Assembly (NCBI RefSeq): GCF_021028975.2
Contig: NC_059428.1
Location: 148,490,001-148,554,000, forward strand
DNA: 64,000 nucleotides
Direction: 5' to 3'
Source of the DNA: Sphaerodactylus townsendi
Lineage: Eukaryota
Under the pieces are notes generated by a model, which did no database searches, had not been told where the DNA came from, and saw only the letters and a list, made by a program, of their open reading frames with translations. The stretch's first letter is position 1; every line of letters starts with the position of its first letter. Of the stretch, positions 1 to 64,000 are shown in pieces. Position numbers and translations under genes: made by a program.

Positions 1-137
1 GCCATGCTTCCATTTAATAATAATTGCAGCAATTGAAAGCCAGGCTGATGGTTTTACTCCTTAAAAAATAAACCCTGGGGGCTGCCATATGAAACAGCTG
101 GATCGCTGGTCCATGAAGTCCAATGCTATTGAGCTTG

Positions 138-340
138 GCTGTTGTGACTTTTCCAGGCTGTGTGGCCGTAGTCTGGTTATTTTAGCTCCTAACGTTTCTC
201 CTGCATCTATGGCTGGTATCTTCAGAAGCACGATATACCTTGGAAGATGCCAGCCACAGATGCCGGGGAAGTGTCAGGTGCTAAACTACCAGACCACGGC
301 CACACAGACCGGAAAACACACAACAGCTGTGAAAGCCTTC
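138..340. mobile_element. Inverted pair of Penelope-like pLTR fragments with hammerhead-ribozyme cores
   Basis: 138-228 is the imperfect reverse complement of 238-327. Same family as 39946-40127 (CTGAAGATGCCAGCCACAG...GAAA...CCAGACCACGGCCACACAG...GTGAAAGCCTTC). Confidence 0.7.
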
Positions 341-1712
341 AGCTATCTAGACTGAGTGGCAGCCACTGCCCAAGGTCTCTGGACGGGCTTCTCTCAGCCC
401 TGCTTTGTTTATCTCAAGTGAAAGTGCTGAAAAGGTGGTTCAAAAAACCTCAGCCTCCAACATACCGTTTAAAAAAACGACAGCCGTTTATGTTTGTGAA
501 TTTAATAACCCCGTGATGTAGCCGATCTCCACTTTCCCAAGCATTTAAAAGAGCTTTCACAAACAGAAAGCCCAGGTCCTCTTTTCAGAAACGACAGGCT
601 CCAACACCACACAGGCAAGCTGGATGCATCCCTTTTCTCTCTCATCAAGATGCAAGATTTGTCTGGGTGGATTAAACCAAAAATGATCTTAGGGCCGTGT
701 TCTGCTTCCACTGGTGCAAAGACAATAAGCAACAGCCGCTTCTTGTATGACCCCCCTCTTCCCCAATGCATTTTGGTTCTCAAAGGTATACAATTTCTGT
801 CCATGGAGGTTCCATTTTCACATCGCCCTTAGCAGCATTTCCTGCTCCTTTGACCTCACCGGCAGAAGGAATTACGGTCTCTCAATTCACAGAGGTCGCT
901 TTGAAAACAAATAAAACCAAATCTAGAGCCTTACCTTGGAAGAAGAGGTATTGACTAAAGGTCACCCAGGACACAGATTTTTGGTGGCGGCGGCTGCTTC
1001 TCAAAGTGGGTGTTGTTTTCCCTCACAGGTTGTCTCCGCTGCAAAGAAAAAAAAACCCGACAGCTCCCAGCCAGCTCCCCGGCACTTTCCCAGAAGACTG
1101 GAGCTCTCGCGCTGTTAACAATCTGAAATCCTGAATGTAATCTATTAATGTACGGCCTGTCCAGCTGCCGGCACCACGGCAGAGAACAGGGATAATGAGA
1201 AATCCGCCTCCCCCCCTTTCCCCAGATGCTGCGTTCTGTTTAACGGTTTGGAGTCAAGATAAGCTGGAAGAGAGCAAACCAGAGAACACCCTTTTCTCTC
1301 TGGCTCCAGCGATCTCGCCACACACCCGGCAATAGCCAGGTTCTGCAGAAACAGATCCCGGGATCATTAGCCTCATTAAGAGAATCCCAGGGTGGGGGCT
1401 GCTGACGTTTGGGCGCCATAGATACCTATTCCCCCACCACCACCCCTGCCAAGGACGGCACCTTCATCGTATCCCTGGGGTTTGGAGGGGAAAAAAACCC
1501 CAAGAGGTATCCTGCAAGCAATAACAACGGTAATCACCACTGGTGCGCTCCTCACTGCATTGACTCAGGCCCAATATCGGCTTTTCAAACAAAATAACCA
1601 CAGGCTGGAGGGGTACAACTCCCACACACGATGCAATTTGTCCGTGGGATCTACAACACACAGGTGAGCAAACATGGAAACTGTGCTCTGGATAGACCCA
1701 TGAAGCTGTGAT

Positions 1713-1858
1713 TCTCCACACGTGCAGAATAACGCACTTTCGATCCACTTTCACAACTGTTTGCCAGTGGATTTTGCTATTCCGCACAGTCAAATCCAGC
1801 TGCAAAGTGCATTGGAAGTGGATTGAAAGTGCATTGTTCTGCATGTGCGGAAGGGGCC
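1713..1858. mobile_element. MITE with long TIRs (PIF/Harbinger-like)
   Basis: CACACGTGCAGAATAACGCACTTTCGATCCACTT is inverted to AAGTGGATTGAAAGTGCATTGTTCTGCATGTGCGGAAGGGGCC; a second copy lies at 17519-17670. Confidence 0.6.
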
Positions 1859-2687
1859 TAAGGTTCTTTTGTGGACCACCGTCCTTTCCCTGAAGGAAAG
1901 CAGTTTGAAATCCACCCTGTTAGATCCAAGATGGATTCAGAGGTGGACCCAAGAACCCAAGAAAGCCAAACCCGTGTGCACAGGGACAAGACCTCCCCCC
2001 CACACACACACACACACACACAGACCCGAGCTCTGTGCCCCTTGGCCAGATGGTGCTCATAGCATCAACCGGCTGCTCCAGCACGGGACCTCAATTTCAG
2101 AACGGCCCCCTCCCCCAGCAGCCAAACCTTCGCCTTTCACAAAGGGCCTCATCAATTAGCCAGTCCATTAAAAGGGTGGGTGAGAGCAGAGCCCCAGAAA
2201 CCGGATTAGCGAGCTGTTTTGACATCAAATGTAACCCCCAAGTGCCGCTCTTCCAAACAATTATCAGAAAGGATTATTCGGGGTTGGGGGCGGAAGGAAG
2301 GAAGGAAAGCAACGTTGGATGTGATTTTAGTTGGTTTTCAGAGGCCTGTTAGCAGGGCAGGTAAATGACATGAGTGGGACAGAGAAAACCTGCCCAGGAA
2401 CCAAAGATAATTCAGGACTTCCTGAGTGACAGCCTAGTAGTTCATTTGCTACTAATTCATCTGGTACCATCTGGTCCTTGCTCATTCTGTATTTATGTAT
2501 TTAATGTATATACCGCCCTCCCCCGAAAGGGTTATAGAGCAGTGCACACAGTAAACATAAAATCAATAACATAACATCATAAAACATCATAAGCACAACA
2601 TCATAGACATAGCATCATAAACATAACATTGTAAACCACAATAAAACAGCATTATAAAACATGGCGAGCATCAGATTTTTAACACAA

Positions 2688-2918
2688 GGCTGGCGTGGTG
2701 TCGTGATCAAGAACAGGCAGACCCTAATCTGGAGAACCAGGTTTGATTCCCCGCTCCTCCACACGAAGCCTGCTGGGTGACCTTGGGGCAGTCACAGTTC
2801 TCTCAGAACTCTCTCAGCCCCACCTGCCTCACAAGGAGAGGAAGGGAAAGGAGTTTGTAAGCCACCTTGAATCTTTTTTACAGGAGAGAAAAGCAGGGCA
2901 TAAATCCAAGCTCCTTCT
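2688..2918 (+). mobile_element. tRNA-derived SINE (Squam3-like, CORE-like body)
   Basis: A box GGCGTGGTG.., B box GGTTTGATTCCC, GCTGGGTGACCTTGGG core, ATAAATCCAA tail. Confidence 0.75.
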
Positions 2919-4610
2919 GCAATAGGGCTGTTCAAACTGGCAGAACCTGATTATTATTAAAACTGTGATGCAAAGTTAGATTCACAAACATGCAACCATT
3001 AGATAGTTTCAGAGACCGGCCACGTTGTTCTGGAGAAGAGCTAGGTTGTGCAGTGCAGTGATTAGGAGCACTGAATGAGGAACTGGAAGACCTGGGTTCA
3101 AATTCCCAGTCGAGCCATAGGAGCTCATTGGGAGACCTTGGGTCAATCACACACTCTCAGCCTAACCTACCTCACAGGGCTCCATGTTCCATATCGGACA
3201 CCCTTTGAAGAACGCTTGAGAGCAGAATTCAGGGACCCATTGATTTCTGGAGGAACCGGTCTGGCTGTCATGGACTATCAGCTACCTGGAAGAAGAGAAG
3301 GAGGGTAAAGATCAGACTTAGGCAAAAACCAGGAACGGCAAAAGCCTCAGAGTGGGCAGGCCTTTCCCCCTCTGAAGGCCCCCAAGCAGAGGTCACCCAG
3401 GGACTCCCAGGACCTGAATTTCCTGCCCTGGGCACAGGGCTGATTAGATTACCTTGAGGGCTGTTCGAACATCCAGCTCTACCATTCAAGGGTTCAAGAA
3501 ATTAAACGCGAACAGAACTGTCATTTCCACACAATGCTGTTTATGTCAATTTTTTCCCTAGCAGCAGGGATGAACCACTGAAAGCCCAGCCAAGAAATTT
3601 CTCAAGGACCCAGACAGTTGCCCGCAAAGCTGGTTAACTGGGAAACGAACTTCCATGATTATTATATAAGTGTGGATCACGCGTGGCTAATTAACCTCTA
3701 TCTGACATATTTCCTCCCTCAGTTAACTCCGGCGCATCTCTACATGAAGAAATGCTCAGCGGTGGCTGTTTTCTAGAGCGACCTACAAATTGGCATCCCA
3801 GAGGTCAGCGTGAGCAGAGCTGAAACCACCCAGCGGCTCTGCCTGCTAAACAGAAAAACCGAGTCACAAAGGAAAGCACAGCTGTCGGCGGCCACAGAAC
3901 ATGATACTCACATGCGTCCGTTTGCCATGATGGTGGACCTGCTCCCTTTCTGCTGTGTGAGAGTTGGGATGGAGACAAGAGAAAGTGGTTATCACCTGTT
4001 TTTTTGTTTTATTTGACTTTCTCCGCAAGACTTAGGCCAATACCAAAGGGGGATCAAAAAGTAATCCTATAGCACAAGACATCCAATGAACAATGCAATC
4101 CAAAAAACTCAAAGACAATCACAGCTACAAAACTACTCCCATGTTTTTCCGGGCTGTTCGAACTTACTACAGTTCTGATCCCGATGTCAGAATGCACCCC
4201 CCCCCCTCCACGCCCCGAACTGTCTTGTTTTGCACAGTTTGCTAAATCAAAGCAAAGCAAAGCAGGAATCTCTTGCACTACTTAAAAGACTAACCGGGAG
4301 CTTTGGGGAGCGCATAATTTCTCATCGGCATCTGTGCTGCACCGTTAATATCTGTGGGGGGCAAACAGGCAATTTATGAGCGTTGTCTTATTATGTGCCC
4401 TGTGCTGCCTTTGTTAAGTGGTTTCCTAATTTTGTAATCCAGGAGCGTTGCACTTTTTGTGGTATATGCAGTCCAGTTTTTCATGGGGCTCAAATCAAAT
4501 CAAAGAACCTTTATTGGCATAACAATATCGTGGTATTATATACACAGGTCCACTTAACTAAATAAAATACAAAGAAAAAAGAGGGGTATTGTCATGGAAT
4601 GATGCTATCG

Positions 4611-4764
4611 CCGTGGTGGTGAACCTTTGGCACTCCAGATGTTATGGACTACAATTCCCATCAGCCCCTGCCAGCATGGCCAATTGGCCAATTGGCCATG
4701 CTGGCAGGGGCTGATGGGAATTGTAGTCCATAACATCTGGAGTGCCAAAGGTTCGCCACCACTG
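4611..4764. mobile_element. Palindromic hAT-type MITE
   Basis: Near-perfect 154-bp palindrome with arms GAACCTTTGGCACTCCAGATGTTATGGACTACAATTCCCATCAGCCCCTGCCAGCATGGCCAATTG. Confidence 0.85.
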
Positions 4765-6643
4765 TAGCTATCACTACAGCAAAGGGAAGTCACATATGAC
4801 TGTGAAAAGTATCTTTCCATGACAAGGGGAAAGTTCAGATTTTGCTCCTAGAGCACTGTTTCATATAAGAATCCAAGTATTTGGCAACTGCATCATTTGC
4901 GTCACTATTGGGGTTGTCCAACAGAAAGGAAACCTTTTGCAAGTCAGATGCATATTCTTTTTTGAGTAGCAGGGATGACAAATATTTATCTCTGGGTACA
5001 GCATAAAGTGGACAATAAAGTAAAATGTGGTCTATAGAATCTACACAATTCCCATTGCATATGCATAGCCTTTAGTGGTAAGGGGTTTTGATAAATCTCC
5101 CTGTTGGTGCAGCTGATGGAAGGGCACTACAACAGGCAGTCCAGCTTTTCATGGTGCTGTTTCATAATCTGCCCTGAATCTCTGCAAGAAAGGCAGGCTA
5201 CAAAGGGAGCTGATAAAACAACACAGTCTACCCAAACTCTTCTCTTTTGTTTGACTTTTGTTTGTTTTTCAGCAACAATTCCTAGAGGTTTGCAGCAGTG
5301 TAACTGTTAGGACTGTTAGTTACGGCTTGCGTGCTGCTGTGCAGATTAAGATAGTAAATATTTTGGTTTTCTAAACCAAAGGGAAGGAGTTGTTGCTAGG
5401 GAAGAGCAAGGGCGCCATCAAGGGCTGGTTCCTGCAGTTGCAAACCAACATTAAATGCAGCCAGGAGAGAAGGGCCATTTCCACAAAGATCCCTGAAAAC
5501 ATTTGCAAAATGTTTTCTATCCCCCTCCCCTATTTGTCTGCACTCCCCCCGCCCTCAAAACGATTCCTGGCCAACATTTTGTGATCATTCCATTTTTTAA
5601 AAAATTATTCATGAAATTGATGCTATGTTGCTTCAAAGCCTCGTGCTGCAATTCTCATCTGTTGCGTGCACAAGAAATATGTGAAATTGCAGCCATGATG
5701 CCAAAGAAGAGCGGAAGAAGAAAGCCCTTCATGCTGGATATCTGCCATACGCTGAAGGGTTTTTTGGGGACGTAGAACACCCTCAAGCAGAAGCAGTCTA
5801 TCCGAGCAGCAAGCTCTTGCAGGAGTCATCCACAATACGTCCACAAGGATCCCTAACTGGCGTTCCTGCTAAGTCGCAGGACAGGCTGGGGTACAGAGAT
5901 GCCAGGGGAACGGATCTAGCTCAGCCGGATGTAAAAGAAGAGCCGGCTGCCTCCACTTTCTGAGCAAAGTCCTGAATTTCTCTCCCTGCAACTAACACGG
6001 CAAAGGGCCACCTCTCTACGTCACACCAGCCATTATTCCAATCAATTGTTTTAATCAGTTGTGTGGGTTAATCTGACGTTTGGTTTGTGCTTTGTGTTTT
6101 GGACGGGTCTATTGACTGCAAAGTTCTTGATTAAATTACCCCAATCATATTGGTTCTCGTCTATCCCTTCCACAGGGGCCTCTTCTACCCAGCCAGCCTT
6201 CCCCGATTGGATGGCTCCATTCCCCACAAACACACACAGACACACAGTCTTTGGAGAGGCAGGTTTAGTGGTATAAACAGGGCAAGTGGCTGTCGGGTGA
6301 AGGCTAATGGGTTTGCTGAAATTGGGTACCATCGAGACCGACTGTCAAGTGTCATTCGTTAATGGCAGACAGAAGCTTTGCAGATGAACCAGAGACCGAG
6401 GGGGGAGACTGCAGGAAAGAGCAGTAAGAGCTGGCAAATTGGGGGTGGGGGGTGGGGGAGAATAGAGCGGATGCTGACTTTTAATCTCATCTGTAACCAT
6501 TCAGAAGTCCGGGTGCCTGGCCAGGCGGGCTGGGTCGCCCGACAAACAACATTCCCCCCCACAACGCGATTTGATTTCCGCCCATAACGCAGATCCATTT
6601 TAGTACATTTCCATCCTCTCCTCCTTCTGCACAGAATCTGTGG

Positions 6644-6950
6644 AGCAGCAGTGGCGTAGGAGGTTAAGAGCTCGTGTATCTAATCTGGAGGAACCGGGTT
6701 TGATTCCCAGCTCTGCCGCCTGAGCTGTGGAGGCTTATCTGGGGAATTCAGATTAGCCTGTACACTCCCACACACGCCAGCTGGGTGACCTTGGGCTAGT
6801 CACAGCTTCTCAGAGCTCTCTCAGCCCTACCCACCTCACAGGGTGTTTGTTGTGAGGGGGGAAGGGCAAGGAGATTGTCAGCCCCTTTGAGTCTCCTGCA
6901 GGAGAGAAAGGGGGGATATAAATCCAAACTCTTCTTTTTCTTCTTCTTCC
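6644..6950 (+). mobile_element. tRNA-derived SINE, full length with (TTC)n tail
   Basis: Same multi-copy family; more than 12 copies in the window. Confidence 0.85.
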
Positions 6951-7393
6951 TCTGTCTTATATTTACGACCCTGCGAGGTAGGCTAGGCCAAGGGCGGGAA
7001 CAGTCGGTCCCAGTGCATTTCACAGCGAGAAGGGAAAAGGAACGAAGTGCGGAAAAGCATCACAGTCACGGCACTTACGGCTGAAGCGTCTGGGCTTTTT
7101 TAGTTCGTTTCACGAGAGATTGATGCTGGATGGTGAAAACAAAACTGGGAATAGAGAAACTTTCCTCCCCTCTTGGAACTTGGGGTCACCCTATAAAACT
7201 GCTTGGCAGGGGACTCAGCACAGACCACGCGTGGCCACTTCACCCAGTGGGCACCTGACTTGCGGAAGAAACTGCCACAAAGTATGTTTCTGCCCTTCTC
7301 CACCCCTCTTTCACACGGGCACCCCTCTATCCCTAGTGCTCTTGAACAGAGTGGGTTATCACGGGTATGCAGATAACACACAGTTGAAGATCT

Positions 7394-7586
7394 GAGAGCC
7401 AGCATGGTGTAGTGGTTAAGAGCAGGTGCACTCTAATCTGGAGAACCAGGTTTGATTTCCAACTCTACCTCCTGAGCTGTGGAGGATGGTGAATCAGATT
7501 AGCTTGTGCACTCCAACACATGCCAGATGGGTGACCTTGGGCTAGTCACAGCTCTTCGGAGCTCTCAGCCCCACACACCCTCACCT
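7394..7586 (+). mobile_element. tRNA-derived SINE, 3'-truncated
   Basis: Same family. Confidence 0.8.
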
Positions 7587-8344
7587 TTGGGGGGGGGCAG
7601 CAAACCATTTTTCCAACCCCAGCCAATTTATTTCCAACCTCAGAACTGAATGGCAGACGCCTTTATTTGCCCACCTCACAGAGCACGGCAGTGTTTGCTT
7701 CTTACGTTTGTGTGTTTTACGCATCCACCTCCCGCAAGCACCCGCCACGCTGAGAAACCGAGCCCAGATTCTTCCGCTTCCTCGATTCGGCGGTCCAAGC
7801 CTCCCGGCGTTGCGAGAGGAACAGTCTCTGTTTCGATCTGCGCCTTCGTCCCAAGCACCAACAAACTGGGTTTTGGCAGCTGAGCCAGGCCCAGAGGAGC
7901 CGTTACAGGCCCGTGTCTCGGCGGGTGGGAGACGCGTGCAGGTGGCAAACAGCCCTGGGCTGGGGCCCACCCTGCAGGAGGGAGCAAAACCACTCGTGCA
8001 GCTGAGACCTAGTCTAGAGGGAGCCATCAGATACATCTCCGGCCCAGATGCTGCTCTTAGCGACAGGTCTCTCTGGTTTCTGACGGGGGGGAGGAGAGTG
8101 CAGGCCAGGGGCAGCCGATTCCTGGCCATTCCGCAGGGTTTTCAAGGCAAGAGACATTCAGGTATAGTTTGCTGTTGCCTGCCTCTGCAAAACAGTGCCG
8201 AGCGATCCCGCTAAGCTTCTGAGATCTGACAAGGTCAGGTTGGCTCGGCCTGGCCAGGTCAAGGCAAGAAAAGTTCAGAAGTGGGTTTTCGTTGCCTTCC
8301 TCTGCACAGTGACCCCGGAATTCCTGCGTGGTCTCCCATCCAAG

Positions 8345-8640
8345 TAGAAGAATCAGAGAAGAAGAGTTTTGGATTTATATCCCCCCTTTCTCTTCTGTAA
8401 GGAGACTCAAAGGGGCTGACAATCTCCTTGCCCTTCCCTCCCCTCCCCACAGCAAACACCCTGTGAGGTGGGTGGGGCTGAGAGAGCTCTGAAGAACTGT
8501 CACCCAGCTGGCATGTGCTGGAGTGCACAAGCTAATCTGGTTCACCAGATAAGCCTCCACCGCTCAAGTGGCAGAGCGGGGGATCAAACCCGGTTCTCCA
8601 GATTAGAGTGCACCTGCTCTTAACCAAGACACCACGGAGG
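8345..8640 (-). mobile_element. tRNA-derived SINE
   Basis: Same family, reverse strand. Confidence 0.8.
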
Positions 8641-9128
8641 CTCCATGTATCTATCACGGCTCATCGTCCCCAACAGCCTCCCTCAACTTTATAATATTAG
8701 AAAACACAGCATCCCCTTGGTTTAAATCTTGTTTTTAATGAGTACAGCATCCCAGAAATGAAACAAAAAGGGCTCGGCGTCGTTATCGCACAGAAGCTGT
8801 TCTAGGATCAGGAGCGGCAAATGGTCATCGAGATGCCTCTTCCATGCTCCCCAACCCTAGCTGTGAACACGAACTTGTCTGGGAAACAAGAGGGATCCCG
8901 GGAGCCACCAGCCGGAGAAAGGGGATCAAAGAGCTGGGGGCCACGATCCTTCGATCAGAAGAGAACAGGCAGCCTGGAGTCACCTAAGGAAATTCTGTAC
9001 AGTCACGACTTGGTGCAAAGAAGTGTTCTGAAATCTTTCCACTCCTGAGTACAAGAAACAACTTCTGCATCTCTTCGCTGGCACCCTGCAGTCAGTTCTG
9101 TTGGCCGGGCACCTCGTTCCATCAGAGG

Positions 9129-10294
9129 TCAGATCTCGGGCTTGAAAACCCTGTGGAGACGCAAAAGAAAAACCCGTGTCTCTTCAAAAGTCACTGTGAA
9201 CATTTCCTGCCTTTTACCCACACGGGGATTTCTCCTTTTCGGGGTGTGCCGGGCTCCCTGCCCAAGTGCTTGACCCTGCTTTGAGATCTCAGGCCAAACT
9301 CACCTACCTTCGCTCCCCCCAAACCAGACTAGAAACTTTTACACAAGAACCCACCTTTGGGATTCCTCTTTAGCATGCTGGACTGCGGTGTGGGACAGAG
9401 ACGGCCATGCTCTCTAGGATCTGACTCAATCTTAGGCACCCCAGGAAACTGATCTTCTGGCCAGGAGCTCTTTGGTCCCTTGGAGTCCCAGAAGGCTGAA
9501 CAGTCACTGTGCCTGTCTTGTGCACTTTTAAAACATTTGCAGTGAGGTTTCCTGTTCTGCCTCTTGCGCTTGATGGCCTTTGAGCGCTACAGTTTGCTGT
9601 TTATTTCTCCCTCTGCGCCTCTCTGCCAACTGGGATTTCGCATCATGCATTTAACATAGAGACGGGGAAGAGGGAAAATGCTTCCGCTTTTATTAATCTG
9701 TGAAGTACCTTAAGACTCCCCCTTTTCTAAGCCCAGCTATCTCGGGGAAAGAGATCGCTGACTGTGTGCCATTTACCTGCTTTCCCGAGAAGTTCCTGGT
9801 TGTTCTTTCTTCTGTGCCACCCTCTCCGAGAGCCCTGGGAACAGGGTGGCTTTTTGCCGGGATGCCGGAGTTCTTCCTTGGTGCTGAAGGACACCCAGGA
9901 GGGTCCTGACGGCTCGGGTTCTCAGAGAGGCCTGCGGCAGGAAGGCTCTCTTGCCGGCTTTCCTCTTCTCAGGTGGCCCCTGGGACGCCAGGTGAGGTTG
10001 CTTCAGCGCAGTCCACGTTTCAGCCTCTGCTGGGTATTGCTGCAACCTCAGCCACGGAGCAGCCACCCTGTTGGTGGGCAGGTAGGGGCCCGCATCCGGG
10101 CTCTGCTCCAGCTCCTCCGCCAATGCCCGGCGCCACAGGTAAGGGGACCGTCCGACCCCCATCAGGAGCCCTGAAGCTCGCCCCACGGTGTGGTATCTCG
10201 GGCTGGCCACGTGCTTGTACCAAGCCCCCACGGGGCCGAGGACCAAGATCAAGCCCAGGAAGTGGAAGGACCTCCAAGGCCTTAAGATCATCAT
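9129..10294 (-). CDS. NPW: Neuropeptide W precursor (exon 1 10294..9777; candidate short exon 2 9150..9129)
   Basis: ATG at 10294 and a 24-aa signal peptide ([24 protein letters not shown]), then [32 protein letters not shown] (10222..10133), the NPW30 signature. Donor CAG|GTAAAT at 9777/9776. Acceptor tttttcttttgcgtctccacag at 9151 gives ...SRVFKPEI*. Exon 2 is less certain than exon 1. Synteny with ZNF598 supports the call. Confidence 0.93.
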
Positions 10295-10444
10295 GGAAAG
10301 AAGGACAGCAGCAGCTCCTGCAGGCGCTCGAAGCCCAAGATCGAGAGGACGGGAGAAGACCCCCAAACAAACGCAAAAAGTCTGCAGCCAGGCGGCTCGG
10401 GAGACGGCAGAGGGGTCTCTCACTCTCTGCCTCGCTTCCCCATG

Positions 10445-10454
10445 TCTATATAAA
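10445..10454 (-). promoter_or_regulatory. Candidate TATA box of NPW
   Basis: TTTATATAG on the minus strand about 155 nt upstream of the ATG, an isolated AT patch in GC-rich sequence. Confidence 0.45.
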
Positions 10455-11119
10455 CACAGTGAGGGAGGAGCAGCAGCCCTCTTCTCTCTTGCCCCCCCCC
10501 CCCAGCTTTGTGGCTCCGCCTTTTTCCCAGCTGGGGTGTCAAGAGCTGAAATCACCAGCAAGCCAGCAAAGACTCACCCCTACCCCCCCCAACACAGGTC
10601 CCACCCACCCTACATAGTCATAGGCTAAATGTTTTGTGCATTCCCAGTGGCTTCGGGAGCTCCCTGGCATAGGCAGAGATTCCACAGTTGCAGTGCTTTC
10701 CTAGCAACATGTGCTGGGAAGAGATGCCCCTGTTGAATTTCTGCCTGTCGGCCAGCAAGGCTACACAAGCTTCCTTGGAAGACAGCGCAACACACAGCAT
10801 TGAGTGTATTCACCTGAAAGGAATACAGGTGAATGTAAGATGTTCCCTCCCCGAATTTTACACCCAAAAAGATTTTTATTATTGGAGGTAGCTGTCACTT
10901 CTTTGCACATTTAAGAAAACCTCCTTCGCGGGGGGTAGCATATCTGAGGGACAAAAAACAATCTTGCAATTGAGAAAATGTAGTGCCTCACGGAACGGGC
11001 ACTTAAAGATGACAACCTCCAGGACAGATGCAACCATCTGGGAGACTTTTTTTGTGAGCTCCAAAACCACTAAAGGGCATTTGAACTTGGGCAAGCAACA
11101 GGGGAGGTATTAAGGGGGT

Positions 11120-11292
11120 GGCAGGTTGCCAACTTCAGCACGGGAACTTCCTGTAGATTTGAGGGCCGGGTATAATGCCATAGAGTCGGTCCTCCAAAGC
11201 AGTCAAGTTCTCTACAGGAACTGACCTCTGTTGTCTGGAGACCCACCTGGATTTCGGGAGGTCTCCAGGACTCACCTGGAGGTTGGCAAGCC
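11120..11292. mobile_element. Degenerate hAT-like MITE (GGTTGCCAAC ends); relatives near 47720-47850 and 54300-54480
   Basis: GGTTGCCAAC ... GTTGGCAAGCCTA ends; the internal ACCTGGAGGTTGGCA motif recurs in the window. Confidence 0.5.
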
Positions 11293-14105
11293 TATCAGAG
11301 CCACCCCGTGCAGTCAGAGCCTTTCTTGGAAAAGCAGCCTTCCCAAGAGGAGTGAGGCTCGCTGGCACCCCGGCCCATTCGTCAGGTGCCCCCCACGGAG
11401 AAGAGGAGGCACCCAAGGAGACAGCTCACCAAACGCGAGGATGACAATCGCCACCCCAGGGCGAGGGATCAGCCCCTACTCATGAGCGCAGAGGAACGGC
11501 AATGCCCGGCCTATAAAACAAGGGGAAGGCTGTGGGACTGTGACTCAGCCCCAGCCGGTTTTCATCTCCCATCGCGGTCCTGATGGAATCGGAAAGCACG
11601 GATAAATTGCAGTGATTCAAAGCCAGACGAGCCCCAAGTGAGATCTGGAGGGAGTTGGTTTTATGTGGCTGAAAGACTCCCTCCTCCCTTGTCTGTATGC
11701 AGAGAAATGATGTTAACAACTGCACAACGCGGAAGACTGCTCTGCCGGATTGTTCCCACGCTGCTTGTAATCAAACAGGGCCTATCCCCAATACTCCCCA
11801 ATACTGCAAACTGAGAAATGTCAGACAGAGGTTGTGCTGTACTTTGAATTAGGATCAGACACAAATAGCACAAATCCAGATGCATGGCAGAAGTGGTGGA
11901 ACCACAAGGCCCAAGAGGCATGCCCACGGATCCTCCACAGCCTCACAGAGAACGCTGCGTCACAACTCTTAGCCGCCCCGAGTCCTTCGGAAGAATTGGC
12001 GGGGTATCAATGCAATAAAAAAATAAAATTAAAGGATCTGTGGACTTCCCATCTTGGAACAACACTAAAGGTTATGCCGTCCCCCAAACAGCCACCACAG
12101 TTACCTGCAAAGCTGGGCTGGGTACAACTGCATCTTGTTGCAGTGAGTTCCACAAGTTAATCATGCATTGTGTGAAGACAGCCGTTCTTTTCTAGAACTG
12201 CCCGTCAGCCTTATCTGGTATTAGAAGAGACAAAAGTTTCTTCTTTCTGACCTCCTCGGAATTTTCCCTTCCAGGGCAAGAAATGAATAAAATAAATAAA
12301 GTAAGATGAATGAGGTGTAAGCTACTAGGAAAAGGTGTATGTATATGATAGGAAGGAAAGAATAAGTTGCAAACTGCAGGTTTAGAAGTCTAGGACATAC
12401 AATAAGCACAAGATAAAACCAGGGAGGGGGGCCTTCACCTGATTTTCAGGAAGTCTTGGAAGACTTTTTTCATTTTGGACCGCATTTGACTAATTTTACT
12501 TTCTAATTTATTTCCGGTCCTCATTGAGCTTTGAGATTGCAGCCTTTATAAATAATAATTGTGATTTTGTTTACTTTGTAATGCTTTAATAAGTAAATAA
12601 GTCAAATTTAAACGTCATCATGTAAACGGATCATTTCCAAGAGCAAGGCAATTATCAGGCAACTTTTCCAAAGCTAGTTAAAACTCAGCACAGGCAAGGA
12701 AACCCAAATCTTTGTTGAGTCCTTGACACAACTTCCGGCAACCGCGACATCCTTTTTGAGATGGGCCAAGCAGAACTCTCCTGCTTTGAATCTCCAGTGA
12801 AAACCCAGTTTCACCATTGAAAGAATGTGGGAGAGGATAACTGGGTATTGATCGTTCAAAGGAAATTGATCTGTGAGATTCTCGGGCGGGCCTCTTTCAG
12901 AGTATAATCTCAGTCTTCACAGAAGGAAGATCCGTTTGTCATGAAGCATTAATTGTCTGCGAGATTCTTTGATGCCTAACGATCCACAGGCTAATGAGCC
13001 AATTATTGACGCAGCGAGTACGAGACAGACACCGTTGTCATAATAATGCTTGTGTGATTAAACACGATGGATGAGTCGGCGTTGGCTCACACAGTGACAA
13101 CCTGGTGCTTCACTGTCCCCTGTTCATTAGGAAAGGGAAAACAAGTCAGCAAACCAAGGGAGCCACTCATTCTGGTGATCACGCCAGTGTGGGCAAAGAA
13201 AGGCCTGAGGGAATGCAAAGAGTGACTGCAGAAGAATCCTGTGAAACTCAAAAGCTTGCCTGCTCCCACACCAAACTGGGCGGTCAAAATATACATAACA
13301 TAATCCAATGCACAGACTAAAGCATTTTGGGGCATCTGTAGCCTGCCACCCGCAATGTTTCTGCATCATTTCCCCCTTCCCTATCTTCTACCACCAGATG
13401 AACGGGCTGGACCTCCAGAGGAACGGGTTGGGTGATATGACAGCCACATCTGTTCCTCAAAAAGAGTGATCTACCTAGACGGCTTGAAGGTCCATCTCCT
13501 CCCCTACTGTCCAGATCCGCCTCACTAACCCTGTGTTTGGTTTCCTCACTTTCAGAGGTGACATTGGGTGGTTATTAGAAACAGGGCATTTTGGGTGGTA
13601 GCCCCTCACCTTTGGAACACTCTGTCCCTGAGAGTGGCCTAGCTTATACTTTACTTTCTTTTAGGTGCCAGGCCAAGATCTCTCTCTTTACTTTCTAGCT
13701 TTTCAATGATCTATTTTATTAGCAATTTCATCCTGTGTCTATGTCCCATGGCACATTTTAATGGCTTACTATTTTTATATTAATAATTTATTATTTTAAT
13801 GGTCAGTTGCCTCTGAAGAGGGGAGGCACAGAACTCTAAATAAATAAAATATATTCAGAGCGCCGTCCCAGTGAACAATCTCACATATTTCAAACCCGTT
13901 AAAATTTCCAAAATAGTCTTTGGGGCAGCCCCACATGGAATGCAGAGCAGTAGTCTAGCCTCAGCGGTTCCAACAAGTGGAAAACTGTCCTCTTTTTACA
14001 GGACTGCATCATGACACAGTCCCATTGCTCAGAATTTTGGATTCTGTATTCACAAGTCACGGAAGATGTTTCATTGCTTGGCTGAATGAAAGAATATAAG
14101 CAAAT

Positions 14106-15083
14106 CACTGGCGTAATGCCCATTGGGCAAGGTGGGCAGCTGCCCAGGGCATCACCTTGTGGGGGGCATCAAAATGCTGGGTTCGTTTTGGGGTTTTTTA
14201 GTGGTTTTCCATTTTTGGCCTGCAGGGGGCATGGTTTTTAGGCTAGCAGCACCAAAATTTCAGTGTATCATCAGGAGACTGTCCTTATTCTACCCCCCCA
14301 AGTTTGAGTGAGGGTTTGGGTTCAGGGGAGTCCAAAGTTATGGACTTCCAAAAGGGGTGCCCCTATACCCCATTGTTTCCAATGGGAGCTAATAGGAGAT
14401 GGGGCTACAGTTTTGAGGGTCCATAACTTCGGCCCCCTAAACCACACTGCACCAATTAGTCTTTGCAGGGGAATTCAGTTAGGGGCAGTCTCCCTGAGTG
14501 AGACCCTGAAATTTTGAGTGCCAATACATCAAAAAAAATGCGCCCCTGCAGGACACATCCCAGAAATTTTGCCCAAGAATCTTTGTTTTGGGCCATTGAG
14601 TTTTCTGCATTGCTGTCAATGGGGGTTGCAGGCTGGGGGGGCACATTTTGAAGGCACAGTCTCAAAACTTTCAGGGTCTCATCAGGAGACTGCCCTAATG
14701 ATTCCCCCCAAGTTTGGTGCAGTTTGGTTCAGGGGGGCCAAAGTTATGGACCCTCAAAACTGTAGCCCCCATCTCCTATTAGCTCCCATTGGAAACAATG
14801 GGGGATGGGGCACCTCCTTTGGGAGTCCATAACTTTGGACTCCTTGAACCAAACCTCACCAAACCTGGGGGGTAGCATAAGGACAGTCTCCCGATGATAT
14901 GCTGAAATTTTGGTGCTGATATGTCTAAAAACTTCACCCCCTGCAGGCACCAATGTCCTGGTGCAAAACATTTTTTGGTCTTGGTGGAGTGGCCGCCCAC
15001 GGTGTGTGGCGGGGGGCGGGGGCATCCAACTCAGGTTTTGCCCAGGGCTACAGTTTGCCCAGGGCTGCCTCGTTACGCCCCTG
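14106..15083. mobile_element. Non-autonomous hAT-like element with long internal inverted repeats
   Basis: Ends CACTGGCGTAAT / GTTACGCCCCTG; 8-bp TSD AAGCAAAT/GAGCAAAT (7 of 8 match); about 14220-14455 is inverted relative to about 14710-14945. Confidence 0.75.
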
Positions 15084-17518
15084 GAGCAAATGGTGTCTTT
15101 TTCTTGATCTCCTTGGCAAGCAAGACCCCTTTCATTGGCTTCCTGGATCCTCAGGGATCAAGCAGTTACAAGATAGCCTCCTCAGCACAGTCCCTCTCAA
15201 TAAAGCCATTTCTGTTCAATCGCGCCGCTGTAAACAAACATCTAATCTTTCCTCCGCTTAAAAGACACAGACTGCTTTGTTTGAAACTCCATCATTCCCA
15301 AAGTGGATGTTTCAGTAACAGGCACTGCAGAATGATCAATCTCCCCAAATTACCCTGCTAAGATTGGATAAATGTCATATACTCAATAGTACAAGCTCAC
15401 CAGCAACCACTTCCAAAGCAACAGCGCCCGATAATGCTGTGTTAAAAATACATGAACAGTGTCTGACGGCATAACAGCCCTGCGCAAACAGATTGCAAGC
15501 ACACAACTACACAGGCAGTAGTTATACACATTTATTTTGAGAACTTCGTGCAACACAAGCAATGAAACAGTTGAATGCAAAGAAATCCATTTTTTTTTCT
15601 AATCATGGTTTGCCATTTGCCACAGCTAGAAATCAACCCTGGAAGATGAGCTGAAAGAATCCCTATTTTGGGGAGAGGAATACAAAATTTCAGGTTGGGG
15701 GTTTCCCACCGACTCTCCAGCCAAGTAAATCTGATCCAATCAAGTAAACTGATTCCTATGAACTGTGTACTGGTATGTAGTACCATTCCAGAATATTTTT
15801 CTATCTGTGGCCCCAAGGTGTGAAAGTTTCCAAGATCTTTAGCAGTTTACTGCTGAGGGGCAAAAGGCTCAGGGAAACATAGATGCAGCTTAGCAAAACA
15901 AAACAAAAAAATTGAATGCCTGTTGCTTTATTTTCACAGCGCACCGGCGTGCATTAAACATGCATAAGAGTTACTGATGACTGCATTCATCACACCTCTA
16001 CATCCATCCAAATTTCTGTGCTTTTTTAGTAAAGGAATAAAAACACACGCATCTTACGGGTTATGAATGAAGAATGAATGAGTCAATCCCTGAAGAGATG
16101 CTCAAAGGGACCCTTTATGGCTTCCACAACACAATTAAGTCTGAACCTGGCATGAGTCACAACCGGTAATGAAAACATGCTGTACTACCAGGATGATCAT
16201 AGTTTAGAGGGCTCTGGAGAGAAGGTAAGAAGGACTTTTAACTAGTGGTGACTTCCAGTCTCTCTGCAGATTTTTCAGCGCTCTCTGCCACACTGCCTTC
16301 TCAACCGTCTTCGGCAATCTCCTCAAAATGAATTTCTAGCATGCAATGAAGAAGAAACACGTCCAATAACTTGATCACTGCAACCACAAAGCACCTCACT
16401 CTAATCAGGGGTGCATCTGCTGCTCTGATCTAACAATCATTTGCACAACGGCTGCAGTTTAACCATTCTATCCCATCCTATACAATAGCTCAGCAGAGTT
16501 ATATACTCTCTGAGGATTACTGTTGAGCCTCTGGATGAATAACTGTTCCTTGCTTTCCCTCTTTTTTCCAGTCAGAGAAGACTCACGCTGAACAGCCATT
16601 CATCGAGAAGTTGGGAGGCTCCCCAGAAGGGCAAATCTTTCCAGAGGCTAGAGCAAACTGCACCTCCCATTTTTAATTCACATTTTTTAAAAAGCTCCCC
16701 AGTCCAGGAACTAGTTGAGAAAAACCAGTGGATGAGTTGTAGCTGTTCAAAACCACTCTACTGTGACCATTCGTTACGGACACTGAGAGAAAACACTAGG
16801 AAGACATAGTTCGGCTCAAATTGCTTTGCTTGCGCAAGTGCGACAATGAACAATGCCACTTGTGTGCGTTTGTGTGAAAAGCTTAATTACGAAGGCATAT
16901 TGACAACCATGCATCTGGCGGCCTGATCACTGCCTGTAGGATTTTTTGTGTAGTTCCGCAGACAAGTGACACTTCAGGCCAGCCATTAAAGTCAGCAGCT
17001 GCCATCTCATTTCGGGCTAATTGCGCTGCCAAATTGGACCGACGCTCTTTTGACATGGAAAAAAAATATTGCAAAAGTATAATTAATCTGGGGGGAAGAT
17101 TGAAAGAGGTGGTTAATTATGACTGTGAAGTGTTTTATGAAATAATTACCACCAACTCTCCCAGACATTTGTAAGCACCTCTCTTCCCTACAAACTCCAC
17201 CTCGATTGCACGAAAGGCCTGACTAGTTTTTTCCTCTGCCTAAAACATTCTCAGAGGGAATATTATAGTTTTGTGTCCTGAAATAGTCCCTAGTTGCTAA
17301 AATGTTTATTTTTCCACTTTTATGAAAAAATTTCCTTCCTCCTGTAGCTTCTAGTCCCTTTGTGTTTCGAGATGCTTTTTCACAGGGAAACATATCCCAT
17401 AGCCCTATGGCCTGTGCCTGGACACGTGAATCTGCTTTATGCTGACTCAGATCATGGGTCCATCAAGGCCAGTATTGTTTGACACAGTTGACAGCAGTTC
17501 TCCGAGGTCCCAGATAGG

Positions 17519-17670
17519 ACTTCTTCCACACATGCAGAATAATGCACTTTGCAGAATAATGCAGAATAATCTACTTGGCAGCTGGATTTGACTGTGTGGA
17601 ATAGCAAAATCCACTTGCAAACAATTGTGAAAGTGGATTGAAAGTGCATTATTCTGCATGGGCGGAAGGG
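17519..17670. mobile_element. Second copy of the Harbinger-like MITE, opposite orientation
   Basis: Internal region is the reverse complement of that in 1713-1858. Confidence 0.6.
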
Positions 17671-17717
17671 GTTGTAGTAGAGAGTCATTCACATCACCTT
17701 CTCCGTGGCTCTTTTAA

Positions 17718-17900
17718 NNNNNNNNNNNNNNNNNNNNNNNNNNNNNNNNNNNNNNNNNNNNNNNNNNNNNNNNNNNNNNNNNNNNNNNNNNNNNNNNNNN
17801 NNNNNNNNNNNNNNNNNNNNNNNNNNNNNNNNNNNNNNNNNNNNNNNNNNNNNNNNNNNNNNNNNNNNNNNNNNNNNNNNNNNNNNNNNNNNNNNNNNNN
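17718..17900. other. Assembly gap (N run)
   Basis: 183 N. Confidence 1.
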
Positions 17901-17944
17901 CCCCCCTCCCCCCACATTACCAGATCAGCTGCACTGGGGAATCT

Positions 17945-18058
17945 GTAAGTAGGGTTTATTTTTGTAGGGCTTATATTTCAAGCATCCTCCAAAAAATCCC
18001 AAAAAATCATGCAAGGGCTTATTTTCGGGGTAGGTCTTATTTTTGGGGAAACAGGGTA
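17945..18058. mobile_element. End of a Tc1/mariner-pogo type MITE, truncated at an assembly gap
   Basis: Repeated AGGGCTTAT(T)TT units ending in GGTCTTATTTTTGGGGAAACAGGG-TA. Confidence 0.45.
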
Positions 18059-18399
18059 CATATACAGTATATGGGGGTACCATGATCTGTTCAGTGCTTA
18101 GGGCTTCTAAAGGTCTTGTTATTATTTTTAATTTATTTTATCATTTTCATTTTATGTTATTATTTTACCAGAGTTGCAAGCCGCCTTGAGCTCCATAAGG
18201 AGGCAAAAGCGGCTCATAAATGTTTTAGATAAATAAACAAGGCACACCCGTTGCCAGCTCCCGTCCTGGCAATTCCTGGAGATTTGGGGGTGGAGCTTGG
18301 GCAGGGTTAGCAGCCCACTTCAGACAGGTCCCCCACCCCCCCCAAAGACCCCTCGTGAGTATTTGTTCAGGTCAATCACCCCCTGCAAAAACACACCTC

Positions 18400-19050
18400 C
18401 CACTATTAGAGCGCCGCCGCTTGCCTGTGGCCCGGCGGAACTACAACTCCCAGCGCCCTTTGCGAGGGGACGCGCCGGCCGCACCTGGGCGCCACGCCAC
18501 GAGGCCGGTGGGTGGGCGGGGCGTTCCGGGCAGCGGGCGAGCGAGGCGGGCGGTCCTAGAGCGGCCCGGCGCGGCTCCAGGTGGGCGTCGCCGCTCTAGG
18601 CCGCCGTCTCTGCGCGGTTGCTAGGCGGCGCTCGGGGCCTACTAGGCCGCAGCCGGCGGGGGCCGAGGTCGGGCGGCCATGGCGGCGTCGCCTCCTGCTC
18701 CCCCGGCGTCGCGGGGCTCGGAGGGCCCGAGCTGCGTGCTGTGCTGCGGCGAGCTGGAGGTGGTGGCGCTGGGCCGCTGCGAGCACCCGATCTGCTACCG
18801 CTGCTCCGTGCGGATGAGGGCGCTCTGCGGGGTGCGCTACTGCGCCGTCTGCCGGGAGGAGCTGGCCCAGGTGAGGGGGGGGGGGCGGGGTGTGTGTGTG
18901 TGTGAACAGATCCCGCTCAGCCAGGGGATCCGGGAGGAACCCCGCCCCCGCCGGGAGGTTGGCAACTCCAGGAGGAGGCGGGGGAGGTCCCACGGTTTCG
19001 ATTCCTGCCCGGGGCCTCCTCTGCAGGGCTGGCTGCGGCAAAACGAAACG
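18400..19050 (+). promoter_or_regulatory. CpG-island promoter of ZNF598 with ZNF143/THAP11-type element and GC box
   Basis: Very GC- and CpG-rich. ACTACAACTCCCAGCGCCC at 18440-18458; GGGCGGGG near 18513. Confidence 0.8.
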
Positions 19051-22000
19051 GAAACCCATATACAGGTGTCAAACTCGCGGCCCTCCAGATGTTCATGGAC
19101 TACATCATCCCCTGCCACCGTCATGCTGGCAGGGGGTGATGGGAGCTGTAGTCCACAACATCTGGAGGCCGCGCGTTTGACACCTGAGATAAAGGCAGAC
19201 CCTGAATGGAAGACATAGGCCAGGGATCTGCAACCTGCGGATCTCCAGATGTTCGTGGACTACAGTTCCCATCATCCCCTGCCACCATCATGCTGGCAGG
19301 GGGTGATGGGAGCTGTAGTACACAACATCTGGAGGGGCGCAAGTTGGACACCTGTGCTAGACTGTCAAAGGCAGTCCCTGAATGGAAGACATGGACCCAC
19401 CCATGATCTTATTATTATTCTTGGTGGACATAACTGCCCCAAATCTTCTTTTTGAGGACAGCTCTCGAGGTGGGTATGGGGAGGGGGCTTGCATTTGAGA
19501 AAATGCAAGTTTTTTCCCAGGTATGCCCCTCCCCAAAATAAGATGGGGTGTCTTACATACAGAGTTATGTGCATATATAACATAAGAGGGTTTATCTTGC
19601 ATTCAGGATCGTGTTGCTTTTGAAAAGGTTGAAACCTTTTAAGATGCGGGGTGTGTGCTTTGAATATTGCTGACATAATTCCCATATTATTGTTTCAAAC
19701 TTGCTTGGGAGCCCATATCTCTCTTTGGCCCCTGCCCCAGGTCTGTATTAAGATGCACTCAGGATAGCTAAGGTCTCCCTACGGCTGTCAGCTGAGTAGA
19801 GCCTCCCATGTCCCGAGGCAGTCTACCTCCAAGTGCTGACTGGCGACTGGCGAGGTGGAGAATAACATGCTGCTCGGGTGGGGCTTCTCTTTGTCCAGCA
19901 TTCTTTCCCACCCACCCCTGGCAGCAGGCTATGTATGTATCTGTGCGCCTAGAAAGGAACTTAGCGGGATTATTTCTGAATAAATGCACGCAAGGGCAGG
20001 CTGAGGTTGTGGCCAGGCATCGGTCAGGAAGGATGGCTGGAGGGGAGACAGCCCAGAAAGGGTCAGTATCCCTACTGGGGTCTTGCTGTTCTCTCACCCC
20101 CCACCCTGTTCTCTATTGAACTCAATAGATTGAACTCAATCCCTACTGGAAACATGGACCTGTGGCTCACAACACTTCCTGTGCCTGTCTTGTGTCTGTG
20201 AGCACTCCTGAAACAGGGACTGCTGGGGAAGGCTTGAAACCCGGCCTCTTCTTGTCAGAGCTAAATAGGGCGTTGGCTGCGTGTGCAGAGGCGGAGGCGT
20301 GCCCGGAATTGCCTTGAATCGACACCTTCCGATGTAGGGCAAACTCCTCTCTGCAGCACAAGTGTGTTTGTTTTGCTTTCCCCATTGAGTTCCCTGCATA
20401 ATGAGCGGGGTGCAGTGCGTAGCCCCTGCTCTCTTTCAGGTGACAAAACGGAGTTGGGGATAGGAAAGGTTGCCCCTCTGCTTGGGTGCCTGAAATAGGA
20501 AGCATTTCTTCTGTCGGCTCTCGTGGCCTTTTCAAGCAGCAGCCGGGCAAACGCTTGTTTGGGATGATCTAGGCCAGGGGTAGAGAACCTTTAACACTCA
20601 AAGAGCCATTTGGACCCATTTTCCACGGGAAAAGAAAACACTTGGAGCCACAAATAATTTTTGACATTTAAAATAAAGATAACACTGTATATATTGGGGT
20701 TTTTTACCTTTTACTTTGCTCATTCTGAGAAGCGCATGGATGCGTCCGCCCTGCTGCCTGCAGGGCAGGCCAGGATGGGGCCAGCGGCTCGACCTCACTG
20801 GCCGCCGGGAAAGCACCCGCCCCGCTCCAACGGGGCAGGCGAGAGGGGAAGCCCACGGCGCGGCGCTGCCGGCCGCAGGCAGTTGGTGCACCCGCCCTGC
20901 TGCCTGCAGAGCGGGCAAGGATGGGGCCAGCGGCTCGGCTCGTGGAGCCGCAGTGCAAGAGCAGAAGAGCCGCATGCGGCTCTTGAGCCGCAGGTTCTCT
21001 ACCCCTGATCTAGGCTGATCCTGCATTGAGCAGGGGGTTGGACTAGATGGCCGCTGTGGCGCCTTCCAACTCTGTGGTTCTATCATTCTTCTCCAAGCAA
21101 CTGTGTTCTGGTTCCCCAGCCATCTTCCTTCAACAGAAGATCTCTGTTGTGTGTTTGCGCACAGAGAAAACTGTCAATCCAAACAGAAGTTTGGTGTGTC
21201 GACTACTGTTTTGTGTTTGTGTGCAGAGAAAACTGTCAATCCAAACAGAAGTTTGGTGTGGTCAGCTAATCCCACAAACGTTTCCTCCAGCTTTCGGCCC
21301 TGAACTAACCAGGCCGGTTCTGGCTCCTTTTCTGGCAGTGCTGTGAGGTCAAACTGCTATCCTTTCTCTGATACGATTTCCACTTTTCTGCACTGTGTCT
21401 GAGTGACCACTTCTTTGTGTGAGGAGAGGTGGGAGAAGGAAGGCCTGTGACTTTGGCTGTTGTGTACTGAGTCGTCTCAGCTGCTTCAAATCCACCCTCT
21501 GTTTGAGGAAGCGCTGAAACCAGGTGTGCGTTCCTTCAGCGCACCCTCCTCCTGTCCCCTTTAGCGATGAGCCGGCAAATATAAAGGATGTTCGGTTCAG
21601 AAAATCTCCCGACCGTCGGATTGCCCAACATCTGGGAATTCAGGACAGAGTGCTGATGTGTGAACCCAGCTGCTTCCGGCAGGCGTGCCGACAGGGAAGT
21701 TCCAGCCCGGGCATGCCCAGAAGGTGCCCTTTGCCCTTCTTGGCCTCCGCCTCAAACCACATGATGTCATCCTTGTTCAGGAAGCAAGGGCACTCTGCCC
21801 TTTCCTTATCTGAGTGAAGGTTGGGAAAGCAGGTTGCATGGGGGGCAGTGTGTGTGTGTTCATTCCTGCCTTGCCTGAGTTCCTTTCTCAGTCCAGAGTC
21901 TTCGGTGTGGTGCTCGGGTGTTGCTGTCTTGCAGGAATGCAAGAGGTCACCAGTTGTGGGAGGCCATGGTGCGTTTGTTGTTCAAAACGGGACTTTTTGT

Positions 22001-23748
22001 TCCCGAGTCCAGCAGCAGGAAACTCCAGCTCATGAAACCCTTCTGTGTGTGCGTCTTTTAAACACACACACTGCATTTCCATCAGTGGGTAGCCTGAATC
22101 ATCACACACGCTCGCACACGTCTTCTTTCCAAGGCTGTGACGGTTTCCATCTTTGGTACATAGCAGGGAAGGAGCATTTTTTATTGCATGCAGCGTCCTT
22201 TGCTAACCACACTCGGCATACGAGCGGCAAAGTGTGTGGAAGCAGGTGGTTCAGGATAGCATACTCAGTGGTCATAAAGAGACAGGAAGAAGGAGAGTTT
22301 GGATTTATACCCCACCTTTCTCTCCTGTGAGGAGACAAGCTCCTTTCCCTTCCTCTCCCCACAACAGATCCCTTGTGAGGTAGACAGGGCTGAGAGAGTG
22401 CAGAGAGAACTGTCACTAGTCCACGGTCACCCAGCAGGAATGCAGAAACACATCTGGTTCACCAGATAAGCCTGTGCCACTCAGGTGGAGGAGTGGGGAA
22501 CCAAACCCGGTTCTCCAGATTAGGATCCCCCTGCTCTTAACCACTACACCACGCTGGCTCATCTGACTGGGAGCTAGAAGTGTGTGTGGAGCAGCCCACC
22601 AGAGCAAAGGGCCTGGCCCCTGCTGGTTCAAGGTGGCCCCTGGCGAGCAGGCCCTGGTTGTGGAGCTAACCAAGGCCCCTGCTGTTATAACTAGTCCCCT
22701 TTTGGGTCTCTGGATCAGCTTCTTTGGTTGTGTGTTCCTGCACGGCAGGGGGTTGGACTTGATGGCCCTTGGGGTCTCTTCCAGCTCCATGGTTCTTTGA
22801 TTCTTCTGGCTTCCTGCAGTCTTCCCTCTCCGTCCCCTCCTTGTTTGGGAACCACCAGAGAAGAAATGGCTCTCTGAACAGGAAGGAGACCGTCAGAAAG
22901 AGCAGGAAGGGCTGGAACCTATTGAGCGATGCCGATCGCCTCGTCATCCTTGGCCGCCAGTAACTGTTATCAGCTCAGGGCGTGTGGGGCATTGCCTGCA
23001 AGACCTTTCTGAGCCGCAATGTCCTGCCTCAGCCCTCTTAGTCCGCTGGGCCGCAGCTGTAGCCGATAAAACAGCCTGGAATGTGTTGGATGAGACAGTT
23101 TTGGAAATATTTCGGGAAGGCCCCAGCAAATCCGGAGCCTGCATTTGCTTGGCCTGCTTTTAGGCATCTGGTTTTAGGAACCACACTTTTCTGGTAACAA
23201 GGGGGGATTTCGGTAAGTGCCGGGCCTCAGACCCACAGGCAGGAGAGCACCCCCGTGCTGCGCTCAGTTCAACTGGGGGTTCCCTCCCTCGGTACTTCGG
23301 CTTGCCCCCCTCCCCCCCCCGCTCTTCCTTTGGTGGAAGGCAAGAATTTCCACCGTCTTGCTGCATGACTGACTCGCTCCTTTGGGTGTTTCCCCCCCCT
23401 TCCCATCCAAGTTAAGTGACATCCTCCGTTTATTCTTGGAGCAGGGTGTCACTAGCCAGAGGCTCAAACCAGTGGCGGCTGTTTTGCGTGTGCGGGGCAC
23501 CTTGGGGGGGGGCAGGGGGGAGAACTGCACCTCCCATTAATGCCAGCTGACCTTGTGTGGCACAAGTGCCCGGGGCAGGGGGTGTGGCTGGACCCCCACA
23601 TTTTTTAATTGTTGCAAATGACGGGGATGCCCAGGCCAGCCGCTGCCCTCCCGAAACCCCTGCAGCTCTGGCCACGAAGCGAGATGGAAGAGAATGAGAT
23701 TTGAGGGGGTCAGTCGCTTGATTTGTGTCTGGTTCAGCCTCCCCCCTC

Positions 23749-23797
<49 letters not shown>

Positions 23798-26700
23798 GGC
23801 AGACCTTTGCCTTCCCCTGCGAGGACAGGCAACCGCCTACTTGCCTGGCTGGGGAGCGTTCCCAGCGGAGGCCACTTCTGTCCTCGTGAGCCGCCCTCTC
23901 ACTCCCCTCGCTGTCTCTTCCACAGGTGGTCTTTGGCAGGAAGCTGACGTCCTTTTCGACGATCGCCCTCCATCAACTGCAGCACGAGAAGAAATACGAC
24001 ATTTATTTTACTGATGAAAAAGTTTACGCTCTATATAGGTGAAAACCTCCTTTGGCTGCTGCCCTCGGGGAATCTGGGCCAGGGTTTGGGTTGCAGGAGG
24101 AAAAGCTGGGATTTGCGTTGGACTTCCTTGTGAGCCAGCTCTGTGGCCCACGACTGGTCCGTAGGATTGTAGTGTTTACTCCATTTGGCCTTGTGTGAGC
24201 AGCACCCAGAAGGTGACTCCTGTGTGGTGATTGAACTGGGCCTGTGGTGCCCTAAATGGGAGTTTGTGAGCGTCCTGTGATGTAGACTCGAAGGGGCTCA
24301 CAAACTCTAAGCCAGCCACAAAGCAGGAGGGAAACAGTGCGAAGTTGGAGCTTCAGAGCCCTACCGATGAATAAGCAGCCGCAAAACGTATAAATGGGTG
24401 CACGTTTGCATAATACCCAGGTTCCGGAATACCCGCTTTGCATGATCCAAAGCCCAGCAACTGATTGAGCGTCACGTCCTTCTCCTGGATCGGCACTCAG
24501 GATAGTTTCCCAAAGAAAATAAGATGCAGCTGGCAGGCCAAACATAGGACAGCACAGTCCAGCCACTGGCTGGGTGGGTGGGAGGCCACTCTCCTGGTAT
24601 GCCCCCTTCCAGTGTGGTGTAGTGGTTAAGAGCAGGTGCACTCTAATCTGGGGAACCAGGTTTGATTCCCCGCTCTGCCACTTGAGCTGTGGAGGCTTAT
24701 CTGGGAACTAGATTAGCTTGTGCACTCCCACATATGCCAACTGAGTGACCTTGGGCTAGTCCCAGTTCTTGGGAGCTCTCTCAGCCACACCCACCTCTCA
24801 GGGTGTTTGTTGTGGAGGGGGGGCAGGAGAGAGGAGTTTGTAACCCCCTTTGAATCTCCTTACAGGAGAGAAAGGGGGGATATAAATCCAAACTACTCCT
24901 CTTCTTCCCCTTCCCAGGGAGAATAGAAACATCGCAGCAAAAGTTGCTGAGAAAGGGAAGCCGGATTCTAACAGGGGACTGAAGTTGTGTGTGTGGCCGT
25001 GCCAACCTCCGTCCTCTTTTTCTCTCCCAGGAAACTCTTGCAGCATGAATGCCCGCTGTGCCCGGATGCCAGGCCCTTCGCCACTGTTGTGGAGCTGGAG
25101 CAGCACATGAGGAAGCAGCATGAGCTCTTCTGCTGCAAACTGTGCGTGAAGCACCTGAAGGCAAGTGGCCGGGAGCCTTTCCAGGCGTGGGCCTCCGTCA
25201 CGGGGGCCTCCCGAGTCGTCTGTCCCCCCCGTGTGTCCCCCCCCGGCACTAAGAGGGTTGTCTTCTCTTTCAGATCTTCACCTACGAGCGCAAGTGGTAT
25301 TCGCGCAAGGACCTTGCCCGGCACAGGATCCACGGGGACCCGGACGACACGTCTCACCGGGGACACCCCCTGTGCAAATTTTGTGACGAGCGCTTCTTGG
25401 ACAACGATGAGTTACTGAAGCACTTGCGAACACACCACTATTTCTGCCACTTCTGTGATTCCGAGGGGGCCCAGGAGTATTACAGGTGGGTGGCTGGGAG
25501 AGTCACTTTGGAGAGGGCCATCCCCCGTACGGACATGGGAGGATCAGATTCGGTTCCTGACTGTGCTCAGCTGTCTGTCGAGTGCCAGAATCCCCAGGGT
25601 ACCACTCATGCGCTTTAAACAAATCAAAGAAAATGGCGGGGGTACAAATTGATATCCAGATCTTGTTGAAGAGGAGAGGGAGTCATGGCCAGACCCCAGT
25701 TTCGTGGGGTTTTTTCCAGAAAGGCCAGCAAGGAGCCAGGGGTCCCCAACGTGGCACCATAGCACCTACTGACACCTTTCCTTGTGCCTGACAATTGTAG
25801 CATTATGGGGGGTGGGGGTGTGAGGTGGAGGTTTTGCCCAGCAGGGCTTTTGTCTGACCATGCAGTTTTTTGCTGCCACCGCAGTATAAGGCTCTTTATT
25901 GTGTAAGCTGCGTCAGCCATTTTGTGGCTGGCGCCGCCTCCCACTGCAGCCATTTTGTGACTTCACCCACCGCCATGCTCACAGTCTCCGAAAGGTTGAG
26001 GGCCCTTGGGGTGGAGCCGCCAGAGGCTCTCTGCAGTCAGAATATCTCTGGTTTTAAGCCTGCCATTTTGACACAGCGAGCACCTGTGTCCTTCAAAAAA
26101 AGCTTGCTTTTTCAAATCAGCCAACCCCTCTCTGCCTCCCTCCCCGCACTCTTCTGCCCTTCCTGCAGCGACTACGAGTACCTGCGGGAACATTTCCGTG
26201 AGAAGCATTTCCTCTGCGAAGAAGGCCAGTGCAGCACGGAGCAGTTCACGCACGCCTTCCGGACCGAAATCGACTACAAAGCGCACAAGATGGCCTGCCA
26301 CAGCAAGAACCGGGCGGAGGCCAGGCAGAACCGGCAGATCGACCTGCAGTTCAGCTATGCACCCAGGCACCCGCGGAGGAACGAGAGTACGTGGGCCTGG
26401 GAATTGTAGGGTGGGAGTTAAACCCCTCTGTGTGGGTCGGCCCCTTAGCTCAGAATACGTTCCCCTTGGGGCAAGCTGACCAATCCCCTTCCAGCTGTAG
26501 GATTTTTGCTTTTGGAAGACCGGGAGGAGGAGAAGAAGAAGAGTTTGGATTTAAATCCCCACTTTCTCTCCTGTAAGGAGACTCAAAGGGGCTGACGATC
26601 TCCTTTCCCTCTCCCCCCCCCCAATAAACACCCTGTGAGGTGGGTGGGGCTGAGAGAGCTCCCAAGAGCTGTGACTACCCCAAAATCACCCAGCTGGCGT

Positions 26701-29700
26701 GTGTTGGAGTGCACAAGCTAATCTGGTTCACCAGATAAGCCTCCACAACTCAAGAGGGAGAGCAGGGAATCAAACCCGGTTCTCCAGATTAGAATGCACC
26801 TGCTTTTACCCACTACGTGGCTGGGGTGGGGTTGATTGTCCTTGACGATGTCAGAAAAGCTCAGAAGGCAGAGAAATTAGATTTGGGTTTCTGGAGCCGC
26901 TTCCAAAACGGCCGGTCCCACAGTCTCCCCGGGCGGACTGTTCTCACTGGCACGTGTCACTTCATCTGAGTCCTGCCCTGTCCAGCTCTTGGACTGATTG
27001 TGGCTGCCGTAGTGGGGAGGAAGGAGGGTGGATTGAGGCCACCAACCAGCCGCGTGTCTTCTCCTCCTAGGTGTTGTCGGCGGGGAAGATTACGAAGAAG
27101 TTGACAGGTACAACCGGCACGGGAGAGGAGGCCGGGCGGGACCGCGCAGCGGGCAGCAGAACAGGAGAGGAAGCTGGAGGTATAAGAGGTAAGGAGCAAG
27201 GGGTGTCTCTGCAGGTCAGGAAGCCTCTTGGCAGCGGAGTCCGAGAAGCGGCCTTTGTCGCCCGGCTGGTCAGCTGAACACGCTTGTCTGGCTGTTGTCT
27301 GACTTCGCATGTCCTGCAGTGCCCTCTCCCCTCGCCTTTGCTCATGACTGCTTTGAAGAAGATTTTTTTGGATGTATATCCCCCCCCCCCATTTCTCTCC
27401 TGTGAGGAGACTCAAGGGGGCTTACAAACTCCTTTCCCTTCCTCTCCCCAAAACAGACCCTTCTGAGGCAAGTGGGGCTGGAAGAGTCCTGAGAGAACTG
27501 TGACTAGTCCAAGGTCACCCAGCAGGAATGTAGGAGTGCGGAAATACATCTGGTTCACCAGATAAGCCTCTGCCACTCAGATGGAGGAGTGGGGAATCAA
27601 ATCCGGTTCTCCAGATTAGAACCCACCTGCTCTTAACCACGACACCACGCTGGCTTTGATCCAGAAAGGTGTCACATTAGATAAGGCGAAGGGACTTAGT
27701 TTGCCAGGCTGCAGCCCAGAAGCTGCCTCGCCCCTTCTTCCGGGAGTCCCAGATGCCCTGGCTGCCCCTCTCAGCAACAGGAGGGCGTGCCAGAGAGAGC
27801 ACAGGTGTGGACAGGTAAGGGAGAAAACAGCCCTCGTTTCACCGAGCTTTTCTTTGTTGTGATCGAAACGTCCGCAGGGAGGAAGAAGACCGAGACATCG
27901 CTGCGGCCGTCCGGGCATCAGTAGCCGCCAAACGGCAGGAAGAGAAAAAACGGGGGGAGGAGAAAGAGGATGGGCCCCGGGCCAAAAAGGAGGAGCTGAA
28001 AGATGCGGAGGCGAGCGCCTCAAAGAGGGGGCTGAACCCCCCCTTGGAAGCCCCAGGTAAGCAAGAAGGTCTGCGGCAGGCCTGGTGGGAGGCGGGCACC
28101 TTGTCCCCTGGGAGGATGCTTGCTTTTTCTGCAAGGAAGCACTTTGAGCCGGGCCTGCAACTCTCTTTTCCACCCCAGCGCCCAAAGAAGCGGCGGCAAA
28201 GGCCGTGCTGAGCCAGGAGGATTTCCCCGCCTTCAGCTTGCCTGTAGCTGGCGCCACACAGAGGTGAGTCCTTCTGCTCCGAGCTGCAAAATGCACTGTT
28301 GCTTCATACCCTTGAGGCAGGGGTGGCCAACCTCTGGCACTCCAGGTGTTCACAGACTACAATTCCCATCGGCCATGCTGGCAGGGGCTAATGGGAATTG
28401 TATTTATTTATTTATTATTGGGTTTTGTATACCGCCCTACCCCCAAAGGGCTCTGGGCGGTGCACAACATTGTAGTCCATGAACATCTGGAGCGCCATAG
28501 GTTGGCCACCCCTGGCTAAGGCATAACTTGGACCCCCCCCCCCCCCCCCAAAAAAAAAAATCTGGTAGCTGTGTCCTTCCTTCTGCCAGGACCGGTTTGC
28601 TGTTTGGCTTACAAAAGCCTTGTGAGCGAATGGCACGAACCCTCCTTGCCGATCTGGCCTCCAAATCAAGTTCCTTCCGTAACATTTGAATTGTCACGTG
28701 TGGGAGACTTTCTCGGCAGCTGACGCTCGGTGGGCGTGGTGTGAATTTCTCTTTGCGGCTTCTCTTTTCCTCGCAGCTCTGCCCAGCCGGCTCCGGTCAA
28801 GCTGAAGGATGAAGACTTCCCCAGCCTGTGTTCCTCCACGACCATCCCGGTCCCGTCTACCTTGTCCTTGACATACACGGCGACCGCCAAGAAGACATCC
28901 TTCCAAGAGGAAGACTTCCCTGCCCTGGTGTCCAAAGTCCGGCCAAACAACAAGACTCTGTCGACCCTCTCTTCCGCCTGGAGCAACGGCTCCGGCAAAA
29001 ATGTGGTCAGGGCTGCTGTCCCTCACGCAGCGGCGGTGGCCGGTCAGTCAGCCAGGAAGCTGGGGCCCAGCGGCAGAGGCAGCAAGAAGACCAAGGCCAC
29101 CGGCTCCCTCGACGACGAGGATGACGGTGGGGTCACCAGCCAGGAGATCCGCAGCGCTCCGACGATGGTTGATGTGTCCTCCTTGCTGGTGGCCCCGAAC
29201 GCCCAGACTTTTGTGAAAGTGGGCAAGAAGAAGAAAGTCGGGGCTGAGAAGCAGAGGGCGTCGCCACCCCCTGCACCCCCGCAGCCGGTGCCGTCCCCCA
29301 TCCCTTCTGGAGAGGGTGCCCCAGAGGCCGAGCCCCCAGCAAGTGCCCCCGTGAGCACTTCTGCAGCAGAGAGAGCCGCAGCGGTCATGAACGGTCACTC
29401 GGAAAAGCCTGCCCCGTGCCCAGCTTCCAAGGAGCCGCCCGGCCTGAAGAAGCCCCTTGCGACCAGCCAGCCCCTCTTGCCTCAAGAGGACTTCCCAGCT
29501 CTCGGCAGCTCCCGAACGCCTCCTCCACCAGGTAAGGGGGCCAAGGCCTGTCCTCGCCTGTTTAGAATGTCACCTGCGTTCAGTGGTGCTAGACCAGACC
29601 AGGGGTCCACCCAGTCCAGCAGTATGCCACAGGGAACCCCGCAATTAGGATCAAAGACATTTTGCCTCAGAATCTGGAGTGACCACTGGACTCCTGTGGC

Positions 29701-32067
29701 CTGAGACAATTGTACATCTGTCCTCCCTAAGTCTGTCTGACCCCCTTTTAAGGCCATCGGAGCCAGCAGCTCTCGCAGCTTGTGGCAGTGAGTTCCACAG
29801 GTGTGCAGTCTGACTTCCTTTTGCTTTCAGCCCTAATAATGGCCCTGCTTCAAACCTGGGACTTGGTGCACGCAAAACACGTCCTCTGCCCCCAAGCTGT
29901 GTTGAATTCGGCTGGCCCGTGGTGACCTGAACCACAACCTTTGCAGCAGACGTTCCCTGCCAAAAGAATCACAACTAAACTTCAAGCGGCAACCCCGCTG
30001 CGCTCTGGTATTCACGGCTTGCCTTCCTCCCCAGGTTTCAATCCCCCTGCGTGTGCTTTCTGAACAGTCCGGGCCTCAGCCTGCTGGCTGTGCCTCTCGG
30101 CAAACCACCTCCTGGCTTCACCCCAATTCTCCCTGCCGGAGTCTCGGAACTGGCCCCTGCAAAAGAGTGAGTAGATCCCTCTCGGAAGACAAGCAGCCCT
30201 TGTGGATCCAGGCTCGGGCGGCTCCCACGCAATGAGAAGGGCCAGGACATTTCATTCACCCTCAGAGGGGGGCGCGCGCGCGCACACACACACACACACA
30301 GGAGTGACGGAATAATGCAGGTGTTGCTGAAGTAAGGAGGCAGGTGCAGAGCTGGAGCATGCAGAGCTGCAGCAGGGAATTTCTTTCCTGTGTAGATACT
30401 TAGACTTGGTGGAATTAAAAGTATTTTTAATAAACGCATTTCCTGTAGCACGGTGGCTGTTTCCCCCTTTGTCTAGGGCGCCAGCGGGGGTGGGAGACAG
30501 GGGATGGGAAGCCCCAGGGAGACAGGATGTAGTTCAGAAGACCATACTTAACAGACTCACCTGCACGCACGCGCACACGCGCACACACACACACATATAC
30601 ACCAAGCATCCTCAGGTTAGTTCCTCCACCCACCCCAGGGAACTCTCCAAGGTACTGAAGACCCCCCCCCCCCCCCCTTTCCTCCCCTCCAGGGCCAAGC
30701 CGTGTCTGGGAACCTACTTGATCCTGGAGAACTTCCAGCAGCGGAACACGCAGCTCATCCAGTCGATCAAGGAGTTTCTCCACAACGACGAGTCGCAGTT
30801 CAACGAATTCAAGACCTACTCGGGACAGTTCAGGCAGGTGAGAGCCCCCCCGTCTGTCTCTTGGGGAACCCGGCTGAATCAGCCTCCACGTGGTTTTTTC
30901 CCACCCTTCCCAGAATACTTCTCAGAAGGGGGTAGAGCAGCCAACCCAGGTTAGGAAACTGAGAGGCTGAAAGCCAGAACATGTGACCCCCACTGAGTCA
31001 GCAGACAGGGTAGAAGTGACGATCTCAAGTTGCCCCACCAGCTTAAACTTGGTCCCTTCAGATCGGGCACTCCAGGAAACCCTGTGACAAGCAATAGAGC
31101 TGGCTAGTCTCTTTCACAGAACAGCTTGTATGTTTTGCTCCGATGAACTATTCAGCTCTCCCAGGACCCGGCAGAAACAACCAGAAGAGACGGATTTATA
31201 CCTCCTCTTTCTCTCCTGTAGGAAACTCAAAAGGGCTTCCAAACTCCTTTCCCATCCCCGCCTCACAACAAACACCCTGTGAGGTGGATTGGGCTGAGAG
31301 AGCTCCCAAGAACTGTGACTCGCCCAGCTAGCGTGTGCCAGAGTGCACAAGCTAATCTAGTTCACCAGATAAGCCTCCACACCTCAAGTGGCAGAGCGGG
31401 GAATCAAACCTGGTTGTCCAGATTAGAGTGCACCTGCTCTTAACCACTGCGCCACCCTGGCTCTCCTGACCCCACCCCACCCAGGCGCTTGGGGACCACG
31501 ACGTATTGGAGTTGAGAGGGACTGGTTCTCAAGGGGGTCCCATCTCTGTCCCACAGTGCAGGGGTGCCAATGAGGGAATGTGGGAGGCACTTATCGTTCC
31601 GGCTTCCCACTTCGCCGATCGGCGGAGCAGCCCAAGTGCGCCTCGTCCTTCTCTGAATATCTCACCCCTTTCCTCTTCTCTTTCCTCCCGGCAAGGGTCT
31701 GATTTCCGCCGCTCAGTATTACCGCAGCTGCCAGGACCTCCTGGGGGAGAACTTCCGGAAGATCTTCAACGAACTCCTGGTGCTCCTGCCAGACACGGCC
31801 AAGCAGCAGGAACTGCTGGCCGCCCACACCGACTTGAAGGCCAAGGAGAGGCCCGGCGGCCACAGCGGCTGCCCGCCCTTCAGCAAGTCCAAGAAGAACC
31901 GGAAGAACGCTTGGCAGGCCGACTCATGCCCCGACCTCCTCGACTACTGCGTCTGCCCCCAGTGCCAGCAGGTGCTGACCCCGCAGGATCTGGTGGCCCA
32001 CAAGGCCCTCCACCTGGAGGACGAGGAGTTCCCCTCCCTGCAGGCTATCAGCCGGATCATCAGCTAG
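18679..32067 (+). CDS. ZNF598: E3 ubiquitin-protein ligase ZNF598 (Hel2 orthologue), 12 exons, about 883 aa if the 1-nt frameshift in exon 10 is corrected
   Basis: Exons: 18679-18870 (RING CVLCC..CEHPICYRC..CAVC), 23926-24038, 25031-25160, 25274-25485, 26169-26386, 27071-27188, 27878-28056, 28179-28263, 28777-29531, 30035-30166, 30693-30837, 31696-32067. All junction phases agree except exon 10. C2H2 fingers, PPPGF motifs and the C-terminus DEEFPSLQAISRIIS match ZNF598. Confidence 0.96.
19063..19354. mobile_element. Two tandem palindromic hAT-type MITEs (19063-19186, 19221-19354)
   Basis: CAG...CTG termini; same core as 4611-4764. Confidence 0.8.
20575..21007. mobile_element. Non-autonomous hAT (Charlie-type) element inserted in a CR1 3' end
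   Basis: Perfect 16-bp TIR CAGGGGTAGAGAACCT and perfect 8-bp TSD ATCTAGGC. Confidence 0.88.
21150..21260. repeat. 62-bp tandem duplication
   Basis: CAGAGAAAACTGTCAATCCAAACAGAAGTTTGGTGTG at 21162 and 21224. Confidence 0.85.
22283..22560 (-). mobile_element. tRNA-derived SINE
   Basis: Same family. Confidence 0.8.
23751..23797. repeat. (CCAG)n microsatellite
   Basis: About 11 units; a (CCTG)n tract also lies at 48577-48608. Confidence 0.9.
24608..24908 (+). mobile_element. tRNA-derived SINE
   Basis: Same family. Confidence 0.8.
26524..26820 (-). mobile_element. tRNA-derived SINE
   Basis: Same family. Confidence 0.8.
27355..27655 (-). mobile_element. tRNA-derived SINE
   Basis: Same family. 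Confidence 0.8.
28318..28514. mobile_element. Palindromic hAT-type MITE interrupted by a 66-bp retroposon tail
   Basis: TIR CAGGGGTGGCCAACCT; insert 28403-28468 flanked by an ATTGTA duplication. Confidence 0.8.
31180..31465 (-). mobile_element. tRNA-derived SINE
   Basis: Same family. Confidence 0.8.
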
Positions 32068-32082
32068 CCGTTCCGGGCGACC

Positions 32083-32088
32083 AATAAA
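32083..32088 (+). terminator. Candidate proximal polyadenylation signal of ZNF598
   Basis: AATAAA 15 nt after the stop codon; ATTAAA also at 33066 and 33988. Confidence 0.3.
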
Positions 32089-32878
32089 CCCAGTCTCCGT
32101 CTGACCACTCGCGCGTCTCGGGAGGCGGGGCCAGGGCTGAGTGGGGGGGAGAGAGCAGCCAGAACCACGTGGGCTGAAAGGGGGTGGTTGTGAGGCCAGA
32201 AGACACGTGGCAGGCTCGAGGAGTGGTTAGTGGCTTGGGATTGTTGTGGCGGCTGGTGTGAGCCCGACGGGCTCGCTCAGCCTCCTGGGACTGCAGGGAA
32301 GTGCAGCAGAGTATCTCTGCTGCCTTAACTTGGTTCTGACTTTTGGCACCAATAGGGTGGGTGGGTGGGTGGGTTGGTTGGCCCTTTTTTTTTAGCCTGG
32401 GAAAGTTTCACAGTGGAGGAACCCGTGGAAACAGCGGCTGAGCTGCAGGAGGGAGTCGGAGGGAGGCTGCAAAGAGTGAAGGGATCTGGGAACATGGAGC
32501 TGGACAGAGAAGGAAGGTGCTGCTTTCTGTACCCTTCCATCCTTCTTGTTCTGTCTCCGCACAGGATTGGAACCTCTTCACACGGGGGGGTGGGGGGGCA
32601 AGGGTCCACGATCTGGCTTTCTCGAGCCCTTAACGTAGCCCTCGAGCAGCTCAACAGTTTGTCTGGAGCTTTGGGTTGCTAGCTGTTAATGAGTAGGGAG
32701 GAAGGCAACATGTAGACCTCTGCCCTCTTGGCCAGGCTAGCCCCAGCCAGAGCCCTCCAAAGCAGGCTGGCCCCAGGTGAAGCCCTCTGGCCAAGAAACT
32801 TGCCCACCCCCCGCTCCAAAAGAGGTTTTGCGCCTACCATTTAAACCTGTTTTTCTGTAAAACCCAGATTTGTTTTCT

Positions 32879-32959
32879 GTTAGAACTGCACATAGGGGGA
32901 CACCCCACCCGAAGGCGTTAGAACTGCACATAGGGGGACACCCCACCCCGAAGGCGTTC
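32879..32959. repeat. About 38-bp tandem duplication in the ZNF598 3' region
   Basis: GTTAGAACTGCACATAGGGGGACACCCCACCC(C)GAAGGC twice. Confidence 0.85.
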
Positions 32960-33949
32960 AGCACTTTCCCCGTCTTCTTACTGTAACTGTTTGTTGATGT
33001 AAGTTGGGTTGTTTCCAGTTCTCTGGAGAAATTGGTGCTGGCTGAGAACCACAGGCGGACGGCTCATTAAAACCCGCTCCCCACGCTCACCCTCTCGGTC
33101 TGCCGCCTGATGCCTTGAAGCGTTTTCTCCTGTGGGGGCTTTACTGGAGGGAGGCAGAAGTGTGGGCCTGCTTGCTCCCAGAACGTTCAGTGGCCGCCGT
33201 CTTGACCCCAGTTGTCCGGCATGCATGTCCACCCAAGGGCCGGCGAGAGGCTCTCTCTTTAAAGCCTCGCGTGCAGCGGAGGCTCTGCTAGACAGGGCCC
33301 CCGGAGAGGCCAACTCTTCTGCACCAGTCGACGTATTTAAAACCTTTTGTTAACGTTCTGCTTCTGCTCGGCTGCACAGCTGTGTGCTGCAGGGGTGGCG
33401 TTGTTGCCCGTTTTGGTTTTCAGCCTGGAAGTGGCCGCTTCCTCAAATCTGCACCTAGAAACCTAGCCCTTCAAGAGCAAAGCTGAGTTAGATCTCTCGC
33501 CTGGTACTTTTTTTCCGTGTTCAAGACGGTGTAGGGTCTTTTTGAGGGCGGGGGTATACCTTTGTCCCTTTACCTGGCAGTAAATGCTGCCATCTGGGAG
33601 AGTTTCGCCATTGTAAGGAGCCAGTAGAGAAGGTGGCTGTGAGTTTCTTGTACAAATTTGGATGAAGGGAGTCGGGCAGCCGCTGTTGGGTGGGGGTGGT
33701 CCACGGCCTTCTGCTTTCTCCCCTGAGGCCTGGGTTCCTTTGCTCTCAGACAGCCACCTCAGGCTGTGAGTCTTCCACGCGTCGTCCTCTGCTAAGGTCC
33801 CTGGTCTGGCCAAGCTTTTAAGCAGGCTGGTTGTTTCTTATCTGTTAGAACGGCTCAAACCGTTGTGGTTCCTCCTCCAGTGTCCCTTCTCCCCACCAAA
33901 TCCACAGACAGTATCTACCGAAGGTTCCAGATAGTTTTGTTTTAAAATG

Positions 33950-33955
33950 TTTATT
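33950..33955 (-). terminator. Candidate distal polyadenylation signal of SYNGR3
   Basis: Minus-strand AATAAA followed by CATTTTAAAACAAAAC and a GU-rich downstream stretch. Confidence 0.45.
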
Positions 33956-34922
33956 GGAAAATAATGTTGCAGTTGGCACACAAGACAATTAAAGGAACAC
34001 AATTACAGATCAGTTGAGAGTTCTCACTCTGAAAGGTTATCAGGTGGCGTCCCTCTTGGAGTTGTCCCATTCAGCGCAGTGCTCTCCTCCAGAGCAAGGA
34101 AGGCAGAGGAAAGCACTCCGCAGGATCCAGTATACTGGACCTGGCTCTACCGTTTATGTACATACAAAAATTTGTAAAACGTCTTTAAAAACTAACTTTT
34201 GCACAATCCACTTTTCTACAACGACACACAGGGCTAACTCACAACTGCAAACCCCCCCCCCCCCCCGTTCCATTTTTGTGAAGTAAGTTGCGTTTGAAGA
34301 GAGGTATCTGCATGTTTGGTATCTTATTCAAAAAAATACGAAAAGAAGGCGAGACGAAATGCAAATTGCGGCCGATGTCAGGTTGCGAGGACCGGGCCTT
34401 TCCCCTTTTTGGTCTGCAACCAGTCTTATTGATGCGGTGTGAGAACGAGGACAGGTTCCCCCGTCTGTCTATTGCAGGGAAAGGTCCCCTCCTCTGAATT
34501 AAAAAGAAGCTGTATTGGAATAACTGAAGGGAGGCAGAGCTGGACTTCCTCCGAGGAGGAAGTTAACCTGTTTCTACTCCGGAGAGATTTGACAAAAGAC
34601 ACACGGGGGGAGTATTGCCTTTCTGGAGTGGCAGTCTGGAGGACGTGACAGGGGTCAAAGGAGTTAAAAGACGCTTTAGAGGTCACCTAGTCTAACACAC
34701 GTAAGCCAGAAGGACGGCACCCCAAACGGCCTCTGCTCGAAGACACACACACACACACCCCCAGCCTTGAGGTAATTGGTTTCATCCTCGACCTGCTGTC
34801 CTTGGGAGCAAATCTCTCCCAACATTCAGACAAAAACCTCTTCTTGAATTTGGCTAACTAGTCTTGCTTCCTGGAACAGCAGAGGCCGAAAGAGGGGGGG
34901 GGGGCGTGAAGCGCTGCGTGGA

Positions 34923-35140
34923 AAGCCAGTGTGGTGTAGCCTTTTTAGTGTTGGAGTAGGATCTGGGAGGTCTGGGTTCGAAACCCTGTACTGCCACTGG
35001 AGCTTGCTGGGCGACTGGGCCAGTCAGCCCGACCCGTCGCACAGGGTTGTGATGAGGCACAGTGGAAAAGCAGGGGAAGAGCTGAAGAGCTCTGAGTTCC
35101 CGCTGGGAAAAAGGATATAACTGAAGCAAGTAAATAAATA
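34923..35140 (+). mobile_element. Older, diverged tRNA-derived SINE
   Basis: AGCCAGTGTGGTGTAG head, GGGTTCGAAACCC B box, TAAA tail. Confidence 0.6.
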
Positions 35141-37360
35141 ATGACCGCGATGATCTGAGAGAGGGGATAGAGGGAAACCGTCGTGGCTGCTCGCTTTTTG
35201 AAACGGGAAACTGCATTTGACTACCAAGCCTTATTTCCTGACTTCTCTTACTGGCAGCTGCTGCATTTTCTCTGGCCAGCTGATGAGGGCTTTCCCGATC
35301 ACTGATGAGGGCTTTCCCACAACCGAAGGTCACCCTTCTATGCAGGCAAGAAGTTCAGATGGCGGCGTGAGGCTCTGGAGTGATCTCATGCCTGCTTTTA
35401 GCAGATTCCCGTAGACAACGGCTAAAGGAGTTGCTATTTTTTTTTTCTGAATTAAAATTGGAGACACATCTTCTGGCTTAAAAGGGGTTAAGTTTTGCAC
35501 TGTGCAAGAGAAAGGATCATACCGCATTTGGAGGAGCCCATGCCTTCTGAAATGCTAGCAAACCTAGAACAGTAACTCAGGCAGAGCTGCCACAGGAGCT
35601 CATCTCCAAGGAGGGGCAAATAAATGGGCAGTGACTCTACAGTGGGGATTTCACAGTCACCAAACTCCCTGGAAACCGAGGTAAACACAGCGAATCTGCC
35701 TTTCTGGTGGGTAGATGCTTTAAACTCATAAGAAGTTTGCATTATGAGATTAATTTATCTTCTGTGCTAAAACCAGCCCCTCTCTTTTCCTGTGCCCCCC
35801 CAAATTTGGGTACTACTGCTCTAAAAGACATTGAGATGTGCTGGTAAGAAGGTTAAATGAGTTGCCGCTCATAATTTTGTGCGTGAACAAGGAAGTCATT
35901 GTTTCCTGGAGGCTTGGAGGTACAGGCAACACTGTGGTTCAATCCCAGCTAAATAAGTGTTACAAAAATCCCACCTAACAGGTAACTCTGTTTGTTCCCT
36001 CTGGGCAGACAGCTACTGAGTGCCGGCCAGCATGAATCGAAAGAGACAGGCGCTGTTAGTCCCAGCCTAGCTGCTCGCAGAGTTGTCATAAGGATGACAC
36101 AAAGGAAGGAGAAATGTGTCCACTGTCCTCAGGGAAGGTAGTTGGCCGTCGTGTCTCCTGCTTTGGACACACCACCAAAAAAGGATCAAATGTCTGAGCA
36201 GGGAGCTTGTCTCTGGCTAAGCCACCAGGCTCTGGAGTGCTACAAACGGGGCAGAGGTCTGCCCTCAAGGTACAATCCACCGGAGTGGTCCCCTCTGCCG
36301 GCTGAACTGCAAAAAAAGGACTCTTCTGGCGCTCCCAACTCCGCTCACCAAAATGCCTGCAGGGCTTTTCAGAAAGCGTTAATTCCAACAGTGTGCCATC
36401 AAGTCTAGGAAGGGGTGGGATCGGTTTGGGGGTGGGGGGGATAAGAATAACTATGTAGGCATGAGCAGTGCGTACATTCAGAATTGTAATATAATAGCAC
36501 GGTAACACCACTGACCAAGACATTTTTTAAAAACCAGTTAGACAAATGCAGCCTTTCCCCTCCCCGCCCCACATTGTTTTTCTTTATACAGTTAGTACAA
36601 GGATATTTTGGAATGGATTTCTTTATAGTTAGAAAAAATACACTGTACCGAACAGACATTTATTTCACATATACAATCAATTTAAGGAAACACTTAAAAT
36701 TTAATGATAGGATTCCATCCCTCTCCCCAAGAATATTGAAACACAATTTTATTTTAGTTTGTGCTGCTAAGAGGCCAGTGTTCCCTCTAAGGAAAAATAT
36801 TGCTACAGTTCTGCTTTTACCCTGTATTAAATCCGTCCTCTGGCCGGGACCGGGCATTTCGGGGGGGGGGGGGGCAGTGGCGGCGGTGCCAGGTTTACTT
36901 CAGCACGATCCGCGGTTATATTTGAAATGCAGCTGAAGGAAGATTATCTCTGTCAGTCAGTTTAACCGTCTCTGAAAATATTTTGTAGGCATCAAACCAA
37001 TGTAGCGTATCTGACTCTTCAAAGGACTCTGTTCACGGGCAGCTGTCTGAGCTCGGAATAACAGACTGATTTGCAGCAGAGAACTCTAAAGACAAGACTG
37101 GTTGATTTTAAGTTAGTTGCTGCCTGTGAGAAAAGATGGTTTAAAACTTTAAATTTAGCAAGCATTTTCTTCCCCTGCCCCTGCGGAGGAGCTCCGATTG
37201 CCTGGAGAGGCTTATGCCCGGGGGGGACAGGGATGTGCACACTCATCGCTGGCTGGATAAGGTGGGTATAAATCTGTGCGTATCAGTGGAAGGATGCCAT
37301 CCGCCTGCACTGAACAGTTTTAAATAGGGTGCACAGTCAGAAGTGAGTCCCCTGTGCTAT

Positions 37361-37414
37361 TTTAGGCCTATGGATTTAAGCCAGCGTTTAGGCCTATGGA
37401 TTTAAGCCAACGTT
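37361..37414. repeat. About 26-bp tandem duplication
   Basis: TTTAGGCCTATGGATTTAAGCCA twice. Confidence 0.8.
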
Positions 37415-39332
37415 CAAAGACTTTCAAGTACACCCCACTGGTTAGGGCAGGGCTCCCCAATAAAGTGTCTCTGGGCACCGTTCCTAGCACCCACCAAGTA
37501 ATTTTTAAAAAATGGATGGGGCCAAGTGGGGGTTTTGCACAGCTCAACTTCTGATTGGATATGCAGATTAAAAGACATCCTGTTAAACGAGCCATCTGTT
37601 CTATTTGAGTTGTGCACAACCTCACTCCCTGCCATTTGGTGGTTGGCTCCACCTCCTATGGCAGCTACTTTTGAAGTTGTGTACACCACACTTGTCTGGA
37701 TCCCAAAGGTCTTCTCGCAGGCACAAGGTGAAAATGCAGGTGCTCAGGGGAGCCAGATGGGGGCAGCATCAGATAGCTGGTCACTATAGGGCACCTGGGT
37801 TGCCCCACGGGACTCTCCATTCGGCCAGCGCTTCAGGTGAGCGTTGCAGAATGCGTGGGGACACACCCTGCCACTGAATCAGGACCCGTTTTCTGAGATT
37901 TAGCCTTTGGGTTTGTTTCTGATCTTTACTGGCCACCAGTATGAAATGCTAATTTTACTGGAACGTCCTTTACCATAACAGGAAGCGATGCCCAAACAGG
38001 GTGAAGTATGATGAGTTTTTTGGGTGTGTATACGTGTGTGTGTGTTTTTTTTTCCAGATTATAGGGCTGAAAGGCAGACATAAAAAAAATCTTTAAAACT
38101 AGAACAGGAATAACATCCAGCCGCCGTAGACTCAGGAATGTCCGCATTAGGCTAATTTAGTTTTTTAAAAAATATATCGATGTTCCTAACTGCTGTTTTA
38201 AATTGCGGTCTTTTGCGTATTTTTTAATCGTTTGCATGGTAAGCCGCCTTGAGTGCTGCAAGGTAGAAAGGTGACTAATACAAATATTTTAAATAAAAGG
38301 GGAGCATTCTTGAGCACTTTGAAGTGATAGTCTACCCCTTATGGAAATGAGGTAGGCAGGGACATCTAAATTCCTGCTGCGTTCTCTCTGTTCCACTCAG
38401 CCCCATTTCCTGACACACATACATACTTCTTCACTTATGCGGCCAAATGGATTCAAAACTACACCTTTCAGAAGGCAAGTGGATATTTGCTTTTTTTTCT
38501 TAACCCAAGTCTCCTCTGCCACAATTGTGACAGGGCTTTTCACCCACCGTCACCCGGTCCCTTTTCAGACAGCAACAACTTTGTTCGACTCTAAAGTCGC
38601 ACGAACCTGTTTCCACTTCAAAGCGCTCTGAATAAGCCCTTCGGCCCAAACGGCTACCGCAAAGCTAGCCTGCGGACCCTTTCCTAAGGGTTACCTACAA
38701 ACATGTGCGCAACGGCATGAAAATAAAACAGCCCTGATTTTTGGCAGTAAAATTTGGCACGTTGCTCGGAATGCCCTTTCGCAGGGGAGGAAGTAAAAAA
38801 CAGAAAACGGACCGGGTGGGGAACGAAAACTCATGTAAGCCGCATTCTGGGCTAGCTCTGGAAGCACAAGGTGAGCTTTTTGCTCGCCCAGCTAGCCAGC
38901 CTGTGGCCAGTTCTTGTTTGTGGCAAAGCACCCGCCCCGCCGGCCTAAGCTCACGAGTAGGCAGGAGTAGCAACCTTCCTAGCGTTTTGCACTTAAAGAG
39001 AACACTGTGGGCTGTCTGGGCTCCTTTCTTTTTTTTTAGTTTGTTTTGTTTTATATATATCTATATATATAAAAATACCCTTGGACAGGTAAAGACGAGA
39101 ACCAATTCACTGTACAGAGTTCACTGCACAACTAGCTAAGAGTAAGTTTAACTCAGCACATTTAACTTGCCACGTTTGGGGGAGGGAGGAAAGAAACGGT
39201 ACTCTTGAATACATTTGCAACCAACCAGTGGTCCTATGCTGCCTCACAGAAGAGGACGCGGCCGGTTTCCCCAAGAGGGGTCAGGGGTGTTCATTCCTGC
39301 TTTCGGTACGGCCTCCTGGGAGCCTCTGCCCT

Positions 39333-42300
39333 TTAGTATGCCGGCACCTGGTAGCCTTTCGGACTGGTGTTCAGGGTCTCAGCGAACGGCGGACTCTGGT
39401 AGGTTTCTGTGCTTTCCACACCACTCCCTGTGGGGTATCCGGGATACCCCGCGTTGGGGTCAGTGGGAAACTGATCCGTGGCAAAGAGAGACATGTCAGT
39501 CCCCAGGCGGTATCTTTGGAGGGCCTTGATGGTCAGGGCGACCTGGAAGGAAAAAAGGAGAAGGAGATATTGTGACGGATTTGCAACTGCTTGTCTCGAA
39601 ACAGCTGGGCTGCCAACCGAACGGAGTGGCCCTCGTTTTCTGCCCGGCTTCTCGTCTGCCTGCTGCTACTGTGGCCTTTTGCAGGGGAATCAGGGCCCGG
39701 CTTGGGGCGGAGGATGTACAGGAACAGTGGGGGGGGGGGAAACGAGCCCTCCTGCCCAGCATGGCTTACAGAACAGCAGTCTGGGCTAGCTGCTCCCAGG
39801 AAGTGCAAGGAAACCACATCTAATATTCTGGCCGTAGCTTTAGAAATATCCACCCTGTTCCTACTTCAACACCTCTTTCAGAAGAAGAGGAGGAGGAGTT
39901 TGGATCTATACCCTCCTTTTCTCTCCTATAAAGAGACTCAAAGGGACACCACCTTCTCACTTAGACACAGTGTGCAACAGACTTTTCTCTGTGATACGCC
40001 TCTGAAGATGCCAGCCACAGGTGCAGGTGAAATGTTAGGAACAAGATCTACCAGACCACGGCCACACAGCCCGGAAAACCCACCAGAACCAGTTGAATCC
40101 GGCCGTGAAAGCCTTCGACGATACATTAGACTCAAAGGGGCTTACAAACTCCTTTCCCTTCCCCCCTCCCCACAACAAACACCCTTTGAGGTGGGTGGGG
40201 CTGAGAGAACTCCGAAGAACTGTGACTAGCCCAAGGTGACCCAGCTGGCATGTGTTGGAGTGCACAAGCTAATCTGGTTCACCAGATAAGCCTCCACAGC
40301 TCAAGTGGCAAAGGGAGGGAATCAAGCCCGGTTCTCCAGATTAGAGTGCACCTCCTCTTAACCATGACACTACGCTGGCTCTCACACCAGTTAAAGAATA
40401 CCAAGACTTTAGAGCCACATGCAGACAGCTATGGGGTTGAGCGGGTGCATCCCAGAAGACACCTGGGGAAGAATCAGGGTTTGCCTTGGATCAAAATGAT
40501 CCCCCAAGCAATGCTCTTAGCAGAGAGAATCCCTTCCTTCCTCTTGCAGCGCCGAGGCCATTTTGAGAGCTGGACGGGCCAGAATCACTAAGGGAGGGGC
40601 GACCTAAAAGCTCCTCCAGGGGTTGGTCAGAATGTTTCAGACTAACAAAAAGGCAGCCTGCCATTGGTGGGCACAGGTGCAGGCGCCCCTTTGGATCCCC
40701 AGTCCGGGCAACTGATGACGTCAGAGCATTGGGAAAGGGCGGGGCAGCCCACCCTCTGGCAGCGATCCTTCCCTGCACCTCAAAGAGACGGCAGCAGCCA
40801 CGTGACATGATTACAGGAAACATAGAAGAGGGAAGTGATGCTTACCCAGGAGATGATGGAGAAGAAGGAGAAGGCAATGGCTGCCCGGGCTGCGTCCCCC
40901 GCTTGCTTCGCCCCTTTGCTTTGCGGTGTTCGTTGCCACTGGTTAGCCAGGAAGCAGAAAGCCACAAACCACATGAAGGACCAGAAACCTGAAAGGCACC
41001 AAAGCCTGTTAGCACTGCGGGGGGGGGGGGGGGGCTCACGCAACCAGGTTCACCCTGTCCTTTGGGGCATCTGTTCATGCATGGAACTGCTCTGATGCAG
41101 CAGGGCGCCTGCATCTAAAGGGGGAAACGGGACAGGCGGCACTCCTGTGAAAGGCACTGTGTGTTTCCCACACAGAAGGCCCCCGGTCCAATTCATGGCA
41201 TCGCCAGTTAAAGGATCTCAGACGGGGGGGGGGGGGGGGGGCAGAAAAGACCTTTCTCTGTCTAGGACCCTGGACAGCTCCACAGCAGCCGGCATGCAAG
41301 CAACTCCGCTGTGTTTGATTTTATGTCCTATATTTATAGTCTGCATTTCTCACGGTGACTCAGAGCAGACTATTAAGTCCAAGCAGTCCTGCCGCATTGA
41401 TTATTGAGGGCCGGTCTGTCCGACCAAATTGTTGTTTAAGATTTTGCTGTCTGCCTTGAGTCTCGTCAAGGAGGGTGTGTTCTAAAGGAAGCCCGATGAA
41501 ATGAAATGAAAAACCGAAAGGTAAAACTGGACGACAGGGACAAGGGCAGGAAATGACAAGGCTAGTTGAGATGGACAGCAACAGGATGTGATGTCTAATA
41601 AGCAATGTAGTAGCTCTAAGATTACACAGATCTGAACAAGTGTAGATACAGAATGAACACATGAGGCTGAAAGAGGGTGTTGTAGCAGTAGCAAATAATG
41701 CGACAGTATTATAATGTGTACAACAAACAGATCTGGCATCCTACTCAAAGCAGTACAATCCACAGCCCCTTTCCTTTTACAAAACACCTTCCTGAACCAT
41801 TCCTGAACTGAAAACAGGGAGAAAACAGTGTCCAAATCACAGCCTCCAGAAGTGGGTGGAGGTACCGTCTGTCCTCATTAACACACACATTTGAAGGTCA
41901 GGAATCAAAACCTCAGGATCCGCATTTTCTCCCAGGATTCCTTTGAGCTCAGTCAGAACCACACAAATTTGTCCCACAATTGTGGCCCCTTAAGGCTGAT
42001 TGATGCCCTCAGCCAATGCTGCATGCACCCCGCCCCCCTTCCGTGCAAAACCTACCCGAGAAGCCGAGGTCCACGAGAACCGCTCGCTTGCGATCCTTCA
42101 CACTGCTGATCTGCTGGAAATAGAGATCCACCACCAGAAAGATGCAACAGGCCAAGAAGGCAATGAGGCCGATGGTAACACCATAATTACAGGCCCCCTC
42201 GTGGTTGTTGTAGACGCACTTCAGGATGGGAGACTTTTCAGTGTTGACGTAACCCTCGTTAATGATGGAGCCAAACACAATGATGGAGAAAATCTGAAAG

Positions 42301-45300
42301 AGGGAGACAGAGGAATAGGTTGATTTGGAAGAACCATCTCTGGTCAGCAAAAGGGTCCTCAGCGTAGCGTCGTGGTTAAGAGCAGGTGGATTCTAATCTG
42401 GAGAACTGGGTTTGATTCCCCACTCCTCCACCTGAGTGGCGGAGGCTTATCTGGTGAACCAGATGTGTTTCTGCACTCCTACGCTCCTGCTGGGTAACTT
42501 TGGGCTAGTCACAGTTCTCTCAGACCTCTTTCAGCCCCACCTGCCTCACCAGGTGTCTGTTGTGGGGAGAGAAAGGGAAAGGAGCTTGTAGGCCACTTTG
42601 AGAAAGGTGGGATATAAATCCAAACTCTTCTTCAAACTCTTCTTGAAGGAGAGACTATCACCAGCCACAACTCAGAAGGAACCCCACAGAGTAGGTGAAG
42701 GTACAAGCAAGCAGCAGTATAAACAAAGTGGGGGGATGGATTATCCTAACTAAAAAAGGTTACGTTTGGGGGGATTATATTTTTTTAATGATTCAGAGGG
42801 AGAAATATAAACACAGATCGTGACAGACAAGAGTAAAACCTTTTCTTTTTCTATTTTATTTATTTATTTCATACTTCACAGACCGCTCAACCCCCAGAGG
42901 GCTCTGAGCAGTGTACAGGGCCCATAAACAAGGCTGATAAAACATTAAATATAAACATTAAAACCCTTAAAAGTTTACACAGCAGGATCCACATAAAATT
43001 GAGTTGGAGTGACATTATTTATTTATTTATCTATTTATTTATTCTATATTATTTATTTAATCTTATTATTTATTTATCTGAGTAGCTCTTTGGCTACTCA
43101 GCATCCCAGCTCACAAAGCCCCACTGACTGAACTATTGCAATGTCATGGAATGTGCACAAACATTCCAACTTGTCTGTGTGTATGCCCGAGCTAGGAGGC
43201 TTAATGATCTCTGTATTGTTGAAGTCTCTGTACAGCCCAGAAACCACACAGCACCCTTAATGAGCTCGTTTGAACTAACAGTCTGTCTTAGACTCTAGTT
43301 AGGCTAGCAAAAAAGGGCAGGCACGCTTTCCCTTGACATGTTCAATTGCCTTGTGTTTCCAATGAAAGCAGATATGCCCCTGAATGTTCCCAGCACTCAA
43401 TTAGTTTCTGCTATCAACTGCTAGAGTCTCAGTTCTCAGCCAGGTTGAGTGACGTTATCAGAGCCGCTCCTTCATGATCACTCCTTCGTGATCACCCCTT
43501 CATGTTGCCCAGTCTGCACCACCCAGATACTAATCTCTTCCAGTCAAGTGGATGATTCCCGTCCACACCCACACCTCCCGTCCACACCCACACCTGCCGT
43601 TCACAACAAAACACACCCAACTGTAATGACAAGCAGCAAGAACCAGGGAGCCAGCTCAGCACTGTCAGCAAGGAGCCAAAATACGAACACGCTCTTCCTC
43701 TCCCCCCGCCCCCCCCCCCGTCCCTGGGTTTGCCTTCTAATCTCATTCATAAATAATGCAAAAACTAATGTTTTCTTTTTGCTGTTGGATGCCTCTGACA
43801 GCACTTTAAGGAAAACACACAGCCTGGCAGCAGCACGGCGCGATCTGGCAGCCAGACGAATCGAGAAGAAAGCGAATGTGCAGGGTAACGTAGCCAAAGG
43901 GTCCGTGGACCAAGAGCCTCCTTCCCCGCCTGTCTCCAAGCAGCCCCGGTGTCCCCACAGTGAATTGGAAAGCAACATCCAGTGGACCTGGTCGATTTTT
44001 AATGCCTTTGCAAAAATGTTGACCTAAGTACATACTGCATTTTTCCCTCCAAGGAAGATCCTGACAGGCCCAGGGGGAACCAATCAGCTGTACAGCTCAG
44101 GGGCCATTTTGGAAATGGCTGTAGTTTAGTGGAAGCGCCTCCGCGTTGCATGCACGAGATCCCAGGTTGGAACCCCGGCAGCACGTCCAGTTAAAAGGAC
44201 CAGGCAGCAGGTAATGTGAAAGACCTTTGCCCAGCACCTGCTACTAGTCTTCGTAGACAAGACTGACCCAAATCATATGGAGGTAGATCACTGAGACAAT
44301 ATCCCAGGACAGCCAATGAGGTGCGGTGGTTAAGAGCTGTGAACTCTAATCTGGAAAACCGGGTTTGTTTCCCCTCTCCTGCACATGAAGCCTGCTGGGT
44401 GACCTTGGGCCAGTCGCAGTTCTCTCTGAACTCTCTCAGCCCCACCTGCCTCACAAGGGGTCTGTTGTGAGGAGGGGAAGAGAAGGAATTTGTATGCCGC
44501 TTCCTTCGGTTGACAAAAGCAGGGTATAAGTCCAAACTCTCCTCTTTCAAGCCTAGAATACTTCTTTGCAGCAGGATTTCAGCCAGGTGTGTTTATGTGT
44601 AAGCTAGAGAAAGCATGTGTGCATCTCACCAATCCTCCATTTCTCCAGGCTGGCAACCCGAGCTGCAAATTCTCTTTCCCTGCCTCCTCACAATACAAAC
44701 CCTCTCCAAGCACAGGGTGCCTGCAGCTAAGTGGATTTGCCCTGTGGCGGGAAGAGCAGGAGGAGTGTTTTCCTACCCCGTCATTTAGTGCTTCACTTAC
44801 AAGCTAGCTGAGTGCTTTCAAACCTTTTGTCCCAAGTGTCTGCTTTGAGGTGAGGATGTAGGGAAAAGACTTCTGCTTGCTTGTTTAGCCCAGCATACGA
44901 GCAGATACCGAACACATCTGGTAGTCAGGGCTGCTCACACGCCACCTGTCTTGCCAACAAACAGCCAAACCTGATGAAAAAACCAAGCTTATATGCATAT
45001 ATTGTCAGGTGACGCCATCACACTGGATGGCCCAGGCTAGCCCAACCTGGCCGGATCTTAGAAGAAGCTAAGCAGGGTGGGTTTGGGCTAGTACTTTGGT
45101 GGGAGAGGATCAAGGAAGTCAGGGGTTCCTGTGCAGAGCCTGACAAACCATTTGACCTTGCCAAAGGCAAAAGCAACAGGTGCAGAGGAGGGCAGCCAAA
45201 ATGGTCAAAGGTCCGGAGTCCATGCCCTACCAGGAGAGGCTTAGGAATCTGGGAATGTCTAGTTTGGTGAAGAGAAGGTTAAGAGGTGACATGATGGCCA

Positions 45301-48300
45301 TGTTTAGATATTTGAAGGGATGCCGTGTTGGCCAGGGAGCAAGGTTGTTTTCTGCTGCTCCAGAGAGTCATGGGTTCAAGGTGAAGGAAAACAGAGTCCA
45401 CCTAAACATCAGGAAAAACTTCCTGACAGTCAGGGCTGTTTGACAGTGGAATGCACTACCTCGGAGGGTGGTGGAGTCTCCTTCTTTGGCGGTTTTTAAA
45501 GAGAGGCTGCCTGGCCGTCTATCAGGAGTGCTTTGATTGTGTGTTCCTGCATTGCAGGGGGTTGGACTGGATGGCCCTTGAGGTCTCTTCCATCTCCATG
45601 ATTCTATTATTCTGGTGGCTGGGTATTAGTCACAGGAAATAAACAATGGAAATAGACAAGACTCTACTTTCTTCTCCTGTCCCCTTTATTAATGCACGTT
45701 TGATACTGAAGACCTGATGAAAACCTCCGCTCAATCTTCTGCTAAAATGGGGCACCATCCACCATTTTTTTCCACTTCAATAAAGTGACCAGTTGTGCTA
45801 GAGAAGAGCTCTCACCCAACACTCATTCACATCAGTCAGGCTTGTGCAAGAGAACGTCCCCACAGATCCCAGCCCCCGACATCCTCCCACTACTAATGGA
45901 AACGGTGCTCTCACAAAGCACGTGGCTCAGGCTCCCCGTCCTTCCTGTCTCTGGTACCAGATGCAGACAAACACAGGCATGATGTTGGCCGTCCTCCTGG
46001 TCGTGATTTCACCGCCGTTTCCCAGAACGGCTTGGCAGCCATTTACAGCAAAAAGTGGAGGGTGAGAAGCCAGTCAAATTGCTCAGCGAGAATGAAGAGC
46101 AAAGCGGCAACGTGCTAATAAAAGATTATAAGGGTTTTTTTTCTCAAGGGTGAGCAGAACACAAGCCTCCTTTGGGAGAACAAACATACTCCCACGGCTG
46201 TTAATTGAAGGGGCAGGCCCTCACTGGAACTCAGTGGGTCTTCAGACCTGCGAATTGTCTAAACGCTCAATGCAACTCCCCTTCTTCATACAAAGGCTGC
46301 AAGGAAAGCTGTCTGGCCTTGCCTTTTGTGCTGACAGCTTTCCAGGTAGAAGGGAACTGTTTTGTTGCACGGGGCATTCAACAAGATGAGTCCCCACCTC
46401 AAAGCGGTACTAACTTATCGTCTGGAGTGTCCAGCCACTAATTTAAACTTCTACTAGTCAATAGCACAGATCTGCCTTGCAGCATTGACGTAAGGCCAAT
46501 ACTAGCAATGTTAGTATCTGGCATGGATGGTCCAATCTCATCAATTCTTAGAAGCTAAGCAGGATTTGTCCTGGTTAGTACTTGGATGGGGGACAAACAT
46601 GGAAACCCAGGGCTGATCTCTCCCCTTGAAAGCTTCTTGAGGGGTTGCCAGAAACTAATTGTGACTTGATGGCAAGTAGGAAGTAGTCTGTGAATGGCAT
46701 TTACCATTCCTACAACACGAATGATAATCTAGTTTGTAGGACACTTCCGTATAAATCGAGAAGAAGAAGAGTTTGGATTTCTACCCCATCTTTTTCTTCT
46801 GTAAGGAGACTCAAGGTGGCTGACAAGCTCCTTTCCCTTCCTCTCCCCACAACAGACACCTTGTGAGGCAAGTGGGGCTGAGAGAGTTCAGAGAGAACTG
46901 TGACTAGCCCAAGGTCACCCAGCAGGAATGTAGGAGTGCGGAAACACCTCTGGTTCACCAGATAAGCCTCTGCCCTTCAGGTCGCCTGCTCATAACCACT
47001 TCACCACGCTGGCTCTCTAATATAGACTGTTACAATAAACCTCATACACTGCGAGGCAGGCTTGTATTCTTGCGTCCCTGATGCAGATGTGTCTGTAGAA
47101 ACAGTGAGTTGCAAAGAGCCCACCTAGGCAGAACCCTCAATCTTTTGGATCACAGCTCATTAGCCATCGTCCCCATTCCAGCGCAACCACACCCTGGTTT
47201 CAGAGGCCAAAAAATGCATCTTCTTGGGTTCCTAACAGGATAATGCAATTCCCGGTCACTTCCAATAAGCAACATCGACGTTAAGCCAATTAGCCGCTTC
47301 CTTTTAAGTCACAAGATTCGGGCTGGAGACCAAATAGCCTCCTCTGAAGACACTCACAGAGAACAATTTTGAATCTACAGTGCCAAGAACTCCCGATATG
47401 CCCCGCTTGGCACGCACAGAAGCCTGGGTACCGAGCCCTGTTTTTCAAAACATTTTGCAAAGCCTGTTTTTTTTTTAATCCTGATACTCTGTGGATTCTC
47501 CACTTAAATAAGGGGGAACACCACACACACGCACACAAACACACACAGCAAATCCTATACATTCTCTTATGCTATGACAAAAATACTGCTGCAACTTTAC
47601 ACACCGCTTTGAGACAATTACTTTTCCCTTTGCAATTCTTGCTACCCAAAATGAGCATAATTCACATGTGTTCATCCCTTGAGACTGCAGGTGGAGCTCA
47701 GGGAGGGCTGGGTTTGGGGAGGGATCACAGAGGGGTGGAGGGACAGAGGATCAACTCTCTCCACGTTGCCTCCAAGGGGAGCAATCTCTGCTGCTTGGAG
47801 ATTGGGGGTAATTCTCGAGGTCTCCAGACCCCACCTGGAGGATGGTAACCCTATTCCTTTCTCAGGCCTATTCTGGCTCCCCATTTGCTGATATCTCATG
47901 TCCCCATCCCAAGGCCCCCCCACCCCCGACCACCAACCTATCCTTCCCCTCCCCTCTTTTATCTTCTCTTTCAAATTTATCCCTACAATCCATTTGGGCT
48001 TCTCTTTACCTGCCTGTTCCTTGAACGCTGTCAGCATACATCGTACCCTTGCTTATTTCTTTTTAATGTCAAGACCTTTCGAGACATTAAACTGTGCAAG
48101 ACGCCAGCCGCTACGGATAAAACCTGTCCTGGATCTAAGCCTCTGGTACACACAGAGAACGCACAGTGCAATCCTATGCAGAGTTTCCCCAGTCTAAGGC
48201 CATTGAAATGATTGGGATGAAGCTGGAGTAACTCTCCTTGGGATTGCACCATGAGTTCCCCCTTCCCCCAGATTTACTGGGAGAAAAACTAACTGGCTGG

Positions 48301-48576
48301 CGTTTCTCTTGCTTCAATGCCCATCTGTTCAAGCTCCAGCCCTGCTCCCCCCCCCTTTCCCTCCTTCTAAAACATCTTGTACCGAACACACAAACCCCAG
48401 ACAGATACAACACCCTCGGTCCTATTTAAAACATCAAACAAACTCAAACTGCGTGGAAGGAAAGGACTCTCTCTCTTTCTCTCTTTTTGCTTACTATTGT
48501 AAGATTAAAAAGGATCACACACTTTCCTCCTCATAAGACAAGGATTTCTATCAGCAGCATCAGTTAAGAACAGGCG

Positions 48577-48609
<33 letters not shown>

Positions 48610-51600
48610 TATTGGCTTAACTACTGTGATGTCATGGAAGAGTCAGGGGAAGGTGTCAGTCACAGAATATTGAGAAAATGTGCAGCTTCTGAAAGGAAAA
48701 TCAACAGACCTCTTGGTTAGGAAAAAGACCCCTACTTGTGCAGTTGTAAATTTGAGAAACAGTAATAGTCAAAAGCTGTGTGCCTTTAAAACAACAACAC
48801 AGGGTTTTGTCTCACTTCACAAATAAGGCTAAAGTGACCTCGAAGATGCCATCACCGAGAGAAAGCAAATAAGGAACTGGTGTGGCAAAGTGGAAACAGA
48901 AATAGACCAGGATCCTAAGCAGTATGAGTTTGAATCCCACTTCTTCCACAACACTTGCTGGGTGACCTTGGGCCCATCACAGCCTGGGCCACTCCGCAGG
49001 ATTGTTGTGAGAGAACAGAGAAGAGAAAATAGTGCTCCGACTCCCAACTAGGGGTGGGGGGAGTGGGATACAAATAAATAAATGCAAATGAAACCTGGAA
49101 ACATTCCAGCAGTTGCACAATTTTCCAGGGACCCTTTTTTGGCAAATATAAAAACAATGAATTTGTTCAGCCAAACCCCGCTAGGGTTGATGCAGAGGCC
49201 TCAAAACCTTTTTGCTCCAAATCAAGCTTTGGGTGTCTTATACCTGACTTAAAACCAGCCCCTAAGCCCTACCCCCGAGCAGGGTATGGCCTCAGATTGG
49301 GGACAGCCATTTACTCTAGAAGCAGCTGGACGTAAACCTTTGTTTTGGACAGACACAGCACGTCTGCGTGCCTCCATCTACTGGAAACAAGCCAGCTCCC
49401 TCATCTAACAATCCAGCAGGGTGCATTTGGAAAGGCTATTTACACTCACCTGAATGGCTGCCTCCTCAGCAGGAGGCTGGCTTGAAATGATTACTTTGCT
49501 AGGCAGGAACAGGTAAGTTCCTCTCCTCTGCCATCGTATCCAAGATGCCCGTAAACACCATTTAGGTCTCTCTATTTCCCCCACCAATAAAACAGTCAGT
49601 TCCTGTTTTGCCCACCTGTCCTCTGAGGAATAAAATCTTTTTTTTAATCACTTGCTGATGGTTAAAGGTAAACTTCAGAGTGGGAGAAGAGAAGGTTAAG
49701 GGGTGACATGCTAGCCATGCTTAAATATTTGTAGGGATGTCATGTCGAAGAGGGAGCAAGCTTGTTTTCTGCTGCTCCAGAGACTAGGGCAGTGATGGCG
49801 AACCTTTTCGAGACCGAGTGCCCAAATTGCAACCCAAAACCCACTTATTTATCGCAAAGTGCCAGCACGGCAATTTAACCTGAATGTTGAGGTTTTAGTT
49901 TAGAAAAAACAGGTGGCTCCAAGGCGTGCGTTACTCAGGAGTAAGCTTGGTGGTAGTCGGTGGCTTTGCTTTGAAGCAACTGTGCAACTCTTCCAACGGG
50001 TGAATCACGACCCTAGGAGGGTTTACTCAGAAGCAAGCCCCATTGACAGCAACCGAGCTTACTCCCAGGTAAAGGATCGCGCTTTAGTTCTTAGCATGAA
50101 AATCAGTGGGGTTTAACAGCACTTAACAGGGTTACCTACACTGCTTCCCCAAAACTAGGTCTTAGGTTTAATGCTAATAATCGAGCCCAGCGGCTCAGGC
50201 CAGCCTAGATATGCGTGTGTGTATGTGTAGCAATTTCCCCCCCCCCCACATGATGGGCTCTGAGTGCCACCCCTGGCACCCGTGCCATAGGTTCGCCACC
50301 ACTGGACTAGGGCAAGGAACAATGGATTCAAACTGCAAGAAAAGAGATTCCACCTAAACATTTAGAAGAACTTCCTGACAGCAAGGACTGTTCGACACTG
50401 TCTCGGGGTGTGGTGGAGTCTCCTTCTTTGGAGGTTTTTAAAAATAGGCTGAAAGGCCATCTTTTGATTGTGTATTCCTTCTTGGGCCCTTGTGGTCTCT
50501 TCCAACTCTATGATTCTATGTGGCACTCACATAAAGTTGTGCTGGAAAAATATCAGCTCGGTCTAATTTGCCACAAGATATGTGGGAAGTTCATCGTGTC
50601 TTGTAGGGTGGGGAAGCAACTTGCAAAATGGTCCATGCCCAATTTCATGCACAGAAGCCCTTCCTGTGCAAGAATTTCAGCAGCTGGCCTCAGGCACATG
50701 AGGCAGGAGCGGCAACTCCAGGATGAGAAATTCCTGGGGAATTGGGGGTGGGCAATTGGGAAGTTTGGGAAATGGGGTGAGCTAACAGAGGCGTAGAGCT
50801 GCCATTTCATCCAAGATCTCTGTAGTCAGGATGTAAATTGTTATTTCATGGGGAAGACAAAAGCAGAACCACTCATCTTTCCTGGTCATCCCAGCCTTAG
50901 CCAGTGTACGTCTGAAGCTCAAGCAATCCCTTCTCATCCTGGATGGCCAGGGAAATTGCTGTTAAAATCTTCCCGTCAAAGTTCAGAACTTTGTTTCAGC
51001 CAGAGAGTTCTGTCCTCTGAATCTTTGCCTTCAGGCCAATTCTGAGTCCTCCTGATATATGGCCTGGTATCATTTCTTTCTGAACCCCTGGACTGCTTCA
51101 AGAGGCCCCGGGCCAAGTATTTACCCCTCACCATTCCCTGCCGTCATGGCCCTGGGGCATCTAGACAGACCCCTGGGGTACAGTTCTGCAATTCTAAAAA
51201 CGGGACCCTTTGGCTCTAAATCAGTGGTTCTCAACCTGTGGGTCGCGACCCCTTTGGGGGTTGAATGACCCTTTCACAGGGGTCACCTAAGACTCTCTGC
51301 ATCAGTGTTCTCCATCTGTAAAATGGATAAATGTTAGGGTTGGGGGTCACCACAACAGAAGGAACTGTATGAAAGGGTCACGCCATTAGGAAGGTTGAGA
51401 ACCACTGCTCTAAATCCTCTCTGGAAATTATAATCCAAGCCGAGTTGCTGGTTCTGACTTGGTATAGTGAGAGGAGGTACTCTGTACATGTTCAGCTTCC
51501 TTTCCTGTGCCTCTCAAGTTCAAAAGCAGACACTGAAGGCAGTTTCCGGAGCTTGAGCTTCAGACGTACACTGGCTAAGGCTGGGATTTTCCCCTATTTT

Positions 51601-53713
51601 CAGCCCTTTCTCGGTTGTCCGTTCACCTGGCTGCTCCTGATCTCGGTAGAGATGCAAATTAGAATGCCTGCCTTTAGAAAGCAGGATGTCAAACCCAGAA
51701 GGGGTTGGAGGGCCAAATTTCCCCCCACCCCACAATAGATGCCCCCAAATGTTTCCACCTTTTAAAAAACCCCAGTTCCTTTTGAATTATACATCAACTC
51801 GCTGATTCTAGTTCATTCAGACAAAAATATTTGGGATATTGGATTATTTGACCTCTGCAGCTCTGGAAAGTTCTCTGTTCTGACAGATCAATGGCTGGCA
51901 TCTTGTCCTGGGTACTACCCCAAAGTAAGCACTTGTATGCCTCCAAAAGAGCCATCCCAGGGAGGCTACGCATCCCAGAGGACCCTACAAAAAGCACCCA
52001 GCCCTTAACTCCAATGATGACCTAATCGATCGTATGAAACATGGCAAAGTGCCCTTTGAGGGCCCTGGGAAACACACACACCCCTCCCCGGATTTGCTGA
52101 AGTCTCTGGACCGGACATTCGAGACCCTGATATAACAAAATAAAAACACAGCCTTTTTTCTGAAAGGTTTTTGTCATTTCCCAAATCCGCAAACCCAGTT
52201 CAGCCACACGGATCCTGATTTTGCACCCCCTTCGATTCACCAACACACACATACATGTCCTTTGAATCAGGCCGGTCTCGCCCTCCCGACAAGCAGATCT
52301 GCAAATCGAAGCCGTTCTCTGCACCACCACCACCCCCATCTGGATCCAGGTGCCCACAAATGGTGGAAGCCAGGCATTCAGCAGTTGGCTGGGTCCTCCT
52401 TTTGCCATTCTCAGAACGAGGCTGGCAAAAGGAACAGGTAGAGCCAGAAATCCCCCCCCCCCCGCCCACCATGCAGAAATGGGGAAAAAATGTCTCCTGG
52501 CTTAACCATCTTGGCACATGCAAAGCCTGCTGCTATTTGTTTAAAATTCAGAGAAGCAAATCGCCACAGCGGTTGGAGGAGGGGAGCGAGTGAGAAAACC
52601 CACCACCACCTTCCGTGGCAAACCCAGCCAGAAGCGGAGAGAAGGCCGGGCAACTCCCCGCCTCCACCCCTGATCTCTCCCGAGGCTTGGGGAAGAGGAG
52701 GCAACATAAGAGGGAGAAAAGGATGTCGGTGTTTCAGGAGGGGGAGAAGCTCCTCACACCCTTCCAGATGTGTGGCGGCTGCTGTTGCTGTTGCTGTTGG
52801 CATCCATTTGTCCTCCCCTCCTCCTGGCACAAGCCTTGCCCACATTTTGATGGGAGAAAATAAGAGGGTGGGGGCGGGCGGTCTTGAGGCATTCCTGTGA
52901 CACACTGACAGGTTGGCCAACACCGGGCCAGGAGGCCAAAAATAATAATAATAATAATTGTGTAACCCTGCAAAATATCTAAGGAGGCATCCAATACAGA
53001 CACGTTTGAGTAGATATAGGNNNNNNNNNNNNNNNNNNNNNNNNNNNNNNNNNNNNNNNNNNNNNNNNNNNNNNNNNNNNNNNNNNNNNNNNNNNNNNNN
53101 NNNNNNNNNNNNNNNNNNNNNNNNNNNNNNNNNNNNNNNNNNNNNNNNNNNNNNNNNNNNNNNNNNNNNNNNNNNNNNNNNNNNNNNNNNNNNNNNNNNN
53201 NNNNNNNNNNNNNNNNNNNNNNNNNNNNNNNNNNNNNNNNNNNNNNNNNNNNNNNNNNNNNNNNNNNNNNNNNNNNNNNNNNNNNNNNNNNNNNNNNNNN
53301 NNNNNNNNNNNNNNNNNNNNNNNNNNNNNNNNNNNNNNNNNNNNNNNNNNNNNNNNNNNNNNNNNNNNNNNNNNNNNNNNNNNNNNNNNNNNNNNNNNNN
53401 NNNNNNNNNNNNNNNNNNNNNNNNNNNNNNNNNNNNNNNNNNNNNNNNNNNNNNNNNNNNNNNNNNNNNNNNNNNNNNNNNNNNNNNNNNNNNNNNNNNN
53501 NNNNNNCAGTCCATGGGTGCAGGCTGGCTAGTTGCGCCATGGCAGTGCCCATCTCTGCCCAGGGGAGGGGAGGGAGGGGGAGGGCTGGCGGGCAGGGCGC
53601 CCTGCCCCTCTTACCGCCGAGACGAGGCGCAGGATGGTCTGGGGCCGCCGGAGGAACTCGAGCGGGTCCAGCGCCCCCCCGGCGCGCCCTGCTCCGAAGG
53701 AAGCGCCCTCCAT
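39333..53713 (-). CDS. SYNGR3: Synaptogyrin-3 (MARVEL domain), 4 exons, 229 aa
   Basis: Exons 53713-53615 (GCCACCATGG Kozak; MEGASFGAGRAGGALDP), 42293-42056, 40988-40846 and 39542-39333 (...YQSPPFAETLNTSPKGYQVPAY*). All introns are GT-AG with consistent phases; 690 nt total. Confidence 0.96.
39882..40382 (-). mobile_element. tRNA-derived SINE split by a Penelope-like insertion
   Basis: The two halves join seamlessly across the 12-bp TSD. Confidence 0.8.
39946..40127 (+). mobile_element. Penelope-like fragment inserted into a SINE with a 12-bp target-site duplication
   Basis: AGACTCAAAGGG at 39934-39945 and 40128-40139; CTGAAGA at 40002-40008 and GAAA at 40029-40032. Confidence 0.75.
42360..42643 (+). 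mobile_element. tRNA-derived SINE
   Basis: Same family. Confidence 0.8.
44115..44260 (+). mobile_element. Second family of tRNA-derived SINE (degenerate)
   Basis: GGCTGTAGTTTAGTGG A box, TTGCATGC stem, CCAGGTTGGAACCCCGGC B box, then a non-tRNA body. Confidence 0.5.
44309..44548 (+). mobile_element. tRNA-derived SINE
   Basis: Same family, short subfamily. Confidence 0.75.
45177..45606 (+). mobile_element. CR1 LINE 3' fragment
   Basis: Translates to QRRAAKMVKG..YQERLR.LG..SL.KRRLRGDM..F.YLKG, the CR1 ORF2 C-terminus, and ends in CCATGATTCTAT. Confidence 0.88.
46525..46605 (+). mobile_element. 5S rRNA-derived SINE fragment; another at 45025-45130
   Basis: GAAGCTAAGCAGG..CCTGGTTAGTACTTGGATGGG resembles the 5S internal control region but is too diverged to be a functional 5S gene. 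Confidence 0.55.
46755..47016 (-). mobile_element. tRNA-derived SINE
   Basis: Same family. Confidence 0.8.
49683..50519 (+). mobile_element. CR1 LINE 3' fragment split by a hAT element
   Basis: GAAGAGAAGGTTAAGGGGTGACATG...TTCCAACTCTATGATTCTATG. Confidence 0.8.
49790..50304 (-). mobile_element. Non-autonomous hAT (Charlie group, OC1-like) element inserted in a CR1 fragment
   Basis: TIRs CAGTGATGGCGAACCT / AGGTTCGCCACCACTG and perfect 8-bp TSD GACTAGGG. The OC1 family name is from memory. Confidence 0.8.
51222..51407 (+). mobile_element. SPIN (Space Invader)-like non-autonomous hAT MITE
   Basis: 16-bp TIR CAGTGGTTCTCAACCT and perfect 8-bp TSD CTCTAAAT. Subterminal GTGGGTCGCGACCCCTTTGGGGG and GGTTGGGGGTCACCACAAC match SPIN/URR1 ends as recalled. 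Confidence 0.85.
53021..53506. other. Assembly gap (N run) in SYNGR3 intron 1
   Basis: 486 N. Confidence 1.
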
Positions 53714-54260
53714 GGTGGCTCCTGCAGCAGCTGGGAGCCGCCACCGGCCGCCGCCTGCCCGGGCTGCTGCTGCTGCTGCTGCGGCTGCGGCTGCTGCTGC
53801 CTGCTCGGCCGGCGGCGTCTTGCGCGCAGCCTCGCCGCCGCCGCCGCCGCCGCCGCCTCCTCCTCCTGAGCTGCATCCCAGCTCGGGCGGGTGGGCGCCC
53901 CCCTCTCCTCCGCCGCGCTGGGCTGCGCCGCCGCTTGGGCCAGCCCGGGGAGCAGACGGCACCATCGGAGGGAGAGGGGTGGCGCGGAGTGGGCTGCGCG
54001 GGGCTGGCGCGCTCCTCCGAGGAGGAGGGATCGATGACATGGCCTCGGGGGTCGCCTTTCCACGCGGCACGGCGGGAGGCTCCCCCCACCGAGCGCAGGA
54101 ACAGGGCTGCCCCCCTTCCCCACCTGTTCTTTGCGCGCGTGCTTTCACACCTGCCTCCAGAGGGGCTGGGGTTCCGCCCTCTCGACTGCATCGGCGGCCT
54201 GCTTGCATTGGGGGTGGGGGCAGAAGGGGCTTCCCTTTCGAGGACCTGAAGCAATTCGCG
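53507..54260 (-). promoter_or_regulatory. CpG island over the SYNGR3 promoter and exon 1
   Basis: Dense CpG around the ATG at 53713; contains (CCG)n and (CTG)n tracts. Confidence 0.8.
53762..53868 (-). repeat. Compound trinucleotide repeats upstream of the SYNGR3 ATG
   Basis: Minus strand: (AGG)4(CGG)7CGA at 53867-53832, followed by an interrupted (GCA/GCC)n tract. Confidence 0.9.
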
Positions 54261-56267
54261 GATGCCAAGAGAGAGATGGGAGTGGCCTTGCCAACTTTGG
54301 GTTGGGGGATTCCTGGATATTTGGGAAGGGGAGGGAATGAAATAGGGATGCGATTCCCTAGAGTTGCCCCCCTCCAAAGCAGCCGCCACCCCCCCACCCC
54401 CAGGAAACTGATCTCTGTAGTCTGAAGATGACTTGTAATTCTGGGCGGTCTCCAGGTCTTACCTGGAGGTTGGCATCTCTGCTGGGACAGGTGGGTGGAG
54501 CGCCCAAGGATTATTTGTTCTGTCACACCAAACCTGGAGCCAGCGCTAAATTTAAAGCTGTCAGAGTGACAGATTAGAACTGTGAAGATCCACGTTCCAA
54601 ACAAAAGTAGCATTTCTGGGTAAAGAGGAATTAGCTTGTGTAACTCCCTGCCACAGGATGTCAGGGATCATTAGTTTAAGATAGCTTTCAAGGGGGATTG
54701 GAAACAGTCATGAACGGGGAGGTCCGTTTGTGGCTGAAGGCCATGCTGATCCTACAGAAACTCAGTGTTCGGAGTCAGCAACTGGGGAGGTTAGTTCTAG
54801 ACCTCTAGGGAAAACAGAGCGCGAAATCAAATGCAGGACTACATGGACCACTGGTCCAGGGGCAACCTAGTTTGGAGGACGCACTGAGCTTTTATCTCCC
54901 TGAGATTATGCACAAATCAAGCCCTGTCTGTATCAATACATAATTTTTTAAAAAAACCCTCTCCCTGCAGCTAAAAAAATAGCATCTCAGGGGAAAAACT
55001 TTCAGCATAGCCTTTGCATGTGGAAAGGGGAAATTTGGTGGGGGGACGTAATCCCTTAGCTGCAATCTGAAGGGTTGCATTTTGGCCTCCCACCGTGGGC
55101 CTCAGCCACCTCAGTCCCCCTGCCTGAGTGAATCCAGCCTTGGGTGTCCTGTGATGTAAACTCCTTAGGCAAGCTGATGCCAGCCCCCATGTGGAATACG
55201 GTGATCACACTAGTCTACCTCACAAGGTTGTTGTAACACATGACGATCTCTCCCTGCCCTCAGTGCAACATGAACACCAAGTATTATTATTGTTGTCACT
55301 ATAGAAACCAGCAGAGTTCTGAGAAAACAGGACCACACCCCTTCAAGGGAGGAGAGGAGATAATATTTTCCAAATGCCTCCCCCATATAAAAACACACCA
55401 CACACTAAGTGAAAGCGCACCAGAGACAGAGTTATCCTAGCTTATCTTACCCCCTGCTGGATTAAAATTCTCTTTGGGGGGTTGTTTTCCTAGGGAAATA
55501 TTAAAAACATGATCTCCTTTCAACTTGGAGCAGTGCAGCCTGGTTCACATGTGGCAGCAGAGCCTCAAAGTGGGAAAATAGGCTCTGGACTACAGGCAGA
55601 GGATCCCAATCTTGAATATCGCTTTGCTGCTGACGAAACAACAACAACACACTCTGCAAGCAGAAAGCTAGAATGCCAGGGGAGAAAGAAGGCGGCACAC
55701 AGTTTTACAAAAGGAATCCCCTCCCTTTCAGACTGCAGGCTCGCCTCCGGTTGCCCACCTTCCCCCTCGTGATGCTGGGTTTAATTTGTGTGCCATAGAT
55801 ACAGATGCCATGACAACTATGACATCATTTCCGTGGCCAGGACTGAGAAGCAAAACACGCACAGAGGTTGCACCCAGGGTGACGGTTCCAAGCTCAGTTC
55901 CGTCTCCCCCCACCCCATTGGCCAGACTTGTTTGTGCTTTTGCAATATGCAGTCTCAGCATCACTCACACGCACGCACACACAGAGCCCACAAATGTCAC
56001 ATATTCTAGAAAAACTGACACGCAACACGCTCCTCTGAGGATAAAATGTCTTTTAAAAAATTAGCTGCTCCTTAGCTAGACGGCTCTAGTTGTTGCTCCC
56101 TGAGTGTGAACTGGGCCATAATGGAGGGAGGAGGTTGGAAAATGTCACTCTCAAAGTATATTATGATGCCGTTCACCCACCCACCCCTCTCAATTACAGG
56201 TTAGTCACTGTCCCTCTGTGTCTATTTCTGACTGGCAGTGCGAAAGACGGGATGGAGAGTTTAGTTT

Positions 56268-56483
56268 AATTCATTTATATCCCACTTTTCTCCCCGGTGG
56301 GGACCCAAAACAGTATTTATCATTCTCCTGTCCTCTGTTTTGCCTTCATGACAACCTTGTGAGGTAGGTTAGGTTGAGAGAATGTGATTGGCCCAAGGTC
56401 ACCCAGCGAGCTGCCATAGCACAAGGGGGGATTAGAACCTGGGTCTTCCTGATACTAGTCTGACAACCACTACACTATGCTGG
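56268..56483 (-). mobile_element. Older tRNA-derived SINE; similar copies near 48870-49090, 60290-60520 and 60790-60960
   Basis: CCCAAGGTCACCCAGC core, GAACCTGGGTCT, ACCACTACACTATGCTGGC head. Confidence 0.6.
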
Positions 56484-57875
56484 CACATTTGAATGGATTG
56501 CTGGTTATGGGAAGAATGCCCCTGCCTCTTGCAGGAGCACAGATGGGGTGGAAGTTTCTGTTATTAATTCATTTATTTAAAGCATTTTTGTACAATTTAG
56601 TCAGCACAGTTGCATTGGATGCACCGAATGAAAGAAACTGTGTTTTCTCCCCATGTCGTTAAGCTACAGAATGTGGCCATTTCCAAAGAGTAACAGGGTT
56701 ATAATAATCCCAGATGTGATGTTATTTCTATAGATTGCTGCCACATGAATACACACACGAAAAGACCTTCCTCTTTGGTTCAGAAGTACAGCCTGGCTGC
56801 CTCAAAGAACAGACACCCCAGATCACCCCCCTGACTAAAAACTGACTTCCTCCTATTCTGGGAAAAAGATGCACCAACTAAATAGCCCTCCCAGACTCTG
56901 CAAGGTTTACCTGAGAAGCCGAGATACAAGAGAACAACCTTGACAGGTTGACCTGCTGGTAATAGTCCACCACCAGAAAGAAGTTGCAGGTCAACACTGC
57001 AGGGAGGACATTAGCAGGAACTGTCTTCCACAGACACAGGGTAGGTAGAGAAATTGCAGTGGGAACCCCAGAGGTTAAATGCCGCCAGAGGTCTTCAAGG
57101 CAGAGGCTGCACAGGCATCTGTGCACACTCAGGTGCTGGATTTCCTGCATGGAAGAGCGGGTCAGACTAAATGACCTCAAAGATGCCCTCCAGCTGGAAG
57201 ATCCTTGGTGGTGCTTGGGCCTTTCTGATGGACCACACAACAGCAAGGGTGACTCTTAGCTTACCCGCCCAGCTCACTTGCTTCTGGAGGCTGCGGTGTG
57301 CCCGCTAGCTGCACAACAATGTTGTGGCAGAGAAAAAGTCATGCTTACACTCTCCCTGCCCACACACACAAACCACTTGCCTATCTAAGTACTAACCTGC
57401 TGCCTGTCAGTGGAGATCTGGAGGAAGATGTTATGGGGTGCAAGAGACTGGGTCTTATAGTTTTATTGGTGGAAGCAAGCAAGTTCACATTGAGAGAAAG
57501 CCATTCTGTATAGTTGAAATGTTTATGAATATTCTGCAAGGGCTCAATGGCTCTGCCTGTAGCTAGAGAGGTCTCATTTTACTAAAGGACGTACAGAACT
57601 CGTACAGTCAAAGCAGCAGGATTTTAAAGGTTGCAAGCGGCCTTCAGTTCATTATTTGATTTGTGTTACAAACTGAGACAGCTACTCTTTCCAGCAAAGC
57701 CGTGCTGATAGAGCGCCTTCTTAGTTAAGGGCCCTAAAATATTGTGCAAAGGAGACATGAAGATGGATCTGTTCTCCCCCCCCCCCCCCCCGCCTTAAGG
57801 CTATTGGTGCCTGTAACACAAGCTTTTTCTTTTTTTCTTTTTTTAAAAAAGAGGAAAATAAATGAAATGTTTAAC

Positions 57876-57881
57876 TTTATT
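57876..57881 (-). terminator. Candidate distal polyadenylation signal of GFER
   Basis: Minus-strand AATAAA in AT-rich context 1.7 kb past the stop; another AATAAA at 59566..59561. Confidence 0.4.
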
Positions 57882-59579
57882 GTTTTGTCACCAGACAGGA
57901 ATTAAATACATTTTCAGACACGCTTCATATCTGCCGTCTCATCAAGTGCACTTGAGCAAACAACACCCTTGCCAATAAACTGAAATGCCTTTTATAATTA
58001 AAAAGAAAGCACACAGAGCAGTTCAAAATCATTTGTTTGCATTCACAGCCTTTTGTATCTTTCAGGTTCAGGTGGTTTTAGCAAGAGGCCACACAGAATA
58101 ATCACCTCTGAAGACCCTTAAGTGTAAATAACTTTACCCGGTCCTCTTGTGTCAGGGGAGTTAAAACAGCTCGCAAAATGAATAAATCAGAAGATGTTGC
58201 GGAGGCCAAACACACAGGGGAAATGTCGGAAAATGATCCTAGGGGGTATCAAAGACGACTCCCCAGCTCAGCCACAGGGCTTGCTTGTAATAACTAGAAA
58301 CAGAAAAACTGGATTTCGGGGTGGGGGGGGGGGAGTGTGTCACAAATTTAAAAGCCAGATTAGCGGGACTTTCATCTCTCTTCATTCATGGTTTTCATGT
58401 AGTCGCCTCTTAGAGTCCCATTGCTTGGAACCAAAGTTAACCCCATACCTGAACCACAGCTGTACGGATGATTTGCTAGTATTATGTGGACCAACACTGT
58501 CTCATACTTGCAGCCCAAGATTTTTATCAATCCCCAACTCTTCAGAGGGATATACGACATGGGTGTGGTTCTCTCCTGCTAGCATCTTGCAGTACTGTGG
58601 CCCAGTCATAGCAGAAGGGTTCGCCCAGTCTGGGAGCATGATTATCACCTCTAGGAATCTCTTGCACAGACAGTGAGATCTTTGGCACACATAGGTTCGA
58701 GAACTAATATAACCTTCATGAATTTCCCCTCCTGTTTCAACACAGGTGAGCATATATTACCATAACTTTCCTGGACTTACTTCATGCTCCAGTTAGGATT
58801 CACCCCTGACCAGAGAGAGGGAGAGAGAAATGCAAAGGATAACATCTGAACCGTTGAAATGAGAGACCTGATCCCAGAATGAAATGATTTTATCTTCCGT
58901 CCTTCAGGATTTCAACAAGCAGGAAGATGAATGAAACCCTACAATCCTAGACGTCCTGGCAGCAGCACACTGAGTAACCCATTTTTAAAAAGGTAACACA
59001 TGCCCTTGTCAGGAATCTGAAATGATTCAATTACCAATGTAGAATCTCCAAGAATGTGATTATGAAAAGTGTTCCAGATTTCAAAGAGCAGGGAAGAAAT
59101 GGGCAAGAAGGAAGTCTGTTGATCAGGCGCAAAACAAAAGAAAGGGAAAATACTCAGTCCTATGGGGAAAAAAAGGCATAGATATGGGCATCAAGGCCTT
59201 TGAGAAGATTATTTAGGCCAGAGTAGGGTCTGGAACAGATGGAATAGAATAGAAAGGCTGGGGCCCCCACTCCCCTGCAAGCTTAGAAATTGCCTAGATT
59301 TTTAAGGCAGCATTGAATGGCAATTAAAAAAGATAAAGTTGGGAAACATTCCAACAGCAAGGAGAAAGTTGGGATGAAGACTTCTGATAAAACGACAGGT
59401 ACTCATTGACCACAAGGGGAGACACATCTTGTAGACTCTGCTCCCAGCCTCAGTCACACTGACAACCCCATCCAAAAAAGTACCCTTCCCAGGACTTCTT
59501 GTGTACCTCACTGGTGTGGGTCTTCCTCTTTCTTTCTTTTTTAATTAAAGAGCATTCAATTTTATTTCCAGCAGCGTAT

Positions 59580-62375
59580 CTAATCACAGGAGCCGTCCTT
59601 CCAGCCGTCTCGCCAGCGCTCGTCTACGAGGGAGCAGTCAAATTCGGGCTTCCCCAACTTCTTGTTCACTTCATTGTGAAGCCGGCAAAACCACTGGGTC
59701 AGGTTCCGCCTGCTGCTGGTGTCAGGGTGATTTCGCTGTATTCTGCACAAAGGAGAAAACCAAACAGAGTGAGGACGTTTACTTCCATGCAGGTTTCCCA
59801 CCTGTTGCATCCTTGGCTGCCTCCTTTGGGAAGCCGTGGGTGTTTGCAGCCAGGAGGGCTGGTCAGAATCTAGTTCAGAGGTCTGTAACCCAGACACATT
59901 CCTGGGATGTGTGTGAAAGCTTTGTCTTACTAGTGCCGACCAACTATGCAGCACGCACCACCAATTACAGCCATCTGGTCCCAGAAAGAAGATCAATGGT
60001 TTTTCCAAGTCAAACTGGAAACCAGAGAGCATGTGGGGCTCTAATATTTCTCTCTGTGCGCATTCCCATTCTCTGCACCCAAACCAGGCCTCAAAACCCA
60101 AAGTCCTGTCTCACTGGTGACCAAGAGTTATGGACAGCAGTGCCTTCCCCAAAGGAATTATATGAGTGCCTTTGTGTCTCCTTTTCTCATCCACGGTGTA
60201 GGTGAAAGAATTAACTTATGCTTAATGAGGCCCATCCCCATGTTGTTGTTGTTTAAAGGATAGGGCCAAGTGCTTTTTGTACTGTTGAAATTTTATTTTG
60301 CTTTCATTTCTTCTCAGCCTTTCTCCTCAATGGGGACCCAAAGCAACTAATGTCATTGTCCTGTACTCCTTTTTATCTTCACAACAATTCTGTGAGATAG
60401 ATTAGACTGAGAATGTGTGAACTTTGGCCCAAGGTGAACAGTGAGTTTCTATGATAGTAGTAATTTGAACCTGGCATCTCAGATCCTAGTGTCCAACACT
60501 AAAACCATGATGCTACAATTGGCCCATATTGCACTTAATACAGACACTTATAAAAGTGAGCATTACTTGTAGAAGAAAAGCATGTGAGCTGTTCAAGAAA
60601 AACAGAGTTCAGATACATTTTGTTGATTTTGTTTTGTTCCATGAAAGGATTTCCTCTGTTATATACCAAGTTATCATCTGGTGCAATTCTGCCCCCTAGC
60701 GAATTTGACAGGTAAAATGTCTGCATGACTAGCAGAGCTATAGGAAGAGGGAGAATGGCAGAAGTATTCAAAATAAAATATGTTTGCATAATGTGGAGTA
60801 GTGTTTGAATCCCAACTCTACCATGAAAACTTGCTGGGTGACCCTGAACTAGCTGCGCACATTCTCAGCCCCACCCACCTCACAGGGTTGTGGTGATTAT
60901 AAAATGGACGAGAGGAGAATGACGCAAACTGCTTTGGAGAAAGGCAGGGTACAAACGAAGTCAATTACACAATAGCTGGTTCCAGAATTTCAAGATCAGC
61001 AGTTATGCAGTATAAACAGTGTGCGCTCCAGAAAACCAAACCCACCTGTCTGTCGCATCTTCTGCACACTCCTGACAAGGGAAAACCTTAGCAAATAAGT
61101 GAATGAATTGCACCATTTCTTGCTGCTGGGTTTTACTAGGTCGGTCGGGGTAATATGCTGCCATCGTATGAAGAAATGCCCACGAGTTTCTCCCCAGTTC
61201 TTCTCTGTCTATAGGACAATCAAGGCGTGGCTCCTCTTCAGCTTCAGTTTTCTGGGTTGGAGAAACATTATGCATTATCTAGCAACTAGCTAATGAAACC
61301 ATGCAAACAGATAAACAGGTTATATCTCTGCAGCAAGTTCACAAACCGCTGTAGTCAAGATGGGATCACATGAGACCCTGCTCACTTTATTCTCCCCCAT
61401 TCAGGGCTGCCTTCATGCAAACATTTTCATGCAAACATCTTCACACAAACATTTATGCTATCTGAATATGCAGCACTTACGAGAGCCACAGCAAACCCTG
61501 ATGTCCTATCAGCGGACCAGTTGCCCTGGATTTAAGGCTGCTAGTATGTTTTGTGAGTCAGCAATTTTTGCTCATGGGGACACATAAGAGCCCCACCTGA
61601 TTCTAGGGCACCTTTAAAAAAAATTTCTCTGTGAGTGTGCGCGCGCGTGTGTGTGTGTGTGCATGCTAATATGCTACAAAGTTTCTCTGACCTCACTTTG
61701 AATGGGATCGGGTCAACGAAGATGTGGAAGACCCAAAATTCCTGCAGAGCTGCTGCCTGCCAGAGAAGACAAGATAAACTCTGGCAAACCAAAGCCCTGA
61801 TCTGCTGTAAAGGAAGTCTCGTCCCCAAGATCCCAATTGTCTTAGATAGGGAAGGAGGAGAGAGATGGAATTCTACGATGTGCAGACAAACTCCACTGAG
61901 TTGCAGAGGGCAGTTTGTGGACAAGTCCCAGGAGTCTAAAAATGTCATTGTTGCAATAGCCTCGGTGCTTCTAAGTATTGACTTAGCGAAGGTAGAGATG
62001 TTTGCTTCCTGTTATGATTTGCAACCACATATGTTTGGGGTCTGCAACCTACGGCTCTCCAGATGTTCATGGACTACAATTCCCATCAGCCCCTGCCAGC
62101 ATGGCCAAGTGGCAGTGGCTGATGGGAATTATAGTCCGTGAACATCTGGAGAGCCGCAGGTTGCAGACCCCTGGCAACTTTAACCCATCTCTAGCCCTCC
62201 CCCTCCTCACCGACGCCTTCTTCTGGTCGCGCATCCAGCTCTTGAAATCCGTGCAGGCCCGGCAAGGGGGCTTCTTCCTCTTGGGGGGCTCGCCCTCCGC
62301 CCCCTCCCCAGAATCAGGCAGCGGGAAGGGGAAAGCAGGAGCCGGCCGTGCGGGGCTCGCCCTGGGCGCCGCCAT
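59580..62375 (-). CDS. GFER: FAD-linked sulfhydryl oxidase ALR (Erv1 family), 3 exons, 177 aa
   Basis: Exons 62375-62211 (CRAC shuttle motif), 61251-61046 ([29 protein letters not shown]) and 59742-59580 ([31 protein letters not shown]). A weaker in-frame alternative acceptor exists at 61278. Confidence 0.96.
62037..62173. mobile_element. Palindromic hAT-type MITE in GFER intron 1
   Basis: GGGGTCTGCAACCT...AGGTTGCAGACCCC; same core family. Confidence 0.8.
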
Positions 62376-62480
62376 CTTGCCCGCGCGCACAGCATGCTGG
62401 GAGCCGCATGGTTCCGCCCGTGGGTTGCCACGGCAACGCCGGGCTGGATGGGCAGGAACGAGGGGGCTTCCTTTGCACCT
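62200..62480 (-). promoter_or_regulatory. GFER CpG-rich promoter with RFX X-box and YY1 motif
   Basis: GTTGCCACGGCAAC at 62424-62437 (X-box, one mismatch from GTTGCCATGGCAAC). CAAGATGGCGGC (YY1 consensus) overlaps the start codon at 62379..62368. Confidence 0.65.
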
Positions 62481-62535
62481 CAACCTGTTATTGCCACATG
62501 CACGTGCACGCAATATACGCACCCTCCCCTTTCTT

Positions 62536-62651
62536 GGGTCTGCAACCTGCGGCTTTTCCCGATGTTCATGGACTACAATTGGCCATGCTGGCAGGGGCTG
62601 ATGGGAATTGTAGTCCATGAACATATGGAGAGCCGCAGGTTGCAGACCCCT
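62536..62651. mobile_element. Palindromic hAT-type MITE upstream of GFER
   Basis: GGGTCTGCAACCTGCGGCT...AGCCGCAGGTTGCAGACCC; left arm has an internal deletion. Confidence 0.8.
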
Positions 62652-63212
62652 TCTAGTCCCAAAAGGCACCCCCAGAACTTGTATGTTTAACAGTGAACGT
62701 GAGGATCGAACAAGTTATGGGCTGGCTACACACACACAGTGAAGCAGTCACTTGCTATGCTCACACACACACACACACACACACGTGTGTAACAACTGCC
62801 AAACCTTCAGCTCCATCTAAATAAACCCTGCAAGTATATATGGATGCTGCTGAAGGTTTGTATGTATACACACACACACACACACACATATACATATGCC
62901 TTTCATATCTTTTCATGCCTTTCATTTGCATTGTTTTATTTGTATGTATGGTTTTACGTTAGGGTTATTGGTTCCATCTGCAAGTTTTAACTTATTGCGT
63001 ACCGCGCCCAGAGGGTGGGCGGTGTATATTAAATTTAAATAACAAATAAATAAATATCTCTGCCCTTTTGAGCACATTTTACTGAAGGTTAGCAAAAACT
63101 GTGTACGCCCAGTCCCCACACGCCTGCAATCTTCAAAATTTTCCCCATTATGTCCTATTGTGCCACATTGTTCAATCACCTGGCACAATAACAAAACCAG
63201 TAATTTATTCCC

Positions 63213-63760
63213 ACTTCAAACTTCAAAGCCTTTATTGGCATACTAAAACTAACAGCTAAAATCTATATAAAAATACATATAATATAGACACAAGAGAAAA
63301 AAAAGATTACAATTAGTACAGTGCCCATAAATACAGCGCTACTATTTCATTAGCTCTATCAGCTCTTGTTAAAAATTTTGCAATCGCTTTACAAAACATA
63401 AGATCACAATTATTCAGTAAAGATGGGATTGCCAATATATCAGCTGAATCCTCCTGAAACAACGGAATAATTGTGGCATTATTTTTCTTGAACTTTGACA
63501 AATCTGGGACAATGAAAGAAAATATGTTATAGTTTCCACTTGTCCCTGATTACAGGGGCAAATTCTCTCAGCCCTACCAATTTGCTGGATGGGAGTGTAA
63601 AGCTGTGGGCATTATATTAAATCTCGCTACTGCTAGTGCCCTCTGTTCGGGATTATACATGTTCACTAGATAATTGGCCATCTGTCCTTGTTCAAATGGG
63701 ATTAATAAATTTAGAAGTGAAATTATTCCCACTTACTAGTATGACTACTATGTAATTATA
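63213..63760 (-). mobile_element. 3' fragment of a non-LTR retrotransposon (clade uncertain)
   Basis: Minus strand encodes a degenerate zinc-knuckle-like ERICPCNQGQVETITYFFHCP and ends in CCAATAAAGGC(TTTGAAG)n. A similar tail lies at about 4490-4520. Confidence 0.55.
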
Positions 63761-64000
63761 AAATAACAAGCATAATTATTTTTTAAAATATTTATTGAAT
63801 GATAAATACATAAACATGAAGTAGCAATTATAAATATCTTGCTGTTTTTCTTATAAGATTACAATAACATCATTACAATCAAAATGTCTAAATATAGCAT
63901 TTTAAGAACTTCAAAAATTATATGTTGACATTTGGATTGAAGGTGGGTAACAAATAAAACTTGTAATGTAAGAGAGTGTGCAATATATGGAAAGATAAAG

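What the first reader, a model, noticed from the sequence alone, without database searches (positions are those of the whole stretch)
30035..30166. ZNF598 exon 10 is frameshifted, with a premature TGA in a slippery context
Seen: exon 9 ends in phase 1 (CCA G|gt) and exon 11 needs phase 2, so exon 10 must be 3n+1 nt long, but it is 132 nt. The entry frame reads G-F-N-P-P-A-C-A-F-TGA (30061-30063). The conserved KPPPGF..KE lies in the -1 frame. The nearby AGs (29986, 30067, 30079) do not rescue the frame, and neither does skipping the exon. The result would be a 676-aa, NMD-prone product lacking the C-terminal domain. Most likely cause: a missing base in the C5 run at 30043-30047 (assembly error). 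Alternatives (inference): a real loss-of-function allele, or recoding. In GCT-TTC-TGA the Phe tRNA could slip -1 onto TTT (30057-30059), which is the correct frame, shortly after a polyproline stall motif. That would be an autoregulatory frameshift in a ribosome-collision sensor, analogous to the shifty stops of RF2 and antizyme.
Basis: partly seen in the sequence, partly recalled or inferred. Interest (0 to 1): 0.7.

Follow-up and report, generated by a model that had tools for sequence, protein, structure and literature searches.

The report
False frameshift in gecko ZNF598
The apparent break in this gecko's ribosome quality-control gene ZNF598 is absent from independent sequencing data, which show an intact, in-frame exon, so it is most likely an error in the genome assembly and not a mutation or a recoding signal.

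Summary
Sequencing data do not have it. Of 8 runs laid, the 4 that cover the exon start (X1, X5, X6, X8; two studies, three organism labels) all give a 130-nt, in-frame exon: 5 letters fewer at 30035-30057 and 3 more at 30071-30082. None supports the window's letters there. X1 is letter-identical to the window over the 653 nt before the site. The reads have a longer C run before the acceptor, where the window has C4, and 6 of 8 runs' contigs break at it, so the assembly is likely a garbled, uncorrected consensus over about 55 nt. The error is not one missing C. The TTT needed for the proposed slip has only two T in the reads. 115 of 120 homologues read straight through. Both same-species database proteins bypass the error with odd splice sites. 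Verdict: assembly artefact; ordinary intact ZNF598. The scan had no earlier ZNF598 note.

The parts
18679..18870 (+). ZNF598 exon 1 (coding part, RING finger)
   Evidence: RING_ZNF598 PF25447 on P0001 17-103
23926..28263 (+). ZNF598 exons 2-8 (23926-24038, 25031-25160, 25274-25485, 26169-26386, 27071-27188, 27878-28056, 28179-28263); phases consistent, frames open
28777..29531 (+). ZNF598 exon 9, 755 nt, ends PPPP-G in phase 1
   Evidence: 100% identical to P0001 over 251 aa; X1 and X2 contigs have 0 differences from 29380 on
30029..30034 (+). Exon 10 acceptor; C4-AG in the window, a longer C run before the AG in reads (14 C in X5, at least 15 in X6, 17 in X8, at least 10 shown in X1)
   Evidence: loose ends
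30035..30057 (+). Garbled 5' part of exon 10: 23 letters in the window, 18 in reads (net 5 too many)
   Evidence: loose ends before 30058 in X1, X5, X6, X8; 23 letters counted
30061..30063 (+). TGA that is in frame only in the window; in reads these letters are out of frame, inside Leu-Asn
30071..30082 (+). Second garbled patch: reads have 3 more letters (1 + 2)
   Evidence: table 4, in X1, X5, X6, X8
30083..30166 (+). Sound 3' part of exon 10 (LAVPLGKPPPGF...AKE), donor GA|gtgagt
   Evidence: no differing letter itemised for X1; matches gecko orthologues
30693..30837 (+). ZNF598 exon 11, first part of the PAH domain
   Evidence: PF23202, E 2.2e-08
31696..32067 (+). ZNF598 exon 12, rest of PAH domain, C-terminal C2H2 finger, stop
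   Evidence: PF23202 and PF23208

Best explanation
The window's letters at 30029-30082 differ from every sequencing run that covers them, and those runs show an in-frame 130-nt exon 10, so the frameshift is most likely a local assembly error in an intact ZNF598 gene. Shown: net -5 and +3 letters in four runs, an exon of 3n+1, a longer C run before the acceptor, and read contigs that break at that run. Inferred: a noisy consensus garbled the C run and the G+C-rich 50 nt behind it, and accurate short reads failed to correct it because they break or thin out there. The true gene would give an ordinary protein of about 882 aa with RING, zinc fingers and PAH domain.
For:: X1 has 0 differences over 29380-30032 (653 nt); a single X1 contig then holds acceptor, whole exon and donor, with 18 exon letters where the window has 23 and 3 letters put in at 30071/30081. 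X5 shows the same across two contigs. X6 and X8 (another study) show the same within single contigs; X9 (a third study) shows an open L-L-N-S-P-P-P-P-P-G before 30083 (read by eye from 30 loose letters); 18+109+3 = 130 nt, which gives 54 residues between the exon 9 Gly and ENF, the same as P0002 and P0004; a 133-nt exon would give 55. The read-derived start, G-F-N-S-A-V-L-L-N-S by eye, matches gecko orthologues (FNSVALLNS, FNSVVLLNS), while the window matches in no frame. Contigs of 6 of 8 runs end at 30027-30032. The site is 62% G+C. One copy in G000. 115 of 120 homologues are continuous.
Against: Only contigs were available, not raw reads, and contigs drop rare variants (tool note). 4 of 8 runs do not give the exon length (X2, X3, X4 have no cover at the exon start; X9 lacks the acceptor). 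It is not known whether any run is from the assembled animal. The sequencing chemistry behind G000 was not examined, so the cause of the error is inferred. The substitutions beside the 3 added letters were counted by the tool but not itemised.
Confidence: 0.96

Rival explanations
1. A real loss-of-function allele carried by the assembled animal: a complex mutation rewrote about 55 nt, giving a 676-aa product without the PAH domain and last zinc finger, predicted to be degraded by nonsense-mediated decay.
For: The stop lies 248 nt before the last junction. Contigs cannot show a rare or second allele. The assembled animal may not be among the runs.
Against: It needs at least five separate small indels and a shortened C run within 55 nt, beside 653 nt without a difference from X1. 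No run of 8 carries it. G000 holds no second copy.
Confidence: 0.03
2. The window is right and splicing rescues the frame through cryptic sites, as in the database models: exon 9 extended by 46 nt to a donor at 29577, or a 91-nt extra exon at about 29831-29921, joined to the acceptor at 30067.
For: P0001 (887 aa) and P0121 (902 aa) are built this way.
Against: The two models disagree with each other, and their inserted peptides match none of the 8 other proteins aligned. Both keep window-specific residues (PGLSLLA) that reads do not support. This is the known behaviour of annotation around a false indel (PMC9516821, passage on PCDH17).
Confidence: 0.005
3. Programmed -1 frameshift: tRNA-Phe slips from TTC to TTT at a shifty TGA after a polyproline stall, making ZNF598 regulate its own synthesis.
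For: In the window a -1 slip at 30058 does enter the right frame. The upstream PPPPG is real and conserved. A modest fold follows the stop (z -1.75, 12 of 200 shuffles as good).
Against: Reads have two T, not three, and the TGA is out of frame. No X-XXY-YYZ heptamer lies in exon 10 or the last 102 nt of exon 9. The folded stretch includes the garbled patch. 115 of 120 homologues, all five other geckos among them, are continuous, and none has an X. RF2 and antizyme shift +1, not -1 (recalled).
Confidence: 0.005

Closest known systems
False gene losses from assembly errors (frameshift class), PMC9516821 (passages seen)
   Same: False indels in a G+C-rich coding exon, detected by laying independent reads; annotation compensates with non-biological splicing (their PCDH17 example).
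   Different: There the fix was 1-2 bp false introns; here the models use cryptic donors or an extra exon. They used raw read pile-ups; I had only contigs.
Vertebrate ZNF598 E3 ligase (Pfam PF25447, PF23202, PF23208, PF23230)
   Same: Same domains, same exon 9/10 peptide, 75-88% aligned identity of P0001 to seven other squamates; neighbours NPW, a MARVEL gene and an Erv1/Alr gene fit the recalled GFER-SYNGR3-ZNF598-NPW order.
   Different: No real difference found; the break is only in the assembled letters.
Autoregulatory shifty stops of RF2 (prfB) and antizyme
   Same: The window's letters mimic a stop codon next to a slippery Phe codon in a gene of translation control.
   Different: Those are conserved across many species and shift +1 (recalled; prfB abstract start seen). 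Here the signal is absent from reads and from relatives.

Membership tests
Programmed ribosomal frameshift (autoregulatory shifty stop) | The interrupted frame is real in the organism's DNA | tested here: not met
   4 of 4 runs that give the exon length show 130 nt in frame
Programmed ribosomal frameshift (autoregulatory shifty stop) | Break and shift site conserved in relatives | tested here: not met
   115 of 120 homologues continuous; three organism labels lack the site
Programmed ribosomal frameshift (-1 type) | X-XXY-YYZ slippery heptamer | tested here: not met
   None in 29430-29531 or 30035-30166; the site reads TGCTTTC
Programmed ribosomal frameshift (-1 type) | Stimulatory RNA structure just downstream | tested here: inconclusive
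   z -1.75, 12 of 200 shuffles; the stretch includes garbled letters; pseudoknots not modelled
Programmed ribosomal frameshift | Trans-frame product shown by reporter, ribosome profiling or peptides | not testable with these tools
   No such data available here
Assembly-error false frameshift | Independent sequencing of the locus disagrees with the assembly and restores the frame | tested here: met
   X1, X5, X6, X8
Assembly-error false frameshift | Error-prone context (homopolymer, high G+C, loss of short-read continuity) | tested here: met
   C run of 14 or more in X5, X6, X8; 62% G+C; contigs of 6 of 8 runs end at 30027-30032
Assembly-error false frameshift | Raw reads of the assembled individual disagree with the assembly | not testable with these tools
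   Only contigs were served, and the runs are coded
ZNF598 orthologue | RING_ZNF598, C2H2 fingers, PAH_ZNF598, C-terminal zf_C2H2_ZNF598 | tested here: met
   All above the curated cut-off except PF23230 (25.7 against 27 bits)
ZNF598 orthologue | Best hits are ZNF598; single copy | tested here: met

The most novel reading that the evidence does not exclude
The assembled gecko really carries this rewritten exon, and ribosomes slip -1 at the Phe-stop site so that the collision sensor ZNF598 controls its own synthesis.
Probability: 0.005. Interest if true: 0.85.

Novelty: not a real feature. Interest (0 to 1): 0.04.

Why it matters
Biologically it does not: the gene is most likely intact. Practically, the two database proteins for this species (P0001, P0121) have a wrong stretch of roughly 20-35 residues at the exon 9/10 joint and should not be used there for comparative work. 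The case also warns that broken genes behind long C or G runs in this genome need a read check. A self-regulating frameshift in ZNF598 would have been a real discovery, but the signal is not in the reads.

Tried and rejected
1) One missing C in the C5 run (133-nt exon): rejected, reads give 130 nt. 2) Other acceptors with the 29531 donor: of 37 AGs scanned, those giving an open 3n+1 exon are only 30141 (25 nt) and 30165 (1 nt), both dropping the conserved KPPPGF. 3) Exon skipping: stops at 676 aa. 4) A second, intact copy in G000: one match only. 5) RNA evidence: no RNA holder listed. 6) X2, X3 and X4 have no cover of the exon start; this was not used for or against. 7) A first motif count matched only 91 of 120 and a second 108 of 120 because the patterns were too strict; the loosest gave 115 of 120. 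8) Slippery-pattern search in L001 found no match in or near exon 10. 9) Literature: searches for ZNF598 + frameshift (15 of 186 listed) and ZNF598/autoregulation/recoding/programmed frameshifting (10 of 30 listed) showed no title or abstract start on recoding of ZNF598's own mRNA; a term search of review PMC13510032 found no 'autoregul' and 'frameshift' only in a reference. This is not an exhaustive search. One search was a listing only and was not used. 10) Earlier scan notes on ZNF598: none.

Full report
What the window shows. The gene is ZNF598 of a gecko: exon 9 is 100% identical to P0001, named E3 ubiquitin-protein ligase ZNF598 of Sphaerodactylus townsendi. Twelve coding exons from 18679 to 32067 have AG/GT ends (GC at intron 3) and consistent phases up to exon 9, which ends in phase 1. 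Exon 10 at 30035-30166 is 132 nt, exon 11 is open only in phase 2, and the spliced frame stops at TGA 30061-30063 after 676 aa, 248 nt before the last junction. Skipping exon 10 also stops after 676 aa. Acceptors 29986, 30067 and 30079 give 3n exons. The lost part would hold the PAH domain and the last zinc finger. G000 holds one copy.

What sequencing runs show. Fifteen runs were listed; 8 were laid, all as contigs. X1 (organism A) has no difference from the window over 29380-30032, X2 none over 29380-30027, X3 none over 29960-30032, so organism A is the window's species or cannot be told from it here. A second X1 contig lies on 30058-30260 and carries 42 more letters in front: a C run, the AG, and 18 exon letters where the window has 23. 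It also has 1 and 2 letters put in at 30071 and 30081. The exon in that one contig is 18+109+3 = 130 nt, 3n+1. X5 (organism C, same study) gives the same result across two contigs. X6 and X8 (organism D, another study) give it within single contigs. X9 (organism E, a third study) shows an open frame before 30083 but not the acceptor. X2, X3 and X4 do not cover the exon start. So 4 of 8 runs measure the exon, all 4 give 130 nt, and 0 of 8 carry the window's letters at 30033-30057. The tool also counted 6 to 7 differing letters per contig that it did not itemise; some may be the inserted letters themselves.

What the true exon reads. By eye, the read letters give G-F-N-S-A-V-L-L-N-S, in line with FNSVALLNS (P0002) and FNSVVLLNS (P0004). 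A 130-nt exon gives 54 residues between the exon 9 Gly and ENF, as in P0002 and P0004; the other three geckos have 52. The whole protein would be 882 aa. In the reads the stretch before TGA has two T, not three, so the TTT codon for the proposed slip does not exist and the TGA is out of frame.

How the error likely arose (inferred). The window has C4 before the acceptor; X5 has 14 C, X6 at least 15, X8 17, X1 at least 10 shown. Contigs of 6 of 8 runs end at 30027-30032, at this run, and the following 66 nt are 62% G+C. At least five small indels within about 50 nt, beside 653 nt with none, look like a noisy consensus that short reads could not correct. I did not examine how G000 was sequenced. 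False indels in G+C-rich exons, and gene models that bend round them, are described in PMC9516821 (passages seen; supplements not seen).

Relatives. Of 230 hits, 120 were listed. 115 of 120 have a continuous PPG-F...PPPG-F/D across the exon 9/10 joint, and none of the 121 proteins held has an X. The five misses are P0001 itself and four bird models: P0053 lacks the later part of the exon 10 peptide, P0107 lacks the joint, and for P0109 and P0112 I printed only the last 200 residues. Annotation pipelines can patch frames silently, so this evidence is weaker than the reads. P0007 and P0012 are full-length frames on contigs of 3329 and 2957 nt, probably spliced transcripts, and both are continuous.

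Database models of this species. P0001 extends exon 9 by 46 nt to a donor at 29577 and joins it to 30067; P0121 inserts a 91-nt exon at about 29831-29921 before 30067. They disagree with each other and with the 8 other proteins aligned, and both carry window-specific residues. They are most likely annotation work-arounds.

Recoding tested. No X-XXY-YYZ heptamer lies in exon 10 or the end of exon 9. The downstream fold is weak (z -1.75) and includes garbled letters. The signal is not conserved. Searches (listings, abstract starts and term passages only) showed nothing on recoding of ZNF598's own mRNA. That RF2 and antizyme shift +1 is recalled.

Limits. Contigs drop rare variants and the assembled animal may not be among the runs, so a private allele is not formally excluded (0.03). 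X1 may be the source of the assembly; if so it speaks directly against the window's letters, but is then not an independent animal. An earlier scan note (e1-9516502) also blames sequence errors for a broken-looking gene in this genome; I did not test it and it adds no weight.

Verdict. Assembly artefact in an intact ZNF598, confidence 0.96; interest 0.04; not a real feature.

Noticed in passing
window 25161-25162: ZNF598 intron 3 has a GC donor (AAG|gcaagt). The Lerista model P0029 has 16 extra residues at this joint, which suggests a GC donor there too.
   Followed up: no
window 25274-26386 (exons 4-5): P0001 reads HLRTH, EGQC and HKMA where the 8 other species aligned have HLRRD, EGRC and HKTA. 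These may be real lineage changes or further base errors; no reads were laid there.
   Followed up: no
window 30032-30034, run X6: X6 shows AAG at the exon 10 acceptor where X8 of the same organism label shows CAG: a variant or a contig error.
   Followed up: no
window 9776-10573 (-), 42012-42392 (-), 59583-60110 (-): Frames matching neuropeptide B/W (PF15180), MARVEL (PF01284) and Erv1/Alr (PF04777); they fit the recalled vertebrate order NPW, ZNF598, SYNGR3, GFER.
   Followed up: partly
window 28533-28549, 30662-30677 and others: 22 runs of 9 or more C or G lie in the window; one of 16 C sits just before the exon 11 acceptor, whose exon is intact.
   Followed up: no
window 29587-29621 and 29775-29807: Two short intron 9 stretches attract contigs from elsewhere in the genome, many at the first: fragments of dispersed repeats.
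   Followed up: no
window 32877-32960: A direct duplication of about 40 nt in the region after the ZNF598 stop (seen).
   Followed up: no
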